From: a virus
Direction: 5' to 3' (one strand)
Virus record (IMG/VR): IMGVR_UViG_3300029996_000048
Span: 1-44,597 of that record
Length of the DNA: 44,597 nucleotides
Part shown: positions 1 through 44,597 of the stretch, piece after piece
Position numbering within the stretch: the first letter of the stretch is position 1
Layout: the number at the start of each line of letters is the position of its first letter
The notes under the pieces: generated by a model
What the model was told of the DNA's origin: nothing
What the model saw: only the letters and a program-made list of their open reading frames with translations
The model's database searches: none
Program-made: the position numbers and the translations under genes

Positions 1-165
1 CGGCGGTCGCTGATGAATGATAAACGGCTGCCCGAATTTGTCGAGAATCGGCATCCCGTCGTCCCCGATGATTGGCTCACCCTTGCAATCTTCAAAGTAT
101 CGGTCAATGACGGCCTGCATTTCTTCAACCGTCGCATATTTTGGAGGATGCCCAATTTTCGCCAT
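1..165 (-). CDS. terS: terminase small subunit, N-terminal part (continues across the circular junction into 44215..44597)
   Basis: Minus-strand ATG at 165 reads MAKIGHPPKYATVEEMQAVIDRYFEDCKGEPIIGDDG. It runs in frame into MPILDKFGQPF..., the ORF at 44215..44574, via the 77-nt overlap. PPKY...EEM...YF is a typical small-terminase N-terminus. Confidence 0.75.
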   Translation of the reverse strand, partial: MAKIGHPPKYATVEEMQAVIDRYFEDCKGEPIIGDDGMPILDKFGQPFIIHQRPP

Positions 166-430
166 GCCGCCACCGCCTTTCTTTTTTATGCTGCAAGCCC
201 CCCGTCCTCGGCCTTATCGCGCAGCATTCTTATCCCCGCTCGGAGAACCGAGCTTCCTATTTCCGACGGTAACACGACATCTTTTATTTCTCACCACGGG
301 CGCGGAAACTTTCTCTTCCCTTTCTGCGCTCTCCTCTGTATAGTTACATACACACAACATAGATACATCCTGCGTATAGCACTCTCTCCCTATCCCCCCT
401 ATAATCCCCCCTTCCCCTCTCTCCCGCAGC

Positions 431-464
431 AAAAAGAAGCAGGGCTTTCGCCCTGCCTCTTCTT
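431..464 (-). terminator. rho-independent terminator ending the early operon
   Basis: Minus-strand RNA forms AAGAGGCAGGGC-GAAA-GCCCTGCTTCTT followed by TTTGC, directly after the stop of 463..939. Confidence 0.7.
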
Positions 465-939
465 ATGCCATTTTGAGCTTCCTTTTGAGCCACGTCCACA
501 GGGTTTTCCATGGGTGGGCTTCTGCATAGTGTGCGCGCTCTCGTGCATTCAAAAGGTCGTCATGCAGATTCTGCGCGCTTTTCCGCCATGCGAAAAGGTC
601 TTTCGTTTGCTGGTCTCTTTCCACCTTCATGGTAGCAATGCACGCATTCGCCCGCCCAAGTGCCGCCTCGGTGGCATCGAGATTGTTTCGCAGGCAGTCC
701 GCGTCTGCTTTCTGCTTTGCGATCACGTTCTCGCGGGTGATGGCCTCGCCGTGCATCTGGGTGAGCTTTTCCGTCAGCGTGCCGATCTCTCCGCGCAGCT
801 TTTCATTTTCCTCGGCCAGTTTTACGCCGGCCTTAAAATGTTCCGCCGCCTCGGCTTCCGCCGCTTCCTGCCTTTCGGCGGCGTCCTCCACCATCTTCGC
901 CATCTGGTCTTTGGTGTACTTCTTGGTGTTGATGCTCAT
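463..939 (-). CDS. hypothetical coiled-coil protein (last early gene)
   Basis: 158-aa ORF with charged, heptad-like sequence. ATGA start/stop overlap with the upstream micro-ORF. Confidence 0.6.
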   Translation of the reverse strand: MSINTKKYTKDQMAKMVEDAAERQEAAEAEAAEHFKAGVKLAEENEKLRGEIGTLTEKLTQMHGEAITRENVIAKQKADADCLRNNLDATEAALGRANACIATMKVERDQQTKDLFAWRKSAQNLHDDLLNARERAHYAEAHPWKTLWTWLKRKLKMA

Positions 940-1100
940 AATTTGGCTCCTTTCATTCGTAGCTGTTCTTCTCGCCCCCGGTCGCTCTCGACCTTAACGA
1001 CCTTGCAGTCACCGTATCGCTCAATATCCATTGCGATGCGCTCCTTGATGCCCTGCGCGTCAGCGGCGGGGACGTTGGCTTTAATCGTGATCGTCAGCAT
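936..1100 (-). CDS. hypothetical small protein (54 aa, below the ORF-track cutoff)
   Basis: Hand translation gives MLTITIKANVPAADAQGIKERIAMDIERYGDCKVVKVESDRGREEQLRMKGAKL. GAAAGG lies upstream, and the stop overlaps the next ATG as ATGA. Confidence 0.45.
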   Translation of the reverse strand: MLTITIKANVPAADAQGIKERIAMDIERYGDCKVVKVESDRGREEQLRMKGAKL

Positions 1101-1323
1101 ATACGTTACCTTTCACGTGCTCTTTCCACCACAGATATTCTTTGCGCTCTCGTCGATATTCAAAAATCAGGCTTTCCGCCTTGCAAATATCGCGGAATCT
1201 GTTACTTGCTGCAATCCATGCAGTCTCAACCAGCCACCATAAAAAGCATAACGCTGCAAGTATCGCTGCAATGCCGCCAATCGCTATAAAGAACATTCCA
1301 ACGCCTTCAACAAAAGATTCCAT
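1081..1323 (-). CDS. small membrane protein
   Basis: 80 aa with hydrophobic segment GMFFIAIGGIAAILAALCFLWWLV. GGAGGGG RBS lies upstream of the ATG at 1323. Confidence 0.6.
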   Translation of the reverse strand: MESFVEGVGMFFIAIGGIAAILAALCFLWWLVETAWIAASNRFRDICKAESLIFEYRRERKEYLWWKEHVKGNVYADDHD

Positions 1324-1326
1324 TCG

Positions 1327-1623
1327 TTACCCCTCCTTCGGCTCGCCGTAGCTGCAAAAATCGTTCTCACCAACATTGCGCCTGTTGCATGGCGAATGTC
1401 TGTTGTGACACGTCAGCGTCCCCGGCTTCCCGTATCGCTGGGTAAGCTCGGACGGCAATGTGCTGTGCTTGCAGTCCTTGCACCGCGTCACGACCATAGC
1501 ATCTACTGTTGGGGCTTTTTCTATCAAGCCAAGTAAGCCGTTCCAACCAGCACAATACGCCGCGGGGAGAACATCTTTGCTGCACCTCCCCACACCCAAT
1601 TCATCAGCGTCAATCAGCCTCAT
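1327..1623 (-). CDS. hypothetical Cys-rich phage protein
   Basis: 98-aa ORF (MRLIDADEL...), tightly packed in the operon. Confidence 0.55.
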   Translation of the reverse strand: MRLIDADELGVGRCSKDVLPAAYCAGWNGLLGLIEKAPTVDAMVVTRCKDCKHSTLPSELTQRYGKPGTLTCHNRHSPCNRRNVGENDFCSYGEPKEG

Positions 1624-1787
1624 CGCTTAGCGCCTCCGTTCTTTTTGCATGGAGAACAAAACAGCTTATCAACCCAAGACACTTTTCCGCTGCCGCCAGT
1701 GGCACATTTTTTCGACTGGCAAGTCCTGTTCTCTTTGTGGAAATAGATGCAGTCCTTACACGGATTTCGCATCGCTGTCACCTCCAT
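1620..1787 (-). CDS. hypothetical Cys-rich small protein
   Basis: AGGAGGG precedes the ATG at 1787 (MEVTAMRNPCKDCIYFHKENRTCQSKKC...). ATGA overlap with the next gene. Start uncertain; the ORF is open to 1883. Confidence 0.4.
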   Translation of the reverse strand: MEVTAMRNPCKDCIYFHKENRTCQSKKCATGGSGKVSWVDKLFCSPCKKNGGAKR

Positions 1788-2062
1788 CCATTGTCCGCCC
1801 TCCTGTTCCATGCTTCGATTGCTTTTTCTTCCAGAGCGTTGTCTGTCGTAGCCCAGTCGGGAAGCTGAGCGCAGCGTGTCCACGTGTCATTTATAACTCG
1901 GCCCCCGACAGCGCCACCTCGCGCGTGGCAGGTGTTGCATCGGACAGAGTAGGTGTGCATTTCTACGCGCATATCAAGACCATTCCACCCAGCGAGACGA
2001 GACTTTCGCTCGACCTTGAGTTTTGTGTTGCCGCAAAAGGGGCACGGTTTCAATTCAGCCAT
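1778..2062 (-). CDS. lar: Lar-family restriction alleviation protein
   Basis: MAELKPCPFCG...VRCNTCHARG...EKAIEAWNRR matches the Lar zinc-ribbon signature as I remember it. Confidence 0.65.
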   Translation of the reverse strand: MAELKPCPFCGNTKLKVERKSRLAGWNGLDMRVEMHTYSVRCNTCHARGGAVGGRVINDTWTRCAQLPDWATTDNALEEKAIEAWNRRADNGWR

Positions 2063-2618
2063 CTTTCATCACCTCCACATAGCACCAGCTCTGCGGCGCG
2101 CGCTTATCGCAATCGCAACATTCTCCGCCCCCCGAAGACGCTTGGCTCGCGTCTGCAAAGCCTTTCCGCCCAAAACTCAACAAGCACTTCGGCGCGTCGT
2201 AGATGCGCAAATCGGTAATGTGCCAGCCGTAGCCCGTTTGCGCGTGCAGATAGTCGTGCATGTCTTTGAGGGTAAGGCAGGACTGTTGAGCTACTTCGCA
2301 CGCCGTCAGCCAGTCTTCACCCTTGACGTAGTAGCTGCCGCCGCGCGCTTTGGTCTCAAGCTCGTAAATACGGTCGCAGGTAAATTCGCCGATAATCTTG
2401 CCCTTGCGGTCTGCCCACTTGCCGCGGTTCCACTTGGCAACATCACCCCCGAGGTCAACTCGAAAAAACTCGTTACAGCCTTGCAGCGTGCAGTAGATGT
2501 AGCATTTGAACGGCGTGTCCAGCTTCGGTCTGGTTTTTCGCACCTCAATAGTCTTTTCGCCGTTGGCGATCTTCTCCACCCACTTGGGGCGGACGCTCAG
2601 CATGACAGCCTTACTCAT
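2055..2618 (-). CDS. ASCH (PUA-like) domain protein
   Basis: N-terminus MSKAVMLSVRPKWVEKIANGEKTIEVRKTRPK is the typical ASCH opening. Confidence 0.6.
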   Translation of the reverse strand: MSKAVMLSVRPKWVEKIANGEKTIEVRKTRPKLDTPFKCYIYCTLQGCNEFFRVDLGGDVAKWNRGKWADRKGKIIGEFTCDRIYELETKARGGSYYVKGEDWLTACEVAQQSCLTLKDMHDYLHAQTGYGWHITDLRIYDAPKCLLSFGRKGFADASQASSGGGECCDCDKRAPQSWCYVEVMKDG

Positions 2619-3114
2619 CCTTCATCGCCTCCAATGCTTTCTCCGCCTCCTCGCGGGTGAGGAATGTCCCGATGTATTTGTGCATCCCCATTTTGCCAAT
2701 AAGCTTTACCGCTTCGGCCACGGTGTTTATTTTGAGCGTTGCAATTACAGGGTTATCGGGATTCCCCGCAAATAGCCGATACACCGTATCTCCCACCTTG
2801 CACGGAAGCACCACCACGCGTCCATCCTTGTCGGCCTCGTCCAGCTCACGCAGACGGTCATCCAGCAGCCAGTTTTTCACATACTCCCAACTGCAATTAT
2901 AATCAATTCCAACATCCATCAGGATATTAGACATTCGTTTAGACTCTTCCGGCGTCAGCCCCGTTTCCTCGTAGGCTGCAAGACGCTCCACACACGTCTG
3001 TCTGTACGCGCTTTTTGCCACACGGTCATTGCAATCATTGCCACTGTAACAACCTGCCGGATAATTGTAATCCGCTGCGCCGCTTGCGAGATATTTTGTC
3101 AATCTCTCCATCAC
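2611..3114 (-). CDS. hypothetical phage protein
   Basis: 167-aa ORF with ATGA coupling to the upstream gene. Confidence 0.55.
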   Translation of the reverse strand: MMERLTKYLASGAADYNYPAGCYSGNDCNDRVAKSAYRQTCVERLAAYEETGLTPEESKRMSNILMDVGIDYNCSWEYVKNWLLDDRLRELDEADKDGRVVVLPCKVGDTVYRLFAGNPDNPVIATLKINTVAEAVKLIGKMGMHKYIGTFLTREEAEKALEAMKDE

Positions 3115-3860
3115 TCCAACTCCTGCATCTTACTAATTACTTTTCGGATCACATCGCCGCTGTAAGCGTCTTTCGTCAACTCCAAAAACTCCGTCAGCGT
3201 CATCATGCCATGCTCGAGGTCAACCCCGTGATCGCGGGCAAACTGCTTTCGCCCCATGTCACACGAACCGGTCAAGCGGTGATGCCAGTCGTAAAAGTAC
3301 TGCGTCGGATACGTTCTTCCATCGTCTGTCTCGCGCAGGAACATCGCAATGCGTTCATCTTCCGGCATATCCTCAAACAGCTTATCTCGAAGAGACTCCA
3401 TTGCTTCTCGCAGCGTTTCGCCGTGTGCAAAAACATTTCCCTGCTTGACTATATAGCACGGTGTGATCGTCAAATCATTGTTCACGATTGCTCCATGCGC
3501 GGTGTTGCCGCGCATGGAGCGAATCAGTGTGTTTACGCCGTCAATTCGATAGACCGGTTCTCCATTGAAACTTTTAATGCCGTCGCCGGAGCCGTCGCCG
3601 TCGCCGGAGCCGTCGCCGTAGCCGTAGCCGGAGCCGTCGCCGGAGCCGTAGCCGGAGCCGTCGCCGTAGCCGTAGCCGGAGCCGTCGCCGTAGCCGTAGC
3701 CGGAGCCGTCGCCGTAGCCGGAGCCGTAGCCGGAGCCGGAGTCGTAGCCGGAGCCGGAGCCGGAGCCGTCGCCGGAGCCGTCGCCGTCGCCGTAGCCGGA
3801 GCCGGAGTCGTAGCCGTCGCTCACAGTCAGAAAGGCTTTGATCTTCTCATCAAGCGTCAT
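3111..3860 (-). CDS. hypothetical protein with N-terminal (G/S/D/Y) low-complexity repeat
   Basis: ATG at 3860 overlaps the upstream stop (ATGA). MTLDEKIKAFLTVSDGYDSGSGYGDGDGSG...(about 80 aa of GYG/DGS)...IKSFNGEPVYRIDG..., then a globular C-terminal domain. Confidence 0.65.
   Translation of the reverse strand: MTLDEKIKAFLTVSDGYDSGSGYGDGDGSGDGSGSGSGYDSGSGYGSGYGDGSGYGYGDGSGYGYGDGSGYGSGDGSGYGYGDGSGDGDGSGDGIKSFNGEPVYRIDGVNTLIRSMRGNTAHGAIVNNDLTITPCYIVKQGNVFAHGETLREAMESLRDKLFEDMPEDERIAMFLRETDDGRTYPTQYFYDWHHRLTGSCDMGRKQFARDHGVDLEHGMMTLTEFLELTKDAYSGDVIRKVISKMQELE
3579..3822. repeat. imperfect tandem repeat (6/12-nt units gccgta/gccgga/gccgtc) encoding the GYG/DGS tract
   Basis: Direct reading of gccgtagccgtagccggagccgtcgcc... 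iterated over about 240 nt. Confidence 0.9.
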
Positions 3861-4147
3861 CTCTTCCACTCCTTTACGCCTCGAATCGACGCAGATGCCG
3901 CATCCGTGCACAGGATAATCTGGATTGCCCCCAGCACGGTCATTTCCGGGACCGTCACGGTAAAACGGCAGTTGCCCGGTGCTTTTGTGCCGTCCTGCGC
4001 CAGCTGCTCCACGGCGCACGCGCCGTCCCAGCTCCACAGCTTACGCACATCAGTCATGGTGACTTCGGAGCCGTTTCTCTCCTTGATCTTGCCGAAAAAT
4101 ACGCCTGCGCGGTCGCAGCGAACGATATAGTCCTGATTGTTGTTCAT
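3857..4147 (-). CDS. hypothetical phage protein
   Basis: 96-aa ORF (MNNNQDYIVRCDRAGVFFGKI...) with AGGAGGAA RBS upstream. Confidence 0.6.
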   Translation of the reverse strand: MNNNQDYIVRCDRAGVFFGKIKERNGSEVTMTDVRKLWSWDGACAVEQLAQDGTKAPGNCRFTVTVPEMTVLGAIQIILCTDAASASIRGVKEWKR

Positions 4148-4199
4148 GATGAAATTCCTCCTGATTTTTGTTAAAATTTGAAGCTCTCTCTGAGCCTCC

Positions 4200-4646
4200 C
4201 TAATGTAGCGCTTTCGCGGGTCGGCGAAAAATCACCACCATGCTTGGGAATGGGGCACTGTTCTTTTCTCCGCCGAACTTTAATCTCCCACGCACGAAAT
4301 TGATGGTTGCATATTTGTCGTTGTAGCAGTAATCGTGGAACCAAGCGGTATCCGTCCGCGCCGGAAGCAGCATCACAACCGTTGCGTCTGATTCCTCGGC
4401 GGTTCGATGCGCTTTCTCTACCCACGCCCCAACGCCGCGTCCGTATGGGGGATTGCACCACACAACGCCGTCCCAGTCCTGTTTCAGTCCGTCCATCTCT
4501 GGGGTGAAATAGCGTTCGCATTTTGCGTTTTCTGACGTTGCGCAAGCGTCCAGCGTGAAATGGAACAGTTCATCGAGATCGTCGAAAAATGCTTTCGGTG
4601 TTTCCCACATTTCAGATCTTGATGAAAACATTAAGTCTTTGTTCAT
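4200..4646 (-). CDS. phage-type DNA N6-adenine methyltransferase
   Basis: WCNPPYG catalytic motif, FTLDACA motif and small size are typical of phage Dam-like (PF05869-type) enzymes. Confidence 0.75.
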   Translation of the reverse strand: MNKDLMFSSRSEMWETPKAFFDDLDELFHFTLDACATSENAKCERYFTPEMDGLKQDWDGVVWCNPPYGRGVGAWVEKAHRTAEESDATVVMLLPARTDTAWFHDYCYNDKYATINFVRGRLKFGGEKNSAPFPSMVVIFRRPAKALH

Positions 4647-5344
4647 TCTGCTTCGTCCTCCCTAATGTCTCCGCCCCATTGCTCCGCCATAGCTTTGGCG
4701 ATGCCGGGGAAGGTTTTGCTCCTTGCTTTTGCCGTACGCGGGTCATTCCATCGCATAATCTTACCGGTCTCGTCTTTTGCATAGTTTGCGCTTGCCCCCA
4801 CACTGTATCCGCCTGGCAAAATATCTCCCGCATCTACAATGTTTGTCGGTCGCAAAGCGGGTAAGCCTTTTAGCCATAGGCAAGTCTTTTTTCTTGCGTG
4901 GTGTCCGAATTCATACGGCTGGATAATACAATCAGGCTTACGATAGTGTGTAGACATATATCCGACCGGATTTTCTACCGCGATTTTACAAACGTTGGCA
5001 TTTACAAAGGCCAGGAAAAACATCGCAGCTTCTTCCCGCAACTGCAACCGTCTGACCGCCTTTTCCCCATATCTTTCCGTGTTAAACCAGCGATTCCCGG
5101 TAACAGTCAGGTATGTACACGGCGGGTGCGCGATCAGCAAATCCCATTTGCCTACATCATGTGCCGCCCCATCCATCGTGGTAACGGCGCCACCCTTAAT
5201 GGCCCCCAACGCGTCGCCCAGGATATGCCACTCAGGATGGCCGCCGGACGGCTCCTGAATGTCGCATGAATACGCCTCGTGCCCAAACGCGCGGAACGCT
5301 TTGCATACCTCCTGCGATTCCTCGCAAGCAACTAAAACCTTCAT
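4643..5344 (-). CDS. DNA cytosine-5 methyltransferase-like protein (short phage type)
   Basis: ATG at 5344 (ATGA overlap). MKVLVACEESQEV..., HPPCTYLTVTG (PC motif IV-like), AVENPVG (ENV motif VI-like). Confidence 0.55.
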   Translation of the reverse strand: MKVLVACEESQEVCKAFRAFGHEAYSCDIQEPSGGHPEWHILGDALGAIKGGAVTTMDGAAHDVGKWDLLIAHPPCTYLTVTGNRWFNTERYGEKAVRRLQLREEAAMFFLAFVNANVCKIAVENPVGYMSTHYRKPDCIIQPYEFGHHARKKTCLWLKGLPALRPTNIVDAGDILPGGYSVGASANYAKDETGKIMRWNDPRTAKARSKTFPGIAKAMAEQWGGDIREDEAE

Positions 5345-5586
5345 CGGCGCCCCTCGCATTCCCCGAACAACTCCCGGAACGTCATCCCGGTCAAATCCTC
5401 CAACGCGAGGAACGCCCGCACGGTCACATCCACGTCGCCCTTGACGTACCGGCTCACGTTGGTCGCCGAAATGCCGGTCGACTCGGCAAGCGTGGTTTGG
5501 TTGTAGTCGGTTTTCTCCAACGCCGCTTTGAGGCCCGGATACGGGCAGCGCTCCCATGGCGTCTTGCTCATAACAAATCGGCTCAT
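5341..5586 (-). CDS. XRE-like HTH DNA-binding protein
   Basis: TLAESTGISATNVSRYVKG helix-turn-helix pattern. Confidence 0.55.
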   Translation of the reverse strand: MSRFVMSKTPWERCPYPGLKAALEKTDYNQTTLAESTGISATNVSRYVKGDVDVTVRAFLALEDLTGMTFRELFGECEGRR

Positions 5587-5587
5587 A

Positions 5588-6019
5588 TCATTCCCCTCCT
5601 AACAGTGCCCCGATGGACACGTCCAGCGCTTCGGCAAGATAGAGATACGTTGTGACTATACCGTATCGCTCGCCGCGCTCGATAGACGAAATCGTTCTGT
5701 CTGCGACGCCGGACTTGTCTGCAAGTTCCGTCTGGTTCATCCCACGCATCAACCGCAGGGCTTTCACATGCTCGCCGATGCGCTGCTCGGTCGGGATAGG
5801 CCCCTTCGGCGCTTTATCCTCGCTCAAAAAGTCGATCACACGGAGCCCTACGGCTTCGCAGATACGTTCGCACAGCGGGATAGTCGGCATAATGCGCCCG
5901 CACTCGTAATTGCACAGCTGCCCTTGCTCAATGCCACACATGGCGGCAAACTGCGATTGGCTCATGCCCCTTGCTTTTCTCAGGTTGCGGATCCGCTCCG
6001 CAGTGTCTTTTGCATTCAT
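5588..6019 (-). CDS. tandem-HTH (2x XRE) transcriptional regulator
   Basis: Start MNAKDT with GAGGGAG RBS. Two HTH_3-like repeats: IRNLRKARGMSQSQFAAMCGI... and VKALRLMRGMNQTELADKSGV... Confidence 0.7.
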   Translation of the reverse strand: MNAKDTAERIRNLRKARGMSQSQFAAMCGIEQGQLCNYECGRIMPTIPLCERICEAVGLRVIDFLSEDKAPKGPIPTEQRIGEHVKALRLMRGMNQTELADKSGVADRTISSIERGERYGIVTTYLYLAEALDVSIGALLGGE

Positions 6020-6032
6020 CTTTTTCGCTCCC

Positions 6033-6227
6033 TCATTTCGTTCGTTGATAGCGCCTCGTCTTAAACTGCCGCGCGCCCCAATAGGCACCGCGTTCCTGCG
6101 TTTGGCGAGCTTCTTCTTCCTTCGCCTCGTTGTCCTTGGCGATATCCGCCTGATAGTACGGGCAATCGCCGTGACAGCCTACGTGCCGCGTTGGCGGCTT
6201 GCAGCTATGGCAGTGCTCAAAGCTCAT
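6033..6227 (-). CDS. hypothetical Cys/His-rich small protein
   Basis: 64-aa ORF (MSFEHCHSCKPPTRHVGCHGDCPYY...). Confidence 0.45.
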   Translation of the reverse strand: MSFEHCHSCKPPTRHVGCHGDCPYYQADIAKDNEAKEEEARQTQERGAYWGARQFKTRRYQRTK

Positions 6228-6228
6228 C

Positions 6229-6675
6229 TCACACCTCGCGGATCGTGATGCCGTACTTGTCCTGCATCAGTTTCTTTTTCAGCAGATAGTCCTTCGTTTT
6301 CACGCCCTTCGCGTCCTCGACCTCTTGCAGCCAATACACCGTGCCGTTGCAGTCCGGCTCGGTCGCTCGCTCGTAAACAAAATCCGCGCGGTAGACCATC
6401 GGCTTGATGCGTTTCCCCTCGATGGTCTTGTAGCCCTCCACGAGGGTAAAATTCACTTGCAGCCGCAAATCGCGAATCCTGCCCATCGCACGCAGCACTT
6501 TCAGCTCGGTGAATCGCGCCGCCTCGCGCTCGGAATCAAACTTGATGCCATCGCGCACGACCTTTCGGTTCCCGTATTTGCTTTTCTTCGGCTTTTGCGT
6601 GCCTGCCAGCTTGTCAAGCACCTGCTTCTGCGCCTGCGGCCCGAGCCGTGCAAGGTCAGCTGATGTCAGCGCCAT
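6229..6675 (-). CDS. DUF1064-type (PD-(D/E)XK-like) nuclease, putative junction resolvase
   Basis: KYGNRKVVRDGIKFDSEREAARFTEL...YRADFVY matches the DUF1064 signature. Confidence 0.65.
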   Translation of the reverse strand: MALTSADLARLGPQAQKQVLDKLAGTQKPKKSKYGNRKVVRDGIKFDSEREAARFTELKVLRAMGRIRDLRLQVNFTLVEGYKTIEGKRIKPMVYRADFVYERATEPDCNGTVYWLQEVEDAKGVKTKDYLLKKKLMQDKYGITIREV

Positions 6676-7039
6676 CGTGTGCCTCCTCCTTGCTGTCCGC
6701 GGGGTCGTCCCGCAGGCCAACCGCAATATGCATCACGTTCTTCTCATCGACGCGTCGGTCAATCCTGTATTTCCCAAGCAGCGGGATCACCTTCGGCCTT
6801 TCGAGGTGGAGCGCCTTCATGCGCGGGATCTCTTCTCCCGTGTCGGGGTCCTTCCCTGCCTCGCCGTAGGCAAGCGCGATCTGGATAATCCAAGCGTCGA
6901 ACGCCATGCGCAGCTGGTTCAGCCCCTTCATACCCTCGCGCAGCTTCGCATTCGCTTCCATCAGCTCGCCGACTTTTTTCCGGTATCTTCCGAGCTCGTG
7001 CTCAAGCCGTTTTACCTTGTCTCTGTTTCTTTCGCTCAT
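6656..7039 (-). CDS. hypothetical coiled-coil protein
   Basis: ATG at 7039 in ATGA overlap with the upstream stop (MSERNRDKVKRLEHELGRYRKK...). Confidence 0.5.
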   Translation of the reverse strand: MSERNRDKVKRLEHELGRYRKKVGELMEANAKLREGMKGLNQLRMAFDAWIIQIALAYGEAGKDPDTGEEIPRMKALHLERPKVIPLLGKYRIDRRVDEKNVMHIAVGLRDDPADSKEEAHDGADIS

Positions 7040-7242
7040 CGGTTCTCCGTCCTTTCGTAGTGCAGCGTCAGTGCCCGGGCGATCGGGCAGTGTCGCCATT
7101 CTTCGTTGGCGCAGTAGCGCCGCGTATATTCGTCCAGCTCTTCTTTCGGCAGTTTGACTTGGGCGCCCTCGCAGTTGAGATAGTCGCGGTAGTCCCGCGA
7201 GTAAAACGGGCACTTGAAAATGCCCCCGCGATACCCGCTCAC
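7036..7242 (-). CDS. hypothetical Cys-rich protein
   Basis: 68-aa ORF (FKCPFYSRDYRDYLNCEG...YCANEEWRHCP), ATGA-coupled. Confidence 0.5.
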   Translation of the reverse strand: MSGYRGGIFKCPFYSRDYRDYLNCEGAQVKLPKEELDEYTRRYCANEEWRHCPIARALTLHYERTENR

Positions 7243-8063
7243 GGCGCACCGCCTGCCAACACCGATTTGACGTGCCTCATGCGCTGATTTGCCTTGTCGC
7301 GTCTCATGCTATCGCCCTTGAATACCAGTGGCGTGCACATCTCGAGGATGCGGTCATAGATGCGCTGATAGGCCATGTCTTTCGGCCTGCACAGCTCGTC
7401 AAGCGTCAGGTTTGTGGTGACGATCAGCGGCTTCTTGGCCTTGTATCGCTCGTCAATGACCGTGTAAACCGTCTCCATTGCGTACTCACTGCTGCGCTCT
7501 GCGCCGAGATCATCGATTACCATCAGCGGGTAATAGTGCACCTGCTCGACGATTTCTTTCTTGTCGTATCCCGCGTTGAGGATTCGCGGGAAGCTCGTAA
7601 TCATCGCCGGGATCCCGCGGTCAATCAGCTCGTTGGCGATACACGCCGCCGCGAAGGTCTTCCCGTTGCCGGTGTTGCCCCACAGCAGAAGCCCATTGTT
7701 CTCGCGCCGCATATCGTCCCATGCGTCGGCATAGCGTTTGCATTTGACGATCTCGTCACTCATCGTCGCCTTGTCGAACCGGCACGCCGTCAGGCTCTTG
7801 TCGCGGATTCCGTCAGCACGCAGCGTTTCGATGCGTAGTCGCTTCTCACGGTCAGCGCGAGCTTTTTTCTCGGCCTCGTACTCTCGCGCCGCGCAAGCAC
7901 ACTGGCACCCGACAAGGCGGACATTCCCGCCGATGGGGATGCGGCACTGCTTCGGCGTGTTGCAATGGCCGCAGTACAGCAGCCCGTCTTTCTCGTAATC
8001 GACCAGATCACGAACAGGCTCGGCCTTTTTCGCGATGCTGTCGATCAATGCGTCAACGTTCAT
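7239..8063 (-). CDS. DnaC/IstB-like AAA+ helicase loader with N-terminal zinc ribbon
   Basis: Walker A GNTGNGKT and Walker B VIDDLGAE. N-terminal CGHC...CQC. Sits next to the replication organiser. Confidence 0.8.
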   Translation of the reverse strand: MNVDALIDSIAKKAEPVRDLVDYEKDGLLYCGHCNTPKQCRIPIGGNVRLVGCQCACAAREYEAEKKARADREKRLRIETLRADGIRDKSLTACRFDKATMSDEIVKCKRYADAWDDMRRENNGLLLWGNTGNGKTFAAACIANELIDRGIPAMITSFPRILNAGYDKKEIVEQVHYYPLMVIDDLGAERSSEYAMETVYTVIDERYKAKKPLIVTTNLTLDELCRPKDMAYQRIYDRILEMCTPLVFKGDSMRRDKANQRMRHVKSVLAGGAP

Positions 8064-8713
8064 AGGCTTCCCTCCGTGTTGCCGTAGTCGTAGTGATACC
8101 CTCTGCCGCTCTCGGGTAGCTCATCGTCCCACCGGCCTTGATTCAGCCATGTAGCGGGGTGTGGAATAAACTGCCCGTTGTTCTGCGTCCATTGGTCGCT
8201 GCACTTCTGCCGCTCCACTGCGGTCACAAGTGTTTCGAGTGGGACTTTGACCCGCTCGAAAGCTCTCTTAGCAGACTGTTTCCCGATTTTTCGCGGGTAA
8301 ACTGACCAAAAACGCTCGAATGCGTACCTCGTAGAGGGGGATTCAGAGGGTATATCGTTTTCTGTCTTATGTTCTTCGTCTTCTGTCTTATGTCTTATGT
8401 TATTAGTAGGCTTACATTTGCTTGCATTTGCTTGCGTTTGCTTACATTTGCTTGCATTTGCTTTTGGTGCTCTGCCGCCAGCCGCTCCATTCTGAGCCAG
8501 CGCATCAGATTTTTGAGCGTCACGGTCAACGACCGACTTAAATACCGGAAATAAAAGGGATTCTCTCCCGAGGTTGTCTGGAATTTCACCCGACCTGGCA
8601 TATTCTAAAATCGCAACAAACAGACGGCCTTTTTCGTCATCTTCCAGTGCTGCTGTTTGCTCGATCCAGTCGTAATATGCCTTTACATAGCACCTTGTAG
8701 ATGCAGCTCCCAT
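8060..8713 (-). CDS. replication organiser/initiator-like protein (DUF6291-like N-terminus plus FERFW...YPRK...ATWLNQGRWDDE C-terminus)
   Basis: Remembered phage replisome-organiser motifs at both ends. The low-complexity linker is encoded by iteron-like DNA. Confidence 0.6.
   Translation of the reverse strand: MGAASTRCYVKAYYDWIEQTAALEDDEKGRLFVAILEYARSGEIPDNLGRESLLFPVFKSVVDRDAQKSDALAQNGAAGGRAPKANASKCKQTQANASKCKPTNNIRHKTEDEEHKTENDIPSESPSTRYAFERFWSVYPRKIGKQSAKRAFERVKVPLETLVTAVERQKCSDQWTQNNGQFIPHPATWLNQGRWDDELPESGRGYHYDYGNTEGSL
8361..8463. repeat. iteron array, candidate origin of replication
   Basis: TGTCTTATG occurs 3 times (8363-8399), then five 10-bp units CTT(A/G)C(A/G)TTTG in phase at 8411-8460. 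cttacatttgcttgcatttgctt recurs with a 30-bp period. Confidence 0.55.
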
Positions 8714-8725
8714 ACCGCCACCGCC

Positions 8726-9136
8726 TTAAAACGGCAGCTCGCCGTCGTCCTCGCTGACCTCTGCAAAGCCGCCTGCGGCGCTCTCTGCGGCGTATTGCGG
8801 CGCGGTGGTATCATTCCCCTCCGAGCGCCTGTTGTCTGCGAAATACACGCTGTCAGCCTGCACCTCGTAGCTCCTGCGCTTGTTGCCGTTCTTGTCCGTC
8901 CAGTCGCGCATCTGCAAGCGCCCTTCGACGCCGATCATGCGACCTTTATCAGCGTAGTTGCAGAGCACTTCTGCCGTGCCGCGCCATGCGACAATGTCGA
9001 TCCAGTCTGTGCCGCCCTCCTTGCCGTTGCGGTCAACGGCAAGAGGGAACGACACAACGGATACGCCGCTGTTCGTCTTTTTCAGCTCCAAGTCACGCCC
9101 GATGCGTCCCATCAGGCACACGCGATTCATGCTCAC
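8726..9136 (-). CDS. ssb: single-stranded DNA-binding protein
   Basis: OB-fold N-terminus MNRVCLMGRIGRDLELK and acidic tail DDGELPF. Confidence 0.85.
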   Translation of the reverse strand: MSMNRVCLMGRIGRDLELKKTNSGVSVVSFPLAVDRNGKEGGTDWIDIVAWRGTAEVLCNYADKGRMIGVEGRLQMRDWTDKNGNKRRSYEVQADSVYFADNRRSEGNDTTAPQYAAESAAGGFAEVSEDDGELPF

Positions 9137-9993
9137 TGTGCGTCACCGTCGCTTTCGATGACCTCGCCGGTCGTCTCATCCACGGTGTAGTTGGCGTCAA
9201 TTGTTTCCTCTTCCTGCGCATCTGCGGCGATCACGTCGGCGAGTTGTTTTCCCGCGCCGCGCGTCTGGTAGTCGATGGACATAACACCCCATTTTCCAAT
9301 CAAAACGCGGTAGACAGTCTTGCGCGCCATAGCGTCCCAATCATCGCGCCAGCCCTTGCCCTGATATTCACCTTTTCGGAATTTCTTTTCATGTGCGGTG
9401 ATGGCCTTGACGCTCATGTAAACTGTCTTTTCGGCCCCATTGATAAGACGGTAATACCCGACGTATCCGATGACAGGAAGTGCCTCGCGCGCGTCCTCGT
9501 CCTCCACGAAATCAATGTCAACCTCTTCGGTCAGACGGTTGTAACTCTTCAATTCGCCCTCACGCACGTCCACGACGTTTATGGTCTTATATGCACCCGT
9601 GCGAAGTGCAAGCTGGTGCATACCTTTCCAGCCGAGAATGAATGTCGCTTCCATCTTTTTTGCGCCAATATCCTTCTTGTAGTTCTTGAATGGCGCAATG
9701 AAGGCATAGCCCAAACTCGGGTCGATGGGGAGATCAAACATCGCCGCTTTCAACGCGGACTGAATGACCGTCATCGGGGATTCATAAAAGGCTTGCTGCA
9801 AATTCTTGTCTGCATTGACCATCGAAACGATGGACGAAATAAACTGCGGCGCGCGCTTGCCAAGCAACTCGTCAAAGCGCTTGCGCATGCCGTCGCGGTC
9901 AAGCAGATCGTTCAACAACGCCATGACGGATACCTGCTTCTGCTGCGGTGCTTTTTGCATCGCCTGCGCGTTCTGAATCAATCCTTCCTTCAT
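9133..9993 (-). CDS. recT: RecT-family single-strand annealing recombinase
   Basis: RecT-like sequence, and position between the YqaJ exonuclease and SSB. Confidence 0.8.
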   Translation of the reverse strand: MKEGLIQNAQAMQKAPQQKQVSVMALLNDLLDRDGMRKRFDELLGKRAPQFISSIVSMVNADKNLQQAFYESPMTVIQSALKAAMFDLPIDPSLGYAFIAPFKNYKKDIGAKKMEATFILGWKGMHQLALRTGAYKTINVVDVREGELKSYNRLTEEVDIDFVEDEDAREALPVIGYVGYYRLINGAEKTVYMSVKAITAHEKKFRKGEYQGKGWRDDWDAMARKTVYRVLIGKWGVMSIDYQTRGAGKQLADVIAADAQEEETIDANYTVDETTGEVIESDGDAQ

Positions 9994-10976
9994 CTTTCTT
10001 TGTCCTCCTTCACCGCAAATTTGCGGAAATTTGTCGTTTTGTAGTAGCCGCTCAGATCCATTTCGGGGTGATCCTTTGCAAACGCCCTCGCGTCGAACGT
10101 CTGGCGGCTCTGCCCCTTCCAGTCGACCGTGAAGCGCCCGCAGTATCCGCGCTCATTGTCACCAAGGTCGTTCATGAGCTGCTGCTTGATGGCGTCCGCG
10201 CCCTTCTCGATGGCTTTCTTGCGGCTCATCAAGTACTGGTACTGCTCGACAAGCCTCTCGCGCCCGAACAGCTCAACTTCACCGCCGCCTCCCTCGTAGA
10301 TGGTCTCAAGCGCCTCGGTCGTGCTCGCATCACCGTCCATCGGCGGCGGGCTGTCAGCCTCCACGTAGTCGTGCCAGAAGTCCGCGGCGCAGCGTTTCAA
10401 CGCTGCAATCTCGTCGGGGCTGACATACACGCTGCTCTCGCACCATCCGGGAACATAGTCATCGGGGACGGTCGTGATCTGGTAGCAATAAAAGCCCTTG
10501 CCCAGCACCAGCGCCGCCAAGAACCAGCGTTCCCAGCCCGTTACGGCGAGATACGTCACGCACTGCGCATAGTAGCTCTCGGGGAAATCCCCACCCTCAT
10601 AGCGCTTGAGATTCAGCGCGCTTGCCGTCTTGCACTCAAGCCCGGAGCTTTCGCCAAGGATCTGCCGGTCGATGTTAGCGTGCAGATGAGGGCAGTCCTC
10701 GCGGCGCAGCAGGTAATTCATGCGGCGCACGCTCTTGCGGCTCGCCTCTTCAAAGCGGCTTGCCACATACGGCTCAAGGTCGCGCCCGACGCGCATCGCC
10801 TCGTTTTCCGGCTCTTCGCCGATCCTGCCGGTCTTCTCCGCCCATACCGTATAAGGCGAACGGTAGCGGTTTAGCCCCAGCACGGCGCCCATGTCGCTGC
10901 CGCCGAGGCTCTTCTTGCGCTCTTCAAGCCAGTCTTCGCGGCTCATCCCGAGCGTCGATATCTTCTGCATCTTCAT
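9990..10976 (-). CDS. YqaJ/lambda-Exo-like recombination exonuclease
   Basis: RSEDWLEERKKSLGGSDMGAVLGLNRYRSPYTVW is the YqaJ N-terminal signature. Paired with RecT. Confidence 0.8.
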   Translation of the reverse strand: MKMQKISTLGMSREDWLEERKKSLGGSDMGAVLGLNRYRSPYTVWAEKTGRIGEEPENEAMRVGRDLEPYVASRFEEASRKSVRRMNYLLRREDCPHLHANIDRQILGESSGLECKTASALNLKRYEGGDFPESYYAQCVTYLAVTGWERWFLAALVLGKGFYCYQITTVPDDYVPGWCESSVYVSPDEIAALKRCAADFWHDYVEADSPPPMDGDASTTEALETIYEGGGGEVELFGRERLVEQYQYLMSRKKAIEKGADAIKQQLMNDLGDNERGYCGRFTVDWKGQSRQTFDARAFAKDHPEMDLSGYYKTTNFRKFAVKEDKER

Positions 10977-11127
10977 CTTTTGTTACCTCGATGTCTTCCA
11001 CCCCGCAGAAGGGGCAGCATAGTATCGTTTGCGTCTCCACGCCGCGCTCACCGTCAAGGTTCTCGCGCCTGCGCAAGACGTCGGGCTCGTCAAAGGTCAG
11101 CCCGCACCATTCGCAGCGGTACATCAC
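10924..11127 (-). CDS. small zinc-ribbon protein
   Basis: CEWCG...CCPFCG pairs with an acidic tail. Start is GTG 11127 or ATG 11124. Confidence 0.5.
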   Translation of the reverse strand: MMYRCEWCGLTFDEPDVLRRRENLDGERGVETQTILCCPFCGVEDIEVTKDEDAEDIDARDEPRRLA

Positions 11128-11240
11128 ATCATCGCCGAGACCGCGATGAGCACCGCCGCCAGCAGCAGGCAGATACCGGCAAAAAGCATCGCCTCATCCG
11201 CCTTGCGCTGCTCTCTCGTGCGCTTGTCGTGCCGTCTCAT
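11124..11240 (-). CDS. micro-ORF, 38-aa single-pass membrane peptide (not in ORF track)
   Basis: MRRHDKRTREQRKADEAMLFAGICLLLAAVLIAVSAMM. ATGA overlap with the upstream gene, and its stop overlaps the next start. Confidence 0.4.
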   Translation of the reverse strand: MRRHDKRTREQRKADEAMLFAGICLLLAAVLIAVSAMM

Positions 11241-11392
11241 CGTCTGCACCCCCTGTCGATATACGGCAGCAGCTCATACAGCGCCTTGCACACCGCGCAT
11301 GCGCCGATGACGGCGAGGGAGGTTGCAAAGTCGCAGCCGTTCAGCGCGATCACCGCAGCGGCGATGCCGCCGAAAAACAACGTGTCGATCAT
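11237..11392 (-). CDS. micro-ORF, 51-aa hydrophobic Cys-rich peptide (not in ORF track)
   Basis: MIDTLFFGGIAAAVIALNGCDFATSLAVIGACAVCKALYELLPYIDRGCRR. GGTGGAGG RBS, ATGA overlap on both sides. Confidence 0.45.
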   Translation of the reverse strand: MIDTLFFGGIAAAVIALNGCDFATSLAVIGACAVCKALYELLPYIDRGCRR

Positions 11393-11598
11393 GCCTCCAC
11401 CTCATATCCAAGAAATTTCAGGAACGAAAGCCGCGGGATGACCGTGATCGTTCCGATGCGGCTGACCGGAAATCCGAGCTGTTCGGGGTGGTCTTTCGCC
11501 GCAATGCTGATCGAATAGGGCTTCCGCCCGAGTACCGGCGCGATATCCGCCGGTGTCAGCACCGGCTTGTCCGATGCAAGCATTTCTTCCACCGTCAT
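11389..11598 (-). CDS. putative excisionase-like/HTH_17-like DNA-binding protein
   Basis: 69 aa. The pattern VLTPADIAPVLGRKPYSISIAA...IPRLSFLKFL resembles MerR/Xis-type winged HTH. Confidence 0.35.
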   Translation of the reverse strand: MTVEEMLASDKPVLTPADIAPVLGRKPYSISIAAKDHPEQLGFPVSRIGTITVIPRLSFLKFLGYEVEA

Positions 11599-11831
11599 GT
11601 GCGTTCCTCCTTGCTGTCCAATGCCGCTTGAGCTTCACAGCACAATTCCTCTTCCACGCGCCGTAACGCCATTTCAATCTGAATCAGTGCCCCGTAAAAC
11701 CGGCAGTCTCCGGTCTCAGAGAGTTCGCCTTCTTGAATTGCCCCTGCGATGCAGAGGGACAGTGTGTCGGTCACACCAGAAAGATCACACCCTATGGAAT
11801 CGACTTTACCGGCAAACTCATTTATGCTCAT
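11595..11831 (-). CDS. hypothetical protein
   Basis: 78-aa ORF, ATGA-coupled in the operon. Confidence 0.5.
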   Translation of the reverse strand: MSINEFAGKVDSIGCDLSGVTDTLSLCIAGAIQEGELSETGDCRFYGALIQIEMALRRVEEELCCEAQAALDSKEERT

Positions 11832-12562
11832 TTGCGTGTTCCTTCCTCTCCAAGAAACTTCTGGATGAAATACTGCTGGCCTTTGCCGGTGACTTTCGTG
11901 GTCTTGCTCACCGTCACCGTACCGTCAGAATGGGTGATTGCCGTTTCCTTAACGGTGAAAAGCCCCAAGTCCATTGATTTTTGTGTTGGCATATTGAAGT
12001 CCGTGCCGTTCCGGCGAATCAGATAGCCGTTTTCGCGCATCCAACGGAACAGTCGGTGCTGCCCGATGTCAACGCCGTTTTGTTTCAGCAGCTTCGCCAG
12101 CTCGCCGACGAGGATCGAAGTCTTGCTTGCGCTGACCGCATCGGCAAAAAGCACCTTCGGCGCGTCGGCCTCGACCTTGCTTTCAAGCCGCTTGAGCTTG
12201 TCCCCTGCGATTTGCAGCGCGCGGGCCATGACTTTCTCCGGGCTGTTCCAGTCCTTTTCGATTTGAAGAAAATACTGGCGAGCCTGCTTGCCCTTTTCAT
12301 TGCGCTGGATCATGCAAAGCTCTTTCGCCATGTCGATGGTGAGCACTGCGTCGTCAACCGTTCGAGCAACCATGCGCTCACCCTCGTTTTGAACTCGCTC
12401 AATTTTGAGCGGGTTGAAATCTTCGCCCTCGGTGAACCCGTACTCGCACATTCTCGGGAACCAGTCTTTATAAGCCGTCTTCACTTCGAGAAAATCGTGC
12501 AGGTCTCGCGCAGAGACAGCAGGGCGGTCATTGTTGTAAGTGATCTTGATTAGCTCGTTCAT
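11828..12562 (-). CDS. phage antirepressor (AntA/Bro-N-like N-terminus plus KilAC-like C-terminus)
   Basis: VSARDLHDFLEVKTAYKDWFPRMCEYGFTEGEDF and LFADAVSASKTSILVGELAKLLKQNGVDIGQHRLFRWMRENGYL are classic antirepressor motifs. Confidence 0.8.
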   Translation of the reverse strand: MNELIKITYNNDRPAVSARDLHDFLEVKTAYKDWFPRMCEYGFTEGEDFNPLKIERVQNEGERMVARTVDDAVLTIDMAKELCMIQRNEKGKQARQYFLQIEKDWNSPEKVMARALQIAGDKLKRLESKVEADAPKVLFADAVSASKTSILVGELAKLLKQNGVDIGQHRLFRWMRENGYLIRRNGTDFNMPTQKSMDLGLFTVKETAITHSDGTVTVSKTTKVTGKGQQYFIQKFLGEEGTRK

Positions 12563-12762
12563 GTGTCCTCCTTACCCGTAAGCGCTTCTTCCTTTACCTT
12601 GAAGTGCTTGGCAAGCCGTTTGATGTGGCGCGGGTGCGGGTAGCAAGCGCCATCTTTCCAGCTCTTGATCGACGTCTGCGAGACATCGATCTCTTTCGCA
12701 AGACGATAATTCGTCTCGCCGCGCTCAGCCTGTAGCCGAGCAAGGTTTTCAGGGAACCCCAT
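12559..12762 (-). CDS. Cro-like XRE HTH regulator (first gene of the early operon)
   Basis: GGAGG lies 8 nt before the ATG at 12762. MGFPENLARLQAERGETNYRLAKEIDVSQTSIKSWKDG. Divergent from the CI-like gene. Confidence 0.75.
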   Translation of the reverse strand: MGFPENLARLQAERGETNYRLAKEIDVSQTSIKSWKDGACYPHPRHIKRLAKHFKVKEEALTGKEDT

Positions 12763-12791
12763 CTTTTTCGCCTCCAAATTTGATTAAAATG

Positions 12792-12820
12792 TTGACAAAT
12801 TGGAGCATTGGTGTTACTCT
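12792..12820 (+). promoter_or_regulatory. sigma-70-like promoter TTGACA-17-TACTCT with TG extension, pointing toward the CI-like gene
   Basis: Direct reading: TTGACA at 12792-12797, TACTCT at 12815-12820, TG at 12812-12813. Confidence 0.5.
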
Positions 12821-12900
12821 AAGTTTTGCTACAAACATTGATTCGCGCCAGCTCGATTTGTCGGGGTGGTCTGGTTTCTTATTACCTGTCCACGAATCTA

Positions 12901-12929
12901 ATTATAGTCGAAGTTAGACCATTAGTCAA
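12901..12929 (-). promoter_or_regulatory. strong sigma-70-like early (lytic) promoter TTGACT-17-TATAAT
   Basis: The reverse complement of 12924-12929 is TTGACT and of 12901-12906 is TATAAT, with an exact 17-nt spacer. Confidence 0.65.
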
Positions 12930-12965
12930 CCTAAATTAGACCGTCAAAATAACCTAAGTTAGACT
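12909..12965. promoter_or_regulatory. three operator-like repeats c(T/G)AA(G/A)TTAGAC(C/T) spaced 22-23 bp
   Basis: cgaagttagacc at 12909-12920, ctaaattagacc at 12931-12942, ctaagttagact at 12954-12965. Each holds the palindrome CTAA-N-TTAG (the first is imperfect). Confidence 0.65.
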
Positions 12966-12974
12966 GTGATTTTT

Positions 12975-13328
12975 ATGGGATTTGCCAGAAATTTTAACTA
13001 TTGCATGGATAGCGCAAGATACTCTTCGTATCGATTTGCTAAAATACTTGGTGTAAACTTACAAAGCGTTTCTAACTGGAAAAACGGCGTAGTTGTTCCG
13101 CACCCAAAGACCCGCCAGAAGATCGCCGACCATTTCGGCATCACGCTTGCCGAGTTGGACGGCGACGAGCTTCCCGCCCTCCCGAAGCAGGGCGCAGAAA
13201 AAGAGACCGCCGTCCCGAAGAACGACGGTTTAAACTATACCGATTTTGAATTGTTGCAGGCGTACCACGTTGCGGACGCCCGCACAAAAGAGGCGATCCG
13301 CACGCTGCTTGGGATCAAGGGGGAATAA
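12975..13328 (+). CDS. CI-like XRE HTH repressor
   Basis: YRFAKILGVNLQSVSNWKNG is an HTH pattern. Divergent from the cro-like gene. No SD sequence; start is ATG 12975 or GTG 12966, and the mRNA may be leaderless. Confidence 0.7.
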   Translation: MGFARNFNYCMDSARYSSYRFAKILGVNLQSVSNWKNGVVVPHPKTRQKIADHFGITLAELDGDELPALPKQGAEKETAVPKNDGLNYTDFELLQAYHVADARTKEAIRTLLGIKGE

Positions 13329-13330
13329 GT

Positions 13331-13699
13331 ATGTCTGAATTTAACGTTCTAAAAGCCCTCTCCGAGAGTGGCGGCGAAATGGAATGGTCGGCGCTGATGA
13401 ATACTGACAAATCCGTGCAGGAGACGTCCGGTTCATTGCAACTGCTACTGCACAGCGGGTATATCTCTGGGTCGCTTGCCCCGTATTCGTCAGTTAAAAT
13501 CACCCCCATCGGGCGGGCTTATTACTCAAAGTTAAGCGCAGAACATGAGGAGAAGCGCCGCGAACAAAAGTACATCCGTGAAGAAAATGCAAAAATGGAA
13601 CACCATGCTATTGTCAACAAATGGGTATCCTTTGCATCGATGCTCTTCGCTGGCGGCTCTCTTCTGCTGGGGATATTGGCAGCATTCAAACTCATTTAA
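13331..13699 (+). CDS. membrane-anchored protein with winged-helix-like N-terminal domain
   Basis: GGGGGA RBS, 122 aa, C-terminal TM WVSFASMLFAGGSLLLGILAAFKLI. Confidence 0.6.
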   Translation: MSEFNVLKALSESGGEMEWSALMNTDKSVQETSGSLQLLLHSGYISGSLAPYSSVKITPIGRAYYSKLSAEHEEKRREQKYIREENAKMEHHAIVNKWVSFASMLFAGGSLLLGILAAFKLI

Positions 13700-13795
13700 C
13701 CTGTCTTTCATTTTACGCAGTTTGATTTGCCCGAGAACAGCCCACACGCTAAAGAACATGGATAATGCTGTGCAAATGCAAAATAAAATCTTCAT
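13532..13795 (-). CDS. possible small membrane protein, convergently overlapping 13331..13699
   Basis: ATGA coupling to the 44-aa ORF upstream, and N-terminal TM ILFCICTALSMFFSVWAVLG. The distal 168 nt are antisense to a better-looking gene, so the extent is doubtful. Confidence 0.25.
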   Translation of the reverse strand: MKILFCICTALSMFFSVWAVLGQIKLRKMKDRLNEFECCQYPQQKRAASEEHRCKGYPFVDNSMVFHFCIFFTDVLLFAALLLMFCA

Positions 13796-13926
13796 CTTTT
13801 TGCTCCTTTCAGCAGTTCAATGACTGCTCTCCGCTTTTCTGCATCTTGAATCGCCTCGAGGAATGCGCGGTCTTCTGCAGTAATATTATCGGCGTTGGCT
13901 TTTGCGTCTTGATATAAGCGTTGCAT
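13792..13926 (-). CDS. micro-ORF, 44-aa helical protein (not in ORF track)
   Basis: GGAGG lies 8 nt upstream of the ATG at 13926. MQRLYQDAKANADNITAEDRAFLEAIQDAEKRRAVIELLKGAKR. Confidence 0.45.
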   Translation of the reverse strand: MQRLYQDAKANADNITAEDRAFLEAIQDAEKRRAVIELLKGAKR

Positions 13927-14015
13927 CTATGTATCCTCCGTTCAAGTTGTTTCACCTATTATCTCTCATAAGCTCATGGCTTCAACATAGAAAATAGTAT
14001 TAGGAGGTCTTGCGC

Positions 14016-14966
14016 GTGGGATTGTATACCGACCCGAATTATTTTGAAAAGCAAGCGCACTACCAGCACCGCAAAGTAAAGAAAGTCATTAAGGCGGTGT
14101 CCTATAAGTCAAAGCAGCCTGCCCCTGATGAGGCGGTATCAGAAGCCTCGACGCAGGTTGATCCGGAATCCGCCTCACGCGATATCCATGATCATTCCGT
14201 TGAACCAACAGTTGATGAATTTGACGAATCTCCCGACTTAACGCAAATGACGCAAGAAGAATACGACGCGTTCATGATGGGAATGACCGTCGAGCAATAC
14301 CGCGTCTATCGGCAGATGGTTTTAGAAAACGAATCCAAGAGAAACAGGCGAAAGCGGATCAGCAGAAAGCAGCGCTCTCCGGAAGTTGATATCCTGTTGG
14401 TAGCATTAAAGCCGCTGCTTTTCGCAGCCGTCATCTGCGGTATCATCTGGGTTTCAATTGAAAGTTCCGGGCCATTGAACGAGTCCGACATGAATGATTC
14501 TCCGCCAGTAAAGCCTCCAACTGAAACGGTTAGTAGTGGAGGCGGCAGTCTCGTCCCACTGCAACCTGTGAGCTTTCGCAATGGGCAGATTGTCACATAC
14601 CCGTCCGGCGATCAGGTCGCACCTTTGACAGTGCAAACCGCTGGAGATTCCAATTTCTATATCGTGTTAAAACCAATCGACGGAGAGGCAATATCCAACG
14701 GGGCAATGTCTTTCCTCGTGTCGGCAAGAAGTGCCGAAGTAGATGTGCCGCTCGGCACATACGCGATCTATTATGCGTATGGTCCGGACTGGTACGGAAA
14801 AGAGTATAAGTTTGGAGAAAGCACCGAGTATTTCAAATGCAACGAAACGTTTGAATTCACCGCAGATGACGAAATGGTTTACGGGTGGACGCTAACTCTC
14901 TATAAAGTATCCAACGGGAATATGAGCACCGATGAAGTGTCGAAAGATTATTTCCCGGATATTTAA
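14016..14966 (+). CDS. single-pass membrane protein with about 170-aa extracytoplasmic C-terminal domain (candidate superinfection-exclusion or surface protein)
   Basis: AGGAGG lies 8 nt before the GTG at 14016. TM ILLVALKPLLFAAVICGIIWVSI. Followed by two terminators. Confidence 0.6.
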   Translation: MGLYTDPNYFEKQAHYQHRKVKKVIKAVSYKSKQPAPDEAVSEASTQVDPESASRDIHDHSVEPTVDEFDESPDLTQMTQEEYDAFMMGMTVEQYRVYRQMVLENESKRNRRKRISRKQRSPEVDILLVALKPLLFAAVICGIIWVSIESSGPLNESDMNDSPPVKPPTETVSSGGGSLVPLQPVSFRNGQIVTYPSGDQVAPLTVQTAGDSNFYIVLKPIDGEAISNGAMSFLVSARSAEVDVPLGTYAIYYAYGPDWYGKEYKFGESTEYFKCNETFEFTADDEMVYGWTLTLYKVSNGNMSTDEVSKDYFPDI

Positions 14967-14969
14967 GCA

Positions 14970-15008
14970 AAGCCCTCGCCGCCTCTGCAACACCGGCGAG
15001 GGCTTTTC
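14970..15008 (+). terminator. rho-independent terminator
   Basis: AAGCCCTCGCCG...CGGCGAGGGCTT followed by TTT. Confidence 0.75.
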
Positions 15009-15011
15009 AGC

Positions 15012-15044
15012 AGCAGCGGGGAGCGGTCGCCGCTGCTTGTTTTG
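15012..15044 (+). terminator. second tandem terminator
   Basis: AGCAGCGG...CCGCTGCT followed by TGTTTT. Confidence 0.55.
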
Positions 15045-15173
15045 ACCATATCGCGCTTTACCTTACCACTTCAATACCAAGACTTTGCAACACGACGGCA
15101 TTCGACCGCGTTCGACAGACCCACTTTTGGCACCCCAAACGGGCAGAAACCGGAAAAAGTTAAGGTGATGTAA

Positions 15174-15587
15174 ATGAACATTCAAGAACTGTGTAGAATC
15201 CGTAAAGAAGAACTGAAACTGACCTATCAGGACATTTCCGACGCTTCCGGCGTGCCGCTGTCCACCGTCCAGAACTTCTTTTCCAAGCTGTCGAAAGCTC
15301 CGTCCATCTATACCGTCGCGCCGATCTGCAAGGTGCTCGGCATATCCCTTGACGAAATATTCGGAATTACCGAACACTTGACGCCGACCGAGGAAACCTT
15401 GCAGGCGCGCAACGATGAGCTGGAACGCCACGTTGACGCAAAGGCTGATACCATTGAGATCATGCGGCGCGGTGTTCGTATCCGCAACGGCGTGATTGCT
15501 ATAATGTTCCTCATCATCGTTTTTCTCACTGTGTGGTGCGTGTACATTGATTTTCATTGTATAGATTACGGATTTTGGAGGGGCTGA
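15174..15587 (+). CDS. membrane-tethered XRE HTH protein
   Basis: N-terminal HTH (LTYQDISDASGVPLSTVQNFFSK), a coiled linker, and C-terminal TM GVIAIMFLIIVFLTVWCVYI. The stop lies 1 nt before the integrase ATG. Confidence 0.65.
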   Translation: MNIQELCRIRKEELKLTYQDISDASGVPLSTVQNFFSKLSKAPSIYTVAPICKVLGISLDEIFGITEHLTPTEETLQARNDELERHVDAKADTIEIMRRGVRIRNGVIAIMFLIIVFLTVWCVYIDFHCIDYGFWRG

Positions 15588-15588
15588 C

Positions 15589-16716
15589 ATGGCGAATTGC
15601 ATCAAATGTAAAGCAGCGCTGCCGGATGGCGCGCTGTTTTGTCCTATGTGCGGCAAAAAGCAAGCATCTGTCGACCGAAAAGCCACAAAGCGCGGCAACG
15701 GGACGGGGACGGTCTATAAGCGCGGCTCTTCATGGGTAGCAGAAATCACAAAAGGCTATCGTGAAGAGGACGGCAAGCTGACCCGTGTGAAAGCAAAAAA
15801 ATGCGGCTTCCGCACAAAACGAGAAGCCTTAGAATATATTCCTATGCTGCGGACGCAAAAGCCCCGTGAAAAGGATATCACTTGGCGCAAGGCATATGAG
15901 CTTTGGTTCCCAACGCATCGCGCCGACAAGTCCACGCTGAATTGCTACGCCGCTGCCGAAAAGTATTTTGCACCGATCGAATTTATGAAGCTGGCCGCGG
16001 TCGAGATTGATGACATTCAAGAATGCATTGATGACTGCCCGCGCGCCAAACAGACGAAAAAGAATATGCGCACCGTGTGCAGCCTGATCTACAAGTATGC
16101 CGTTCCGCGCGGATACGCCCCTATGAGTATGGCCCCATATCTCACCGTCACCGGCGAAAACGCCGCGCCGCGCGCGAGCTTTGATGCCGACCAGATCGAG
16201 AAGATAAAAGAGGCGTGCGGCGTGATTCCATACGCCGACTATATCTACTGCATGTGTTACCTCGGCTTCCGCCCTACAGAATTTCTCGGCCTGTCGATTG
16301 ATACCTACGACAAGAAAGAAAAGGTGCTTCGCGCTGGTATCAAGACCGAAGCGGGCAAGAATAGAACCGTCACGATATCACCCAAGATTCAGCCCATCAT
16401 AGACCGGCTGTCAAAAGATAAGATATCCGGCGCGCTATTCTGTAACGAAGAGGGGAAAGCGTTCAGGTATGACTATTTCCGCGACGAGGTTTTCTATCCC
16501 ACATTAAAGGCAATCGGCATCGACAATCCAATCGAAAACAAGCGGCACAAGTATTCCCCCCATACATGCCGTCATACGTTCGCAACGCTGATGAAAAACA
16601 TTCAGGCGTCGGACAAGGACAAGCTCGAACTGATCGGTCATGCAAGTCCTGAAATGCTGCGCTATTATCAGGATGTCAACCTGACAGACCTCCGAAAAAT
16701 CACAGATGCGATATAG
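15589..16716 (+). CDS. int: tyrosine integrase with N-terminal zinc ribbon
   Basis: CIKCKAALPDGALFCPMCG; C-terminal HTCRHTFATLM...LIGHASPEMLRYY (R-H-R-Y catalytic pattern). Adjacent to attP. Confidence 0.9.
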   Translation: MANCIKCKAALPDGALFCPMCGKKQASVDRKATKRGNGTGTVYKRGSSWVAEITKGYREEDGKLTRVKAKKCGFRTKREALEYIPMLRTQKPREKDITWRKAYELWFPTHRADKSTLNCYAAAEKYFAPIEFMKLAAVEIDDIQECIDDCPRAKQTKKNMRTVCSLIYKYAVPRGYAPMSMAPYLTVTGENAAPRASFDADQIEKIKEACGVIPYADYIYCMCYLGFRPTEFLGLSIDTYDKKEKVLRAGIKTEAGKNRTVTISPKIQPIIDRLSKDKISGALFCNEEGKAFRYDYFRDEVFYPTLKAIGIDNPIENKRHKYSPHTCRHTFATLMKNIQASDKDKLELIGHASPEMLRYYQDVNLTDLRKITDAI

Positions 16717-16723
16717 TTTCCTC

Positions 16724-16743
16724 GTTACCCCCTTGTTACCCCC
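16724..16743 (+). repeat. attP arm-type repeats GTTACCCCC x2 (P arm)
   Basis: gttaccccc at 16724-16732 and 16735-16743. Confidence 0.5.
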
Positions 16744-16801
16744 ATCGAGCGATTTTCCGTTGATATTCCGTCACTTTTCGGTGACTGGGGGTCAAGAGGC
16801 C

Positions 16802-16829
16802 GTGAGTTCAAGTCTCGCCACTCGGACCA
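16802..16829 (+). other. 3' fragment of a tRNA gene (T-arm, acceptor 3' strand, discriminator A, CCA) = probable attP core
   Basis: GTGAG-TTCAAGT-CTCGC, then CACTCGG-A-CCA at canonical spacing. No matching 5' acceptor strand (CCGAGTG) or anticodon arm upstream. Confidence 0.65.
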
Positions 16830-16834
16830 AGAAA

Positions 16835-16867
16835 AACCTCGAAACCGTTGTGGTTCCGAGGTTTTTT
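16835..16867 (+). terminator. rho-independent terminator downstream of the tRNA fragment
   Basis: AACCTCGAAACC-GTTGT-GGTTCCGAGGTT (11 of 12 pairs) followed by TTTTT. Confidence 0.6.
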
Positions 16868-16919
16868 CATATTTAGACTATTCTAGCAAATTCTCGATTA
16901 TGCCCAATATTTCTATCTT

Positions 16920-16940
16920 GTTACCCCCGCAGTTACCCTC
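16920..16940 (+). repeat. attP arm-type repeats GTTACCCCC / GTTACCCTC (P' arm)
   Basis: gttaccccc at 16920-16928 and gttaccctc at 16932-16940, same orientation as the P-arm copies. Confidence 0.5.
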
Positions 16941-16944
16941 GCAT

Positions 16945-16979
16945 AAAAGGCCTCTACCAATTGTGGGCAGAGGCCTTTT
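16945..16979. terminator. bidirectional hairpin terminator closing the accessory cassette
   Basis: AAAAGGCCTCT-13 nt-AGAGGCCTTTT, with A-run and T-run flanks. Confidence 0.7.
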
Positions 16980-17009
16980 GGCTAATAGTGCATCATTTTT
17001 TAGGATCGC

Positions 17010-17321
17010 TCATCCCTCGCGAAACATCCCTTGCATCGTCCGAACCTCGGCAGCTCTCTCGATCTGCTTCCTGTGCAGATAGTCATAGAGACACTTCATG
17101 CCCTCGGGCGGCTCGCCCTTCTCCTGCTTGTACTTCTGGATGACGCCAGCGACCTCGGCGTGGAGCATCGTCATGTGATGCATCTCTTCGCCGGAAAGCT
17201 CGTAAAACGTCTTCGCAAGAGCAGGGCATTCATCCTTGTATTCGAGGGCGCATTTCGCGTACTTCATCGCGTCCTCGATTTCCTCGTCGACCATCGCCGA
17301 CAGTTTTTCAATGAGTTTCAT
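17010..17321 (-). CDS. ferritin-like/four-helix-bundle-like small protein
   Basis: GAGGAAG RBS before the ATG at 17321 (the ORF is open to 17351). EIEDAMKY...ELSGEEMHHMTMLHAE resembles E...ExxH di-iron-type helices. Confidence 0.4.
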   Translation of the reverse strand: MKLIEKLSAMVDEEIEDAMKYAKCALEYKDECPALAKTFYELSGEEMHHMTMLHAEVAGVIQKYKQEKGEPPEGMKCLYDYLHRKQIERAAEVRTMQGMFREG

Positions 17322-17414
17322 TTTCTTCCTCGCTTTCTGCAGCTTCGACATTATTTATGGCATTAGCAAATAGCAGCAAAATTATCCCGAGCAGCAGAGC
17401 ATCTGAATCGTCGT

Positions 17415-17813
17415 TCACAGTTTTTCGACCGTGACCGCAAGGTTGTTGACGACCGATGCTACGCCGTCGAGCGCCAGCGACAGAAGAGAGCCGTCACAGC
17501 CGCAGGCGTTACGGATAATAGCTGTAATAGTGAGGTTTGCCACGCCGTTTGCTGCGACCGTCTGAGCTGCCGTAGCGCCGATGATGGCGACGCCGTCCTT
17601 CTGTGCGGTCAGGCTGACCGTACCGGCAGCCGTGGGTGCGACTGTCGCGCTGACATTGACAAGGTAATATCCCTGCCCACACAGTGTAATCGCGTTGCCG
17701 TCCTGACGGATGTTGCAGCCATAGCGGCGCGTCGTCGAGCCGACCGGCACGATGCCGCCGGCCGCAACGGTGGGATTGCTGACGTTGGTCGTGTAAATTG
17801 CAGACTTGCTCAT
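17415..17813 (-). CDS. BclA C-terminal-domain-like (C1q/TNF jelly-roll) protein without a collagen stalk
   Basis: 132 aa. The pattern GGIVPVG...GNAITLCGQGYYLVNVSATV...SLTAQKDGVAIIGA...LTITAIIRNAC...LAVTVEKL matches the BclA-CTD strand pattern as I remember it. TAGGAGGG RBS. Confidence 0.5.
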   Translation of the reverse strand: MSKSAIYTTNVSNPTVAAGGIVPVGSTTRRYGCNIRQDGNAITLCGQGYYLVNVSATVAPTAAGTVSLTAQKDGVAIIGATAAQTVAANGVANLTITAIIRNACGCDGSLLSLALDGVASVVNNLAVTVEKL

Positions 17814-17827
17814 ATTTTTACCCTCCT

Positions 17828-17866
17828 AAAAAATTAAAAAGCGGAGCAGCTGTTGCCGCCCCGCTT
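17828..17866 (-). terminator. rho-independent terminator/attenuator between cassette genes
   Basis: Minus RNA forms AGCGGGGCGG...CTGCTCCGCT (with G-U pairs) followed by TTTTTAATTTTTT. The RBS of the next gene follows immediately. Confidence 0.6.
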
Positions 17867-17884
17867 GCCTCGCCGAATAGGGCG

Positions 17885-18493
17885 TCAAATGTTGCCGTTT
17901 CCGCAACCGCAGCCACAGAACGGGGAGTTGCCCGCGCTGTAGGTGTAGCCGCTGGGATAGCGAACGACACCGCACATCTGCTCGCGCAGATAGAGTTGGT
18001 TGTTGGCCTGCTCAAGCTGTGCGATGCGGCCTTCGAGCTGGCTCTTTTCGAGCGCTGCGAATTTAGCGTCGATGTTGGCGTTGATGGCGTCAAGGCCGCG
18101 CTGCGTGGTGCAGCAGCAGTCTGCCATCTGGCGCTGGATGTCGTTGCCGGTCTGCATGATGGCCATGTTCGTGCCGTTCTGTGCGAGCGCGACCTCCTTG
18201 CCCAGCTGACCGATGCCGCCCTGCATCTCGTAGCCGAGATTGCAGATGCCGTTGCCGATGTTGGTCAAGCGGTCGTTCAGCTGGCCAAACTGCTGGCCGA
18301 AAAGGATCTCCTGCTGCGACGCAGCCGTGGCGTACTGGCCAAACTCGCCCTGGCGATTCCATCCGTTGCCGCCAAAGCCGAACATGAAGAGGAAGAGCAC
18401 GACAATGAGGAACCAACCGGAACCCCAGCCGTTCTCATCGTTCGCACCGCGGGTGACCGCGGCGATATCGCTGAGAGACATACCACTATCCAT
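17885..18493 (-). CDS. membrane protein with Q/N-rich coiled region and Cys clusters (unknown family)
   Basis: GGAAGGAG RBS. TM GWFLIVVLFLFMFGFGG, CCC at MADCCCTTQ, C-terminal CGCGCGNGNI. Confidence 0.6.
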   Translation of the reverse strand: MDSGMSLSDIAAVTRGANDENGWGSGWFLIVVLFLFMFGFGGNGWNRQGEFGQYATAASQQEILFGQQFGQLNDRLTNIGNGICNLGYEMQGGIGQLGKEVALAQNGTNMAIMQTGNDIQRQMADCCCTTQRGLDAINANIDAKFAALEKSQLEGRIAQLEQANNQLYLREQMCGVVRYPSGYTYSAGNSPFCGCGCGNGNI

Positions 18494-18545
18494 GTGTCAA
18501 AACTCCTTCCTGAAAGATTTTATAAATAAACCGTTGCGCACCGGC

Positions 18546-18761
18546 TTATTTCAGAAATTGCATGAACTCCTTTGCCTGCTCTTGGAGCTGCTGGAACTGA
18601 GCCTGAGACATCTGCCCGGACTGCAAAAGTCTTTCGACTTCCTGCTGCGCTTTCTGGGGCGTCACGCCTCGCGCAAACTTGCGAAATTCTCCCAACATCG
18701 CAAGAGGGTTATTTGGTCTTCTGCTGCTTCTCTGCAGCATCTGCATCATCGGATTTGGCAT
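18546..18761 (-). CDS. small Gln-rich protein
   Basis: GGAGG lies 9 nt before the ATG at 18761. 71 aa. Overlaps the 3' end of the upstream gene by 53 nt. Confidence 0.45.
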   Translation of the reverse strand: MPNPMMQMLQRSSRRPNNPLAMLGEFRKFARGVTPQKAQQEVERLLQSGQMSQAQFQQLQEQAKEFMQFLK

Positions 18762-19101
18762 TGAGTATTTCCTCCAATCTCTTCACGCGGTTTTCAAGAC
18801 TGTTGACGTCTACCGGCGCAGCCGCATGATACGGTGCGACTGTGTACGGCGTAACGGTGGCATACCCCGCACCGTCCGTTTGTTTGAGCCAGACAATGGG
18901 GTCGTTCTCATCCATCAGCAAAATAGAGCTGTTCGGAGCGAGCCTGAACGCCTCTGCGCCGTTTCTCCCGTTCACGCGGGTAATTTGACCCGCGAACGCC
19001 TGCATCGCTCCTGCGCCGTTCTGTGGGCCTGCAGGGGCATATCCACCGTAGGGGTTATACCCCATCGGCTGGGGCTGATAAGGATTGCCAAAGTATCCCA
19101 T
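18709..19101 (-). CDS. protein with P/Q/G/Y-rich N-terminus and globular core (unknown family)
   Basis: AAAGGAGGTG RBS before the ATG at 19101. MGYFGNPYQPQPMGYNPYGGYAPAGPQ...RVNGRNGAEAFRLAPNSSILLMDENDPIVWLKQTDGAGY... Confidence 0.6.
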   Translation of the reverse strand: MGYFGNPYQPQPMGYNPYGGYAPAGPQNGAGAMQAFAGQITRVNGRNGAEAFRLAPNSSILLMDENDPIVWLKQTDGAGYATVTPYTVAPYHAAAPVDVNSLENRVKRLEEILNAKSDDADAAEKQQKTK

Positions 19102-19130
19102 GCGCGCACCTCCTTTGTTGCTCTCATGGT

Positions 19131-19160
19131 ACAAAAAAACAGGCCCCCCAAAGTGCCTGT
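19131..19160 (-). terminator. terminator-like hairpin inside the leader of the accessory cassette
   Basis: Minus RNA forms ACAGGC-10 nt-GCCTGT followed by TTTTTTT, about 30 nt upstream of the cassette RBS. Confidence 0.5.
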
Positions 19161-19264
19161 AAAGTGTATGCAAAGTGCGTCGGAAAATGTCGAATGATTC
19201 TGCTTGCGTTTTTGCTCGAAAAATGGTATTTTGTGCTTACAGGTCGATCCTGGCCTGCCTTTTC

Positions 19265-19311
19265 ACAAAAAAGAAACGGCCCTTACCAAATGGAAAGGCC
19301 GTTTCTTTTTT
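19265..19311. terminator. strong bidirectional terminator ending the late/lysis transcription unit
   Basis: AAGAAACGGCC-15 nt-GGCCGTTTCTT (11-bp stem) with A-run and T-run flanks. Overlaps the stop of 19283..19543. Confidence 0.8.
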
Positions 19312-19543
19312 CATATAGTTCAGATGCAATTTTATGATACGCGCGGCGGCGGTATTTTTTCACCGCATCGACAGAGAGATTTCTTTCAAATGCAACTTGC
19401 ACACAACTCTTGCGCCGCACGTCGCACTCGATGATGCACGCCGCCTCGTCATCTGGTAACTCAAATGACAGGATATACGCCACGGCCCGCTTGGGAGCCA
19501 TAGAGGATAATTGCGCACGGATAGACCTGTGCTGACTGTTCAT
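19283..19543 (-). CDS. sigma-70 region-4-like / DUF1492-like small transcription factor
   Basis: ACIIECDVRRKSCVQVAFERNLSVDAVKKYRRRAYHKIASEL looks like a region-4 HTH. Start uncertain: ATG 19543 has no SD; the alternative is GTG 19618. Confidence 0.45.
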   Translation of the reverse strand: MNSQHRSIRAQLSSMAPKRAVAYILSFELPDDEAACIIECDVRRKSCVQVAFERNLSVDAVKKYRRRAYHKIASELYEKRNGLSIW

Positions 19544-19620
19544 GCCCGTGTAGGGCTTGCAGAGGCGCTTGCGCGTGGGCTTTCGCCGCCCGCTCCTTCC
19601 CGTGCCCAAATCGGACACCG

Positions 19621-20229
19621 TTATTTTGTCGCTCTCTGGATCATCGTCACGGCTTCCTGCCGCGTGATAAGCCCCTGCGGGGCGCTGCCGTCCGTGATGC
19701 CTGCTGCCTTTGCCGCCGCCCAGTCCTTCGCTGCCCACGTGGAGACGGGTTTGGTGCGCAGCTGCGTAAGGTAAGTATCCATCATCTTGTTAAACGTTGC
19801 CTGATCCATGTACTCCTCCATTTCTGGCGGATACTTCCCCGCCAAGATCATGCTCCCTGTGTGTTTGAGGTGGTTGTCCCACTGGAAATGCGGGCGGTCG
19901 GGGAATTTCTTCCAGTCGCCCCCCCACGAAAAGCCGACCTGCTTGCCGATCTGCCCGCAGCGGGCGAAAAACGTCGGATCGTCGTACTCATGCCCCTTGA
20001 CGTTTTTGCAGATATCGAACGCCAAACCCGCCTTGACGCCGTGGAACGTCGGGCGCGTCGCGGTCTTTGCCGCGTAGCCGTTCGAGGCAAGATAGCGCTG
20101 GTACTCGTCATCTCGTACTGTCTCGGTCACAAGCACCGGAAGTCCCGCCTCCTTGCAGAGGTCGAGGAAAATGACGCAGTTTGCACGCACGTCCGCCCGC
20201 AGGTCAGCAATGTCCCTACTGTGATACAT
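19621..20229 (-). CDS. endolysin: M15/VanY-type peptidase with C-terminal SLH-like module
   Basis: FHGVKAGLAFD and WGGDWKKFPDRPHFQW (M15_4-like motifs). C-terminal WAAKDWAAAKAAGITDGSAPQGLITRQEAVTMIQR resembles one SLH repeat. Confidence 0.8.
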   Translation of the reverse strand: MYHSRDIADLRADVRANCVIFLDLCKEAGLPVLVTETVRDDEYQRYLASNGYAAKTATRPTFHGVKAGLAFDICKNVKGHEYDDPTFFARCGQIGKQVGFSWGGDWKKFPDRPHFQWDNHLKHTGSMILAGKYPPEMEEYMDQATFNKMMDTYLTQLRTKPVSTWAAKDWAAAKAAGITDGSAPQGLITRQEAVTMIQRATK

Positions 20230-20461
20230 CGCTGTCACCCTTGCCGTCCTCGTCCTTGCTTTTGTTGTAGCTGGACGTCGACACACCGATGAGCGCGCCG
20301 ATAAACAGCGCCACAGCACTGATGGTGGTCGTCACCTGCTCGGTGTAGCCCCAACCCCACACGCCCGCGAGGGCGGCGTACAGGCCGCTGCACGCGGGCA
20401 GTACGATGAGCACGAGCCACTTGAGCACATCGTACACCTTGTTACTCATTTCAAACTTCAT
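20216..20461 (-). CDS. holin (phi LC3/LL-H-like)
   Basis: AAAGGAGAAGG RBS. MKFEMSNKVYDVLKWLVLIVLPACSGLYAALAGVWGW..., two TM segments, immediately upstream of the endolysin. Confidence 0.7.
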   Translation of the reverse strand: MKFEMSNKVYDVLKWLVLIVLPACSGLYAALAGVWGWGYTEQVTTTISAVALFIGALIGVSTSSYNKSKDEDGKGDSDVSQ

Positions 20462-20699
20462 TGTCCTTCTCCTTTCGTTTTCGTCCAACGATAATTTCCA
20501 CCAGTGTCAGAAGCCCGGTAAAGGCTTCAATGATGCCGCCCGTACCCAGTAGATACGGGAAGATGTTGTCCCACTGCCACCCCTTAATGCTGTAAAAGAT
20601 GACCGTGTAGATCACAAAAGCGGCGATGAAAATGCCAACGATAATCAAAATGGTGTTCCTCGTTCGCAATTTCGATGCCTTTTTGATAAGGCGCTTCAT
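20451..20699 (-). CDS. second holin-like two-TM membrane protein
   Basis: ATG at 20699 in ATGA overlap. TM segments ILIIVGIFIAAFVIYTVIFY and GGIIEAFTGLLTLVEIIV. Confidence 0.55.
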   Translation of the reverse strand: MKRLIKKASKLRTRNTILIIVGIFIAAFVIYTVIFYSIKGWQWDNIFPYLLGTGGIIEAFTGLLTLVEIIVGRKRKEKDNEV

Positions 20700-20998
20700 C
20701 CGACCGCCCCACTCAGCAGCCACGCGATAAACGCACCCGCCAGCACCGCGAGGGCCTTGTCGACCAGACTGTCCCAACGTTTCCCCGCCTTGCCCGTGAT
20801 GGCTTTCACGTCCTCTTTGATCTCCTTGACGTCGCCCTCAACGGTCTCCTGCTTGGTCGCCAGCACTTCGACCGACGTTGCCAGCCTGTCAAGCGCCGTC
20901 TGGTGCTCCTGCAACTCATTGATTCGATGCGTATTGCTCTTGCACCTGCTTTCAATCAGCGCGATCTCTGCGTCATCGTAGTGCTTTGCATTATCCAT
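20696..20998 (-). CDS. xhlA: XhlA-like protein (coiled coil plus C-terminal TM)
   Basis: 100 aa. N-terminal coiled coil, C-terminal ALAVLAGAFIAWLLSGAVG. First gene of the lysis cassette. Confidence 0.6.
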   Translation of the reverse strand: MDNAKHYDDAEIALIESRCKSNTHRINELQEHQTALDRLATSVEVLATKQETVEGDVKEIKEDVKAITGKAGKRWDSLVDKALAVLAGAFIAWLLSGAVG

Positions 20999-21071
20999 TT
21001 TTCACGCCCCCTTATTTTTATGGTGTTCTCCATTGAGCCTATCATGCCGCCTCCGCAAATTCACCACGGGG

Positions 21072-21103
21072 CAAAAGAACCTGCCGGTGATCCGACAGGT
21101 TCT
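21072..21103 (-). terminator. rho-independent terminator after the giant structural gene
   Basis: Minus RNA forms AGAACCTGTCGG-ATCA-CCGGCAGGTTCT followed by TTTTG. Confidence 0.7.
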
Positions 21104-21109
21104 TTTTCT

Positions 21110-24100
21110 TTACGCCGCTTTCTTCCTCATGATTGCAAGCTGCTCGTCCACCCGCGCGCGGTTCCAATGGCGAATGCTCTTTCCGACGCCGAAGTCCTCA
21201 AAGAGGGCTGCACGCTGTTTATCGGAAAGCCCCTTCTGCTGATAAACAAGCTCCATGATCTGCAAGCCTTCACTGTTGCTGATGGTGTCACCGTTTTTGT
21301 CCTTCAGGCTTTTGATCCCGCCTTTCGCCAGATAGAGCGCAATATACTGGGCTTCTGAAACGCCCGTTTTTTTGACGGTATCTATGGCCTTTGCCGCCCA
21401 CCCGTCCGTTTGGTAATTGCTCACGCTCATTTTCCCAACGATGTTGGCATATTCGTAGGCTTTCGCAACGGCATCTGCCTTATCGCCGTCGCTCATGGAC
21501 TTATAGCTCGCAAGTCCCGTGAGCTCGCTGACGATCTTATAGGAAGTCTGCCCGCGCTTTGTGGCGTACTTGACGTATTCCTCGCCGGTCAACTGTTTGT
21601 TTTCCTTATTCACGGTAAAAGATTTCGGTGCGCGCTGCGGCAGGACTTTGGTTTCACCGGTCGCCTCATACAGGCGGCTCAATTCATCTTCCATTTTGCT
21701 GCCGCTTACCTTCGAGGTATACGCGGGATTCGCAAAATTGTTAAATGCCCGCGCGACCACGCCTCCGGAGTTTTCCGTGCGCCCCCATGCGTCGATAAAG
21801 GGAATCTGCCCGTAGTCAACGCCCGGAATACGCGCGCTGGCCTTGCCGAGCGCATATTGCATATCCGGCGTCAGGAATTTGTTCTTATCCGTATAGGTCG
21901 TCATGCGCTCGCTTTCGCCCGTGCGCTCCGCCTGCCCGAAGACCGTCGGGATACCCTGCGTCAAATAACTCGTCGCCGCGCTTGCTACCGCACTGGTTAG
22001 TGCGTTTGTGTCCCCGGAGGACGCATACCCCACCGCGTCAAAAACGTCGTTCAGGCTTTGCAGACAGCTCATGGAAAGAAGCGGGTCCGTCACGTTGCTT
22101 GCTGCCTGAAGCATATCACTCATAGTGAGATACCCGTTGTTCGCCTGCATTTGCTCGTAAAGGTTTGCCCCGACGAAAAACGGAAGCGCTTCCGGCGCAA
22201 GCCAATCCAGCGTAATACTCGTGCCATTTGGCAGCTCCATCGCATATTCCTGATGCCCTTGCAGCTCGTCGAACTTTTTCTTCTTCTCGTCATCACCGCC
22301 GCTGCCGCGAAGAATGCCCTCTTTCGCCATATAAAGGCCGAGCATCATCAGCCCCGTGCCGGTCAGACCGGCGGCGGCACGGTCGATCATTTCGGTCGCC
22401 TGCATATTACCCTTCTGCACCTGCACAAGGTCATAGCTTATGCTTTTGAGGAAACCAATAGGGCTGTATTCCACGCCGCGCACCAGAATGTTGGCTGGTG
22501 TCTTGCGGAACGGCAGGATTCCTTCGGCGAGGGTGCTTCCGAGGCGTTTCATCTTGTTATCCCCGCGGTATCTGCCGAGATCGGAGATCATCTGTGAAAA
22601 CGCATTGGTGTCTCGATAGGTTGCTTTCTGCGCCTCTCTGATCGCGTATTCGCGTGCCGCTTCAATGCCTTTCCCGCCAGCGACCTGCTCCGCGGTAATG
22701 CCATTTGCTTTGCAGAATTGCGCCAGCGCCGCCGCGTAATGCGGCTTGGAGAACCATGCGTCTTCCGCATCCAGCGCCGTGCTGTTAGATTTGCGCATCG
22801 CTTCCAGCAGCTTTGGTTTGAAGATCGTGCGCCCTTCCTCGATTTCCTGTCGCACATTGACATTATCATTGTACTTGCCGCTGCCGAGAGCCTGCTCGCG
22901 AATGTTGGCATAGTCACTCCATGCCGCCTTGATAAGCCCTGCGTCCTTCGTCGTCAGGATTGCCTTCGTGCGTCCGACTTTGCCGCCGCTCACCGCGTTC
23001 GCAGCGCTCTCAATGCCTGCGCCGATGACGTTCTTTACCGTGACAGCAGGAACAAATCCTACGTTGCCAACGATGTTGCGCACATGCGTGCGTGGATTAC
23101 CAAGCATCGAAAAGTAGCGCCAAGCGTTCCATTTGTCAATGAAGCGGCTCGGCATCTGTCTGCCGATATCGCGATAGATTTCCTTCATCGCCTCGGTGCG
23201 CGCATCGTCGTCCTTTGCGTTCAGGAACTTCTCAGCGAGGTCGCGGTCAATCTTCAGATCAGGGGCCTTTTCCCCGTACTGCTTTTTGAGATCTTCTGTC
23301 AAGTTCTCCACGCTGCGCTGCGCCGCATAAAGCTGCGTACCGGGGTCCTGCTGCTTGAGCAGCCGCGTTGCCTGCAACGCCTGTGCCGCATTTCTCTGGC
23401 GCTTTACGATGGTGTCGAGCACATCGATAGCTGTCTCCACATCACCGCTGTTTGCTGCATTGTTGTAGAGCGCCCAGCCAATCGCCGTATTCTCCTTGCT
23501 GATTCCCTCTTTGGTGGAATTTTTCCATTTATTCAAGGTCTTTTGCCAGCCTTCGGTTTTGATGCGGCTTTCTGCGTCACTGATGGCCTGCTTGTCCGTA
23601 TAGCGGTCGTAGGAGAAATCTCCTTTTGCCACCATTCGTTCCAACGTCGGCACCATTGCGTCCGGCGTTGCCTTTGCTTCCAGCACCGTGCGGATCGTGC
23701 GGCTGACGTATTTGTCGTCCGCCGTTTTCTTCGGCACTTGTACCTCTCGGTACGCGCGCTCGCCCGCAGGGATATATCCGTACTTCTCTTTCAACGCTTC
23801 ATAGTTCGCCTCGGGGATCTCACGGGAGAATGCCGCATCATTCACGCTGTTGACTTTTGCTAAACGGTCCGCCTCATCTCCGGCGATATATTCCACCGTG
23901 TTGACCCCGGCATCCTGCAATGCGGCTTTCAGCCGCTCGCTGCTATTGTCTGGGATAACGGCGGCAAGGACTTCATCGAAGCCAACGGCACGCTGGGGCT
24001 TTGCCTCAAAGTAGCCCGTAGGGATTTCCAGGGCCGCCTTAAAGATGCCTTGGATGTCCTGCGCTGTCTTGCTGCTGATTTTATACCCGTCAGCGGCAAA

Positions 24101-27100
24101 GCTCTTGATGATAGCATCCACGGTCTTTTTCCCGCCCGCAGCGTTCTTTAAGGCCGTGGCAGCATAGTCGTAGTCCATTGTGCCGCCGGTTTTCTTAACG
24201 ATTTTCCCCAGCACATTGTTGATGGCCTCGTCCACCAGCTTTACCTTTGCGTCGTATTCACTTCCTTCCTCAAGGCCCAGCCGCCCGCTGTCCGACTTGA
24301 TGTCCTGGATGCTTTTGTAGCTCGGTGTTGCAAGAGCCTGGATGCCGGTAGCCGAAACACCCCAGAAGCCTTGTCCGCGTTCGCTCTGCGCATCCCGCAT
24401 CGCCTTGACGATATTCTCCAAAGTGTAGGCATAGTGGAGCTGCCCCCATGCACGCCTGTTCCCGTTGCGGTCGATGACCTCCTTGCCGTTGTAAAGGCCC
24501 TTTCGGCCCTCTACGCCGTCAAAAAGGTTGTGCAACCACGCCTCGTACTTTGCGGGGTCAACCGCTTCACGGATAGCCTTGTGCGTTGCTTCCGCGTCAA
24601 ATTCCATCCGGCGGGTCTCCGGCCCGTTCGCCAGGTAGTTCCTTGCGCGGACCAGCTCTGGCATCAGCTTCTTGGCGGGCAGGGCCTCGCTCTCAATGCC
24701 GTGTTCAGCCAGATAGCTGCTGTACGCGGCCTCCAGTTCTGCGCCGTGTGCCTCTACCCAGCGTTTTCGCGCCAGCATGGGGCTTTCGCCACCGACCGGG
24801 CGCATCTCCCCGATGACATCCTCCCCCAGCCTTTGGATAAGGTGGTCATACAGCTTTATTTTTTCATCATCCAACCGCGTCACGGTCTCCGTGTTGATGT
24901 TTTGCACCATGTTCTGGCCACTGTCTGCCAAGAACAGATTCATCATCTGGGCATCATCTTTGTGTCGCTCCAGCAGCCCGGCCTCGCCGCCGTTGCTGTT
25001 CAATGCGTCCTCCAGCTCGTTGGCATAATTGTAGAGGGGGCGGGCATTGTCGTAGCCGACGCGTTTCACCAGCTCGTAGTATTTGCTCCGCAGTCGTTTC
25101 TCCGCGTCGCTGTTCACCTCGTATTCCAGGCGTGGAGAAGTCGGCGTCCAGGCGTCCCCGCCGTAAACCTTGTTCCGGCTGTCCGCCTGCGGGTCGATGG
25201 TGGCCTTGTTGAACACCAGGGAGATGGGGCCGTACTTGGAATGGCCCTCGCTGGCCTTGACCACCGCAATAGAGGGCATGGGTAATCCGCCCAGCTTCAG
25301 CGCGGACATGATGCTGGACTCATCCTTGTTGTGGACGGCGATCAGCTTGTCAGTCTCTTCGACCGGCGTTTCCATGCTGAACTTCAGCTTGACATTTTGT
25401 ACGCCACGAGATAGACTATCTACAGAAGCATCCCCCCGCAGAGCGCCGCTGTTCGCAGCGGAAGAGCCGTCAATTTGGGGGATGCTTCTTTCTTGCATCT
25501 GCCCAATATTATAGATCATCTTACCGTCTGCACTCTGCGCTGTCGAGATTGTGATCTTGTAATACTTCCCATCAAAATCTTTGAAAAACGCCGTGCGATA
25601 ATTCCACCCGCGACTTGCCATGCCCCCATGGCGGCTGTTATGATCTACAACGTTTCTATCCCCCTTGACAGAAATCTGCGCCAACTCGTCAATATGCGAT
25701 GCTGCATTTACTTTTCGCTCAAATACCGCCTCGCTCATAGTACGCCCATCGCTGGTGTGGTTGTCGCTCAGTTTCCCTGCCGAGGTCGCAGTCAGGGCCA
25801 ATTCGTCGCCATCCGCGCCGATAAGCTTAACGTCTTGTCCACGGCGGATTTTTCCGTTAATATAGTCTTCCAGCTGTTCGCTCCAACTCTGCGGGTCATT
25901 TCCAAAAATGACCTGTCTGTCGGCGCGGACATATTTTTTGCCATCGGCAGCCTCTTCAATGCTCGCCCTGCCATTTATTTTGCTTGGCGGCGCACGCGTG
26001 CTTTCCTGCGCAACGGTTTCACTCTCCACCTTGATATGTGCAAGAAGGAATGCTGCCGCATCGCTGATCTCGCTGTCAGCGAAAATGTTCATATCGCCGA
26101 GGCTATCACAAACGATCTCTTCCCAGATTTCCTGCGCCGTCATTTCGGTGCCGGCATAAGCATCTTCATACGCCGTGCAGAGGGAGTCGACCTCACCGCT
26201 GGTAAAGGTCTTATCGATGCGCGTGCGTACCTCGTTCAAATCGACTTCGCCCTTTGCGATCATATCATGTCCGGCCTCATGCCGCATGATCTGGTACGAC
26301 GTAAATTCCGGATGATCCGCACGGATAAATACGCGGTCACCTGAAACGTAGCCGCGCACCTGGAACGCTTTCCCGCTCTTGTCACGGAACGTCAGATTAT
26401 TCCCGGCAAAAAACGTCACGCGCAGACCGCGCTCTTTGGCGAGGTCCTTCGCCTTGCGCATTTCCGCCGTCTCGTTCTTCACAAGATAGACGCTGTCATT
26501 GACCGCGCCTCTGCCGATGCCGAAGCTCGCAGTGCTTACTTTTTCTCCATAATCGAGCGCAGCTGCTTCGCTGTCTGCGAAGTGTCTCCCTTTCTTCCGG
26601 CTCTGATCTCGTCCTGTGCTTTCTTCCACGCCTCGTACTTCTCCGCGGGGATTCGCACCGTTATCCCGTTCGCTGCCTTCGCGTAAATGTACTGCTTCTC
26701 CATGTTCGGCTCCTTCCTGCTGCGCGTATTCTGCGCGCAGCTCGTCCATTGTCACCTCTCCTGTCTCGAGGGCAAGGCGGTTGTCAGTTACATACTTGTC
26801 AAAGCCGGTCGCCTGCGCCTCTGCGCCTGCGATCTGCTGCTTTGCTGCAATATAATCCGTATTGGGGGAAACCGCCGTTCCATCAACAGCAGTGTACCCA
26901 TTCGTCAGCATGTCGTCAAGAACGATCTCGAGCGTTTTCGCCGCTTTGACGTTCTCCTGCCCGTTATCGTTGATGATGCGCTGCGCTGCATCAATGATTT
27001 GCGTGCGCGTCAGACCCTCGTCCATCGCCTTGCGCATGGCGGGGGTCTCGAATATCTGATTGCTTCGCTGGTATCCGTTTGCTGTCCGCTGCCGTGCACC

Positions 27101-28801
27101 CTTCTGCTGCCCGCGTGAAAGGCTCATATCGGCGATACCTGCGATCTGCTCTGCCGCCGCGCTATAATAGCTGTGCAGCTCGGGGTGGTCGAACTGGAAA
27201 GCGTTCACGTTTCTGCCCGATACGTTTTCCTTCGTGCGGCTGTCAATGTGCTCGCCCGTTCCTGCCGCTTTCTTCGCGTCGTTTTGCCCGGCAATATAGC
27301 CTGCATAGGCCGTCTCATTCGTCGGGTTCGGGTTCGCCTTGCCCTCCACTCCCGCGTTGTAGGCGGGCAAAAAGTCCGCGACGTGCTGCGCCGTGTCCTT
27401 GCCATCCTGGTACGAGCCGCGAATCGCCTTTCGCCCGCTCTCACCGATCATGCTGTCGTAGCGCGCAAAGAGCCGGTCAGCAATACCGTTCACAATCTCC
27501 GCGTCGCTGCGCGTCTCTGTCTGCGTCTTCGGCAGCTCGGTACGACTGTCATAATAGCGCCCACCTCGGTTGCCGATGGCCTCCACGCCGCCGCCAAGCC
27601 CGCCGAGGATACCGCCAACGAGGAAGTCGTTCAGAATTTCCGATGCTTCCAGCTCGCTATAGCTCCCACCAAGCGTCTTGCCGTTATAGATCATCTGCAA
27701 GGCAGGCTGAATGAGGTCTTCGATGGCCTCCTCGCCGCCTTCTTCCAGAAACGACAATGCGATCTTTCCCGCCGCGCTGCGGGTCAGATTCTGCGTCGCT
27801 CTTTCGATGACGTCATCAAGGAAGCCCTTGCCGAACATCTTCTTGAACGGTGCTGCCGCGTTGCCGATCTTCTCGGTTGCCACGCTGAGTGCACCGCTCG
27901 CAAGGCCATAGTTGACCTGCTGCTCGCGCGTTGCGCCCGCTCTGCGCGCCTGCTGCGCGCCTCCACCCGCGCTGCGCATGAACATCGGGAAGAGCGCGCT
28001 GCCGCCCATAAAAGGCGTGAGGGCAATATCCATCCCCATCTGCGCACCCGCGACGCCCGCGTCAACGGCGAGTTGTCCGGCCTTGCCGAGCCCGCTTTTC
28101 GCCTTGTTGATATCCTTTGCGCCGCTGTCGGCCAGCCTGTCAGCGATGTCATAGGCTCCCACTGCGGCCTTTTCCCCGCTCTCGATGATCTTGCCGTACT
28201 TCTCACGCTCGCTGCGAGCGATGGCAATCGCCTCTTTCGTGTCGGCAATATCCTGCGCCGTCATCGACGGATCGCTCAGCGTCGCTTCCAATGCCGCAAT
28301 CTGCTGGTCCAACGTCTCCGCCTGAGCGCGATAGACCGGTGACATCGCTGTGCCGCCCTGCCCCTGCGCCACCACGCCGCCGAGATTGACAAAGCCCGCG
28401 CCATAGGTTTTCGCCGCGCCCTTGACGGTGTTGCCGACGCGCTGCGCGACCGTGGGGGCTTTTACCTCCTGCACGTGCTGTTCGAACGCTTCTTTGCTCT
28501 GGTAGTTCTTCGCGTCCTTCTTCTGTAAGGCCCCCTGCGCAAGATTCTGCGCAAGCGCGCTTTGATTTTTTGGCGTCACGACATTCTGCCGCGTGCGGAA
28601 CATGGGGCTGCTCGCCTTTGCGGGAATCGTTGCCGCCTTGCTCGGTTGCACTGTCGGCTTCTTCTGCACCACATTGCCCGTAGGGGATGTGTGCTGCACA
28701 TCCCCCGTTCTCACAAGCCTGCCGTGCGTGCCGGTTCCAACAACCGTTGTCTGGCCCTTGCTCGCTTCCACTTCCGGATTCGCTTTTACTAATCGTCCCA
28801 T
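21110..28801 (-). CDS. 2563-aa polyvalent virion/ejection protein with zincin HEXXH motif
   Basis: One uninterrupted ORF closes the structural operon. Gly/Ala-rich hydrophobic N-terminal third; IMRHEAGHDMI (HEAGH at 26267..26281); a ...YYKITISTAQSADGKMIYNIG module; hydrophobic helices in the C-terminal third. Confidence 0.8.
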   Translation of the reverse strand: MGRLVKANPEVEASKGQTTVVGTGTHGRLVRTGDVQHTSPTGNVVQKKPTVQPSKAATIPAKASSPMFRTRQNVVTPKNQSALAQNLAQGALQKKDAKNYQSKEAFEQHVQEVKAPTVAQRVGNTVKGAAKTYGAGFVNLGGVVAQGQGGTAMSPVYRAQAETLDQQIAALEATLSDPSMTAQDIADTKEAIAIARSEREKYGKIIESGEKAAVGAYDIADRLADSGAKDINKAKSGLGKAGQLAVDAGVAGAQMGMDIALTPFMGGSALFPMFMRSAGGGAQQARRAGATREQQVNYGLASGALSVATEKIGNAAAPFKKMFGKGFLDDVIERATQNLTRSAAGKIALSFLEEGGEEAIEDLIQPALQMIYNGKTLGGSYSELEASEILNDFLVGGILGGLGGGVEAIGNRGGRYYDSRTELPKTQTETRSDAEIVNGIADRLFARYDSMIGESGRKAIRGSYQDGKDTAQHVADFLPAYNAGVEGKANPNPTNETAYAGYIAGQNDAKKAAGTGEHIDSRTKENVSGRNVNAFQFDHPELHSYYSAAAEQIAGIADMSLSRGQQKGARQRTANGYQRSNQIFETPAMRKAMDEGLTRTQIIDAAQRIINDNGQENVKAAKTLEIVLDDMLTNGYTAVDGTAVSPNTDYIAAKQQIAGAEAQATGFDKYVTDNRLALETGEVTMDELRAEYAQQEGAEHGEAVHLREGSERDNGANPRGEVRGVEESTGRDQSRKKGRHFADSEAAALDYGEKVSTASFGIGRGAVNDSVYLVKNETAEMRKAKDLAKERGLRVTFFAGNNLTFRDKSGKAFQVRGYVSGDRVFIRADHPEFTSYQIMRHEAGHDMIAKGEVDLNEVRTRIDKTFTSGEVDSLCTAYEDAYAGTEMTAQEIWEEIVCDSLGDMNIFADSEISDAAAFLLAHIKVESETVAQESTRAPPSKINGRASIEEAADGKKYVRADRQVIFGNDPQSWSEQLEDYINGKIRRGQDVKLIGADGDELALTATSAGKLSDNHTSDGRTMSEAVFERKVNAASHIDELAQISVKGDRNVVDHNSRHGGMASRGWNYRTAFFKDFDGKYYKITISTAQSADGKMIYNIGQMQERSIPQIDGSSAANSGALRGDASVDSLSRGVQNVKLKFSMETPVEETDKLIAVHNKDESSIMSALKLGGLPMPSIAVVKASEGHSKYGPISLVFNKATIDPQADSRNKVYGGDAWTPTSPRLEYEVNSDAEKRLRSKYYELVKRVGYDNARPLYNYANELEDALNSNGGEAGLLERHKDDAQMMNLFLADSGQNMVQNINTETVTRLDDEKIKLYDHLIQRLGEDVIGEMRPVGGESPMLARKRWVEAHGAELEAAYSSYLAEHGIESEALPAKKLMPELVRARNYLANGPETRRMEFDAEATHKAIREAVDPAKYEAWLHNLFDGVEGRKGLYNGKEVIDRNGNRRAWGQLHYAYTLENIVKAMRDAQSERGQGFWGVSATGIQALATPSYKSIQDIKSDSGRLGLEEGSEYDAKVKLVDEAINNVLGKIVKKTGGTMDYDYAATALKNAAGGKKTVDAIIKSFAADGYKISSKTAQDIQGIFKAALEIPTGYFEAKPQRAVGFDEVLAAVIPDNSSERLKAALQDAGVNTVEYIAGDEADRLAKVNSVNDAAFSREIPEANYEALKEKYGYIPAGERAYREVQVPKKTADDKYVSRTIRTVLEAKATPDAMVPTLERMVAKGDFSYDRYTDKQAISDAESRIKTEGWQKTLNKWKNSTKEGISKENTAIGWALYNNAANSGDVETAIDVLDTIVKRQRNAAQALQATRLLKQQDPGTQLYAAQRSVENLTEDLKKQYGEKAPDLKIDRDLAEKFLNAKDDDARTEAMKEIYRDIGRQMPSRFIDKWNAWRYFSMLGNPRTHVRNIVGNVGFVPAVTVKNVIGAGIESAANAVSGGKVGRTKAILTTKDAGLIKAAWSDYANIREQALGSGKYNDNVNVRQEIEEGRTIFKPKLLEAMRKSNSTALDAEDAWFSKPHYAAALAQFCKANGITAEQVAGGKGIEAAREYAIREAQKATYRDTNAFSQMISDLGRYRGDNKMKRLGSTLAEGILPFRKTPANILVRGVEYSPIGFLKSISYDLVQVQKGNMQATEMIDRAAAGLTGTGLMMLGLYMAKEGILRGSGGDDEKKKKFDELQGHQEYAMELPNGTSITLDWLAPEALPFFVGANLYEQMQANNGYLTMSDMLQAASNVTDPLLSMSCLQSLNDVFDAVGYASSGDTNALTSAVASAATSYLTQGIPTVFGQAERTGESERMTTYTDKNKFLTPDMQYALGKASARIPGVDYGQIPFIDAWGRTENSGGVVARAFNNFANPAYTSKVSGSKMEDELSRLYEATGETKVLPQRAPKSFTVNKENKQLTGEEYVKYATKRGQTSYKIVSELTGLASYKSMSDGDKADAVAKAYEYANIVGKMSVSNYQTDGWAAKAIDTVKKTGVSEAQYIALYLAKGGIKSLKDKNGDTISNSEGLQIMELVYQQKGLSDKQRAALFEDFGVGKSIRHWNRARVDEQLAIMRKKAA

Positions 28802-30031
28802 TTAGCCCTCCTCGTAGGAATAGCCGTACTGCGTCAGCAGCTTCTGCATTTCTGCCTTCTGATCACTCGTCATCAGCGGCCATGCCTTGTCGAGCGTCGA
28901 AAGGATACGCTCGCCTTCACCGTTTTTCAGCGACGTGTTGAATCCGCTCAGTAGAGCAATAAACTGACCCTGCGGCAGTGTCTTGCCGCTGCTGCCGCTT
29001 CCGCTGCCGCCGCCCTGCCCCTCGAGCCAGCTCTCATAATCGTCATACAAACTGCTTGAAGAGGAAAAGCCGTACTTCTTATAGTTGTTGGAGATAAAGC
29101 TCTTGGGATAGCCGCTTGCCTGCGCCGCTGCGAACAAGCCATCATAATCCGCCTCGCCGCCGCCCGTAGGCGTGGTGCTGACGCGGGTATTTCTTCTCGC
29201 GGCCTGCTGCGCGGCCTGCTGCAATTTATACTGCCATTCCGCATTGTATCGTGCATCATCGATGGCGTCGCGTTCCTTCTGGTAGTTATAGTTCAGCTTG
29301 TCCTGCTGCTTCTGATACGCCAGCGCATCCGCCGTCTGCTGGTCGCCCACCTGATCGCGCGCAAGCTGATAGAGGTAATTGCGGTCAGCCAGCCAGCGGT
29401 TGTAGTTGTTGTCCTCAAGGCCGATGAGCGTATTCAGGTCGGCGCGGTCGCCGCTCAATTTATCCTGATACATGCTATAGGCAAGCTGCTGTAATTCGGG
29501 GATCTTGTCCGTCATCTGGCTCATCTGGTAGTCGCTCGCCTGCTGGCTCGCTGCCACCGCCGCCGTGGACGGCATCCCGCCCGTCATCACTGCCGCCTTG
29601 CCGAGCACATCCTCCGCGCTGCGGTCTGCCTCGCGCGTATACTGCTTTCGGTACTGCTGATAGAGTGGGTCGCTCACCGCGTCGTAGGAAAACGGCGTGC
29701 GATTCAGCAGCGCGTCGAGCTTTGCGCCGATCTGTCCGCTCTGATCGTAGTTGTAGCTGCTGTCGCCCAGCTTATCGAGCCAGCTCGTGTCAGCCTTTGC
29801 AGGGCTCGCACCCGTTCCGAGTTTGATGTACTTGCTGCCGTCCACGCCGCCGGAATAGTCGTACTTCGCACGAATTTTCTCCGCCGCGTCGTGCGCCGCC
29901 TGCTGGCCCGCCTTGTCTCCCTCGGCATATGCCTTGTTGTAGGCCTCGGTATACTGCCGGATGAGATCAAGGTCGCCCGAATCGTTGATGAGCGTCAGGT
30001 CTGTATTCTTGTGTTTGAAATTATCTGCCAT
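28802..30031 (-). CDS. putative internal virion/ejection protein
   Basis: 409 aa, Q/Y/D-rich and predicted helical, with a GGGSGSGSSG linker. Sits immediately upstream of the giant protein. Confidence 0.4.
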   Translation of the reverse strand: MADNFKHKNTDLTLINDSGDLDLIRQYTEAYNKAYAEGDKAGQQAAHDAAEKIRAKYDYSGGVDGSKYIKLGTGASPAKADTSWLDKLGDSSYNYDQSGQIGAKLDALLNRTPFSYDAVSDPLYQQYRKQYTREADRSAEDVLGKAAVMTGGMPSTAAVAASQQASDYQMSQMTDKIPELQQLAYSMYQDKLSGDRADLNTLIGLEDNNYNRWLADRNYLYQLARDQVGDQQTADALAYQKQQDKLNYNYQKERDAIDDARYNAEWQYKLQQAAQQAARRNTRVSTTPTGGGEADYDGLFAAAQASGYPKSFISNNYKKYGFSSSSSLYDDYESWLEGQGGGSGSGSSGKTLPQGQFIALLSGFNTSLKNGEGERILSTLDKAWPLMTSDQKAEMQKLLTQYGYSYEEG

Positions 30032-30038
30032 TGTCCCC

Positions 30039-31625
30039 TCACTTTCTGCCGCCCGTCACGTATTCGTACTCGAGCGCATAGAGCCGGTATTCTCCTGTGG
30101 CTTTGATTTTTAATCTAAAGTGGTCGCAGCGGCGGATCGGGCAGTTGAGCGTGAAAACGTCTTTCTCCTGTGCCCCGCAGCGGTCGACCTCTTCCCACGC
30201 GCCGCCGTCGAACTTGACAAGGAACACGACCGTTGCGCCCTTTTCGCATTCCAGCCGCGCCCGTACGCGCTGCACGCGCTTCGCGTCGAATGAGCCGCCG
30301 TCATAGTCAGCAAACTCCGCCTCGCTAATAACAGCTCCCTCGCGTGTTGCGCCGGTCGGGATATCTGCCGGATTCCCCAGCAGCACGCACCCGCCGTCTA
30401 CTAAGGCCATGATACCGCCCGAATAGGCCATTTGCACCACGGCAAGCGCATCTTCCTTATGCCACACGCCGTTCTCGCTGCTGTAGCAGTACAGCGCCGC
30501 CTTGCCATCCTCTTTCAGGCTCACGTAGTAGTTGAGGCCGTCGCTTCCTCCCACCGCGTCGGAGAGGCGCACATCGTCGCCCAGCGTGCGGGAGATGCAG
30601 CGCGGCATTCCTCCGCTGTACGCCATGACGCCGACCTTTGAGAGGTAATAGAGCGTTTCACCCGCCACAGCAAGGCTCTTGTGGCTGCCCTTCATCACGC
30701 CGAGAACAGCACTCGACATGAGCTGGAAGTTTGTCGGAATCGTGCCGTACATCTTGAATATTTTGTCTTCTTTGAAAAAGCACGGGTAGCCAAGGTAGCT
30801 CACGCACGCCGTGAACGCTCCCGCCGTGCCGCTCTCCACGCTGAACGCGTCCGTGGATAGCCCGTCAAACACATTCCAGTTGTACGGGTCGCCGAGCTTT
30901 GAAGCAAAGATGCTGTCGCCCTTGCAGCCCCACACGCGGTTTTCGTTCGTGCAGACGAAGTCCATATCGGGAACGCTGCGCTTGAGCGTGACTGTTCCGG
31001 GCTCCGTGATGCTTTCCTGCCCATCGGGCAGGCGGAAAGTATTTTCATAAAAGCGCAGCGTCTTTTTGTCCTCGCTGATCTCGCGGATGATGGGCGTGCG
31101 GTTGTTGTAGGGCTCCTTTGTGCAGCCAGAGATCGTCACCGCGTCGCCCACGTTGAATGGGAACGCCGCGCCGGTCGTCGTGATGCTGTTTGCCGCCGCC
31201 TTTTCGTCGGCATACGTGCCATTCCCGAATTTCAGCCCCGCCGCGGCGTAGCTCGCCTCCATCGGCTTGATCGTGCCGTCTTTTTCGCACACAATCTTAT
31301 CAGGGAAGATGAGCACGCGTTCTCCCAGCGCACAGAAAGTCTTTTCGCTGTCTGCGACCGTCGTCTTCTCTTCGCCGTTGATGTAGAGCTTCGTTCCGTA
31401 TACCTCGTAGAGCTTGCCTGCGCTGAAAATGCCGTTCGCCTTGCCCATACCCTTTCGGACGGTATAGCGCCGCGCACGGGGGGCAAGAAGCGGGAAGTAT
31501 CGCGCCGACAGGTTTTTCATGTCGTAGAGCTCGCCGCCCGCCGCGCCGAATGTGTGGTTGATCCCGCCAAATTTCTCCTGCTGCACGCGCCGATTCATAT
31601 ACGCCGTGATCTCAGGCAGTCTCAT
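30039..31625 (-). CDS. putative tail hub/nozzle-like structural protein
   Basis: 528-aa beta-rich ORF in the tail region. Assignment rests on size and position only. Confidence 0.35.
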   Translation of the reverse strand: MRLPEITAYMNRRVQQEKFGGINHTFGAAGGELYDMKNLSARYFPLLAPRARRYTVRKGMGKANGIFSAGKLYEVYGTKLYINGEEKTTVADSEKTFCALGERVLIFPDKIVCEKDGTIKPMEASYAAAGLKFGNGTYADEKAAANSITTTGAAFPFNVGDAVTISGCTKEPYNNRTPIIREISEDKKTLRFYENTFRLPDGQESITEPGTVTLKRSVPDMDFVCTNENRVWGCKGDSIFASKLGDPYNWNVFDGLSTDAFSVESGTAGAFTACVSYLGYPCFFKEDKIFKMYGTIPTNFQLMSSAVLGVMKGSHKSLAVAGETLYYLSKVGVMAYSGGMPRCISRTLGDDVRLSDAVGGSDGLNYYVSLKEDGKAALYCYSSENGVWHKEDALAVVQMAYSGGIMALVDGGCVLLGNPADIPTGATREGAVISEAEFADYDGGSFDAKRVQRVRARLECEKGATVVFLVKFDGGAWEEVDRCGAQEKDVFTLNCPIRRCDHFRLKIKATGEYRLYALEYEYVTGGRK

Positions 31626-31797
31626 CCGGCCCCTCGCTTTCTTTCTTCTCCGGTGCTTCCGTGCCGTCGCAGATCATCGCAATATTGCGAAGCGACTGTC
31701 GCACCGCTGCCACCACGTCGACGGCATCACCGTTGACGTTCAAAATGCCGATCAGGCGCATCGCGTGCGCCGCTTCCTGCTTGATCTTTTCATTCAT
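31612..31797 (-). CDS. small hypothetical structural-module protein
   Basis: GGAGG RBS before the ATG at 31797 (MNEKIKQEAAHAMRLIGILNVNGD...). Confidence 0.45.
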   Translation of the reverse strand: MNEKIKQEAAHAMRLIGILNVNGDAVDVVAAVRQSLRNIAMICDGTEAPEKKESEGPDETA

Positions 31798-31802
31798 GCT
31801 CT

Positions 31803-32288
31803 TTACCTCCAATCGGGTTGCGAATAGCTCCCGTAATTGTTGACCGGTCGAACCGATAGCCAATTTGTGTTGGAATACGTCCCGATGTTGACGATCGCGC
31901 GGTATCTCTTCCAGTTCGGATAGGCATACGTCCCGACATTGATAACCGCCTTCGCGCTGCTTCCGCCGCCGCCACCGCCGCCGCTGTACGTTGTGGCGGT
32001 ACCCTCGTCGGAGTAATCCGATACGATCCAGTCACCGCCCCAATAATAGAGGTTGCACACCCACTCGTATGTCGTCCCCGGCGATAGCCCCGTGATCGTG
32101 CCGACGAATGTGCTCTCCCCGCCGCCGACTGCCGTGGAATTGAACTCAAATGTTCCGACGCCGGTGATGCGCACGTCGATGAGCCGCTTAAAGGTGTAAT
32201 CATCCGAGCCGCCCGTAAACTTGGCGTACACGCTGAGCTGCGTCCCGTCTCCGTCGACCGGTGATAGCGTACAATAAAAGCTCGCCAT
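31803..32288 (-). CDS. FN3-like small fibre-associated protein
   Basis: GTITGLSPGTTYEW (FN3-like), a poly-Gly linker, and a repeated (V/I)N(V/I)GTY..(P/T)NW motif. Confidence 0.4.
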   Translation of the reverse strand: MASFYCTLSPVDGDGTQLSVYAKFTGGSDDYTFKRLIDVRITGVGTFEFNSTAVGGGESTFVGTITGLSPGTTYEWVCNLYYWGGDWIVSDYSDEGTATTYSGGGGGGGSSAKAVINVGTYAYPNWKRYRAIVNIGTYSNTNWLSVRPVNNYGSYSQPDWR

Positions 32289-32291
32289 GCC

Positions 32292-33197
32292 TTACTCCTC
32301 GATGAAAAACACCGTGCCATACGGCGCGTTGCTCGGCGGCGAAGCGCCGAACGTGTAGTTGCCGCTCAGCACCAGATAGCCGCCGCCGAGCGAGACGACA
32401 GGGTAGTCGCTGGCATCGTCTTTTCCGATCAATGCAAACGGCCCCAGCTTGGATTCAAGAAAGATATTTCCCGCTGCGTGCATCTTCATGCCGCCATAGG
32501 TCGCCGTCAGACCGACGCCGACCTGCCCCGTGCCCGTGTAGGCAAGATCCATGCTGCCGACAGGGGTATCTCCGGCCAGCAGGCTTACGCTCCCGCCGCG
32601 CAGCGCGCCCGCCGTCAGAGTGCCGTCGATGTTGACTGCCTTGACGTGCAGATCGACAGTCCCCGTGCTCGCCACCTGCACGCCGTTGTAGTTGAGTTTG
32701 AAGATCGTGCCGTTCTCGCCGCTCGTCGCGCCCAGCGTGAAGCCGGTCGCGCTCTGGTCGAAAATGCTCTGTGCCTGCGTCGCGTCGATCTTGGTGCTTA
32801 CCGTCGCGCGGATGCCGTTCACGTCGGCCTTGATGTTTGTGATCGCGCCGTCGAGGTTCGAAATGCTCGCCTGCAAGCCCTTTGCCGTTGTGTCAAGCTG
32901 CGTGATGTCCCCCTCAGCATCGCTAAGTCGAGCATCTAATCCTTTCGCTGTAATGGAAATTTCATTTACGTTCTTGTCCGTATCTTCGATCTTGGCGTAG
33001 ATCGGCTCGGAAATATTCTTGATAAACTCGCTCAGTGCATTCTGATTGATGTTGCTCCCGTCCAGATTGAAAAGCGTATACCGAAGCTGTTCCAGAAGCA
33101 CGAAAAGGTAGTCGTAGACCCCGTTGATCTGCTCCTGCGTGTCTTTGCCTTCGCCGTTCGGGAAGGTCGTCTCCACCAGCTGAAATGTCGTCGGCAC
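32292..33197 (-). CDS. tail fibre/spike-like protein
   Basis: GTG start. Repeated coiled segments (ITAKGLDARLSDAEGDITQLDTTAKGLQASISNLDGAITNIKADVNGIRATV), then a beta-rich C-terminus. Confidence 0.5.
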   Translation of the reverse strand: MPTTFQLVETTFPNGEGKDTQEQINGVYDYLFVLLEQLRYTLFNLDGSNINQNALSEFIKNISEPIYAKIEDTDKNVNEISITAKGLDARLSDAEGDITQLDTTAKGLQASISNLDGAITNIKADVNGIRATVSTKIDATQAQSIFDQSATGFTLGATSGENGTIFKLNYNGVQVASTGTVDLHVKAVNIDGTLTAGALRGGSVSLLAGDTPVGSMDLAYTGTGQVGVGLTATYGGMKMHAAGNIFLESKLGPFALIGKDDASDYPVVSLGGGYLVLSGNYTFGASPPSNAPYGTVFFIEE

Positions 33198-33203
33198 TTG
33201 TCA

Positions 33204-33569
33204 TCACACCTTCCAGTTGCCCCGGCTTTCTTTCCGGTTGGTCCTGCGCCACCATGCCATAGCATCGGCCACCGCCTCGTTGGCAATGGCGTGGTCGTTG
33301 GCATAGAGCGCGCTGTCCTGATTGTAAGCGTCGAGCTGCGCTGCCAAATACAGGTGGTAACACTCGTTGTGGCCGTCCGGCAGCAGCAATTCCATGTCTT
33401 CGACACTCGCGGTGTCATCCTCCACGCTCACCTTGAGGGTGGGGGCTTCCACCCCCATCATTTCGGCAATTCGGTGCTCAAGCCCCATGAGGATTTCCGC
33501 CTTGCGCGGCGTGCTCAATTTGTTAGGCCGCAGCGCATCCGCGTCACGGATAGCTTTCAGCATTTTCAT
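33204..33569 (-). CDS. putative head-tail adaptor/connector-like protein
   Basis: 121 aa; LYLAAQLDAYNQDSALYANDHAIANEA... resembles gp6-like connector motifs. Weak call. Confidence 0.3.
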   Translation of the reverse strand: MKMLKAIRDADALRPNKLSTPRKAEILMGLEHRIAEMMGVEAPTLKVSVEDDTASVEDMELLLPDGHNECYHLYLAAQLDAYNQDSALYANDHAIANEAVADAMAWWRRTNRKESRGNWKV

Positions 33570-33572
33570 ACA

Positions 33573-34373
33573 TTAGACCTCCGTGAAATACTGCCCCGCC
33601 AGCTCATGCGGCAAATACTGCAAGACGATCTTGCCGCCCGCGGCCTCGCCGATACGCTCGCACTTGTACGTCTTGCCGTCCTCGCCGTCGAGGTAATACT
33701 TGCCGTACTCGTATTCCATGCCGCGCGCTGCGGGGATGGGGTCTGCCTGCGTGCCTGCGTGGTCGACGTTGATGATCGTCCAGAGATTGGGCGTCTTGTC
33801 CGGCGTATAGTCGGCTTGCGAGGTATGACCCAGACGGCACTTGTACACCTTGCCGCCGTAGCTCCTGCGGTCGCCCTTAGCGCAAGCCACGGGGTACGCC
33901 CATGCCGTGATGAGTTCCGGCACGCTCGCCGCCTCGCCGTCGCTCAGGCTGACCGCTGCCTGCTCGATAATGGGGCGCAGTTTCACCGCGCGGGCATACG
34001 TGACCGGCCCACCCGCAAGGGCGGTAACGGTCGCTTTGGCGCTTTCCGTTTCCGTGGGCTTGCCCATCTTAATGGATACCGTGCCGTCGCGGTGGTCGGT
34101 GATGTCGCCCGCAAGACTGTACTCGCTGTTGTCGTACTCATTGACGACTTCCTTGGTCTCGCCCGTGGGCTTCCCCTGCTCGTCCAGCACGTCCACCATA
34201 TCGCGCTGCACGATGCTCCACGGCGTATTGTCGGGCAGCAGTGCCGCCACGGCGTCGTGGGACATGGTGAGGTAGATGGTTTTGGTGTCACGTCCGTCCC
34301 ACGAGCGGTCAGTACGGTTGCCGTTGACCGTAGCGGGGTATTCCGTGTTGTTGACTTTGATGTGGATACTCAT
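33573..34373 (-). CDS. fibre-associated protein with CBM5/12-like C-terminal motif
   Basis: KGDRRSYGGKVYKCRLGHTSQADYTPDKTPNLW matches the YxGxxYxCxxxHTSxxxWxP-type carbohydrate-binding motif. Confidence 0.5.
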   Translation of the reverse strand: MSIHIKVNNTEYPATVNGNRTDRSWDGRDTKTIYLTMSHDAVAALLPDNTPWSIVQRDMVDVLDEQGKPTGETKEVVNEYDNSEYSLAGDITDHRDGTVSIKMGKPTETESAKATVTALAGGPVTYARAVKLRPIIEQAAVSLSDGEAASVPELITAWAYPVACAKGDRRSYGGKVYKCRLGHTSQADYTPDKTPNLWTIINVDHAGTQADPIPAARGMEYEYGKYYLDGEDGKTYKCERIGEAAGGKIVLQYLPHELAGQYFTEV

Positions 34374-34385
34374 GTGTGCTCCTTT

Positions 34386-35495
34386 CTATTGCGGCGTGGC
34401 GTTCTCTTGCAGCCACGCCAGAAGATCGCCCGAGGGGGCTTCGTCGAAAGTAATGGTGCGGTATGCTGTGTCGCGCCACCCGCGACGCTGGTCCCATGCA
34501 GTGGGGGCAAAACCGCTTCCCAAATATGACATGTTGGGATTGTCCCCCCTGTTTATTATTTGGATTCCTGTAATTGTTTTGGAGCCTCCTTCGTAGTGTG
34601 CGCGTGTGCTAAACGTGGTTGACGTAGTAGAAACAGGGATTGAAAGTGTCTGATTGAAGTACCACGTCAAGCTCACATCCGGCTCAAAGTTGATATCATA
34701 CCCTGTCCCGCCGATGAGCGTCCTGCCCTTGAGGATATTGTACACCGTGCCGTTGACGAGGCACTTCCCACCCTTAATTTCATAGGCTGTGCCATTGACG
34801 AGGGTCTTGTGTGTAGCGGGAGGGGGTGGCGTGACATTGCCGGAGCTGTCGACTTCCATGTCGGGCGGAAGAATGAGCGCGGGGCGGATGCCAGTTGAGT
34901 TGGATGCTTTGCTGGTCTCGCCGACGCCGTCGTAGTTGACGAGCCACACCAAGCTGGTGCTGTAGGTGAACGGTGAACGGAGCCCCCAGTAGTCGGCCGA
35001 GCCGTTCAGTTTCGCAATACGCTTGTTGTTGGCGGACGTGTCGGTTCCAGATTCAAAGTAGGACAGCTTCGCACCATCTTGCGGGAAGTAGGGGTTATCG
35101 CTGGTCGTGAAGCCAATCTCGTAGCCGGACAGCAGGAAAATCTTGCAGAGCAAGCCGTTAGCACCACTCTGATCCGAGCCACTGGAACCGCCGTTCTTGC
35201 GATACGGAATCTTCACCTGCTTGATTGCGTCCCTGATGTTGCTCTCAAACGCGTTCAAGAGCGTGCTGTTCAGTATGCTGTGGATGGTGCTGTTCTCCAG
35301 ATTGTTCACATCCGAGCTGTGCCATCGTGTGGCCTCGAAGATGTCCTTCATCAGCAACCAAGTGCCGTCGCAGGATTCGTCGTACAGAGAACTCGGTTTG
35401 CCCTGATGGACGACGATAAACTCTTTCGCTGCACCGTTGACGTTCAGTTTGACGATACTGCCGACGGCTTTGGTGCCGAGTTTTGCACTTGCCAT
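34386..35495 (-). CDS. receptor-binding-like protein (DUF6273-like N-terminal domain)
   Basis: YWGLRSP...GIRPALILP is the DUF6273-type signature as I remember it. Sits in the fibre cluster. Confidence 0.5.
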   Translation of the reverse strand: MASAKLGTKAVGSIVKLNVNGAAKEFIVVHQGKPSSLYDESCDGTWLLMKDIFEATRWHSSDVNNLENSTIHSILNSTLLNAFESNIRDAIKQVKIPYRKNGGSSGSDQSGANGLLCKIFLLSGYEIGFTTSDNPYFPQDGAKLSYFESGTDTSANNKRIAKLNGSADYWGLRSPFTYSTSLVWLVNYDGVGETSKASNSTGIRPALILPPDMEVDSSGNVTPPPPATHKTLVNGTAYEIKGGKCLVNGTVYNILKGRTLIGGTGYDINFEPDVSLTWYFNQTLSIPVSTTSTTFSTRAHYEGGSKTITGIQIINRGDNPNMSYLGSGFAPTAWDQRRGWRDTAYRTITFDEAPSGDLLAWLQENATPQ

Positions 35496-35507
35496 CTCAG
35501 CGCCTCC

Positions 35508-37460
35508 TTATTGAAAGTACCAGTTGATAGCGTAGTTCTCGGTGGGCGTGGTCTCCGATGCAACCAGCGTCTGCTTGGTGATGTTGCCGCTTGCGATATA
35601 GTCGCTGCCGCGCGTTGCCGCCACCAGCCCGCCCGAGCCGTTGCCCTTGATGAGAGAGGTGGTGGAGGGCACGTTCACGGGGCCTGCGGGGCCCTGCGGG
35701 CCGGTCGCACCGGTATCGCCTTTCTCGCCCCGCTCGCCCTGGTCTCCCTTGGGGCCTTTGATGTTGACCGTCGCGGGATTCGCAAGCCCGCCGTCGTTCG
35801 TCCAACTCAGGTCTCCCGCCGCGGACACAGCAGGGGTAAAGGTCGCACCTTTCGCGCCGTCCGCACCGGCAGGGCCCTGCGGGCCCGTCAGGCCTTGCGG
35901 GCCGGTTTCACCTTGCGGACCAGTCTTGCCCTGCGGGCCCTGTTCACCCTGCGGACCCCTTGGCCCCTCTGGTCCGGTATCTCCCTTCGCGCCGTCAGTG
36001 CCGGCAGGCCCCCGTGCGCCCGTGTCGCCCTTCGGGCCCTTGAGGTTCACGGTCTGCGGATTCGCCTTGCCGCCGTCGTTCGTCCACGACAGGTCGCCGT
36101 CGTCGCTCATGCTCGGCGTGAACGTCACGCCGTCACGTCCGTTTGTCCCGTCCTTACCCGGCGCACCGTCTGCGCCGTCTTTCCCAGGCAGGCCGTCCGC
36201 GCCCTTTGCGCCGTCCTTGCCGGGGGCTCCATCCGCCCCGGCAGGGCCTTGAGGACCAGTCTCGCCGGGATCGCCTTTCGGGCCCTGCGGACCCTCGGGC
36301 CCCGTGTCACCTTTCGCGCCCTGCAAGGGGCCGTTGTTGATGAACTCGCCGGTAATACCGTCGAAAATGTAGATGTCGTAGGGCTCCGCCGTGCCCACGC
36401 CGTAGGCATCGCCCGCCGCTGCGGTCGCTTTCTGCGCGGCGTCCAGCGCAGCCTTCGTGCCGTAATAGCCCAGCACCTTGAAGCCTTTGCCGGTGTCCCC
36501 TTTGGGGCCTGCTGGCCCCGTCTCTCCTTGCGGGCCGGTCTGCCCCTGCTGGCCTTGTTCGCCCTTCGGGCCGCGCGGACCTTCGGGGCCGGTCGGTCCG
36601 GTCGCGCCGATGTCACCTTTCTCTCCTTGGGGGCCGGTATCGCCCTTGTCGCCTTTCAGCGCGGCAAGCTGTGCCGCCGTGAAGTCGGAATAGGTAAAGG
36701 CATCGCCCTTGTCGCCCTTTGTGCCCTGCGGGCCAGCGGGGCCAATCTCGCCTTGAATGCCCTGCTCTCCCTGCGGGCCGCGCGCGCCGGTTTCACCTTT
36801 GGGGCCCTGCGGACCGGTCGCGCCGGTTGCGCCGGTCTCGCCTTTTGGACCCTGTGCGCCGGTTGCGCCCGTGTCGCCCTTGGGGCCGGTCGAGCCTGTG
36901 TCGCCCTTTGGTCCCTGTGCGCCGGTGTCGCCCTTGGGGCCGACCTCGCCCTGCGGCCCGGTCGCGGCAACGCCCGTGTCGGCAAAAGCGCCCGCCGCGG
37001 CGTCCCACTTGAACCAGTTGCCCGTGGTCTCGTCGACGTATGGCATCTTGGAAACCGCCGTCTCCGCATCCGCCGCCGCCCGCAAAACTTCATCGACCCA
37101 GCTTTGATAGGCCGGAGGCGGTGCCTCTCCGCTGTTTTCCAGCGTTTCGCGCACGCGTGTTTTATATATCTGGCTCTTCACAATGGTATCGCCAACGGTA
37201 TAGCGCAGCTCTGCCGCGCCCTCACCGGCCACCGCCGTATCAACACTCGATACCAGCCACACGAGCGCGCCGTCTTCTTCTGTCACCGTCACGGGATACG
37301 GCTGCGCATCGCCGTTTCGCTGCACAATCAGGCTCGCCACGCCCTCGCCATAGCCCTCGCGCCACTTTCCCAGCACGTCAAAGACGACCTTGCGCGCCTG
37401 ATTCTCGCCCCTGCGCCCGAGCTTGATCTCTTCGAGCGCGTAAGCATTTTCAATAACCAT
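35508..37460 (-). CDS. collagen-like (GXY) tail/head fibre protein with BppU-like N-terminal domain
   Basis: Several long G-X-Y tracts ([22 protein letters not shown]...). The N-terminus [12 protein letters not shown]...PYPVTV resembles BppU_N. An internal duplicated non-collagen module is present. Confidence 0.8.
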
Positions 37461-37482
37461 GTTGTCACCTCTCTTATGGAAA

Positions 37483-37525
37483 ACGGCGCAGCAAGAGCGA
37501 CTTTTTCGTCCCTTGCTGCGCCGTG
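37483..37525 (-). terminator. 13-bp-stem hairpin (partial terminator/attenuator) after the capsid module
   Basis: ACGGCGCAGCAAG-17 nt-CTTGCTGCGCCGT followed by TTTCC on the minus RNA. Confidence 0.55.
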
Positions 37526-37562
37526 TCGCAACTCATTTTTCGTGTCTCGCGGTCGTATTCAC

Positions 37563-37844
37563 TTACGCGTTGTGGGCCTTCGCGCTCTCAACGTAGTCGC
37601 TGCTCATCGTCTGGATGAGATTTGCGGTCGAGGCATCCTGTCTCATCTGGTTCTGGATGGCCCACAGGAACTTTCTCTTGACCTGTACGGTCACGCCGCG
37701 CTGAATCAGGCAGCTTTCGCCGTTCACGCACACCAGCAGGTCATCCTTGTACTTGCCGCTGTCCTTGAACAGGCGGACGCTGACGTACTCCTCGCCCGCG
37801 GGGGCGGCGTTCACAGCCGCAACGGCGTTCTTTGCTTCGCTCAT
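37563..37844 (-). CDS. small head-module protein (possible decoration/accessory)
   Basis: GGAGGAAAGACC lies before the ATG at 37844 (MSEAKNAVAAVNAAPAGEEYVSVRLFKDSGKYKDD...). Directly downstream of the capsid gene. Confidence 0.5.
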   Translation of the reverse strand: MSEAKNAVAAVNAAPAGEEYVSVRLFKDSGKYKDDLLVCVNGESCLIQRGVTVQVKRKFLWAIQNQMRQDASTANLIQTMSSDYVESAKAHNA

Positions 37845-37889
37845 CGGTCTTTCCTCCGTTTCAGTGGCGGGGGCGGCGTTCACAGCCGC
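37798..37889. repeat. perfect 23-bp direct repeat gcgggggcggcgttcacagccgc (2 copies)
   Basis: Copies at 37798-37820 (inside the gene) and 37867-37889 (capsid-proximal intergenic). Each contains a GGCGGC...GCCGC(C) hairpin. Confidence 0.85.
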
Positions 37890-37900
37890 CCCCTTGGTGG

Positions 37901-39160
37901 TTAGGTCAGCGGGGTCTCGTCAAACGTAGAAGTGGTCTCCACGCGAATCATATACGCCTCAACCAGACGTTCGGCGACCTTGGTCGCCTTCCAGCCGACG
38001 GTTGCACGCTGGTTCAGCGGGTCAGCCGTACCGGCAGAGCCGAGCGGCTTGACGATGTGCTCAAGGCCACCACCGGTCAGCTCGGTCGTACCGTAAGCCT
38101 CCGCGCCCATGATGAGGGTGGAGTAGACGTTGCGGCCCTTCGCACCGGCTTCGCCCGGATAGATGGTGGTCGACGCCGTCGGGGTGGCAGCAGGCGCTTC
38201 TTTCAACGTGATCGTCGCGCTGCCAGCACCCGCGGCCGTGGCACTCTCGATCTCAAGAAGTGCACCACCGATGACGACCTCACGGCCAGCCAACTTTGCG
38301 GCGTCAGCAGTAGTGATGGCCTCGTTTACGGTCAAGACCTTGCTGGATGCGCTCTTGACGGTCAGGTCGCGTGCGCCCTCAGTCAGGTCATCCGCGTGGA
38401 ACACCTTCGCTTCGGTCGTCTCGATAAAGCGGACGCCCGCGATCTTGCCGATCTCGTCGTCGTAGATGTTGCTGGTGTCCTTGTACTCGTGCGGGCGCTT
38501 CCAATCAGGGTCATCCTGAATGTCGTAGGAACAGTCAGGGTGAATGATGGCCCAGTAAGAACCCTCATAGCGCGGGGCGTTCATGGTTTTCAGGAAGCGA
38601 ACCGCCTTGCGGACGGCGCGCACCGTGAAATAGTGGTTGCCCGCGGCCTCGCCGCCAACGAGCAGATGACGGCCCGTCACCTGACCTTCGCCGTACTGGA
38701 CGTTGGAGCCGCCGTTGATGACCTCGCGGGTGATGGTGTCGAGCGTGCGGCCCGCCTGAGAGCCGAGCAGCACCGTCGCTTCCTGCAGGTTGTTGTCGAT
38801 GGCGGTCAGGTCGAGGATATCGGAAATCTCGACGAAATCGCCGTACTGGTCGACCTGCGCGGTCAGCGTGGTCATGGACAGCTTACGTCCCTTGGGCGTC
38901 ACGCCTTCGGTGATGGGCGTCAAGGCCTTGGGCAGCGGATCATACTTACGGAACTCGATTTCCTTGCCCTTGCCCTTGGGGATGTTGCGCTTCTGCGCGA
39001 AGCGGTCATGCACCAGCTCGGGTTCGGCGTTGTCGATCAGGGTGTCGCAGTAGTAGGTCTTCATCTCGCCCGAGAGACCGGCATCGGTCGTCACGTTCGT
39101 CTGGCCCTCAAACAGGCTCAGAATAACGGGCAGAATGAAAATGTCTTTGAACTTCTTCAT
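37901..39160 (-). CDS. major capsid protein (N4-gp56-type, HK97 fold)
   Basis: KRNIPKGKGKEIEFRKYDPLPKALTPITEGVTPKG...AQVDQYGDFVEISDILDLTAIDNNLQE matches the family signature as I remember it. Follows the scaffold gene. Confidence 0.85.
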   Translation of the reverse strand: MKKFKDIFILPVILSLFEGQTNVTTDAGLSGEMKTYYCDTLIDNAEPELVHDRFAQKRNIPKGKGKEIEFRKYDPLPKALTPITEGVTPKGRKLSMTTLTAQVDQYGDFVEISDILDLTAIDNNLQEATVLLGSQAGRTLDTITREVINGGSNVQYGEGQVTGRHLLVGGEAAGNHYFTVRAVRKAVRFLKTMNAPRYEGSYWAIIHPDCSYDIQDDPDWKRPHEYKDTSNIYDDEIGKIAGVRFIETTEAKVFHADDLTEGARDLTVKSASSKVLTVNEAITTADAAKLAGREVVIGGALLEIESATAAGAGSATITLKEAPAATPTASTTIYPGEAGAKGRNVYSTLIMGAEAYGTTELTGGGLEHIVKPLGSAGTADPLNQRATVGWKATKVAERLVEAYMIRVETTSTFDETPLT

Positions 39161-39203
39161 AGAGTTTTGTCTCCCTTCTTACAGTCGGTAAATTAGGCGG
39201 GCA

Positions 39204-40241
39204 TCAGAATACGATGCGCTCGCCGCGCCGAACGCGCCTTGCGATCTCTGCGCGGTCGGCCTTCGTGAATTTGCTCGGGTCACTCTTGACAATGACCCCC
39301 GGCTGGGAAGTGGTTCCATTCTCGTTCGGGCGCATTCCTTTCGCGCGGACATTGTCCATCACGCGCTTTTCCATCTCCGCCGCAGCTTTCGCCGCGCTAC
39401 GAGCCTGAATGTCGCCTAAATGGGATACCTCGTAAGCGTCTTTTACAGGAACGCCAGCACGCAGCATCGCAATGAAACGCGGATTCTCCGCGACTTCGCG
39501 CTTGAGGTCGAAGTCAGGGTACTCGCCCGGTGCGTCCGCCGTGCCGACCAGCTCGCTCGCCTGACGGATCCAGTCGTTATAAGTCTCGTCGGCTTTCTGC
39601 TGGCGCTGCCTGTCTTCTTCCTGGCGTTTGAGCGCTTCGTTTTCCTGCTGCATCCGCGCATACTCGCGGTACTGTTCCACGCTCATGCCCATGCTCTCCG
39701 CTTCCGCATTGTAGAGCACGCTGTTGAGCGCCGCATCGCCCTCAAAAGCCGCACGCAGCTTACTCATATCGCCGTCCGACACGCCATAATGGCGCATCAG
39801 TGTGTCGATAATGGGCTGCGAATCTGCGATCTTCTGGTCTTTGGCCTTCTCTTCGCCGAATCTGCGGTTGATGATGCGCTGCGTCTCCGCGGTATAGACG
39901 TCCTTGTATTTGCCGTTTACGAGGTCAAGGAACTCCTTTTTCAGGTCTTCCCTGCCTTTTTCCGCAGCCCCGGCGTCGTGCTGCTGCATCTTCGCGCCCT
40001 CGCCCTTCGGCTCGCCAGAAGAGGTCCCCGTATCGTCAGGTGTCTCCTGCTTGCCGAACACGACGTTGGCGTATTCGCCCGTTTTGCCCTTCCGGGTGGG
40101 AGAAGAGCTTGCATTCGTGGTCTCGCCCTGTGCGCTCGCGCCTCCCTCAGCGCCGCCCGATGCACCGGCAGCGGCCCCCGCAGCGGCAGCGCCGCCATCA
40201 AAGAGACTCAGGATCACGCGAAGCGTAGTTTTGAGGTTCAT
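39204..40241 (-). CDS. scaffolding protein
   Basis: AGGAGGG RBS before the ATG at 40241. Ala/Gly-rich then highly charged helical sequence. Sits between the protease and capsid genes. Confidence 0.7.
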   Translation of the reverse strand: MNLKTTLRVILSLFDGGAAAAGAAAGASGGAEGGASAQGETTNASSSPTRKGKTGEYANVVFGKQETPDDTGTSSGEPKGEGAKMQQHDAGAAEKGREDLKKEFLDLVNGKYKDVYTAETQRIINRRFGEEKAKDQKIADSQPIIDTLMRHYGVSDGDMSKLRAAFEGDAALNSVLYNAEAESMGMSVEQYREYARMQQENEALKRQEEDRQRQQKADETYNDWIRQASELVGTADAPGEYPDFDLKREVAENPRFIAMLRAGVPVKDAYEVSHLGDIQARSAAKAAAEMEKRVMDNVRAKGMRPNENGTTSQPGVIVKSDPSKFTKADRAEIARRVRRGERIVF

Positions 40242-40452
40242 GGTATCCCTCCTGCTTGTCAAATCGCGGATATTCGGCCCTCCGTGTAGGCCGTGCAGCG
40301 CTTCCCATCATCCGCAGGGGAGGGGAGAGCGGCGAAAAGATGAAGAAAAACGCCGCCCCTCCCTCGCGGGCGTATGAATAGGAGGAAGCCACTCGCACGC
40401 CTAAAGCGTAACATGCGGCTTCCTCCGTCTCACCACGGGCGAGAAAAATTTT

Positions 40453-40764
40453 TTAATTCTCTTTGACGTGCACGCAGATCGCGTCCGGCCTCGGGTCTTC
40501 CAGCTGCTTGAGCCCGATGCACGCGGCGATGAATGCCGCCTCGATGCGCTCGTCGCCGCCGCAGTGGATGAGGAAGCGCGGCGCACCATCGTCTATCTCG
40601 AAGCCATAGACCTCGCACTCTCCCTCAGCTTCCATGTTCTTCACATAGCCGCCGAAGGCATACATCACACCCGTGATGTAATTGCAGCATTTCTCGTCCG
40701 CCGAATGTCCTTCGCACAGGATCATGTATCGACCAATTTCGTGCTCGATGTGAACCATCGTCAT
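40453..40764 (-). CDS. prp: Prp-like (DUF464) cysteine protease
   Basis: 103 aa from the ATG at 40764. ILCEGHSADEKCCNYITGVMYAFGGYV aligns by eye with the ...GHA......DIVCAG.SA..FG motif of Prp/YsxB, and ...RFLIHC..., IEAAFIAACIGLKQL continue the pattern. Confidence 0.6.
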   Translation of the reverse strand: MTMVHIEHEIGRYMILCEGHSADEKCCNYITGVMYAFGGYVKNMEAEGECEVYGFEIDDGAPRFLIHCGGDERIEAAFIAACIGLKQLEDPRPDAICVHVKEN

Positions 40765-40768
40765 GCAC

Positions 40769-42763
40769 TTACACCCCCGGCATTGCCGCGCTGCTTCCCG
40801 TGTCCATGTTCGGCTTAGACTGTTCGGCAAGCTTCTGCATGTACGGCGTCTGTGCGCTCTGTGCGTCAGCGTTCTTGCTCTCAATTCCACCGCTGCCGCT
40901 CTTACGTGTCGAGCCGCCACTCTGCGTGCCGCCCGCCGTTCCGATGCCCATGTCCTGTCCCGTAAGCTGCTGGATAACCGCGAGCGCCTTTTGCAGCTGA
41001 TCGCTCTGCTGCTGCACGACGTTGTAGAGCGTCGCGCCCTCGTTGACCTGGCTCTTGATCTTGTCGATTCCTTCGAAGTCCATCATGTCGAGCGCAATCA
41101 TGCTTTCCTGTGCCCTGTCTGGGGAGAAGAATCCCAGCGAATACAGCTCTTTTGCCCGCTCGTTCTGTTCCGCACGGGAGAAGGGATTCTTCTTCTGCGC
41201 CTTGATCTTGATGTCAAAGACCGGCCTGCGGAACAGGTCATTGCCGAGGCTATCCACACCAGTCACCTGATCGCCGAGCTCGTTCACGCCGATCTGCGCA
41301 TACTCGTAGGGCATTTCATTCGTGATGCGGAAAGTACGCGCTGCGTCGTAGAACTGCCGCATGCGCTCGATGCACAGCTTCACGATCTTCGCCTGCGCGC
41401 GGTAGCACGCCGAAATCATATCGCGGCTCGCCTTGTTGCCCGCTTCCTGCAATGCGCTGATCGCCGCAGCAGCTGTCGCGCCGGAGGACGTGCCGCCGTT
41501 GGAAACGTCGCGGTTTGCGCTCGTTTCCTTCATCTCGTCGATCTTCATCTGCACGATATTCGCGTAGATGGAATCGAGCGGGCGCGTCGTTACTTCGCGG
41601 AGCCTGCTCTCGTCGATCTGGCCGGACACGTGGATGATCGGCTTGCGCCAGTCAAGGAACTCTTCTTCGTTGATGTTCAGGCTTTCACTCGCAAAGTACC
41701 GGCGCTTGCTGCCCATCATTGAAGTTTCGAGGATGTTGCCCCACAGCTTGTCGATGTAGAGCTGCGGGTCCTTTGCAATGGCCGTATATCCGAATCCCGC
41801 AGGTGTGCCCTTTTCTGGGAACAGCACGTCAAACACGAACGGATATTCGCCGTCTTCGTAGAAGCCGCCCTCCGCATATTCTGGGTCATTTTCGCTGGCG
41901 TAGATGATATGCTCCTCGTCGATGAACTTCGCGTAGTGCAGCACCGTTCGCCCGTCTGCGGTCCTCTTGCGGTAATACCAGTCGATCACGGCGACCTTGT
42001 TGCTCGTGTCCACCGTGTCGTCGTACTCGTATTTCGCCGTTTCAATGCTGCTGCCGCTGAGCTTATCCGCAAACTGCGGGTATTCGTCCTCGATGATGTC
42101 GCGGTCGACGAGCGCCACCGTAAACACGTTGCGGCTCTTCTGGATGTCCTCAACACCCGGCTCCCAGAAGATATTCAGCGGGTCAATACCCTCGATAGCG
42201 ATGTCGCCGAGCCCATTGTCTTTCTCCTTGTCCCAGAACACGCCGTAGATTGCCACACCGTGTTTGAGCTTTTCCCACCACTCGAAGCTGTATGTGCTGT
42301 CAAATTCGTTGTATTCCATGATGACCGGCAGCACGGACGAGAGCGTCTGCGCGCTTTCCTCGTCGCTCTGTTCGCGAGGCAGGCATACGGGCTCGGGGTA
42401 ATTGTCCATCGCGTCGGCGTGCTTATTCATGATCGAGTTAAACAACCATGCACTCGCAGGCTCGGGCGATTCCCCCGCATCTTTCGCCCCGCGTCGGATA
42501 TCCTCCCAATGCCGCAGCTTCCACCAGCGCTCCTCGCTGATAATGCGATTCTCGAAGTTGCTCTTGCCCTGCTTGTACTTTTGCAGCGTTTCTACGGCGT
42601 CACCGATATCCTTGCTGCCGATGGCTACGCCGCTGCTCATCGCCGCGTCGCTGTCGCGGAATGCGCCTACAAGCGGCGCTTCTGCCTTTGCATCCAACAT
42701 CGCAGCAGCGCCAGCCGCGTCGGCCTGCTGCTGCGTCTGCGGGAATTTTCTCGTCCCTGCCAT
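40769..42763 (-). CDS. portal protein
   Basis: AGGAGGGG RBS before the ATG at 42763. 664 aa, immediately after terL. ETLQKYKQGKSNFENRIISEERWWKLRHWE is a portal-type motif. Confidence 0.8.
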   Translation of the reverse strand: MAGTRKFPQTQQQADAAGAAAMLDAKAEAPLVGAFRDSDAAMSSGVAIGSKDIGDAVETLQKYKQGKSNFENRIISEERWWKLRHWEDIRRGAKDAGESPEPASAWLFNSIMNKHADAMDNYPEPVCLPREQSDEESAQTLSSVLPVIMEYNEFDSTYSFEWWEKLKHGVAIYGVFWDKEKDNGLGDIAIEGIDPLNIFWEPGVEDIQKSRNVFTVALVDRDIIEDEYPQFADKLSGSSIETAKYEYDDTVDTSNKVAVIDWYYRKRTADGRTVLHYAKFIDEEHIIYASENDPEYAEGGFYEDGEYPFVFDVLFPEKGTPAGFGYTAIAKDPQLYIDKLWGNILETSMMGSKRRYFASESLNINEEEFLDWRKPIIHVSGQIDESRLREVTTRPLDSIYANIVQMKIDEMKETSANRDVSNGGTSSGATAAAAISALQEAGNKASRDMISACYRAQAKIVKLCIERMRQFYDAARTFRITNEMPYEYAQIGVNELGDQVTGVDSLGNDLFRRPVFDIKIKAQKKNPFSRAEQNERAKELYSLGFFSPDRAQESMIALDMMDFEGIDKIKSQVNEGATLYNVVQQQSDQLQKALAVIQQLTGQDMGIGTAGGTQSGGSTRKSGSGGIESKNADAQSAQTPYMQKLAEQSKPNMDTGSSAAMPGV

Positions 42764-42777
42764 GTCTTCCCCTCCTG

Positions 42778-44228
42778 TCAGTTGTGTTGGAACCACGCGT
42801 ATCTGTCGTAGCTCGGCGTATTGATGTCCAGCGGGTCGTACGAGACCAGCTTCGGCGGCTTATTTACCCGTGCCGCAATGGGATTCTCCATGCACACATA
42901 GCGTGTCATGTCGTAGATATGATCCTCCTGCTCGGTGTTCACGTCCTCAACGTCCTTTTCGTCGTAAACGAGGTTTGGCACCGTGCGAATGAAATTTTTG
43001 CACGTATCGAAGATATACAGCATCGGAACGCCGTTCTCATCGAACGCGAATCGGTTGTGCAGCTGCATCTTACCGTCGATGCGGGCGTTATCCCCCTTCT
43101 CAAAGTAGACACGCTCGCGCTCAAAGAGAGCGCCGATGCTCTCCGTGCCCTGCGTACCCCAAATGGCGGGATCGCCCACACGGAAGATGCTCCTCCCCTT
43201 GAGATTTGGGTCTTCTGCCTCAATGCGCTTCATCTCGCGGGCAACCGCCGTCGGCTCCATCTTCACGCCCTCGTTCGGCGTGCCCGTGCAGCCGTAATAT
43301 TCCCGGATGTGGTAGAGCCTCCTGTCTTGGTCGACCGCAAACCAGCCGATGGCAAACGGCCTTGAATAGCCCCAGTCCATTGCGCACCAGATCGGCCACT
43401 CCTTCGGCACATGAAACGGCGCGATGACGTGCGTATTGATGCGGTCGCGGTAGTGTTCGCTGTCATTGCGCCACTCGGTAAACACCTGCCCGGAGAACGT
43501 ATCCCAATCGCCGTAGAGCAGTGCGTTCTTTTCTGCCTCCGGCATTGACGCAAGGCGCGTCAAATAGCTGTCGTCGTTTTTGAGCAGTATCTTATTGTCG
43601 AATACCGTGCTCGGCACGAAGATTCGGCTCTTCTGCCGATGTTCTTCGTGCCCATCCGGAAAGCGCACGACCGCATCCTCGCGGATGGTCCTCATCGGCG
43701 GCGCTGCCGTGATGAAACGTTCCTTGACCCATCCGTGCCCCACGCCGCCGGGGTTCGCCGTGCTGCGGATGTATACACGCGTCCCCGGCCCGTTCGGTCG
43801 GTTGCGGGAAAAGAGGTAGCTGTATTCCTCCCACGTAAAGTGGGTCAGCTCGTCGAATGCAATAAAGTCATACGCTTGGCCTTGATACTTGATTTTGTCC
43901 TTTGCGTACTGCATCGAGCCGAAGAGTATTTTCGCCCCGCTCGGAAATGTCCACGTGTGGCTGCTGCCGTTGTAGCGCGCGCCCGGATAAATACGCGGGT
44001 AGTAGTTCAGCGTCTTGTCAATGAGCTCGGCAAGCTGCGGGAAGGTCTTTCTCAGAATGATCGCCTTGTAATACGGGATATCCACCTGCCGCAATGCCTC
44101 GATGACCAACGCATCGGATTTCCCCCCGCCTAACCGGCTGCGCCGCCGTATAGAGCCTCATCCTCCCATCGGCTCATAAAGAGTGCCTGCTTGGGCTGCG
44201 GCTTCCATACCACGCTACGCTTCGCCAT
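42778..44228 (-). CDS. terL: terminase large subunit, reading frame interrupted inside Walker A (two ORFs: 44130..44228 and 42778..~44133)
   Basis: ATG at 44228 gives MAKRSVVWKPQPKQALFMSRWEDEALYGGAAG, then TAG (44130-44132). The -1 frame continues LGGGKSDALVIEALRQ...YDFIAFDELTHF (Walker B) to 42778. Confidence 0.85.
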
Positions 44229-44597
44229 TTGCATCACCTCCCGCGTCCTGCGGAACAGGCATTACCGCGGGCAGCTCTGCCACCCCGCACACGCTCTCTC
44301 CGCCGTCGTCCTTTTTCTCGTCATTTACCCAGCGGAAGTTGTATCTCAGGCTGAATTCCGCGCCACGCTGACCGTCTCGGTCGAAGAGGCGTTCCTCTGC
44401 GTAAGCCTCGATGTGGGACTTCGCGCGCGTAACCGTGTCAACGAACTCTTTCTTCGCCTGATAGTTCAGCAGCGCTTGACGGCTTGTAAATCCAAGCGCG
44501 AGCGCCAGCCCCGTCACCGTCGGCGGTCGCTGATGAATGATAAACGGCTGCCCGAATTTGTCGAGAATCGGCATCCCGTCGTCCCCGATGATTGGCT
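44215..44597 (-). CDS. terS: terminase small subunit, C-terminal part (start lies at window position 165 across the junction)
   Basis: PPTVTGLALALGFTSRQALLNYQAKKEFVDTVTRAKSHIEAYAEERLF is the typical small-terminase HTH region. Its stop overlaps the terL start by 14 nt. Confidence 0.8.
   Translation of the reverse strand, partial: PIIGDDGMPILDKFGQPFIIHQRPPTVTGLALALGFTSRQALLNYQAKKEFVDTVTRAKSHIEAYAEERLFDRDGQRGAEFSLRYNFRWVNDEKKDDGGESVCGVAELPAVMPVPQDAGGDANGEA

Follow-up and report, generated by a model that had tools for sequence, protein, structure and literature searches.

An uncharacterised gene module of gut phages beside a phage attachment site

The segment next to attP, furnished with its own terminators, is the textbook site of lysogenic-conversion genes, and phage morons such as the toxin or immune-evasion genes of Staphylococcus and Streptococcus prophages lie in regions of this kind, between the lysis genes and attP. 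Other described systems resemble the locus considered here one protein at a time: the C-terminal domain of BclA, from the exosporium nap of Bacillus anthracis (1wck, 2z5w); the stand-alone helix-turn-helix (HTH) proteins of the LuxR type, GerE among them, or of the sigma-70 region-4 type; bacterioferritin and Dps, together with the encapsulated half-ferritins; and the i-spanin Rz, in which an N-terminal transmembrane (TM) segment precedes a coiled coil with conserved cysteines. No described system matched the gene set as a whole in profile, PHROG, PADLOC or structure searches, in agreement with an earlier reading of the sequence alone. For the core proteins no Pfam family, solved relative or literature record was found, nor any known family, defence system or solved structure that would explain them.

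The window analysed here, a stretch of 44,597 nucleotides (positions 1 to 44,597 of IMG/VR virus record IMGVR_UViG_3300029996_000048), carries beside its attP a minus-strand unit that the sequence-only reading had described as five genes set apart by terminators. All five open reading frames (ORFs) were recovered with the coordinates and sequence peculiarities given for them, including a 53-nt overlap of q71 with the upstream pqg130, and the unit does adjoin attP as a separately insulated block between bracketing terminators. The count of five does not hold, because a sixth gene, encoding a small HTH protein, belongs to the unit. From the regulator onwards, the genes are:

19283..19543, minus strand: sig86, a stand-alone small HTH protein of 86 aa, of GerE/LuxR or sigma-70 region-4 type; the sixth, regulatory gene of the module
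18709..19101, minus strand: pqg130, an ORF of 130 aa from ATG, its head beginning MGYFGNPYQPQP
18546..18761, minus strand: q71, an ORF for a small Gln/Met-rich helical protein of 71 aa
17885..18493, minus strand: tm202, 202 aa, the anchor gene of the module
17415..17813, minus strand: bcl132, 132 aa, a stand-alone BclA C-terminal-domain-like (C1q/TNF-type jelly-roll) protein
17010..17351, minus strand: fer113, 113 aa, a short ferritin-like (half-ferritin) helical protein

Values of dN/dS between 0.08 and 0.18 across the six genes (0.08 for sig86, 0.085 for tm202, 0.09 for q71) indicate purifying selection, so these ORFs are not chance. The elements that bound and subdivide the cassette are:

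19262..19312, minus strand: strong intrinsic terminator directly after sig86 (fold -27.5 kcal/mol, z = -7.0, then U6)
19150..19177, minus strand: three CACTTT direct repeats (11-nt period), located 49-76 nt before the start of pqg130
19124..19160, minus strand: weak hairpin, T7 run and -10-like TGTACCAT before pqg130, with the RBS AAAGGAGG next
17828..17872, minus strand: internal intrinsic terminator between tm202 and bcl132 (-22 kcal/mol, z = -4.7)
16940..16992, minus strand: terminator-like hairpin closing the cassette after fer113 (-24.8 kcal/mol, z = -5.3)
16826..16872, no strand assigned: second hairpin after fer113, flanked by an A-run and a T-run (-21.2 kcal/mol, z = -5.6)
16782..16829, plus strand: attP core, the 3' 48 nt of tRNA-Pro(GGG)

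The hairpin 3' of sig86 is the one previously described as the late-operon terminator, and the internal terminator was also returned by a pattern scan (12-bp stem, 8 GC pairs, T-rich tail). The leader of the unit holds, in addition, the repeat array and a further hairpin with a promoter-like element, both absent from the earlier account. The CACTTT array is unique in the window (0/100 shuffles match), and arrays of this type lie upstream of pqg homologues in 22 other loci, including the distant L122, L136, L139 and L154; the repeats are likely candidates for the binding sites of sig86. The order hairpin, T-run, TGTAYCAT/TATAAT-like element and RBS is kept in close and distant loci, and in the window, where the hairpin folds at -11.2 kcal/mol (z = -1.9), it resembles a composite terminator and promoter ahead of pqg130, which suggests that transcription would restart here. 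The -10-like TGTACCAT is poor, and no -35 was found upstream of pqg130 in the window. At the far end, the hairpin at 16826-16872, between the cassette and attP/int, is possibly bidirectional.

Co-occurrence of the genes, on which the sequence-only reading had let its cluster stand or fall, shows a conserved unit and not a chance neighbourhood. The order sig86, pqg130, q71, tm202, bcl132, fer113 is retained in 80 close IMG/VR loci, and in such loci the cassette stays while integrase, lysin and holins are replaced. A wider synteny set comprised 79 loci from genomes of different GTDB species, with denominators of 60-76 per test. Among these the TM gene is preceded by a Q/P/Y-headed pqg homologue in 67/70 loci, a small q71-type gene is present in 64/70 and an HTH gene in 43/60, and downstream of the TM gene 72 of 76 loci encode either a BclA-C-like protein or the alternative b139 beta protein. 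The module accordingly runs from HTH gene to Q/P/Y-headed protein, small Q-rich protein, single-TM coiled-coil CCC/CGCGC protein and variable slots, which in the window hold the BclA-C-like jelly-roll and the half-ferritin. Between phages these downstream slots are filled by non-homologous genes, the BclA-like and ferritin-like ones being the least conserved parts of the module, so that the cassette as a whole need not work by one shared mechanism. The five genes and their regulator gene are thus one copy of an uncharacterised gene module that recurs in thousands of gut phages.

Temperate phages or prophages with an integrase just downstream make up most of the carriers, and database names place the carriers among sipho-, myo-, podo- and crAss-type genomes. 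Prophages of Collinsella (on a 289-kb contig), Slackia and Atopobium-type high-GC genomes (GC 61-67%) contain the module or its core. The full module is found in the cultured Clostridium perfringens phage CPD1 and in the Butyrivibrio phage Ceridwen, which has no annotated integrase and for which its describers observed the lytic cycle alone. In the crAss-like cr116_1 a member of phrog_16490 (E = 1.8e-50) follows holin and endolysin and is accompanied by an HTH gene. A homologue of tm202 in the T1-like Hanrivervirus aligns on the CCC region (hhalign 89%), and the TM family is probably present in T1-like coliphages, the E. coli T1-like phages of the BASEL collection carrying a probable homologue of the anchor gene; it possibly extends to archaeal/methanogen viruses.

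The anchor protein tm202 shows the features first described for it, here a single hydrophobic segment (about residues 26-42), a CCC triplet (residues 126-128) and a Cys-rich C-terminus, FCGCGCGNGNI. An acidic N-terminal tail with a SLSDIAAVT motif leads into a Gly-flanked TM helix, after which a helix of about 107 residues bearing CCCxTQR is followed by the tail GVVRYP...PFCGCGCG; the AF2 model is one long helix. The protein matches phrog_16490 (E = 1.5e-15), and its family comprises 4193 clusters at 90% identity and 600 at 50% identity. The TM segment is present in 76 of 88 family representatives, and most members contain a very hydrophobic stretch of 17 residues (median Kyte-Doolittle 2.0). 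Across the family the N-tail is acidic, and K/R residues are commoner behind the TM segment than ahead of it (37 sequences vs 5), a charge distribution that favours an N-out/C-in orientation with a cytoplasmic C-terminal domain; as a positive-inside signal this is weak (about one charge per flank), and the opposite topology is possible. The family profile has weak, non-significant matches to tetherin and influenza C HEF2 (E = 0.04-0.07), and in architecture only tm202 shares with tetherin, class I viral fusion subunits and the i-spanin Rz an N-terminal hydrophobic segment followed by a long cysteine-bearing coiled coil.

Upstream of the anchor gene, pqg130 encodes a disordered P/Q/G/Y-rich head (residues 1-36), a small beta-alpha-beta-beta-beta core (40-90; AF2 pLDDT about 95) and a C-terminal helix. 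The core found no fold match in the PDB, and the BFVD matches of the protein are uncharacterised gut-phage proteins only. Significant matches connect pqg130 to phrog_21718 (E = 1.7e-7) and q71 to phrog_22984 (E = 9.5e-11), families that, like the phrog_16490 of tm202, are labelled 'unknown function'.

The best Pfam match of the window's sig86 is Sigma70_r4_2 (E = 3e-4, 20.7 bits vs a cut-off of 25.7), and 15/27 members of its family match Sigma70_r4 and 4/27 match GerE. Against the PDB, the family profile has the character of a GerE/LuxR-type HTH domain of about 70 aa, with GerE (1fse, E = 3e-9) as its best natural match and SdiA, NarL and others also matched. A sigma-70 factor was considered and set aside: the 86-aa protein covers region 4 only (residues 28-69), and because sigma region 2 is absent it is not a sigma factor. 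It resembles GerE and the stand-alone LuxR-type or sigma-70 region-4 HTHs in size (about 70-86 aa) and fold-level sequence and, like GerE-type HTHs, adjoins an operon presumably under its control; unlike the case of GerE, nothing points to sigma-K or sporulation, and the match to GerE is of the generic LuxR-type HTH kind. In 133 of 163 loci a sig86 homologue precedes the module, and the HTH families are homologous between loci (hhalign 97-99.8%), whereas in crAss-like phages the equivalent position is taken by an excisionase/MerR-type HTH.

The two variable slots are filled in the window by proteins with more familiar relatives. For bcl132 the claimed likeness to the BclA C-terminal domain stands at profile level. 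The protein matches Pfam PF18573 below the curated cut-off (E = 1.6e-4, 22 bits vs 38), 11 of 30 relatives match it at E <= 1e-3, and some close homologues (83-87% identical) carry PF18573 or bear the name BclA C-terminal domain protein. The family profile is similar to solved BclA structures over the whole domain (positions 16-132), its PDB matches being BclA chains only (2z5w, 2r6q, 3twi, 1wck; E = 6e-4 to 3e-3). The TNF/C1q-type jelly-roll of BclA is therefore expected in bcl132, which has a CGC motif; it differs from BclA in being phage-encoded, in always adjoining the tm202 gene and in lacking a signal peptide, the collagen stalk and the exosporium-targeting region. As a candidate for a full BclA-type exosporium protein it was rejected, since the domain starts directly, with no GXX repeats and no N-terminal targeting region. 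The bcl132 family is found downstream of the TM gene in 48 of 76 loci, and in about a third of modules an unrelated beta protein takes its place.

The description of fer113 as a ferritin-like four-helix protein holds in part, for the first helix pair. Residues E24, Y31, E56 and H59 are invariant in 10 diverse members and align with bacterioferritin/Dps ligands, giving the di-iron pattern of E ... ExxH plus Tyr on a helix pair (E-x6-Y ... E-x2-H), and in a profile comparison the family aligns with helices A-B of bacterioferritin/Dps (E about 2e-4 to 1e-3); the match to Rubrerythrin (E = 7e-3, 17.1 bits) is below the cut-off of 22.8. At 113 aa, with the second helix pair and second metal half-site of ferritins not detected, the protein is nearer a half-ferritin than a full four-helix protein. 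It resembles encapsulated half-ferritins in size, but has no encapsulin partner beside it. Its family occurs in a minority of modules only, and in most others the slot holds unrelated helical, low-complexity proteins.

With a probability of roughly 0.4, the region is best read as a copy of a widespread, self-contained accessory operon for a complex on the inner face of the membrane, and not as a spore-coat or exosporium cassette; the regulation, topology, assembly and target process that go with this reading we infer as follows. The sig86 HTH protein would be encoded at the tail of the late/lysis operon, the strong terminator after its gene would insulate the cassette, and transcription would restart from the cassette's own promoter-like element, preceded by the three CACTTT repeats one helical turn apart. 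If these repeats are bound by sig86, as is likely, the operon would be self-regulated, yielding pqg130, q71 and tm202, and bcl132 and fer113 by passage through a leaky internal terminator. The tm202 protein would sit in the cytoplasmic membrane, its short acidic N-tail facing out and its coiled-coil stalk, about 16 nm long, reaching into the cell, where the CCC ring and the C-terminal CxCxC tail could form thiol/metal clusters or cross-links. Its partners without signal peptides (pqg130, q71, a trimeric jelly-roll bcl132 and a di-iron half-ferritin fer113) would assemble on it at the inner membrane face. The step on which such a complex might act, during infection or after induction, would be linked to the envelope, for example phage exclusion or the timing of lysis and release, and the complex would not decorate the cell or spore surface. 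The label of surface-type proteins is weakened, as four of the five proteins lack a signal peptide and the charge bias of tm202 favours a cytoplasmic C-terminal domain. The Cys-rich tails, the C1q-like head and the long stalk could, however, belong to an extracellular or virion fibre as well.

The alternative that survives best, though it is unlikely, is a cassette for lysogenic conversion or superinfection exclusion, transcribed from a prophage-state promoter, in which the tm202 stalk would project outside, capped by bcl132, and alter the surface or block competitors. The attP itself is real: the window shares its sequence exactly with the integrated relative L013 as far as the attP block, beyond which the two diverge, and in L013 the tRNA-Pro(GGG) is intact beside the cassette (7664-7739). 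Many provirus contigs end at the attP block, which also matches the first 38 nt of the Faecalibacterium phage FP_Toutatis. The block lies 180 nt past the last cassette gene, so position, terminators on both sides and a predicted promoter element at the prophage end are those of a moron, transcribed, as it appears, apart from the late operon; the TM protein with its Cys-rich motifs and the mostly temperate carriers also fit. The resemblance ends there, for the cassette has six to seven genes, a dedicated regulator and a phage-like composition (its GC equals that of the remaining phage), and it is near-universal in its lineage: among integrase-anchored relatives with enough downstream sequence, all but the more distant L219 and L222 retain it. 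A moron confined to temperate phages and patchy among close relatives was accordingly rejected as a description. What the sequence-only reading had called the classic position for lysogenic conversion thus keeps its position and terminators, and is weakened as to function by the full module in Ceridwen, which has no annotated integrase, and by the TM family in virulent crAss-like and, probably, T1-like lineages. The missing signal peptides of four partners and the charge bias towards a cytoplasmic stalk further oppose an outward-facing device. A search of PADLOC-DB did not place the cassette in a defence system, returning a weak coiled-coil match of tm202 to ZorA (E = 0.002, 14.5 bits) and no match for the other nine proteins tested.

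Distinctly less probable is a virion fibre, in which tm202 would form a trimeric coiled-coil shaft, bcl132 or its alternative beta protein the knob, and pqg130 and q71 adaptors or chaperones, mounted on head or tail. A coiled-coil stalk encoded beside a TNF/C1q-type knob gene does resemble known fibres, and the collagen-like protein encoded in the window lacks a knob. The module also follows an SPP1 gp7-like minor capsid gene, within the head module, in L082 and four further loci, and in T1-like phages the tm202 homologue follows lateral tail fibre genes. Crossing sipho-, myo-, podo- and crAss-type genomes, however, the module has no common docking site for a fibre, and in some genomes it lies among early or recombination genes. 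A shaft would also have to accommodate the very hydrophobic segment of most tm202 members, and a fibre gene set an HTH gene, terminator and promoter-like element of its own. The crAss-like homologues annotated 'spike protein/viral fiber' owe these names to annotation transfer from coiled-coil similarity, and the weak fold matches of the pqg130 core to tailspike N-terminal domains (E about 0.5) are not significant.

More improbable again is a lysis accessory, a membrane protein and partners that, by analogy with antiholins or spanins, might tune holin triggering or aid breach of the envelope. The module lies directly after holin and endolysin in the window and in many Firmicutes and crAss-like loci, and the N-terminal TM segment and cysteine-bearing coiled coil of tm202 recall Rz. 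It is not always beside lysis genes, however, and where it is, these are freely exchanged while the cassette stays. A two-component Rz/Rz1 spanin was rejected: inspection of the sequences revealed no lipoprotein partner, the partners having neither signal peptide nor lipobox, the charge bias predicts a cytoplasmic coiled coil, and most hosts have no outer membrane.

Remodelling of the spore coat or exosporium, in which a GerE-like regulator would act within the mother cell and the spore would be coated with Cys-rich, low-complexity and BclA-like products, is a tempting and probably wrong annotation that is now removed, being highly improbable despite the BclA-C-like bcl132, the GerE match, signal peptides missing as in coat proteins, some spore-forming hosts, C. 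perfringens phages among the carriers and a GerA gene flanking one locus, because carriers of the module or its TM core include phages that seem not to integrate and phages of the non-spore-forming Collinsella, Slackia, Atopobium-type hosts, Butyrivibrio, Bacteroidales and E. coli, while the GerE match is generic and the BclA-like and ferritin-like genes are the least conserved.

A wider form of the inner-membrane reading, possible but doubtful, is that the tm202-centred module is an unrecognised machine of gut tailed viruses across host phyla (Firmicutes, Actinobacteria, Bacteroidota through crAss-like phages, Proteobacteria through T1-like phages and possibly the hosts of methanogen viruses), serving an infection step for which most of these viruses have no described machinery. 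Such a machine would be built around a membrane-anchored coiled coil, clustered by metal or disulfides, and would have exchangeable partners and its own transcription switch, perhaps to control release or exclusion at the membrane. The function of the module is open to direct testing, because Ceridwen and CPD1, which carry it in full, and the BASEL T1-like phages, with their probable anchor homologue, are in culture. In phages that differ widely in host and life style, the tm202 family keeps its fixed neighbours and dedicated regulator, and the module is common in human, animal and rumen gut viromes, crAss-like phages included, where it represents 'viral dark matter' of sizeable extent and defined architecture.

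The window represents the genome of a temperate, siphovirus-type phage whose host belongs to the gut Clostridia; the related contigs are IMG/VR viral genomes of 40-44 kb, and the nearest named relative of a cassette protein is from Neglectibacter timonensis. All five ORFs of the accessory cassette that the sequence-only reading had placed between the late genes and attP were found as described, and a sixth gene, sig86, lies directly upstream of the terminator assigned there to the late operon. The cassette is thus bigger, and also far more general, than had been stated.

44.6 kb to 19.6 kb, minus strand: late genes, ending in two holin-like ORFs and an M15-type endolysin
19621-20319, minus strand: the M15-type endolysin
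19283-19543, minus strand: sig86, the sixth cassette gene, a small HTH protein
19262-19312: terminator hairpin (-27.5 kcal/mol, z = -7)
19150-19177, minus strand: three CACTTT direct repeats with an 11-nt period, in the leader between sig86 and pqg130
18709-19101, minus strand: pqg130, the protein with the P/Q/G/Y-rich head
18546-18761, minus strand: q71, a small Q-rich protein, overlapping pqg130 by 53 nt
17885-18493, minus strand: tm202, the single-TM coiled-coil protein with a CCC triplet
17828-17872: internal terminator hairpin (-22 kcal/mol, z = -4.7)
17415-17813, minus strand: bcl132, the BclA-C-like jelly-roll protein
17010-17351, minus strand: fer113, the ferritin-like protein
16940-16992 and 16826-16872: two more hairpins
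16782-16829, plus strand: attP core, 48 nt, the 3' end of tRNA-Pro(GGG)
15589-16716, plus strand: tyrosine integrase
12.5 kb to 1, minus strand: early genes

The proposed attachment site is borne out by comparison with an integrated relative (L013), which is identical to the window up to the 48-nt block and divergent beyond it, and which runs on into an intact tRNA-Pro gene (7664-7739) about 180 nt past the cassette end. The block is also the end point of many provirus contigs; the partial tRNA-Pro copy in the window receives no ARAGORN call. The integrase itself carries an N-terminal zinc-ribbon (CxxC...CxxC) before its arm-binding and catalytic domains. Folding energies of -27.5 and -22 kcal/mol uphold the two terminators that had been read from the sequence. 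Purifying selection acts on all six genes (median dN/dS 0.08-0.18), and for tm202 synonymous divergence is present even between copies that encode an identical protein.

The order sig86, pqg130, q71, tm202, bcl132, fer113 is preserved in 80 close IMG/VR relatives, and it survives in close relatives with a different integrase (26-32% identity) and with replaced lysin and holins. Conversely, when relatives were chosen by their integrase, all but two of those with enough downstream sequence (L219 and L222) carried the cassette. Beyond this lineage, 80 loci, each from the genome of a different GTDB species, were retrieved through the CCCxTQR motif of the TM protein with a narrow tm202-family alignment, and module genes were counted in them with iterative HMMs, one per gene. 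Among the 70 loci with enough flank, a pqg130 homologue stands directly upstream of the TM gene in 67 and a small Q/M/N-rich gene is found in 64; in 43 of 60 loci the upstream 3 kb include a homologue of the HTH gene. That the genes form a conserved cluster is borne out by the retained order in the close relatives and by the position of the pqg130 homologue in the GTDB loci.

Later positions in the module are filled more freely. Directly downstream of the TM gene is either a BclA-C-like protein (48) or a beta protein, b139 (24), together 72 of 76 GTDB loci, and two further slots follow. The first of these, slot 6, holds a helical or low-complexity protein, which may be fer113, X216, X335 or a member of the DUF7841 family, for which no paper was found; the last is often occupied by a protein of about 120 aa, with an HExxH motif in some families (DUF2268/PolyVal-like). 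Comparison by hhalign detected no homology between bcl132 and b139, or between fer113 and X216, c3 (another downstream-slot family) or X335, which leaves unsupported the idea that one protein has diverged into all the slot variants. Among the window's own relatives, exchange also reaches slots 2 and 3 in one sub-lineage (L175 at 8387-10054, L189, L191-193, L196, L200, L202, L203, L205, L212 and L215), where window-type integrase, HTH, BclA-like and ferritin-like genes accompany unrelated proteins of 143 and 114 aa and a shorter TM protein (187 aa) that retains the CCC triplet and the CGC tail. The invariant core of the module is thus the HTH gene, a pqg-type gene, a small protein and the TM/CCC protein, with bcl132 and fer113 as exchangeable parts.

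The module is usually found behind the endolysin gene, in at least 15 loci and with lysins of many types. In five loci it follows an SPP1 gp7-like minor capsid gene, and in one of these, L082, the scaffold and major capsid genes lie on its other side. Downstream neighbours are recombinases, cI-type repressors or host genes. Carrier loci range from 29% to 68% GC, with assigned hosts in Oscillospiraceae, Lachnospiraceae and Christensenellaceae, as well as Collinsella (a 289-kb contig), Slackia and Atopobium-type genomes. Two cultured phages, Butyrivibrio phage Ceridwen and Clostridium perfringens phage CPD1, harbour the full module. The Ceridwen genome has no annotated integrase, and its describers observed lytic growth only and consider the phage virulent (PMC7372960); CPD1 is not counted as a virulent carrier, because its record annotates an 'integrase'. 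Within the Ceridwen module, a 287-aa ORF (6088-6951) is situated between the BclA-like and X216-like genes; by eye, its product resembles a protein of the HNH/homing-endonuclease type.

The TM family ranges more widely than the full module. It includes a protein of the crAss-like phage cr116_1 (phrog_16490, E = 2e-50), whose gene is preceded by a holin, an endolysin and an HTH gene and followed by a CGC-containing beta protein, and a further member occurs in a cultured Bacteroides uniformis phage. In T1-like Hanrivervirus coliphages the lateral tail fibre genes are followed by a probable homologue, which scores 89% in hhalign over the CCC region, and weaker matches (tblastn E = 1e-6 to 1e-8) come from Methanomassiliicoccales-associated viruses. 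Next after the T1-like homologue in Escherichia phage aaroes (L166), gene 75 (3922-4245) specifies a 107-aa protein with a His/Asp-rich stretch, HDRDYDRDHEHD, which, like the ferritin-like and Cys-rich parts elsewhere, may point to metal binding.

The product of sig86 is an 86-aa stand-alone HTH protein. In a diverse set of 27 family members, Sigma70_r4 is matched by 15 and GerE by four, and among natural proteins in the PDB the family profile scores best with GerE (1fse, E = 3e-9). Since sigma region 2 is absent, sig86 is not a sigma factor but a small DNA-binding regulator. A candidate operator for it, and a likely one judging from sequence, is the CACTTT array in the leader, which occurs nowhere else in the 44.6-kb window and is absent from shuffles; a degenerate fourth copy possibly lies at about 19183-19190. 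Similar arrays are found upstream of pqg130 homologues in 22 other loci, four of them distant (L122, L136, L139 and L154), where the array is flanked by the HTH gene and by a promoter-like pair, TTGAAG...GATAAT. Just downstream of the array in the window, a weak hairpin and its T7 run are joined to TGTACCAT, after which comes the RBS; the -10-like element here is poor. Many distant loci have a terminator hairpin after the HTH gene with its T-run merging into a TATAAT-like hexamer, and the leader is predicted to be a terminator-insulated promoter under HTH control. The leaders of L089, L094 and L095 contain a second conserved hairpin and T-run, AGCGTATGC...GCATACGCGTTTTT, immediately 5' of the RBS of the pqg130-type gene, which suggests attenuation-type control in that subgroup. 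An Rfam scan of leader and cassette returned no RNA family.

The TM protein, tm202, belongs to phrog_16490 (unknown function), and its family falls into 4193 clusters when grouped at 90% identity, or about 600 at 50%. From N to C terminus, the conserved features are an acidic tail with SLSDIAAVT, a very hydrophobic segment flanked by Gly, a long N/Q/G-rich helix with CCCxTQRxID, and a tail of the form GVVRYP...PFCxCGCG. An AlphaFold2 model built with 60 diverse sequences has a TM helix at 27-39 and a single continuous helix at 68-174; as one long helix with low pTM, it is unsuited to fold search. Across 76 representatives the N-tail is acidic, with 3.3 D+E against 0.6 K+R, and K/R residues are commoner after the TM segment than before it in 37 sequences, with the reverse in five, a charge distribution that weakly favours an N-out/C-in topology.

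In pqg130 a disordered Q/P/Y head precedes a core that AlphaFold2 predicts with confidence as beta-alpha-beta-beta-beta (pLDDT about 95), and a helix closes the protein at its C-terminus. Foldseek found no relative of the core in the PDB (best E = 0.5), its matches in BFVD are uncharacterised gut-phage proteins only, and PDB profile searches with the tm202 and pqg130 families gave no significant match. By sequence, bcl132 counts as a distant member of the family of BclA C-terminal domains, and it has neither stalk nor signal peptide. The fer113 protein retains E-x6-Y ... E-x2-H and aligns with the A-B helix pair of bacterioferritin/Dps (E about 2e-4 to 1e-3). For a protein of 113 aa, half-ferritin is the better term; a role as encapsulin cargo in the phage capsid was dropped, as no support was found and fer113 occurs in a minority of modules only. 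On inspection, no N-terminal hydrophobic signal was seen in pqg130, q71, bcl132 or fer113. Scans of the cassette proteins and their distant homologues against Pfam, NCBIfam, PHROGs and PADLOC yielded only weak BclA_C, Rubrerythrin and Sigma70_r4 matches and PHROGs of 'unknown function', the sole catalogue entries of the core families, and PADLOC, Rfam and NCBIfam assigned nothing noteworthy to the cassette. For the core proteins we found no Pfam family, solved relative, defence-system match or paper, and the module as an entity appears to be undescribed.

Our favoured reading, to which we give a probability of about 0.4, is that the module is a self-regulated operon whose products, during infection, come together at the cytoplasmic side of the membrane, on a thiol-rich coiled coil anchored in it. 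As to the process affected, exclusion or control of lysis and release are our most plausible guesses. Lysogenic conversion could still apply to temperate carriers, but in its classic form it is weakened, because a phage that lacks lysogeny functions keeps the full module, the TM core is present in virulent lineages, and the cassette is nearly universal within the window's lineage. A virion fibre, with the coiled coil as shaft and the jelly-roll as knob, is possible, yet it is hard to reconcile with the strongly hydrophobic segment, a dedicated regulator and the spread of the module over unrelated virion types. Of the sequence-only reading, the structural description and the notion of a conserved, separately transcribed cassette stand. 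The proposed spore or exosporium role is at odds with the host range, and the two 'spore-like' genes are conserved less than any other part of the module. For a connection to endospore-appendage (ENA) systems, through Cys-rich connectors and BclA-like tips, we found no shared families, and the host range again speaks against it.

Elsewhere in the window, a 650-aa collagen-like protein (35508-37460, minus strand) consists of several Gly-X-Y blocks with repeated globular inserts between them, one 17-residue insert sequence occurring twice, and has a short non-collagen C-terminus lacking a BclA-type knob; local GC is 70%. The tRNA-Arg(GCG) that ARAGORN calls inside this gene on the opposite strand (35656-35724, plus strand) is probably a false positive. 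The tail region includes an ORF of 2563 aa (21110-28801, minus strand), unusually big for a 44.6-kb phage.

Follow-up and report, generated by a model that had tools for sequence, protein, structure and literature searches.

The core proteins of phage T7 play a trans-periplasmic role. The virion core of Syn5 is formed by gp43, gp44 and gp45 (PMC5850374). Two homologues of the internal virion (core/ejection) proteins of the IVP-D class, i.e. N4 gp50 (the virion RNA polymerase, vRNAP) and gp60 of Pseudomonas phage H66, host domains destined for the cytoplasm (Hardies et al. 2016, PMC4819975). N4-like vRNAPs have also been described as polyvalent proteins with MPTase, PBECR1 or ART domains (Iyer et al. 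2017, PMC5512222), and injection was predicted for polyvalent proteins that contain MPTase and PBECR domains and are encoded beside virion genes (PMC5512222). In a full-text literature search, we found no paper in which polyvalent proteins and podoviral internal virion proteins are named together.

Here, we analysed a giant protein that connects these two literatures, encoded in a window of 44,597 nt, i.e. the whole stretch of DNA studied. Our main new result is the homology of its C-terminal 900 residues to IVP-D, as judged by profile comparison. Both concepts united in this protein had been published before (Iyer 2017; Hardies 2016), so that the gain lies in annotation and testable detail rather than in a new principle. 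Prophages of Oscillospiraceae and related Clostridia from the human gut carry a very abundant and mostly unannotated family of giant proteins, which the result would identify as ejection proteins of the IVP-D type.

Gene position and phage context

The giant protein is encoded by a single ORF on the minus strand (21110..28801), as are all modules and neighbouring genes given with coordinates below, with an ATG start and a product of 2563 aa. It occupies 7692 of the 44,597 nt (17.2 %), in agreement with the initial annotation, which had given its length as 2563 aa and its share as about 17 % of the genome. An assembly artefact was dismissed, the ORF being uninterrupted across hundreds of independent assemblies. 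Matches to the whole protein represent more than 2800 clusters at 90 % identity in gut metagenomes, and, for the zincin and its neighbouring modules, the number of matching representatives at 50 % identity is 1467.

The element, a prophage, encodes an integrase, a terminase, a portal and head proteins. Genes for TerS, TerL, portal, major head protein, a collagen-like fibre, a needle-like protein and an 'internal virion protein' (PHROG 511) are located upstream on the same strand, and a holin-like gene and an endolysin downstream. The giant gene is the last of the virion module and closes the structural operon, as had been proposed. Two upstream genes co-occur with it, i.e. one directly adjacent encoding a 409-aa protein (28802..30031) and one encoding the 528-aa protein that matches PHROG 511 (30039..31625). 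No similarity of these two proteins to IVP-B, IVP-C, T7 gp14/15, N4 gp51 or PDB entries was detected. The claim that the phage has no recognisable tape measure was confirmed in the ORFs scanned, none of which matched the tape-measure, tube or sheath families of PHROGs. A tblastn search of 50,697 phage records, with the complete giant protein, the portal and the 528-aa protein as queries, retrieved no cultured relative. Because homologues of tubular tail A/B were not identified in the phage genome, its podovirus-type morphology is something that we only infer. As part of the overall interpretation given below, the element is probably a temperate, tape-measure-less podovirus-type prophage of a Gemmiger-like gut Oscillospiraceae host.

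Scaffold modules and homology of the C-terminal part to IVP-D

At least seven separable modules were delineated in the giant protein according to Pfam, independent occurrence in other proteins and natural deletions. PBECR5 was the sole match in Pfam (whole protein and seven segments, E≤10) and NCBIfam, phrog_22978 (a family of unknown function) was the sole match of the whole protein in PHROGs, and PDB sequence searches with the whole protein and two profiles (A1 and A5) gave nothing meaningful.

The C-terminal module (aa 1661-2563, 21113..23821) is all-alpha, with the invariant motifs WNAWRY..NPRTH.RN, LPFRKTPANIL and TLDWLAPE. These C-terminal 900 residues had no match in Pfam or PHROG. Comparison of their profile (A3) with six IVP-D proteins by hhalign gave 99.7 % (E=4.6e-26, 516 columns), hmmsearch retrieved HTVC041P gp36 (E=1.5e-10), and a Foldseek search of BFVD with the AF2 model (pLDDT 73, from an alignment at 41-64 % identity) retrieved internal virion proteins of cyanophages and pelagiphages with E of about 1e-11. 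HTVC041P gp36, which is homologous to Syn5 gp45, occupies the gp16 position, i.e. its gene follows those of tubular tail A/B and precedes that of the fibre. Profile comparison thereby establishes the C-terminal 900 aa as a remote homologue of IVP-D, the core protein at the T7 gp16 position, of marine Autographiviridae. This homology applies to the marine branch (Syn5 gp45, HTVC041P gp36 and others); comparisons with T7 gp13-16 and N4 gp50-52 by hhalign or hmmsearch were negative (hhalign below 1 % for T7 gp16 and N4 gp50, used as single sequences), and Foldseek against PDB gave no significant match, only generic alpha-solenoid noise. It had been stated that more than 1000 residues match nothing; this is correct as regards Pfam, but about 900 of them are IVP-D-like.

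The N-terminal part begins with a basic low-complexity region (aa 1-110, 28472..28801; K+R 0.15, D+E 0.04) for which several alleles exist among close relatives. It is followed by a conserved scaffold module (aa 111-430, 27512..28471), delineated with an iterated HMM (alignment A5), that has Gly/Ala-rich hydrophobic stretches, an EGxEE motif and a glycine-zipper-like end (GGxxGGxxG). This N-module lies near the N-terminus in 49 of the 66 full-length relatives, and at one locus (L111) it is found on a separate upstream ORF. No family was found for it in Pfam or PDB, a further homologue search revealed no additional domain context, and its score against HTVC041P gp36 was not significant (3.8 bits). 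Matches to prion protein, XaxA and phiX174 H were dismissed as non-significant and due to Gly-rich stretches. The next region (aa 431-690, 26732..27511) is helical and occurs separately in other giant proteins.

All peptides quoted in the initial annotation are present in the protein: AGQLAV... corresponds to aa 241-275, FLVGGILGG... to aa 393-410, PFRKTPANIL... to aa 2097-2114 and AAAGLTGTGL... to aa 2142-2159 (nt 22325-22378). A Gly/Ala excess does exist in the N-terminal third, as described, although it is modest (G+A 0.19-0.36 per 100 aa versus 0.15-0.26 elsewhere). The proposal of membrane modules was not upheld. With a window of about 19 residues and a mean Kyte-Doolittle value of at least 1.6 as threshold, no classical transmembrane helix was detected in the 2563 aa (maximum 1.38), and the hydrophobic segments in question, which are Gly-rich stretches, peak at 1.04-1.22. 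As glycine-zipper-like motifs are present, a conditional membrane insertion after ejection may be considered.

These features bear on two other interpretations of the gene. It could encode the tape measure protein, or a substitute for it, of a long-tailed phage, with accessory domains and with the Gly-rich stretches as membrane-interacting segments; the great length, the largely helical character, the Gly/Ala-rich hydrophobic stretches and the lack of another tape-measure candidate in the genome would fit. Nevertheless, its neighbourhood lacks genes for a tail tube, a sheath, a tail assembly chaperone, a distal tail protein or a baseplate, holin and lysin follow directly, no tape-measure family was matched in PHROG, Pfam or NCBIfam, and the C-module is homologous to IVP-D of short-tailed phages. 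Furthermore, the length of relatives varies from 1068 to more than 4150 aa inside otherwise similar cassettes, which would be odd for a length ruler. We consider this interpretation scarcely credible, and the tape-measure identity was rejected on the absence of a family match and of chaperone, distal-tail or baseplate genes in the context.

Alternatively, the product could be a late cytoplasmic multi-enzyme protein that is not packaged and serves in host takeover, in superinfection exclusion or as an abortive toxin, its gene simply lying at the end of the structural operon. Its place beside the lysis genes would fit a moron-like insertion, and host genomes also capture polyvalent proteins (PMC5512222). 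Against this, a scaffold of about 1200 aa is retained in relatives down to 33 % identity and in at least 79 GTDB species representatives, with phage structural neighbours in every case where these are detectable, and part of it is homologous to a family of virion core proteins. Moreover, a late RNase or peptidase would have no obvious use in a dying cell unless delivered to the next host. An unpackaged protein is quite improbable in our view, and the homology of the C-module to IVP-D indirectly supports a packaged and ejected one.

Predicted zincin, PBECR5 cassette and the exchangeable middle

When relatives were compared, the N-terminal Gly-rich module and the C-module were found to be kept and the middle to be swapped, which identifies the two former as a conserved scaffold and the latter as an exchangeable region of predicted cargo. 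Domains found at the same position in relatives are ART-PolyVal, MuF_C, PBECR3, LPD3 and an ADP-ribosyl exotoxin. In the protein studied here, the cargo consists of a gluzincin-like peptidase, a conserved module (aa 940-1110) and a PBECR5 cassette (predicted RNase). Short junction motifs were noted where cargo modules adjoin, at aa 945-949 (RASIE), aa 1139-1143 (KFSME) and aa 1656-1660 (AFSRE), their form in relatives being D-[IV]-R-[FY]-S-[RL].

The first cargo module (aa 745-930, 26012..26569) was defined by motif conservation and an AF2 model. HEAGH is located at aa 841-845 (nt 26267..26281), exactly where the initial annotation had placed its HEXXH motif; one such motif was observed in the protein versus 0.026 expected from composition. 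A downstream E895xxxD899 (nt 26105-26119) completes what we take, from established knowledge of thermolysin/neprilysin-type enzymes, to be a gluzincin signature. Conservation of the HEXXH among homologues, on which the earlier reading had been staked beforehand, is complete in the 90 distant representatives at the 50 % identity level (H841, E842 and H845 100 % each), and the downstream motif is nearly as constant (E895 99 %, D899 100 %). Besides one helix, the AF2 model (pLDDT mostly 83-97 per 10-residue block) comprises a sheet of five strands and, behind it, two predicted helices that carry HEXXH (model residues 96-110) and ExxxD (150-162). The predicted arrangement, i.e. an HEXXH helix with the putative third zinc ligand Glu on the following helix, is that of gluzincins. 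No match was obtained with Pfam (including MPTase-PolyVal) or with the MPTase region of N4 gp50, and no significant match with solved structures (profile search of PDB; Foldseek PDB).

The second module (aa 940-1110, 25472..25984), defined in the same way, is separate and strongly conserved. Among the 90 representatives, K1010, K1030, H1036 and E1039 are invariant, and D1038, D1053, H1058, R1069 and S1086 are conserved at 95-99 %. The segment that the initial annotation had likened to PBECR nucleases (around aa 1000-1100; DHNSRHGG...QMQER, aa 1053-1105, nt 25487-25645) belongs to this module, which had no Pfam match at E≤10 and hhalign probabilities of at most 1 % with PBECR5, PBECR3, MuF_C and LPD3 (positive control PBECR3 versus MuF_C, 54 %). 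Foldseek against PDB was non-significant, the best match (E=0.2, probability 0.6, TM 0.45) being 6cp9, the CdiA-CT/CdiI complex from K. pneumoniae 342. It is the adjacent domain (aa 1140-1333) that belongs to PBECR. A BECR fold was defined as an N-terminal helix with a conserved His followed by a sheet of 4-5 strands with a conserved Ser/Thr. In the AF2 model of the module (pLDDT 75-86), helices at aa 1024-1043 with the invariant H1036 are followed by three long strands (aa 1066-1105), with S1086 (97 % conserved) within the strand region; the model is compatible with a BECR-type fold without establishing it.

The PBECR5 domain (aa 1140-1333, 24803..25384; Pfam PF18814) was detected with E=3.2e-64 and 217.5 bits, versus a gathering cut-off of 25, over profile positions 3-192 of 239. 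With an extension of about 320 aa (PHROG 22978), it constitutes an exchangeable cassette (aa 1143-1655, 23837..25375) flanked by the KFSME and AFSRE junctions. In relatives with 96-99 % identity in the flanks, identity across the cassette is just 43-51 %, and natural variants occur in which it is missing (P0022) or partly missing (P0053). Its rapid evolution and exchangeability make the cassette an obvious candidate effector, for counter-defence or host shutoff, in this important gut lineage.

Polyvalent proteins in the sense of Iyer et al. (2017) combine 2-15 functionally unrelated domains in one chain encoded by a phage or a conjugative element, and at least seven modules are present in this prophage protein. 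Hub domains of the polyvalent network were found as well, i.e. PBECR5 here (217 bits) and ART-PolyVal, MuF_C, PBECR3 and LPD3 in relatives. The term polyvalent, used from the outset for this protein, appears appropriate.

The same data allow us to weigh whether the protein could be a purely structural ejection protein, with enzyme-like modules as decayed relics or spacers, no effector delivery and no autoprocessing. The lack of a significant match of the zincin and of the aa 940-1110 module to solved enzymes is consistent with this, and so are the natural variants without the PBECR5 cassette, which indicate that the cassette is dispensable for particle function. On the other hand, HExxH, ExxxD and the H, K, D and E residues of the aa 940-1110 module are invariant across representatives at 50 % identity, and such invariance of catalytic-type residues points to purifying selection for activity. 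The match of PBECR5 to its own family is far above threshold, and cassette alleles diverging to 43 % identity inside flanks at 96-99 % would be expected of conflict effectors, not of spacers. A purely structural role is unlikely on this balance.

Probable role and comparison with known systems

We propose that the giant protein is probably an internal virion (core/ejection) protein of the IVP-D class, a counterpart of T7 gp16 and Syn5 gp45, that has been expanded into a carrier of polyvalent effectors. In this model, the virion would contain a few copies seated on the portal, alongside the products of the two upstream genes, and these copies would leave the particle before the DNA does. Both scaffold modules would contribute to forming or lengthening a conduit across the envelope. 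The cargo would end up in the cytoplasm, where RNAs of the host or of its defences would be targets of the PBECR5 RNase, and where the zincin may cleave the polypeptide in the linkers between modules. The cassette would diversify under host counter-selection. With a Firmicute host, the trans-periplasmic role of T7-type core proteins may not apply.

A more elaborate scheme, which we regard as speculative, is a self-cutting vehicle in which the junction motifs would be recognition sites of the zincin, cassettes would recombine at these junctions and the aa 940-1110 module would belong to a novel family of enzymes active in the infected cell. If it were true, IVP-D ejection machinery would operate in Firmicute hosts; to our knowledge, short-tailed phages of Firmicutes outside Picovirinae are barely known.

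Compared with phage-type polyvalent proteins (Iyer 2017), the giant protein lacks the MuF or portal fusion that usually serves as a handle for packaging, and the Pfam models based on that work miss both scaffold modules (the N-module and the IVP-D-like C-module), this clade of zincins and the aa 940-1110 module. Many unrelated domains, an MPTase-like hub, a PBECR RNase, a neighbourhood of virion genes and heavy domain shuffling among orthologues are common to both. A 2839-aa hypothetical protein of Acinetobacter phage Ab9 (PP763254.1, CDS0016) shares the unit made of PBECR5 and its extension (24.7 % identity over 544 aa); no similarity was found outside this unit, and the C-module profile had no match in it. 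Its gene directly follows those of two 'internal virion proteins' and of a 773-aa lysin-type protein in this 38.7-kb phage.

The design recalls that of N4 gp50 and H66 gp60, i.e. an ejection scaffold fused to enzymes for the newly infected cell, with a zincin-type peptidase in the chain. Unlike these proteins, it contains no RNA polymerase or methylase, its cargo being the zincin, the aa 940-1110 module and the PBECR5 cassette, and no sequence similarity to N4 gp50 was detectable. Finally, in contrast to the IVP-D of marine and environmental Autographiviridae, the giant protein is about twice as long, with about 1200 aa of predicted enzyme cargo upstream of the IVP-D-like part, and it belongs to a temperate phage with a Firmicute host and with neighbours that are not detectably IVP-B or IVP-C. 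It shares with the IVP-D of Syn5 (gp45), Pelagibacter phage HTVC041P (gp36) and Desulfovibrio phage ProddE the homologous C-terminal 900 aa with their all-alpha fold, including the motifs NPxTH.xN and LPFxRTPxN and a Gly-rich helix, and, as with these IVP-D, its gene would be the largest of a putative internal-protein block at the end of the tail/core genes.

Integrity and modular layout of the giant protein

The giant gene is a single unbroken ORF with an ATG start (21110..28801, minus strand, 2563 aa) that takes up 17.2% of the 44.6-kb window. Its initial annotation was confirmed overall as an observation: all the quoted peptides were found, exactly as placed or a few codons off, and HEAGH was recovered at 26267..26281 (aa 841-845), as the sole HEXXH of the protein for a composition-based expectation of 0.026. 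When 5.8 billion clustered proteins were searched, 2849 clusters matched at E<=1e-3. Most of the 120 top-ranking ones were full-length (2518-2599 aa) proteins from many independent human-gut assemblies; names within these 120 included one Gemmiger formicilis protein and one 'MAG TPA: nuclease [Caudoviricetes]'. An assembly artefact as the origin of the ORF was rejected on the basis of these independent full-length copies.

The sole Pfam match in the giant protein was PBECR5 (PF18814; aa 1140-1333, E=3.2e-64). Seven segments run separately against Pfam at E<=10 gave nothing beyond it, and NCBIfam gave no match to the protein. Module borders were drawn from three independent sources, i.e. natural variants, diverged relatives and a representative search. 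Among the variants, P0022 (2074 aa) keeps 99% identity as far as aa 1142 and picks up again near aa 1632, and P0053 (2291 aa) is without the PBECR5 core. Relatives from IMG/VR and GTDB species representatives have the C-terminal ~870-900 aa in common (33-61% identity) and aa 111-430 were found in 49 of 66 relatives using an iterated profile; the middles of diverged relatives are unrelated. Finally, aa 421-1142 used as query against 1.84 billion representatives gave 1467 matches; among those listed, most cover aa ~690-950 or aa ~940-1140, others cover both, and the non-fragment proteins are 2000-3800 aa long.

The protein was accordingly divided into a basic tail (aa 1-110), an N-module (aa 111-430), a helical region of unknown function (aa 431-690), a linker (aa 691-744), a zincin (aa 745-930), a conserved module of unknown function (aa 940-1110), PBECR5 (aa 1140-1333), a PBECR5-associated extension (aa 1334-1655, PHROG 22978) and a C-module (aa 1661-2563). 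The N- and C-modules form a scaffold around variable cargo, which in relatives includes ART-PolyVal, MuF_C, PBECR3, LPD3, KTSC and ADP-ribosyl exotoxin domains. C-module-bearing relatives range from 1068 to >4150 aa and carry zero to three HEXXH motifs. The two scaffold modules are fused in 62 loci; in a goat-rectum Oscillospiraceae MAG (L111) they are encoded by separate adjacent ORFs (N-module 731 aa, C-module 1068 aa, starts ~7243 and ~9439), resembling the split/fused pair F116 and H66 gp60 (Hardies et al.). A split over two adjacent ORFs was also seen in a second locus, L093.

Cargo domains and exchange of the PBECR5 cassette

Zincin conservation was assessed on 90 representative segments, one per 50%-identity cluster. 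The catalytic-type residues H841, E842, H845 and D899 were 100% conserved, as was Y878, followed by E895 and D829 (99% each) and H830 (91%). HExxH followed by ExxxD about 50 residues on is the gluzincin arrangement (thermolysin, neprilysin and lethal-factor types). It agrees with the published account of polyvalent-protein MPTases (PMC5512222). When aa 740-1142 were modelled with AlphaFold2 on a 36-sequence alignment, the zincin had a per-block pLDDT of mostly 83-97 and the order helix, five-strand sheet, HEXXH helix, ExxxD helix. No match was obtained with Foldseek against PDB at E<=1e-3, in a profile search of PDB sequences or with the Pfam MPTase-PolyVal model; the zincin is thus supported at the motif level and not by similarity. 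We consider it likely that the predicted zincin is an active peptidase.

In the aa 940-1110 module, K1010, K1030, H1036 and E1039 were invariant among 75 representatives, and D1038, D1053, H1058, W1066, Y1068, R1069, D1075, Y1081, S1086 and Y1097 were conserved in at least 92% of them. The model (pLDDT 75-86) places H1036-bearing helices before three long strands, a predicted topology compatible with a BECR-type fold, of which membership was backed by no test. The module had no match in Pfam; hhalign against the PBECR5, PBECR3, MuF_C and LPD3 alignments gave probabilities <=1% (54% for the PBECR3/MuF_C control). Its best Foldseek matches were non-significant; among them, 6cp9 (E=0.2, probability 0.6) is a CDI toxin/immunity complex whose toxin is a BECR tRNase (PMC9086364). 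The initial proposal of a PBECR domain next to the zincin holds, but its place is aa 1140-1333 and not residues 1000-1100.

The PBECR5 cassette, i.e. the domain and its extension (window 23837-25375, aa 1143-1655), was compared with relatives P0002-P0091. Near-identical relatives share 98-99% identity with the giant protein over the C-module and 96-99% over the zincin and the aa 940-1110 module. Their PBECR5 domain falls into three alleles (100%, ~51% and ~43% identity), the extension being 34-53% identical in diverged alleles. Several alleles were also found for the N-module (33-99%) and the first 110 aa (42-99%). Identity breaks in P0003 at aa ~1132-1150 and ~1640-1654, and cassette breakpoints fall at the junctions KFSME (aa 1139-1143) and AFSRE (aa 1656-1660). 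Some relatives with 96-99% identical zincin, aa 940-1110 module and C-module have the cassette deleted. The cassette can therefore be exchanged, is dispensable and diverges fast, a behaviour that, judged from sequence comparison, is as expected of a conflict effector.

Together with RASIE (aa 945-949), these junctions follow the form xS[IMR]E (25952-25969, 25370-25387 and 23819-23836); short, similar junctions of this kind stand at the start of cargo modules. The common form in relatives (loci L054-L155, proteins P0121-P0390) is D[IV]R[FY]S[RL], with 40 occurrences in 151 relatives for 0.6 in shuffles; the occurrences are not independent events, as the domain tails have a common ancestry. More speculatively, cargo-module junctions may be sites of processing by the zincin and/or of recombination.

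The C-module and its gene context

The C-module had no match in Pfam or PHROG. Its AlphaFold2 model (42 sequences, pLDDT 73) is all-alpha with ~45 helices and retrieved only alpha-solenoid noise from PDB with Foldseek. Against BFVD, 54 matches were obtained at E<=1e-3, including gut-phage homologues, several 'large polyvalent protein associated domain' proteins and 'internal virion proteins' of Synechococcus phages S-RIP1 (6.6e-11), S-CBP3 and S-CBP2 and of Pelagibacter phage Eyrgjafa (7.8e-11). By hhalign, the C-module aligned with a six-protein alignment including Syn5 gp45 over 516 columns (99.7% probability, E=4.6e-26). Profile and model comparisons identify it as a homologue of internal virion protein D (IVP-D), a virion core protein family. 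The family of Pelagibacter phage HTVC041P gp36 comprises Syn5 gp45, P60 and P-GSP1; gp36 lies downstream of tubular tail A/B and three small/medium proteins and upstream of the tail fibre, i.e. in the position of T7 gp16. The Syn5 virion core is gp43/44/45, analogous to T7 gp14/15/16 (PMC5850374). No direct hhalign link from the C-module to T7 gp16 or N4 gp50 was found, in agreement with the report that IVP-C and IVP-D homologues are 'notoriously difficult to identify' (PMC4819975).

The 'membrane modules' initially proposed were not recovered, no 19-residue window reaching a Kyte-Doolittle mean of 1.6 (maximum 1.38). A conserved GGxxGGxxG stretch closes the N-module, and AGLTGTGL..LG (aa 2142-2159, pLDDT about 85) is a conserved Gly-rich helix of the C-module; both are glycine-zipper-like and may insert into a membrane after ejection. 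The Gly-rich end of the N-module (27512-27640, aa ~388-430; GGILGGLGGG) gave weak, non-significant profile matches (E 0.1-1) to prion protein in its glycine-rich hydrophobic part, which would suit a segment of glycine-zipper type and is no evidence of homology.

The minus strand carries every gene from ~17 kb through the right end of the window. Read in the direction of transcription, TerS (44215-44574) is followed by TerL, portal, a 352-aa protein, the major head protein, a collagen-like tail fibre (650 aa, 35508-37460), a DUF6273/'Hoc-like' protein (369 aa, 34386-35495), a CBM5/12 carbohydrate-binding module protein (266 aa, 33573-34373), a coiled-coil 'needle-like' protein, a 528-aa protein (PHROG 511 'internal virion protein', E=7e-53) and a 409-aa protein, these last two spanning 28802-31625. 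The giant ORF comes next, directly followed by an XhlA/holin-like gene and an endolysin, beyond which lies the plus-strand tyrosine integrase. Besides this integrase, the left arm (early/lysogeny; 1-13000 and 15589-16716) encodes a DNA methyltransferase, DnaC-like loader, replication initiator, RecT, RecE-like exonuclease and Ant anti-repressor. G+C and skews shift at ~12-16 kb, where transcription changes strand. The fibre gene has a G+C of 0.65 (about 0.56-0.59 nearby) and matches dozens of PHROG tail-fibre families via Gly-X-Y repeats. The CBM5/12 and DUF6273/'Hoc-like' proteins are likely surface or receptor-binding decorations.

As initially noted for the tape measure, the ORFs scanned matched no family of tape measures, tubes, sheaths or baseplates. 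The genome is thus that of a temperate phage in which no long-tail module can be recognised; homologues of tubular tail A/B were not seen in the window either. No cultured relative was found, the portal's best named match being Bacillus phage PK1 (25.6% identity). Of 102 related loci, 24 have the 528-aa protein and 27 the 409-aa protein alongside the giant gene. Neither protein detectably resembled IVP-B or IVP-C of the T7 type, N4 gp51 or any solved structure.

Proposed mechanism and comparison with known designs

The initial interpretation, a packaged and ejected channel protein delivering counter-defence enzymes, is partly supported. In the mechanism that we propose, the giant protein would be packaged on the portal alongside the products of the two upstream genes and ejected ahead of the DNA; the N- and C-modules would contribute to a conduit through which cargo would get into the cytoplasm, where the zincin would set modules free and the RNase would act on host or defence RNA.

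This family, abundant in an important gut lineage, bears only cargo names in public annotation ('nuclease', 'ADP-ribosyltransferase', 'LPD3', 'EF-hand'), and our literature search found no paper naming both 'polyvalent protein' and 'internal virion protein'. New here are its annotation as a Clostridial gut-prophage branch of IVP-D with polyvalent cargo, the uncharacterised modules (N-module, aa 431-690, aa 940-1110 and the PBECR5 extension) and the allele structure of the PBECR5 cassette. The giant protein is no new principle, its logic being already published: the design was described by Hardies et al. (PMC4819975) and by Iyer et al. 2017 (PMC5512222), the latter defining polyvalent proteins, whose hubs are MPTase and PBECR domains and whose genes lie beside virion genes. 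In Acinetobacter phage Ab9, a 2839-aa protein with the PBECR5-plus-extension unit comes directly after two 'internal virion proteins' and a 773-aa lysin-type protein, an independent example of the placement seen for the giant gene.

Follow-up and report, generated by a model that had tools for sequence, protein, structure and literature searches.

How a phage can make its large terminase when a stop codon and a change of reading frame lie inside the catalytic P-loop is the question raised by the terL gene described here. The window, which is the whole stretch of 44,597 nucleotides that was analysed, contains a complete temperate phage genome of 44,520 bp that was circularly assembled; circular closure is shown by a 77-nt overlap between the window ends. 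The phage probably infects gut Oscillospiraceae. Its remaining major genes are all intact.

The terL reading frame is broken inside the Walker A motif

The features of the terL locus that are relevant to this question are the following.

44133–44228, minus strand: terL segment 1, from the ATG (44228–44226) to the take-off codon, 32 codons, MAKRSVVWKPQPKQALFMSRWEDEALYGGAAG
44133–44135, minus strand: take-off codon GGT (Gly32), the same in all 112 class A loci and in 11 of 11 lineages
44130–44132, minus strand: in-frame TAG stop directly 3' of the take-off GGT, invariant; the A-site codon at take-off
44128–44132, minus strand: 5-nt insert TAGGC, the untranslated gap in the hop model
44128–44130, minus strand: proposed landing codon GGC, which takes its first base from the G of TAG
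42778–44127, minus strand: terL segment 2, from the resume codon GGG (44127–44125) to TGA (42780–42778), GGKSDAL..., 449 codons
44158–44160, minus strand: TGA closing the segment 2 frame upstream of the site, 9 codons before TTA
44215–44597, minus strand: 3' part of terS, GP3_package family (Pfam PF16677)

The terL ATG is preceded by GGAGG, 8 nt upstream. Segment 2, which holds the remainder of the Walker A motif together with the ATPase and nuclease domain, lies in the −1 frame relative to segment 1 (TTA GGC GGG GGG AAA TCC ...). The original prediction had located the break inside the Walker A motif, had identified the annotated ORF start at 44109 as an internal TTG and had noted that the −1 frame opens only 9 codons upstream, and each of these sequence features was confirmed. 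The TTG at 44109 was rejected as the true start since it lies downstream of the Walker A lysine. The TGA at 44160–44158 closes the segment 2 frame, so that no alternative-frame start is available in the window. Such a start, which gene callers chose for P0001 (99% identical to segment 2) and P0002, was also ruled out more generally, because in 49 of 118 class A loci, the window among them, this frame is closed and offers no start codon. It is open in 67, and its open or closed state flips with a GAT/GAC change that is synonymous in frame 0.

Omitting the five bases T-A-G-G-C (44132–44128) gives a 481-aa protein starting ...LYGGAAGGGKSDAL, with the features of a large terminase: an N-terminal ATPase with a G-x4-GK[ST] Walker A motif and a C-terminal nuclease domain. 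This joined protein matches Pfam Terminase_6N (PF03237, 7e-11) as well as Terminase_3, and is 74–80% identical to hundreds of intact TerL proteins over 96–100% of its own length. Its Walker A motif agrees with that of intact homologues, and alignment with the intact loci L167 and L170 places exactly five surplus bases at 44128–44132. The claim that skipping 5 nt restores a canonical P-loop also holds, as the +5 product, YGGAAGGGKS, has the Walker A length of 117 of 120 homologues.

The insert recurs with fixed flanking codons

The 8-mer GGTTAGGC occurs once in the window against 0.85 occurrences expected and is by itself not improbable; its significance rests on position and conservation. A scan of IMG/VR in which the five inserted bases were left unconstrained returned 104 loci. 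With the matches from genome collections and the window there are 112 matching loci (class A), in which the insert is TAGGC 110 times and TAGGT twice, preceded by GGT in every case. The core GGT-TAG-GC was located in 102 IMG/VR contigs, which come from many different metagenomes, and in five MAG contigs and 10 metagenome contigs, corresponding to more than 110 independent contigs and at least 11 TerL lineages. The alignment of terL from relatives that had been suggested as a check shows that the interruption is conserved, and the two closest homologues carry the identical core in their DNA. Among the contigs listed, 36 of 80 have the full genome size of 41–45 kb. The insert is not tied to one particular module on either side: its neighbours vary, it occurs on many TerL backbones, and the ORF immediately upstream of terL is of at least three kinds, namely two unrelated TerS families and an HNH gene.

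None of our searches turned up the insert in a cultured or deposited phage, so there is no direct demonstration that interrupted phages make virions. Three candidates were discarded: KE25 and fHy-Eco03 each have one intact coding sequence, and in EC6 the terminase is split elsewhere and the portal gene is also split.

The codons flanking the insert are strongly restricted. The take-off GGT, the TAG and the landing GGC are each found in 11 of 11 lineages, with one in-cluster GGT variant at the landing position. The landing codon is GGC in 110 loci and GGT in two, and never GGA or GGG, whereas the two glycine codons that follow it use all four GGN codons, with GGY accounting for only 41% (p = 5e-5). 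In the window phage GGT is the rarest glycine codon (11%) and GGC the commonest, and only 22% of intact homologues have GGT at the take-off position. The locus therefore meets two criteria for bypassing: the take-off and landing codons are cognate to one peptidyl-tRNA (112 of 112 loci), and a stop codon follows the take-off codon directly (TAG in class A, TAG or TAA in the variants described below).

Proposed decoding by a short hop

We propose that the ribosome would read 32 codons as far as GGU, with UAG then in the A site, a slow codon decoded only by RF1. The peptidyl-tRNA-Gly(GCC), wobble-paired on GGU, would detach and re-pair 5 nt downstream on the cognate GGC, the first G of which belongs to UAG. 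Translation would restart at GGG-GGG-AAA-UCC, with 8 nt specifying one glycine. The expected product is normal TerL with the canonical YGGAAGGGKS P-loop, from which trypsin would release the junction peptide WEDEALYGGAAGGGK; ribosomes that fail to hop would stop after 32 residues. This GGU-to-GGC re-pairing was the first of three readings put forward in the original prediction, and the comparative evidence (invariant codons, Walker A length, and the 6-nt and alanine variants) supports it. We consider it probable that a functional terL is joined by this +5 hop; the hop itself, its efficiency and the junction peptide are inferred, without evidence at the protein level.

No elaborate signal accompanies the site. 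RNAalifold, applied to 12 lineages, detected no conserved RNA structure round it (−6.7 kcal/mol, covariation term close to 0), no lineage-specific nascent peptide was found, and the upstream Shine-Dalgarno-like element is not conserved, the GGGAGGA of the main clade being replaced elsewhere by CCGGAGT, AAAGAGT and others. In the absence of these elements the efficiency of the hop could be low. Short hops in synthetic systems are inefficient.

Reassignment of TAG to a sense codon (as in code 15) was rejected, as the reading frame changes at the site, TAG acts as an ordinary stop in this genome (e.g., at the end of TerS, 44215–44217), and no phage suppressor or otherwise unusual tRNA was found. 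The sole ARAGORN call, a tRNA-Arg (GCG) at 35656–35724 on the plus strand, is probably spurious; a collagen-like repeat gene encoded on the opposite strand covers these positions.

Variant inserts in other TerL families

Related inserts of different architecture were identified in other TerL families. Loci L336 and L342 carry GGT TAG GGC, an in-frame insertion of 6 nt. Six loci carry GGT TAA/TAG GGC/GGT one codon later, again 6 nt and in frame. Ten loci (class C) carry GCN TA GCN, a 5-nt insertion one codon earlier. In class C the landing triplet is an alanine codon in nine of ten loci (p = 1.4e-4), formed by the G of TAG and the two following bases. We had read the hop in L311 and L346 as unmatched; this was replaced by the Ala-Ala matching of class C, to which L346 (insert TAGTT) remains the sole exception, without a synonymous landing codon. 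Across classes A', B and C, 17 of 18 loci thus have Gly-Gly or Ala-Ala codon pairs.

A hop would turn all these variants into YGGAAGGGK[ST], save for the unmatched landing of L346. Because the 6-nt variants keep the reading frame, neither a −1 nor a +2 shift can decode them. Judged from sequence, only a peptidyl-tRNA hop to a synonymous codon would decode all variants to the canonical motif.

Association with HNH endonucleases and the possible role of the insert

In several lineages an ORF with NUMOD4 and HNH_3 domains and similarity to I-HmuI lies directly upstream of the interrupted terL as a discrete 550-nt insertion. It is carried by five of 11 class A lineages and by L336, L337, L340/341, L345, L346 and L348. 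Counted by locus, an HNH gene is upstream of terL in nine of 100 interrupted loci as opposed to none of 91 intact loci (p = 0.0035); counted by lineage, in 11 of about 25 interrupted lineages (p = 6e-9 against the same intact loci). The intact controls are those among the matches listed and were drawn from a broad family. The HNH proteins have diverged to 57–65% identity and retain 73 invariant columns. A search with their alignment returned, among the matches listed, mostly distant HNH genes located elsewhere; only L256 and L311 were informative. Neither the link to homing endonucleases nor the breadth of the phenomenon had been foreseen in the original prediction.

The association is far from universal. 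The HNH gene is present at only 9–10% of class A loci, and in the window and its clade (about 95 loci) none lies beside terL, the insert being kept. In the window phage, terS starts at position 165, crosses the circular junction (78–165, then 44215–44520) and overlaps the start of terL by 14 nt, leaving no room for an HNH gene between the two. HNH genes adjoining terminase genes are also common in phages for other reasons.

Patterns of identity round the site are those expected of lateral spread, with tracts that end at the site or surround it. L041 is 96–100% identical to the intact L167 from the landing codon on, and about 66% identical or unalignable upstream. On an L170-like body, L062 has main-clade DNA between −830 and +300, and L015 shares only −120 to +68 with L041. 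General phage mosaicism is not excluded and could explain some of these breakpoints. At L350 an intein is present at the adjacent codon as well, identifying the site as a hot spot for homing.

Based on analogy, we hypothesise that the insert would disrupt the site that free-standing HNH enzymes similar to I-HmuI recognise or cleave. The Walker A DNA is highly constrained, so point mutations could not easily confer immunity; an insert that a hop can decode would give terL immunity at no cost in protein sequence. The arrangement is best read, by inference, as a miniature counterpart of the T4 mobA/gene 60 cassette. Support for an immunity role consists of correlation and analogy, without cleavage data, and we see the case as finely balanced with at most a slight lean in its favour.

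The insert could instead be regulatory, with a real hop that serves a low TerL:TerS ratio or couples terL to RF1 or tRNA, and with the HNH gene incidental. The window clade, which has the insert and no HNH gene, fits this explanation, as does our failure to find a revertant closer than about 80% amino acid identity. Terminase inserts in Hau3 have likewise been proposed to be regulatory (Smith 2013; PMC10732093), and a preprint on gene 60 also raises functions other than immunity (10.1101/2022.08.31.505936). Regulation leaves unexplained, however, why inserts in unrelated TerL families cluster in one four-codon stretch, the most conserved DNA of the gene, why HNH genes occur upstream in so many interrupted lineages and at none of the listed intact loci, and why conversion-like tracts are centred on the site; the intein of L350 speaks against it as well. 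We therefore regard a purely regulatory role as unlikely, though not negligible.

Frameshifting as an alternative to the hop

The second reading considered at the outset, a programmed −1 frameshift at GGU_UAG, would translate TTA GGC GGG... and yield GGAAGLGGGKS, a P-loop longer by two residues, with the junction peptide WEDEALYGGAAGLGGGK. Segment 2 does lie in the −1 frame, AGLGGGKS still falls within a loose [AG]x4GK[ST] pattern, and shifts can be stimulated when a stop codon occupies the A site. The criteria for programmed −1 frameshifting, a slippery heptamer and a 3' stimulatory structure, are nevertheless not met: the absence of an X_XXY_YYZ site had been noted from the window alone, and a conserved 3' structure was not found either. 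The base before GGT varies among the 49 unique sequences (C in 34, A in 14, T in one, never G), and re-pairing of tRNA-Gly on CGG, AGG or TGG would be poor. TTA is rare in the window phage (14 of 538 leucine codons), the lengthened Walker A motif occurs in none of 117 homologues, and under such a shift the third base of GGC has no reason to be fixed when the following glycine codons vary. It would also destroy the in-frame 6-nt variants. Taken together, these observations make a −1 shift very improbable.

A +2 shift, or out-of-frame decoding in the A site, would skip UA, read GGC and produce GGAAGGGGKS, with one extra glycine and the junction peptide WEDEALYGGAAGGGGK. The frame arithmetic fits, and +2 events are indicated for synthetic systems by the title of Weiss 1987, as cited in PMC5009743. 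Such a shift would require the P-site tRNA to pair anew with UUA, where no pairing is possible, and the third base of GGC should be free, which is not observed. The extra residue is never found in homologues, and the 6-nt variants again cannot be decoded. This explanation is scarcely tenable.

The interrupted gene is under purifying selection

The remaining possibility is that the gene is dead or the break an artefact. Across pairs, the TerL body shows dN/dS of 0.05–0.39 at dS from about 0.5 to more than 2, synonymous sites being saturated between lineages. Inside clades in which all members are interrupted, dN/dS is 0.05–0.2 at dS 0.5–0.9 (e.g., 0.064 at dS 0.92 for the window and L001, and 0.077 at dS 0.48 for L041 and L080). 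In frame 0, the 23 codons that precede the site have a much lower pN than pS across lineages. The variable positions are −16, −13, −10, −7, −4 and −1 and then +10, +13, +16 and onward, and positions 0 to +9 are frozen; the reading phase changes exactly at the core GGT-TAG-GC. Of 95 complete loci, 93 have a C-terminal TerL part of full length, and secondary disruptions are absent, so that neither of the marks of a pseudogene, relaxed selection and accumulating lesions, is present.

The third reading of the original prediction was a dead terminase in a defective prophage or else an assembly error; a helper-dependent prophage or a sequencing artefact belongs to the same explanation. It draws on the lack of a cultured insert phage and on the fact that an essential gene is interrupted, at its catalytic P-loop, by a stop and a frameshift. 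It is refuted by this strong purifying selection, by the recurrence of the insert in more than 110 contigs that were assembled independently, from many samples and with many assemblers, by the intact state of all other genes, by genome-length contigs that are circular or without host flanks, and by the near absence of other indels at the site (a different frame-breaking indel was found in a single TerL in IMG/VR), leaving it next to no plausibility. The prediction had itself argued that the run of six G does not account for the break; we agree, and this run is not conserved, which, with more than 100 assemblies sharing the insert, also disposes of a homopolymer miscall. The insert is neither an error nor a pseudogene.

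Relation to known bypassing systems

The closest known system is T4 gene 60, in which a 50-nt bypass is associated with a mobA HNH cassette (Huang 1988; Bonocora 2011; Manning & Atkins 10.1101/2022.08.31.505936). The landing codon marks the end of the MobA element, which frequently loses its endonuclease but retains the bypass (Bonocora 2011; 10.1101/2022.08.31.505936). Gene 60 and the interrupted terL share a glycine take-off codon followed by UAG with a matched glycine landing codon, and both are essential phage genes in which non-coding sequence interrupts a highly conserved region. In both, an HNH homing endonuclease lies directly upstream in several lineages, the landing codon is where sequence identity changes, loss of the endonuclease with retention of the bypass is frequent, and the insert recurs in lineages whose close relatives lack it. 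A MobA-like cassette with an adjacent endonuclease is not present in the window but is in its relatives.

The differences are also substantial. The terL gap is 5 nt (6 in variants) rather than 50 nt, and terL lacks the take-off stem-loop, the Shine-Dalgarno sequence in the gap and the dedicated nascent peptide of gene 60. The codon pair is GGU to GGC, read by tRNA-Gly (GCC), instead of GGA to GGA. The interrupted gene encodes a terminase rather than the topoisomerase of T4 and is not divided between two subunits that carry extra tails, and the HNH protein near terL is of the I-HmuI/NUMOD4 type (175 aa) rather than MobA. As the terL site fails the criteria for gene 60 bypassing, with no structure and a gap of only 5 nt, it resembles gene 60 in outline and is not a homologue.

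Inteins and group I introns with homing endonucleases are known in the P-loop of phage terL genes (mycobacteriophage intein surveys). They resemble the present insert in that Walker A DNA is the target of homing elements and the protein is unchanged after removal; they differ in being large and removed by protein or RNA splicing, whereas the terL insert has 5–6 nt and would be removed at decoding.

In mechanism, the proposed hop is nearest to synthetic stop-hops, including +5 and +6 hops in E. coli reporters (Weiss, Dunn, Atkins & Gesteland 1987, via PMC5009743). Matched codons flank a stop in these constructs, 8–9 nt specify one amino acid, and the P-site tRNA detaches and re-pairs with the stop in the A site, an anatomy that fits classes A, A', B and C. 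Those hops were engineered, whereas the terL sites are natural, under selection and in an essential gene. According to the same 2016 review, natural in-frame stop-hops were not known, and shorter counterparts of gene 60 had long been presumed (PMC5009743).

In phage Hau3 and prophage StrepC.1, 10-nt inserts led by UUA in the terminase gene were proposed to be bypassed, restoring a conserved junction (Smith 2013; PMC10732093). They share with the insert described here a short length, disruption of the frame in the large terminase gene and absence from relatives. They begin with a rare sense codon (UUA, bldA tRNA) in place of a stop, are twice as long as the 5-nt terL insert, lie at other TerL positions and occur in three of 100 genes, with no link to an endonuclease reported. 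In Magnusiomyces capitatus mitochondria, translating ribosomes likewise skip many short mobile elements within coding sequence, the byps, but these are 27–55 nt long and GC-rich, follow other take-off and landing rules and have no association with endonucleases (Lang 2014; Nosek 2015, cited in PMC5009743).

Implications

For decades the natural cases of bypassing have been few, comprising T4 gene 60 and its homologues, the yeast mitochondrial byps and the Hau3 candidate, and short matched-codon stop hops were otherwise found only in engineered constructs. The loci described here form a large and varied natural set, with more than 110 class A loci, about 28 lineages, four site architectures, and take-off, stop and landing codons visibly selected in an essential gene, which makes the rules of short hopping directly testable. 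The interrupted terminases are mis-annotated by gene callers, with wrong-frame N termini or truncated starts, and this affects quality scoring of viral genomes and TerL phylogenies for abundant gut phages.

In its most general form, our interpretation is that minimal hop cassettes of 5–6 nt, each a synonymous copy of the adjacent codon with UA, UAG or UAA, may have entered one four-codon Walker A stretch in many unrelated lineages, would protect it from HNH endonucleases and would be decoded by +5 or +6 hopping without an elaborate RNA signal; as a whole this could as readily prove wrong as right. If true, natural stop-hops maintained by evolution would be known for the first time, and the logic of T4 gene 60, a homing endonuclease coupled to a bypassed immunity insert, would be a general strategy seen here in its smallest form. 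The finding suggests how the DNA of an invariant gene may escape a sequence-specific nuclease, by means of an insert that the ribosome ignores.

Interruption of terL in the window

The gene for the large terminase subunit (terL) is interrupted within the codons for its Walker A motif by a TAG that directly follows a GGT codon, and the remainder of the gene continues in the -1 frame, exactly as the original prediction had placed it. The features involved are the following.

ATG 44228, minus strand: start of terL segment 1, which encodes MAKRSVVWKPQPKQALFMSRWEDEALYGGAAG and stops at TAG 44132–44130
44160–44158, minus strand: TGA shutting the -1 frame upstream of the site
44135–44133, minus strand: take-off GGT, directly before TAG 44132–44130
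to TGA 42780–42778, minus strand, -1 frame: terL remainder (Pfam Terminase_6N)
165, minus strand: start of terS (small terminase, GP3_package family), which spans the junction of the assembly

The start that the ORF track places at 44109 is a TTG within the gene. Taking out T-A-G-G-C (44132–44128) yields a 481-aa protein with LYGGAAGGGKSDAL, and the proposal that a 5-nt skip restores a canonical P-loop (GGAAGGGKS) was thus confirmed.

Bases 1–77 recur exactly at 44521–44597 as a 77-nt terminal direct repeat, which shows that the window holds a complete phage genome of 44,520 bp in circularly closed form. It encodes an integrase, an anti-repressor, RecE/RecT, a DnaC-like loader, methyltransferases, an endolysin, TerS, a P22-type portal, a major head protein and a Hoc-like decoration protein. 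A 2563-aa protein, an internal virion protein and a collagen-like fibre complete the set, and none of these genes is broken. Because terS terminates at TAG, this codon is an ordinary stop in the phage, and we identified no suppressor tRNA in the window. The tRNA-Arg(GCG) called by ARAGORN at 35656–35724 (plus strand) is probably a false positive since it falls among the GXY collagen-like repeats of a tail-fibre gene (650 aa, 35508–37460) encoded on the other strand. The 2563-aa ORF (21110–28801, minus strand) represents 17% of the genome, sits in the virion module and matches only PHROG 22978 (unknown function); the phage looks P22-portal-type, with no recognisable tape-measure gene. Another gene (3111–4037, minus strand) contains a tandem array of 12-nt period (3531–3854, ~27 units), which codes for a low-complexity (GSGY/GDGS)n stretch in a 308-aa protein of unknown function. 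MAG contigs sharing the terL site carry the labels Oscillibacter, Flemingiibacterium and Clostridia.

Recurrence of the insert in functional genes

The interruption is kept in relatives, whose terL DNA the original prediction had singled out as informative. Two proteins stand nearest in the databases, P0001 at 99% identity, which belongs to a cluster of 1757 sequences, and P0002 at 90%, and the DNA encoding each of them contains GGT TAG GC. Exact-pattern scans located this core in 102 IMG/VR contigs from many metagenomes, five MAG contigs and 10 further metagenome contigs. When the five inserted bases were left unconstrained, the IMG/VR scan returned 104 loci; with the genome-collection hits and the window this gave 112 loci, with TAGGC in 110 and TAGGT in two, each preceded by GGT. 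With the same flanking pattern, no TerL carried an insert of 6–30 nt, and the only other indel length was a single extra base in one TerL. This locus (L245, IMGVR_UViG_3300031998_007417) is a distant TerL in which an additional C follows GGT (EEILYGGAAG-C-GGKSDALL), and IMG/VR yielded no further frame-breaking indel at this position. Without a stop codon or matched-codon logic, it probably reflects an error or a genuine pseudogene.

The public gene calls for P0001 (L002:1768-3198) and P0002 (L001:1374-2804) begin at an out-of-frame ATG and have spurious N-termini (MEAAAQAGALYEPMGGRGSIRRRSRLGGGKS...); a gene abundant in gut phages is thus mis-annotated systematically. A further database protein, P0055 (461 aa, encoded on a 66,933-nt contig), matches the window TerL at 100% identity from YDFIAFDELTHF on, with ~100 unrelated N-terminal residues in place of the Walker A region, and represents an assembly chimera or else a genuine fusion.

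Interrupted TerLs form 11 clusters at 90% nucleotide identity and diverge down to 62% amino acid identity. The dN/dS of the TerL body (Nei-Gojobori) is 0.05–0.39 at dS ~0.5 to >2, including comparisons within all-interrupted clades (window/L001, 0.064 at dS 0.92; L041/L080, 0.077 at dS 0.48), and in the 23 codons upstream of the interruption frame-0 pN is far below pS. Because both segments are translated and selected, a recoding event must join them. Recurrence across assemblies and selection on both segments rule out the sequencing error or dead gene that the original prediction had kept as an alternative. A miscall of the G6 homopolymer, already discounted there, cannot explain the break either, as this run is not even conserved. 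We are nearly certain that terL is a working gene whose expression depends on recoding at the interruption.

Codon constraint and natural variants of the insert

Across 49 unique sequences, numbered relative to the G of GGT, the variable positions upstream (-16, -13, -10, -7, -4, -1) follow frame 0 and those downstream (+10, +13, +16 and so on) follow the new frame, whereas positions 0 to +9 are frozen as G-G-T-T-A-G-G-[C48/T1]-G-G. The third base of the take-off GGT is fixed as T, although GGT accounts for only 11% of glycine codons in the window phage and 22% at the same codon in intact homologues. The proposed landing codon is held at GGY (11/11 lineages), whereas the next two glycine codons take A, G, C and T freely and are GGY in 41% of cases (p = 5e-5). 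Both GGU and GGC are read by tRNA-Gly(GCC), by wobble and Watson-Crick pairing, respectively. No conserved RNA structure was found around the site.

Following the endonuclease genes described below, we identified a TerL (L256/L336) with GCC GGT TAG GGC GGC GGC AAG, a 6-nt insert that keeps the frame. Four insert architectures occur inside one four-codon Walker A stretch, in TerLs as distant as 32% identity.

Insert architectures in terL
Class A: GGT·TA·GGC, 5 nt, window and 110+ others
Class A': GGT·TAG·GGC, 6 nt, 2 lineages
Class B: GGT·TAA or TAG·GGC or GGT, placed one codon downstream, 6 nt, 6 loci in 4 lineages
Class C: GCN·TA·GCN, placed one codon upstream, 5 nt, 10 loci

Nine of the 10 class C loci have an alanine codon made up of the TAG's G and the two bases after it (p = 1.4e-4). 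All inserts consist of TA, TAG or TAA plus a synonymous copy of the neighbouring codon, and a hop onto this copy would give exactly YGGAAGGGK[ST] in every class, with L346 the sole exception to both. L346 (L311, IMGVR_UViG_3300000115_005887) reads GCT TAG TT GGC, so GCT to GTT, and is the only interrupted TerL with a landing triplet non-synonymous to the take-off codon; a NUMOD4/HNH_3 gene lies upstream. Possible explanations are an error, decay of the gene or tolerance of the mismatch.

Decoding of the site

In the proposed mechanism, peptidyl-tRNA would move +5 from GGU to GGC, restoring GGAAGGGKS. Among the 120 best homologues, 117 have this Walker A length; the other three are the two mis-called interrupted genes and one chimera. 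The -1 slip also entertained in the original prediction would make the P-loop two residues longer and require decoding of TTA, a rare codon; it would re-pair on NGG, where N is variable and never G, and cannot rescue the 6-nt variants. A +2 shift, which adds one residue, involves no re-pairing and fails on the same variants. Stop readthrough in the 6-nt forms would leave the product two residues too long, and the stop is TAA in four class B cases. The hop from GGT to GGC favoured by the original prediction is supported by the frozen codons, the Walker A length and the 6-nt variants, and no single mechanism other than a peptidyl-tRNA hop accounts for all four classes, leaving the TAGTT of L346 unexplained. 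We consider a GGU-to-GGC +5 hop the probable event, with both the hop and its efficiency being inferred.

Association with homing endonucleases and movement of the insert

The interrupted locus L041 contains, between terS and terL, a 175-aa ORF with NUMOD4, HNH_3 and I-HmuI-like NUMOD domains, which identify it as the free-standing homing-endonuclease type. Compared with L080, an otherwise near-identical interrupted phage, this ORF is a discrete 550-nt insertion with AGGGA microhomology at both junctions. Four further class A lineages have versions of it at this position, 57–65% identical and with 73 invariant columns, and HNH genes of this or other types lie directly upstream in L336, L337, L340/341, L345, L346 and L348. 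With one detection method throughout, an HNH gene was found within 1.5 kb upstream in 9/100 interrupted and 0/91 intact loci among the matches listed (p = 0.0035). By lineage the counts are 11/~25 interrupted against 0/91 intact loci among the matches listed (p = 6e-9); these depend on the clustering chosen, and the statistics treat lineages as independent. The window lacks such a gene. That the insert serves to protect against HNH homing endonucleases is an inference that we rate as about even or slightly better.

In the main-clade relative L035, another HNH gene, sharing 43% identity with the L041 type, lies ~2.5 kb before terL (site-relative positions -2791 to -2456), where the window has an ASCH-like ORF (2055–2618). 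L350 (IMGVR_UViG_3300029822_000487) combines a class C 5-nt insert (GCT TAGCT GGC) with an apparent intein directly after the Walker A lysine (GGGK/ALSLDTPIL...VPTHN/SVAQL), placing two different invasive or immunity elements a few codons apart and marking the P-loop DNA as a homing-element hot spot.

The insert is tied neither to a single upstream module nor to a single TerL body. Interrupted L041/L042 and intact L167 are 96–100% identical for >2.5 kb from the landing codon onward, but only ~66% identical over the 90 nt upstream, and their terS cores do not align. The terS genes of L041 and L167 (about -1270 to -100) share their first ~20 and last ~11 codons (VRRKPGTDVPMTKASGGRPVRQT...; ...GVVLMPEVRDE) around unrelated cores, GP3_package in one and HTH-type in the other, which looks like module exchange inside terS. 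L062 has main-clade DNA from -830 through the site to ~+300, followed by a TerL body like that of intact L170, and L015 shares with L041 only -120 to +68. These stretches look like conversion tracts that extend for variable distances from a break at the site, although general phage mosaicism could also account for them.

Relation to known bypass systems

Interrupted terL genes resemble the T4 mobA/gene 60 element in an HNH gene upstream (in several lineages), an insert in invariant coding DNA, a putative glycine take-off codon followed by UAG, a matched landing codon at which the element boundary lies, and an endonuclease often lost while the bypass is kept. The two differ in gap (5–6 nt versus 50 nt), host gene and endonuclease subfamily, and the terL sites, unlike gene 60, are without detectable stimulatory signals. 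The putative hop site is an analogue and not a homologue of the T4 element. Short matched-codon stop-hops have been shown with synthetic constructs, and a 2016 review knew of no natural in-frame stop-hops (PMC5009743). The nearest terminase precedent is Streptomyces phage Hau3, with 10-nt UUA-led inserts that are candidates for bypassing (PMC10732093) and differ from the terL sites in signal, position and proposed role. We found no published description of the present sites, within incomplete literature coverage, and no cultured or deposited phage carrying the insert. The interruption of terL is real; hopping across it, how efficient this would be, and a role in immunity are inferred.
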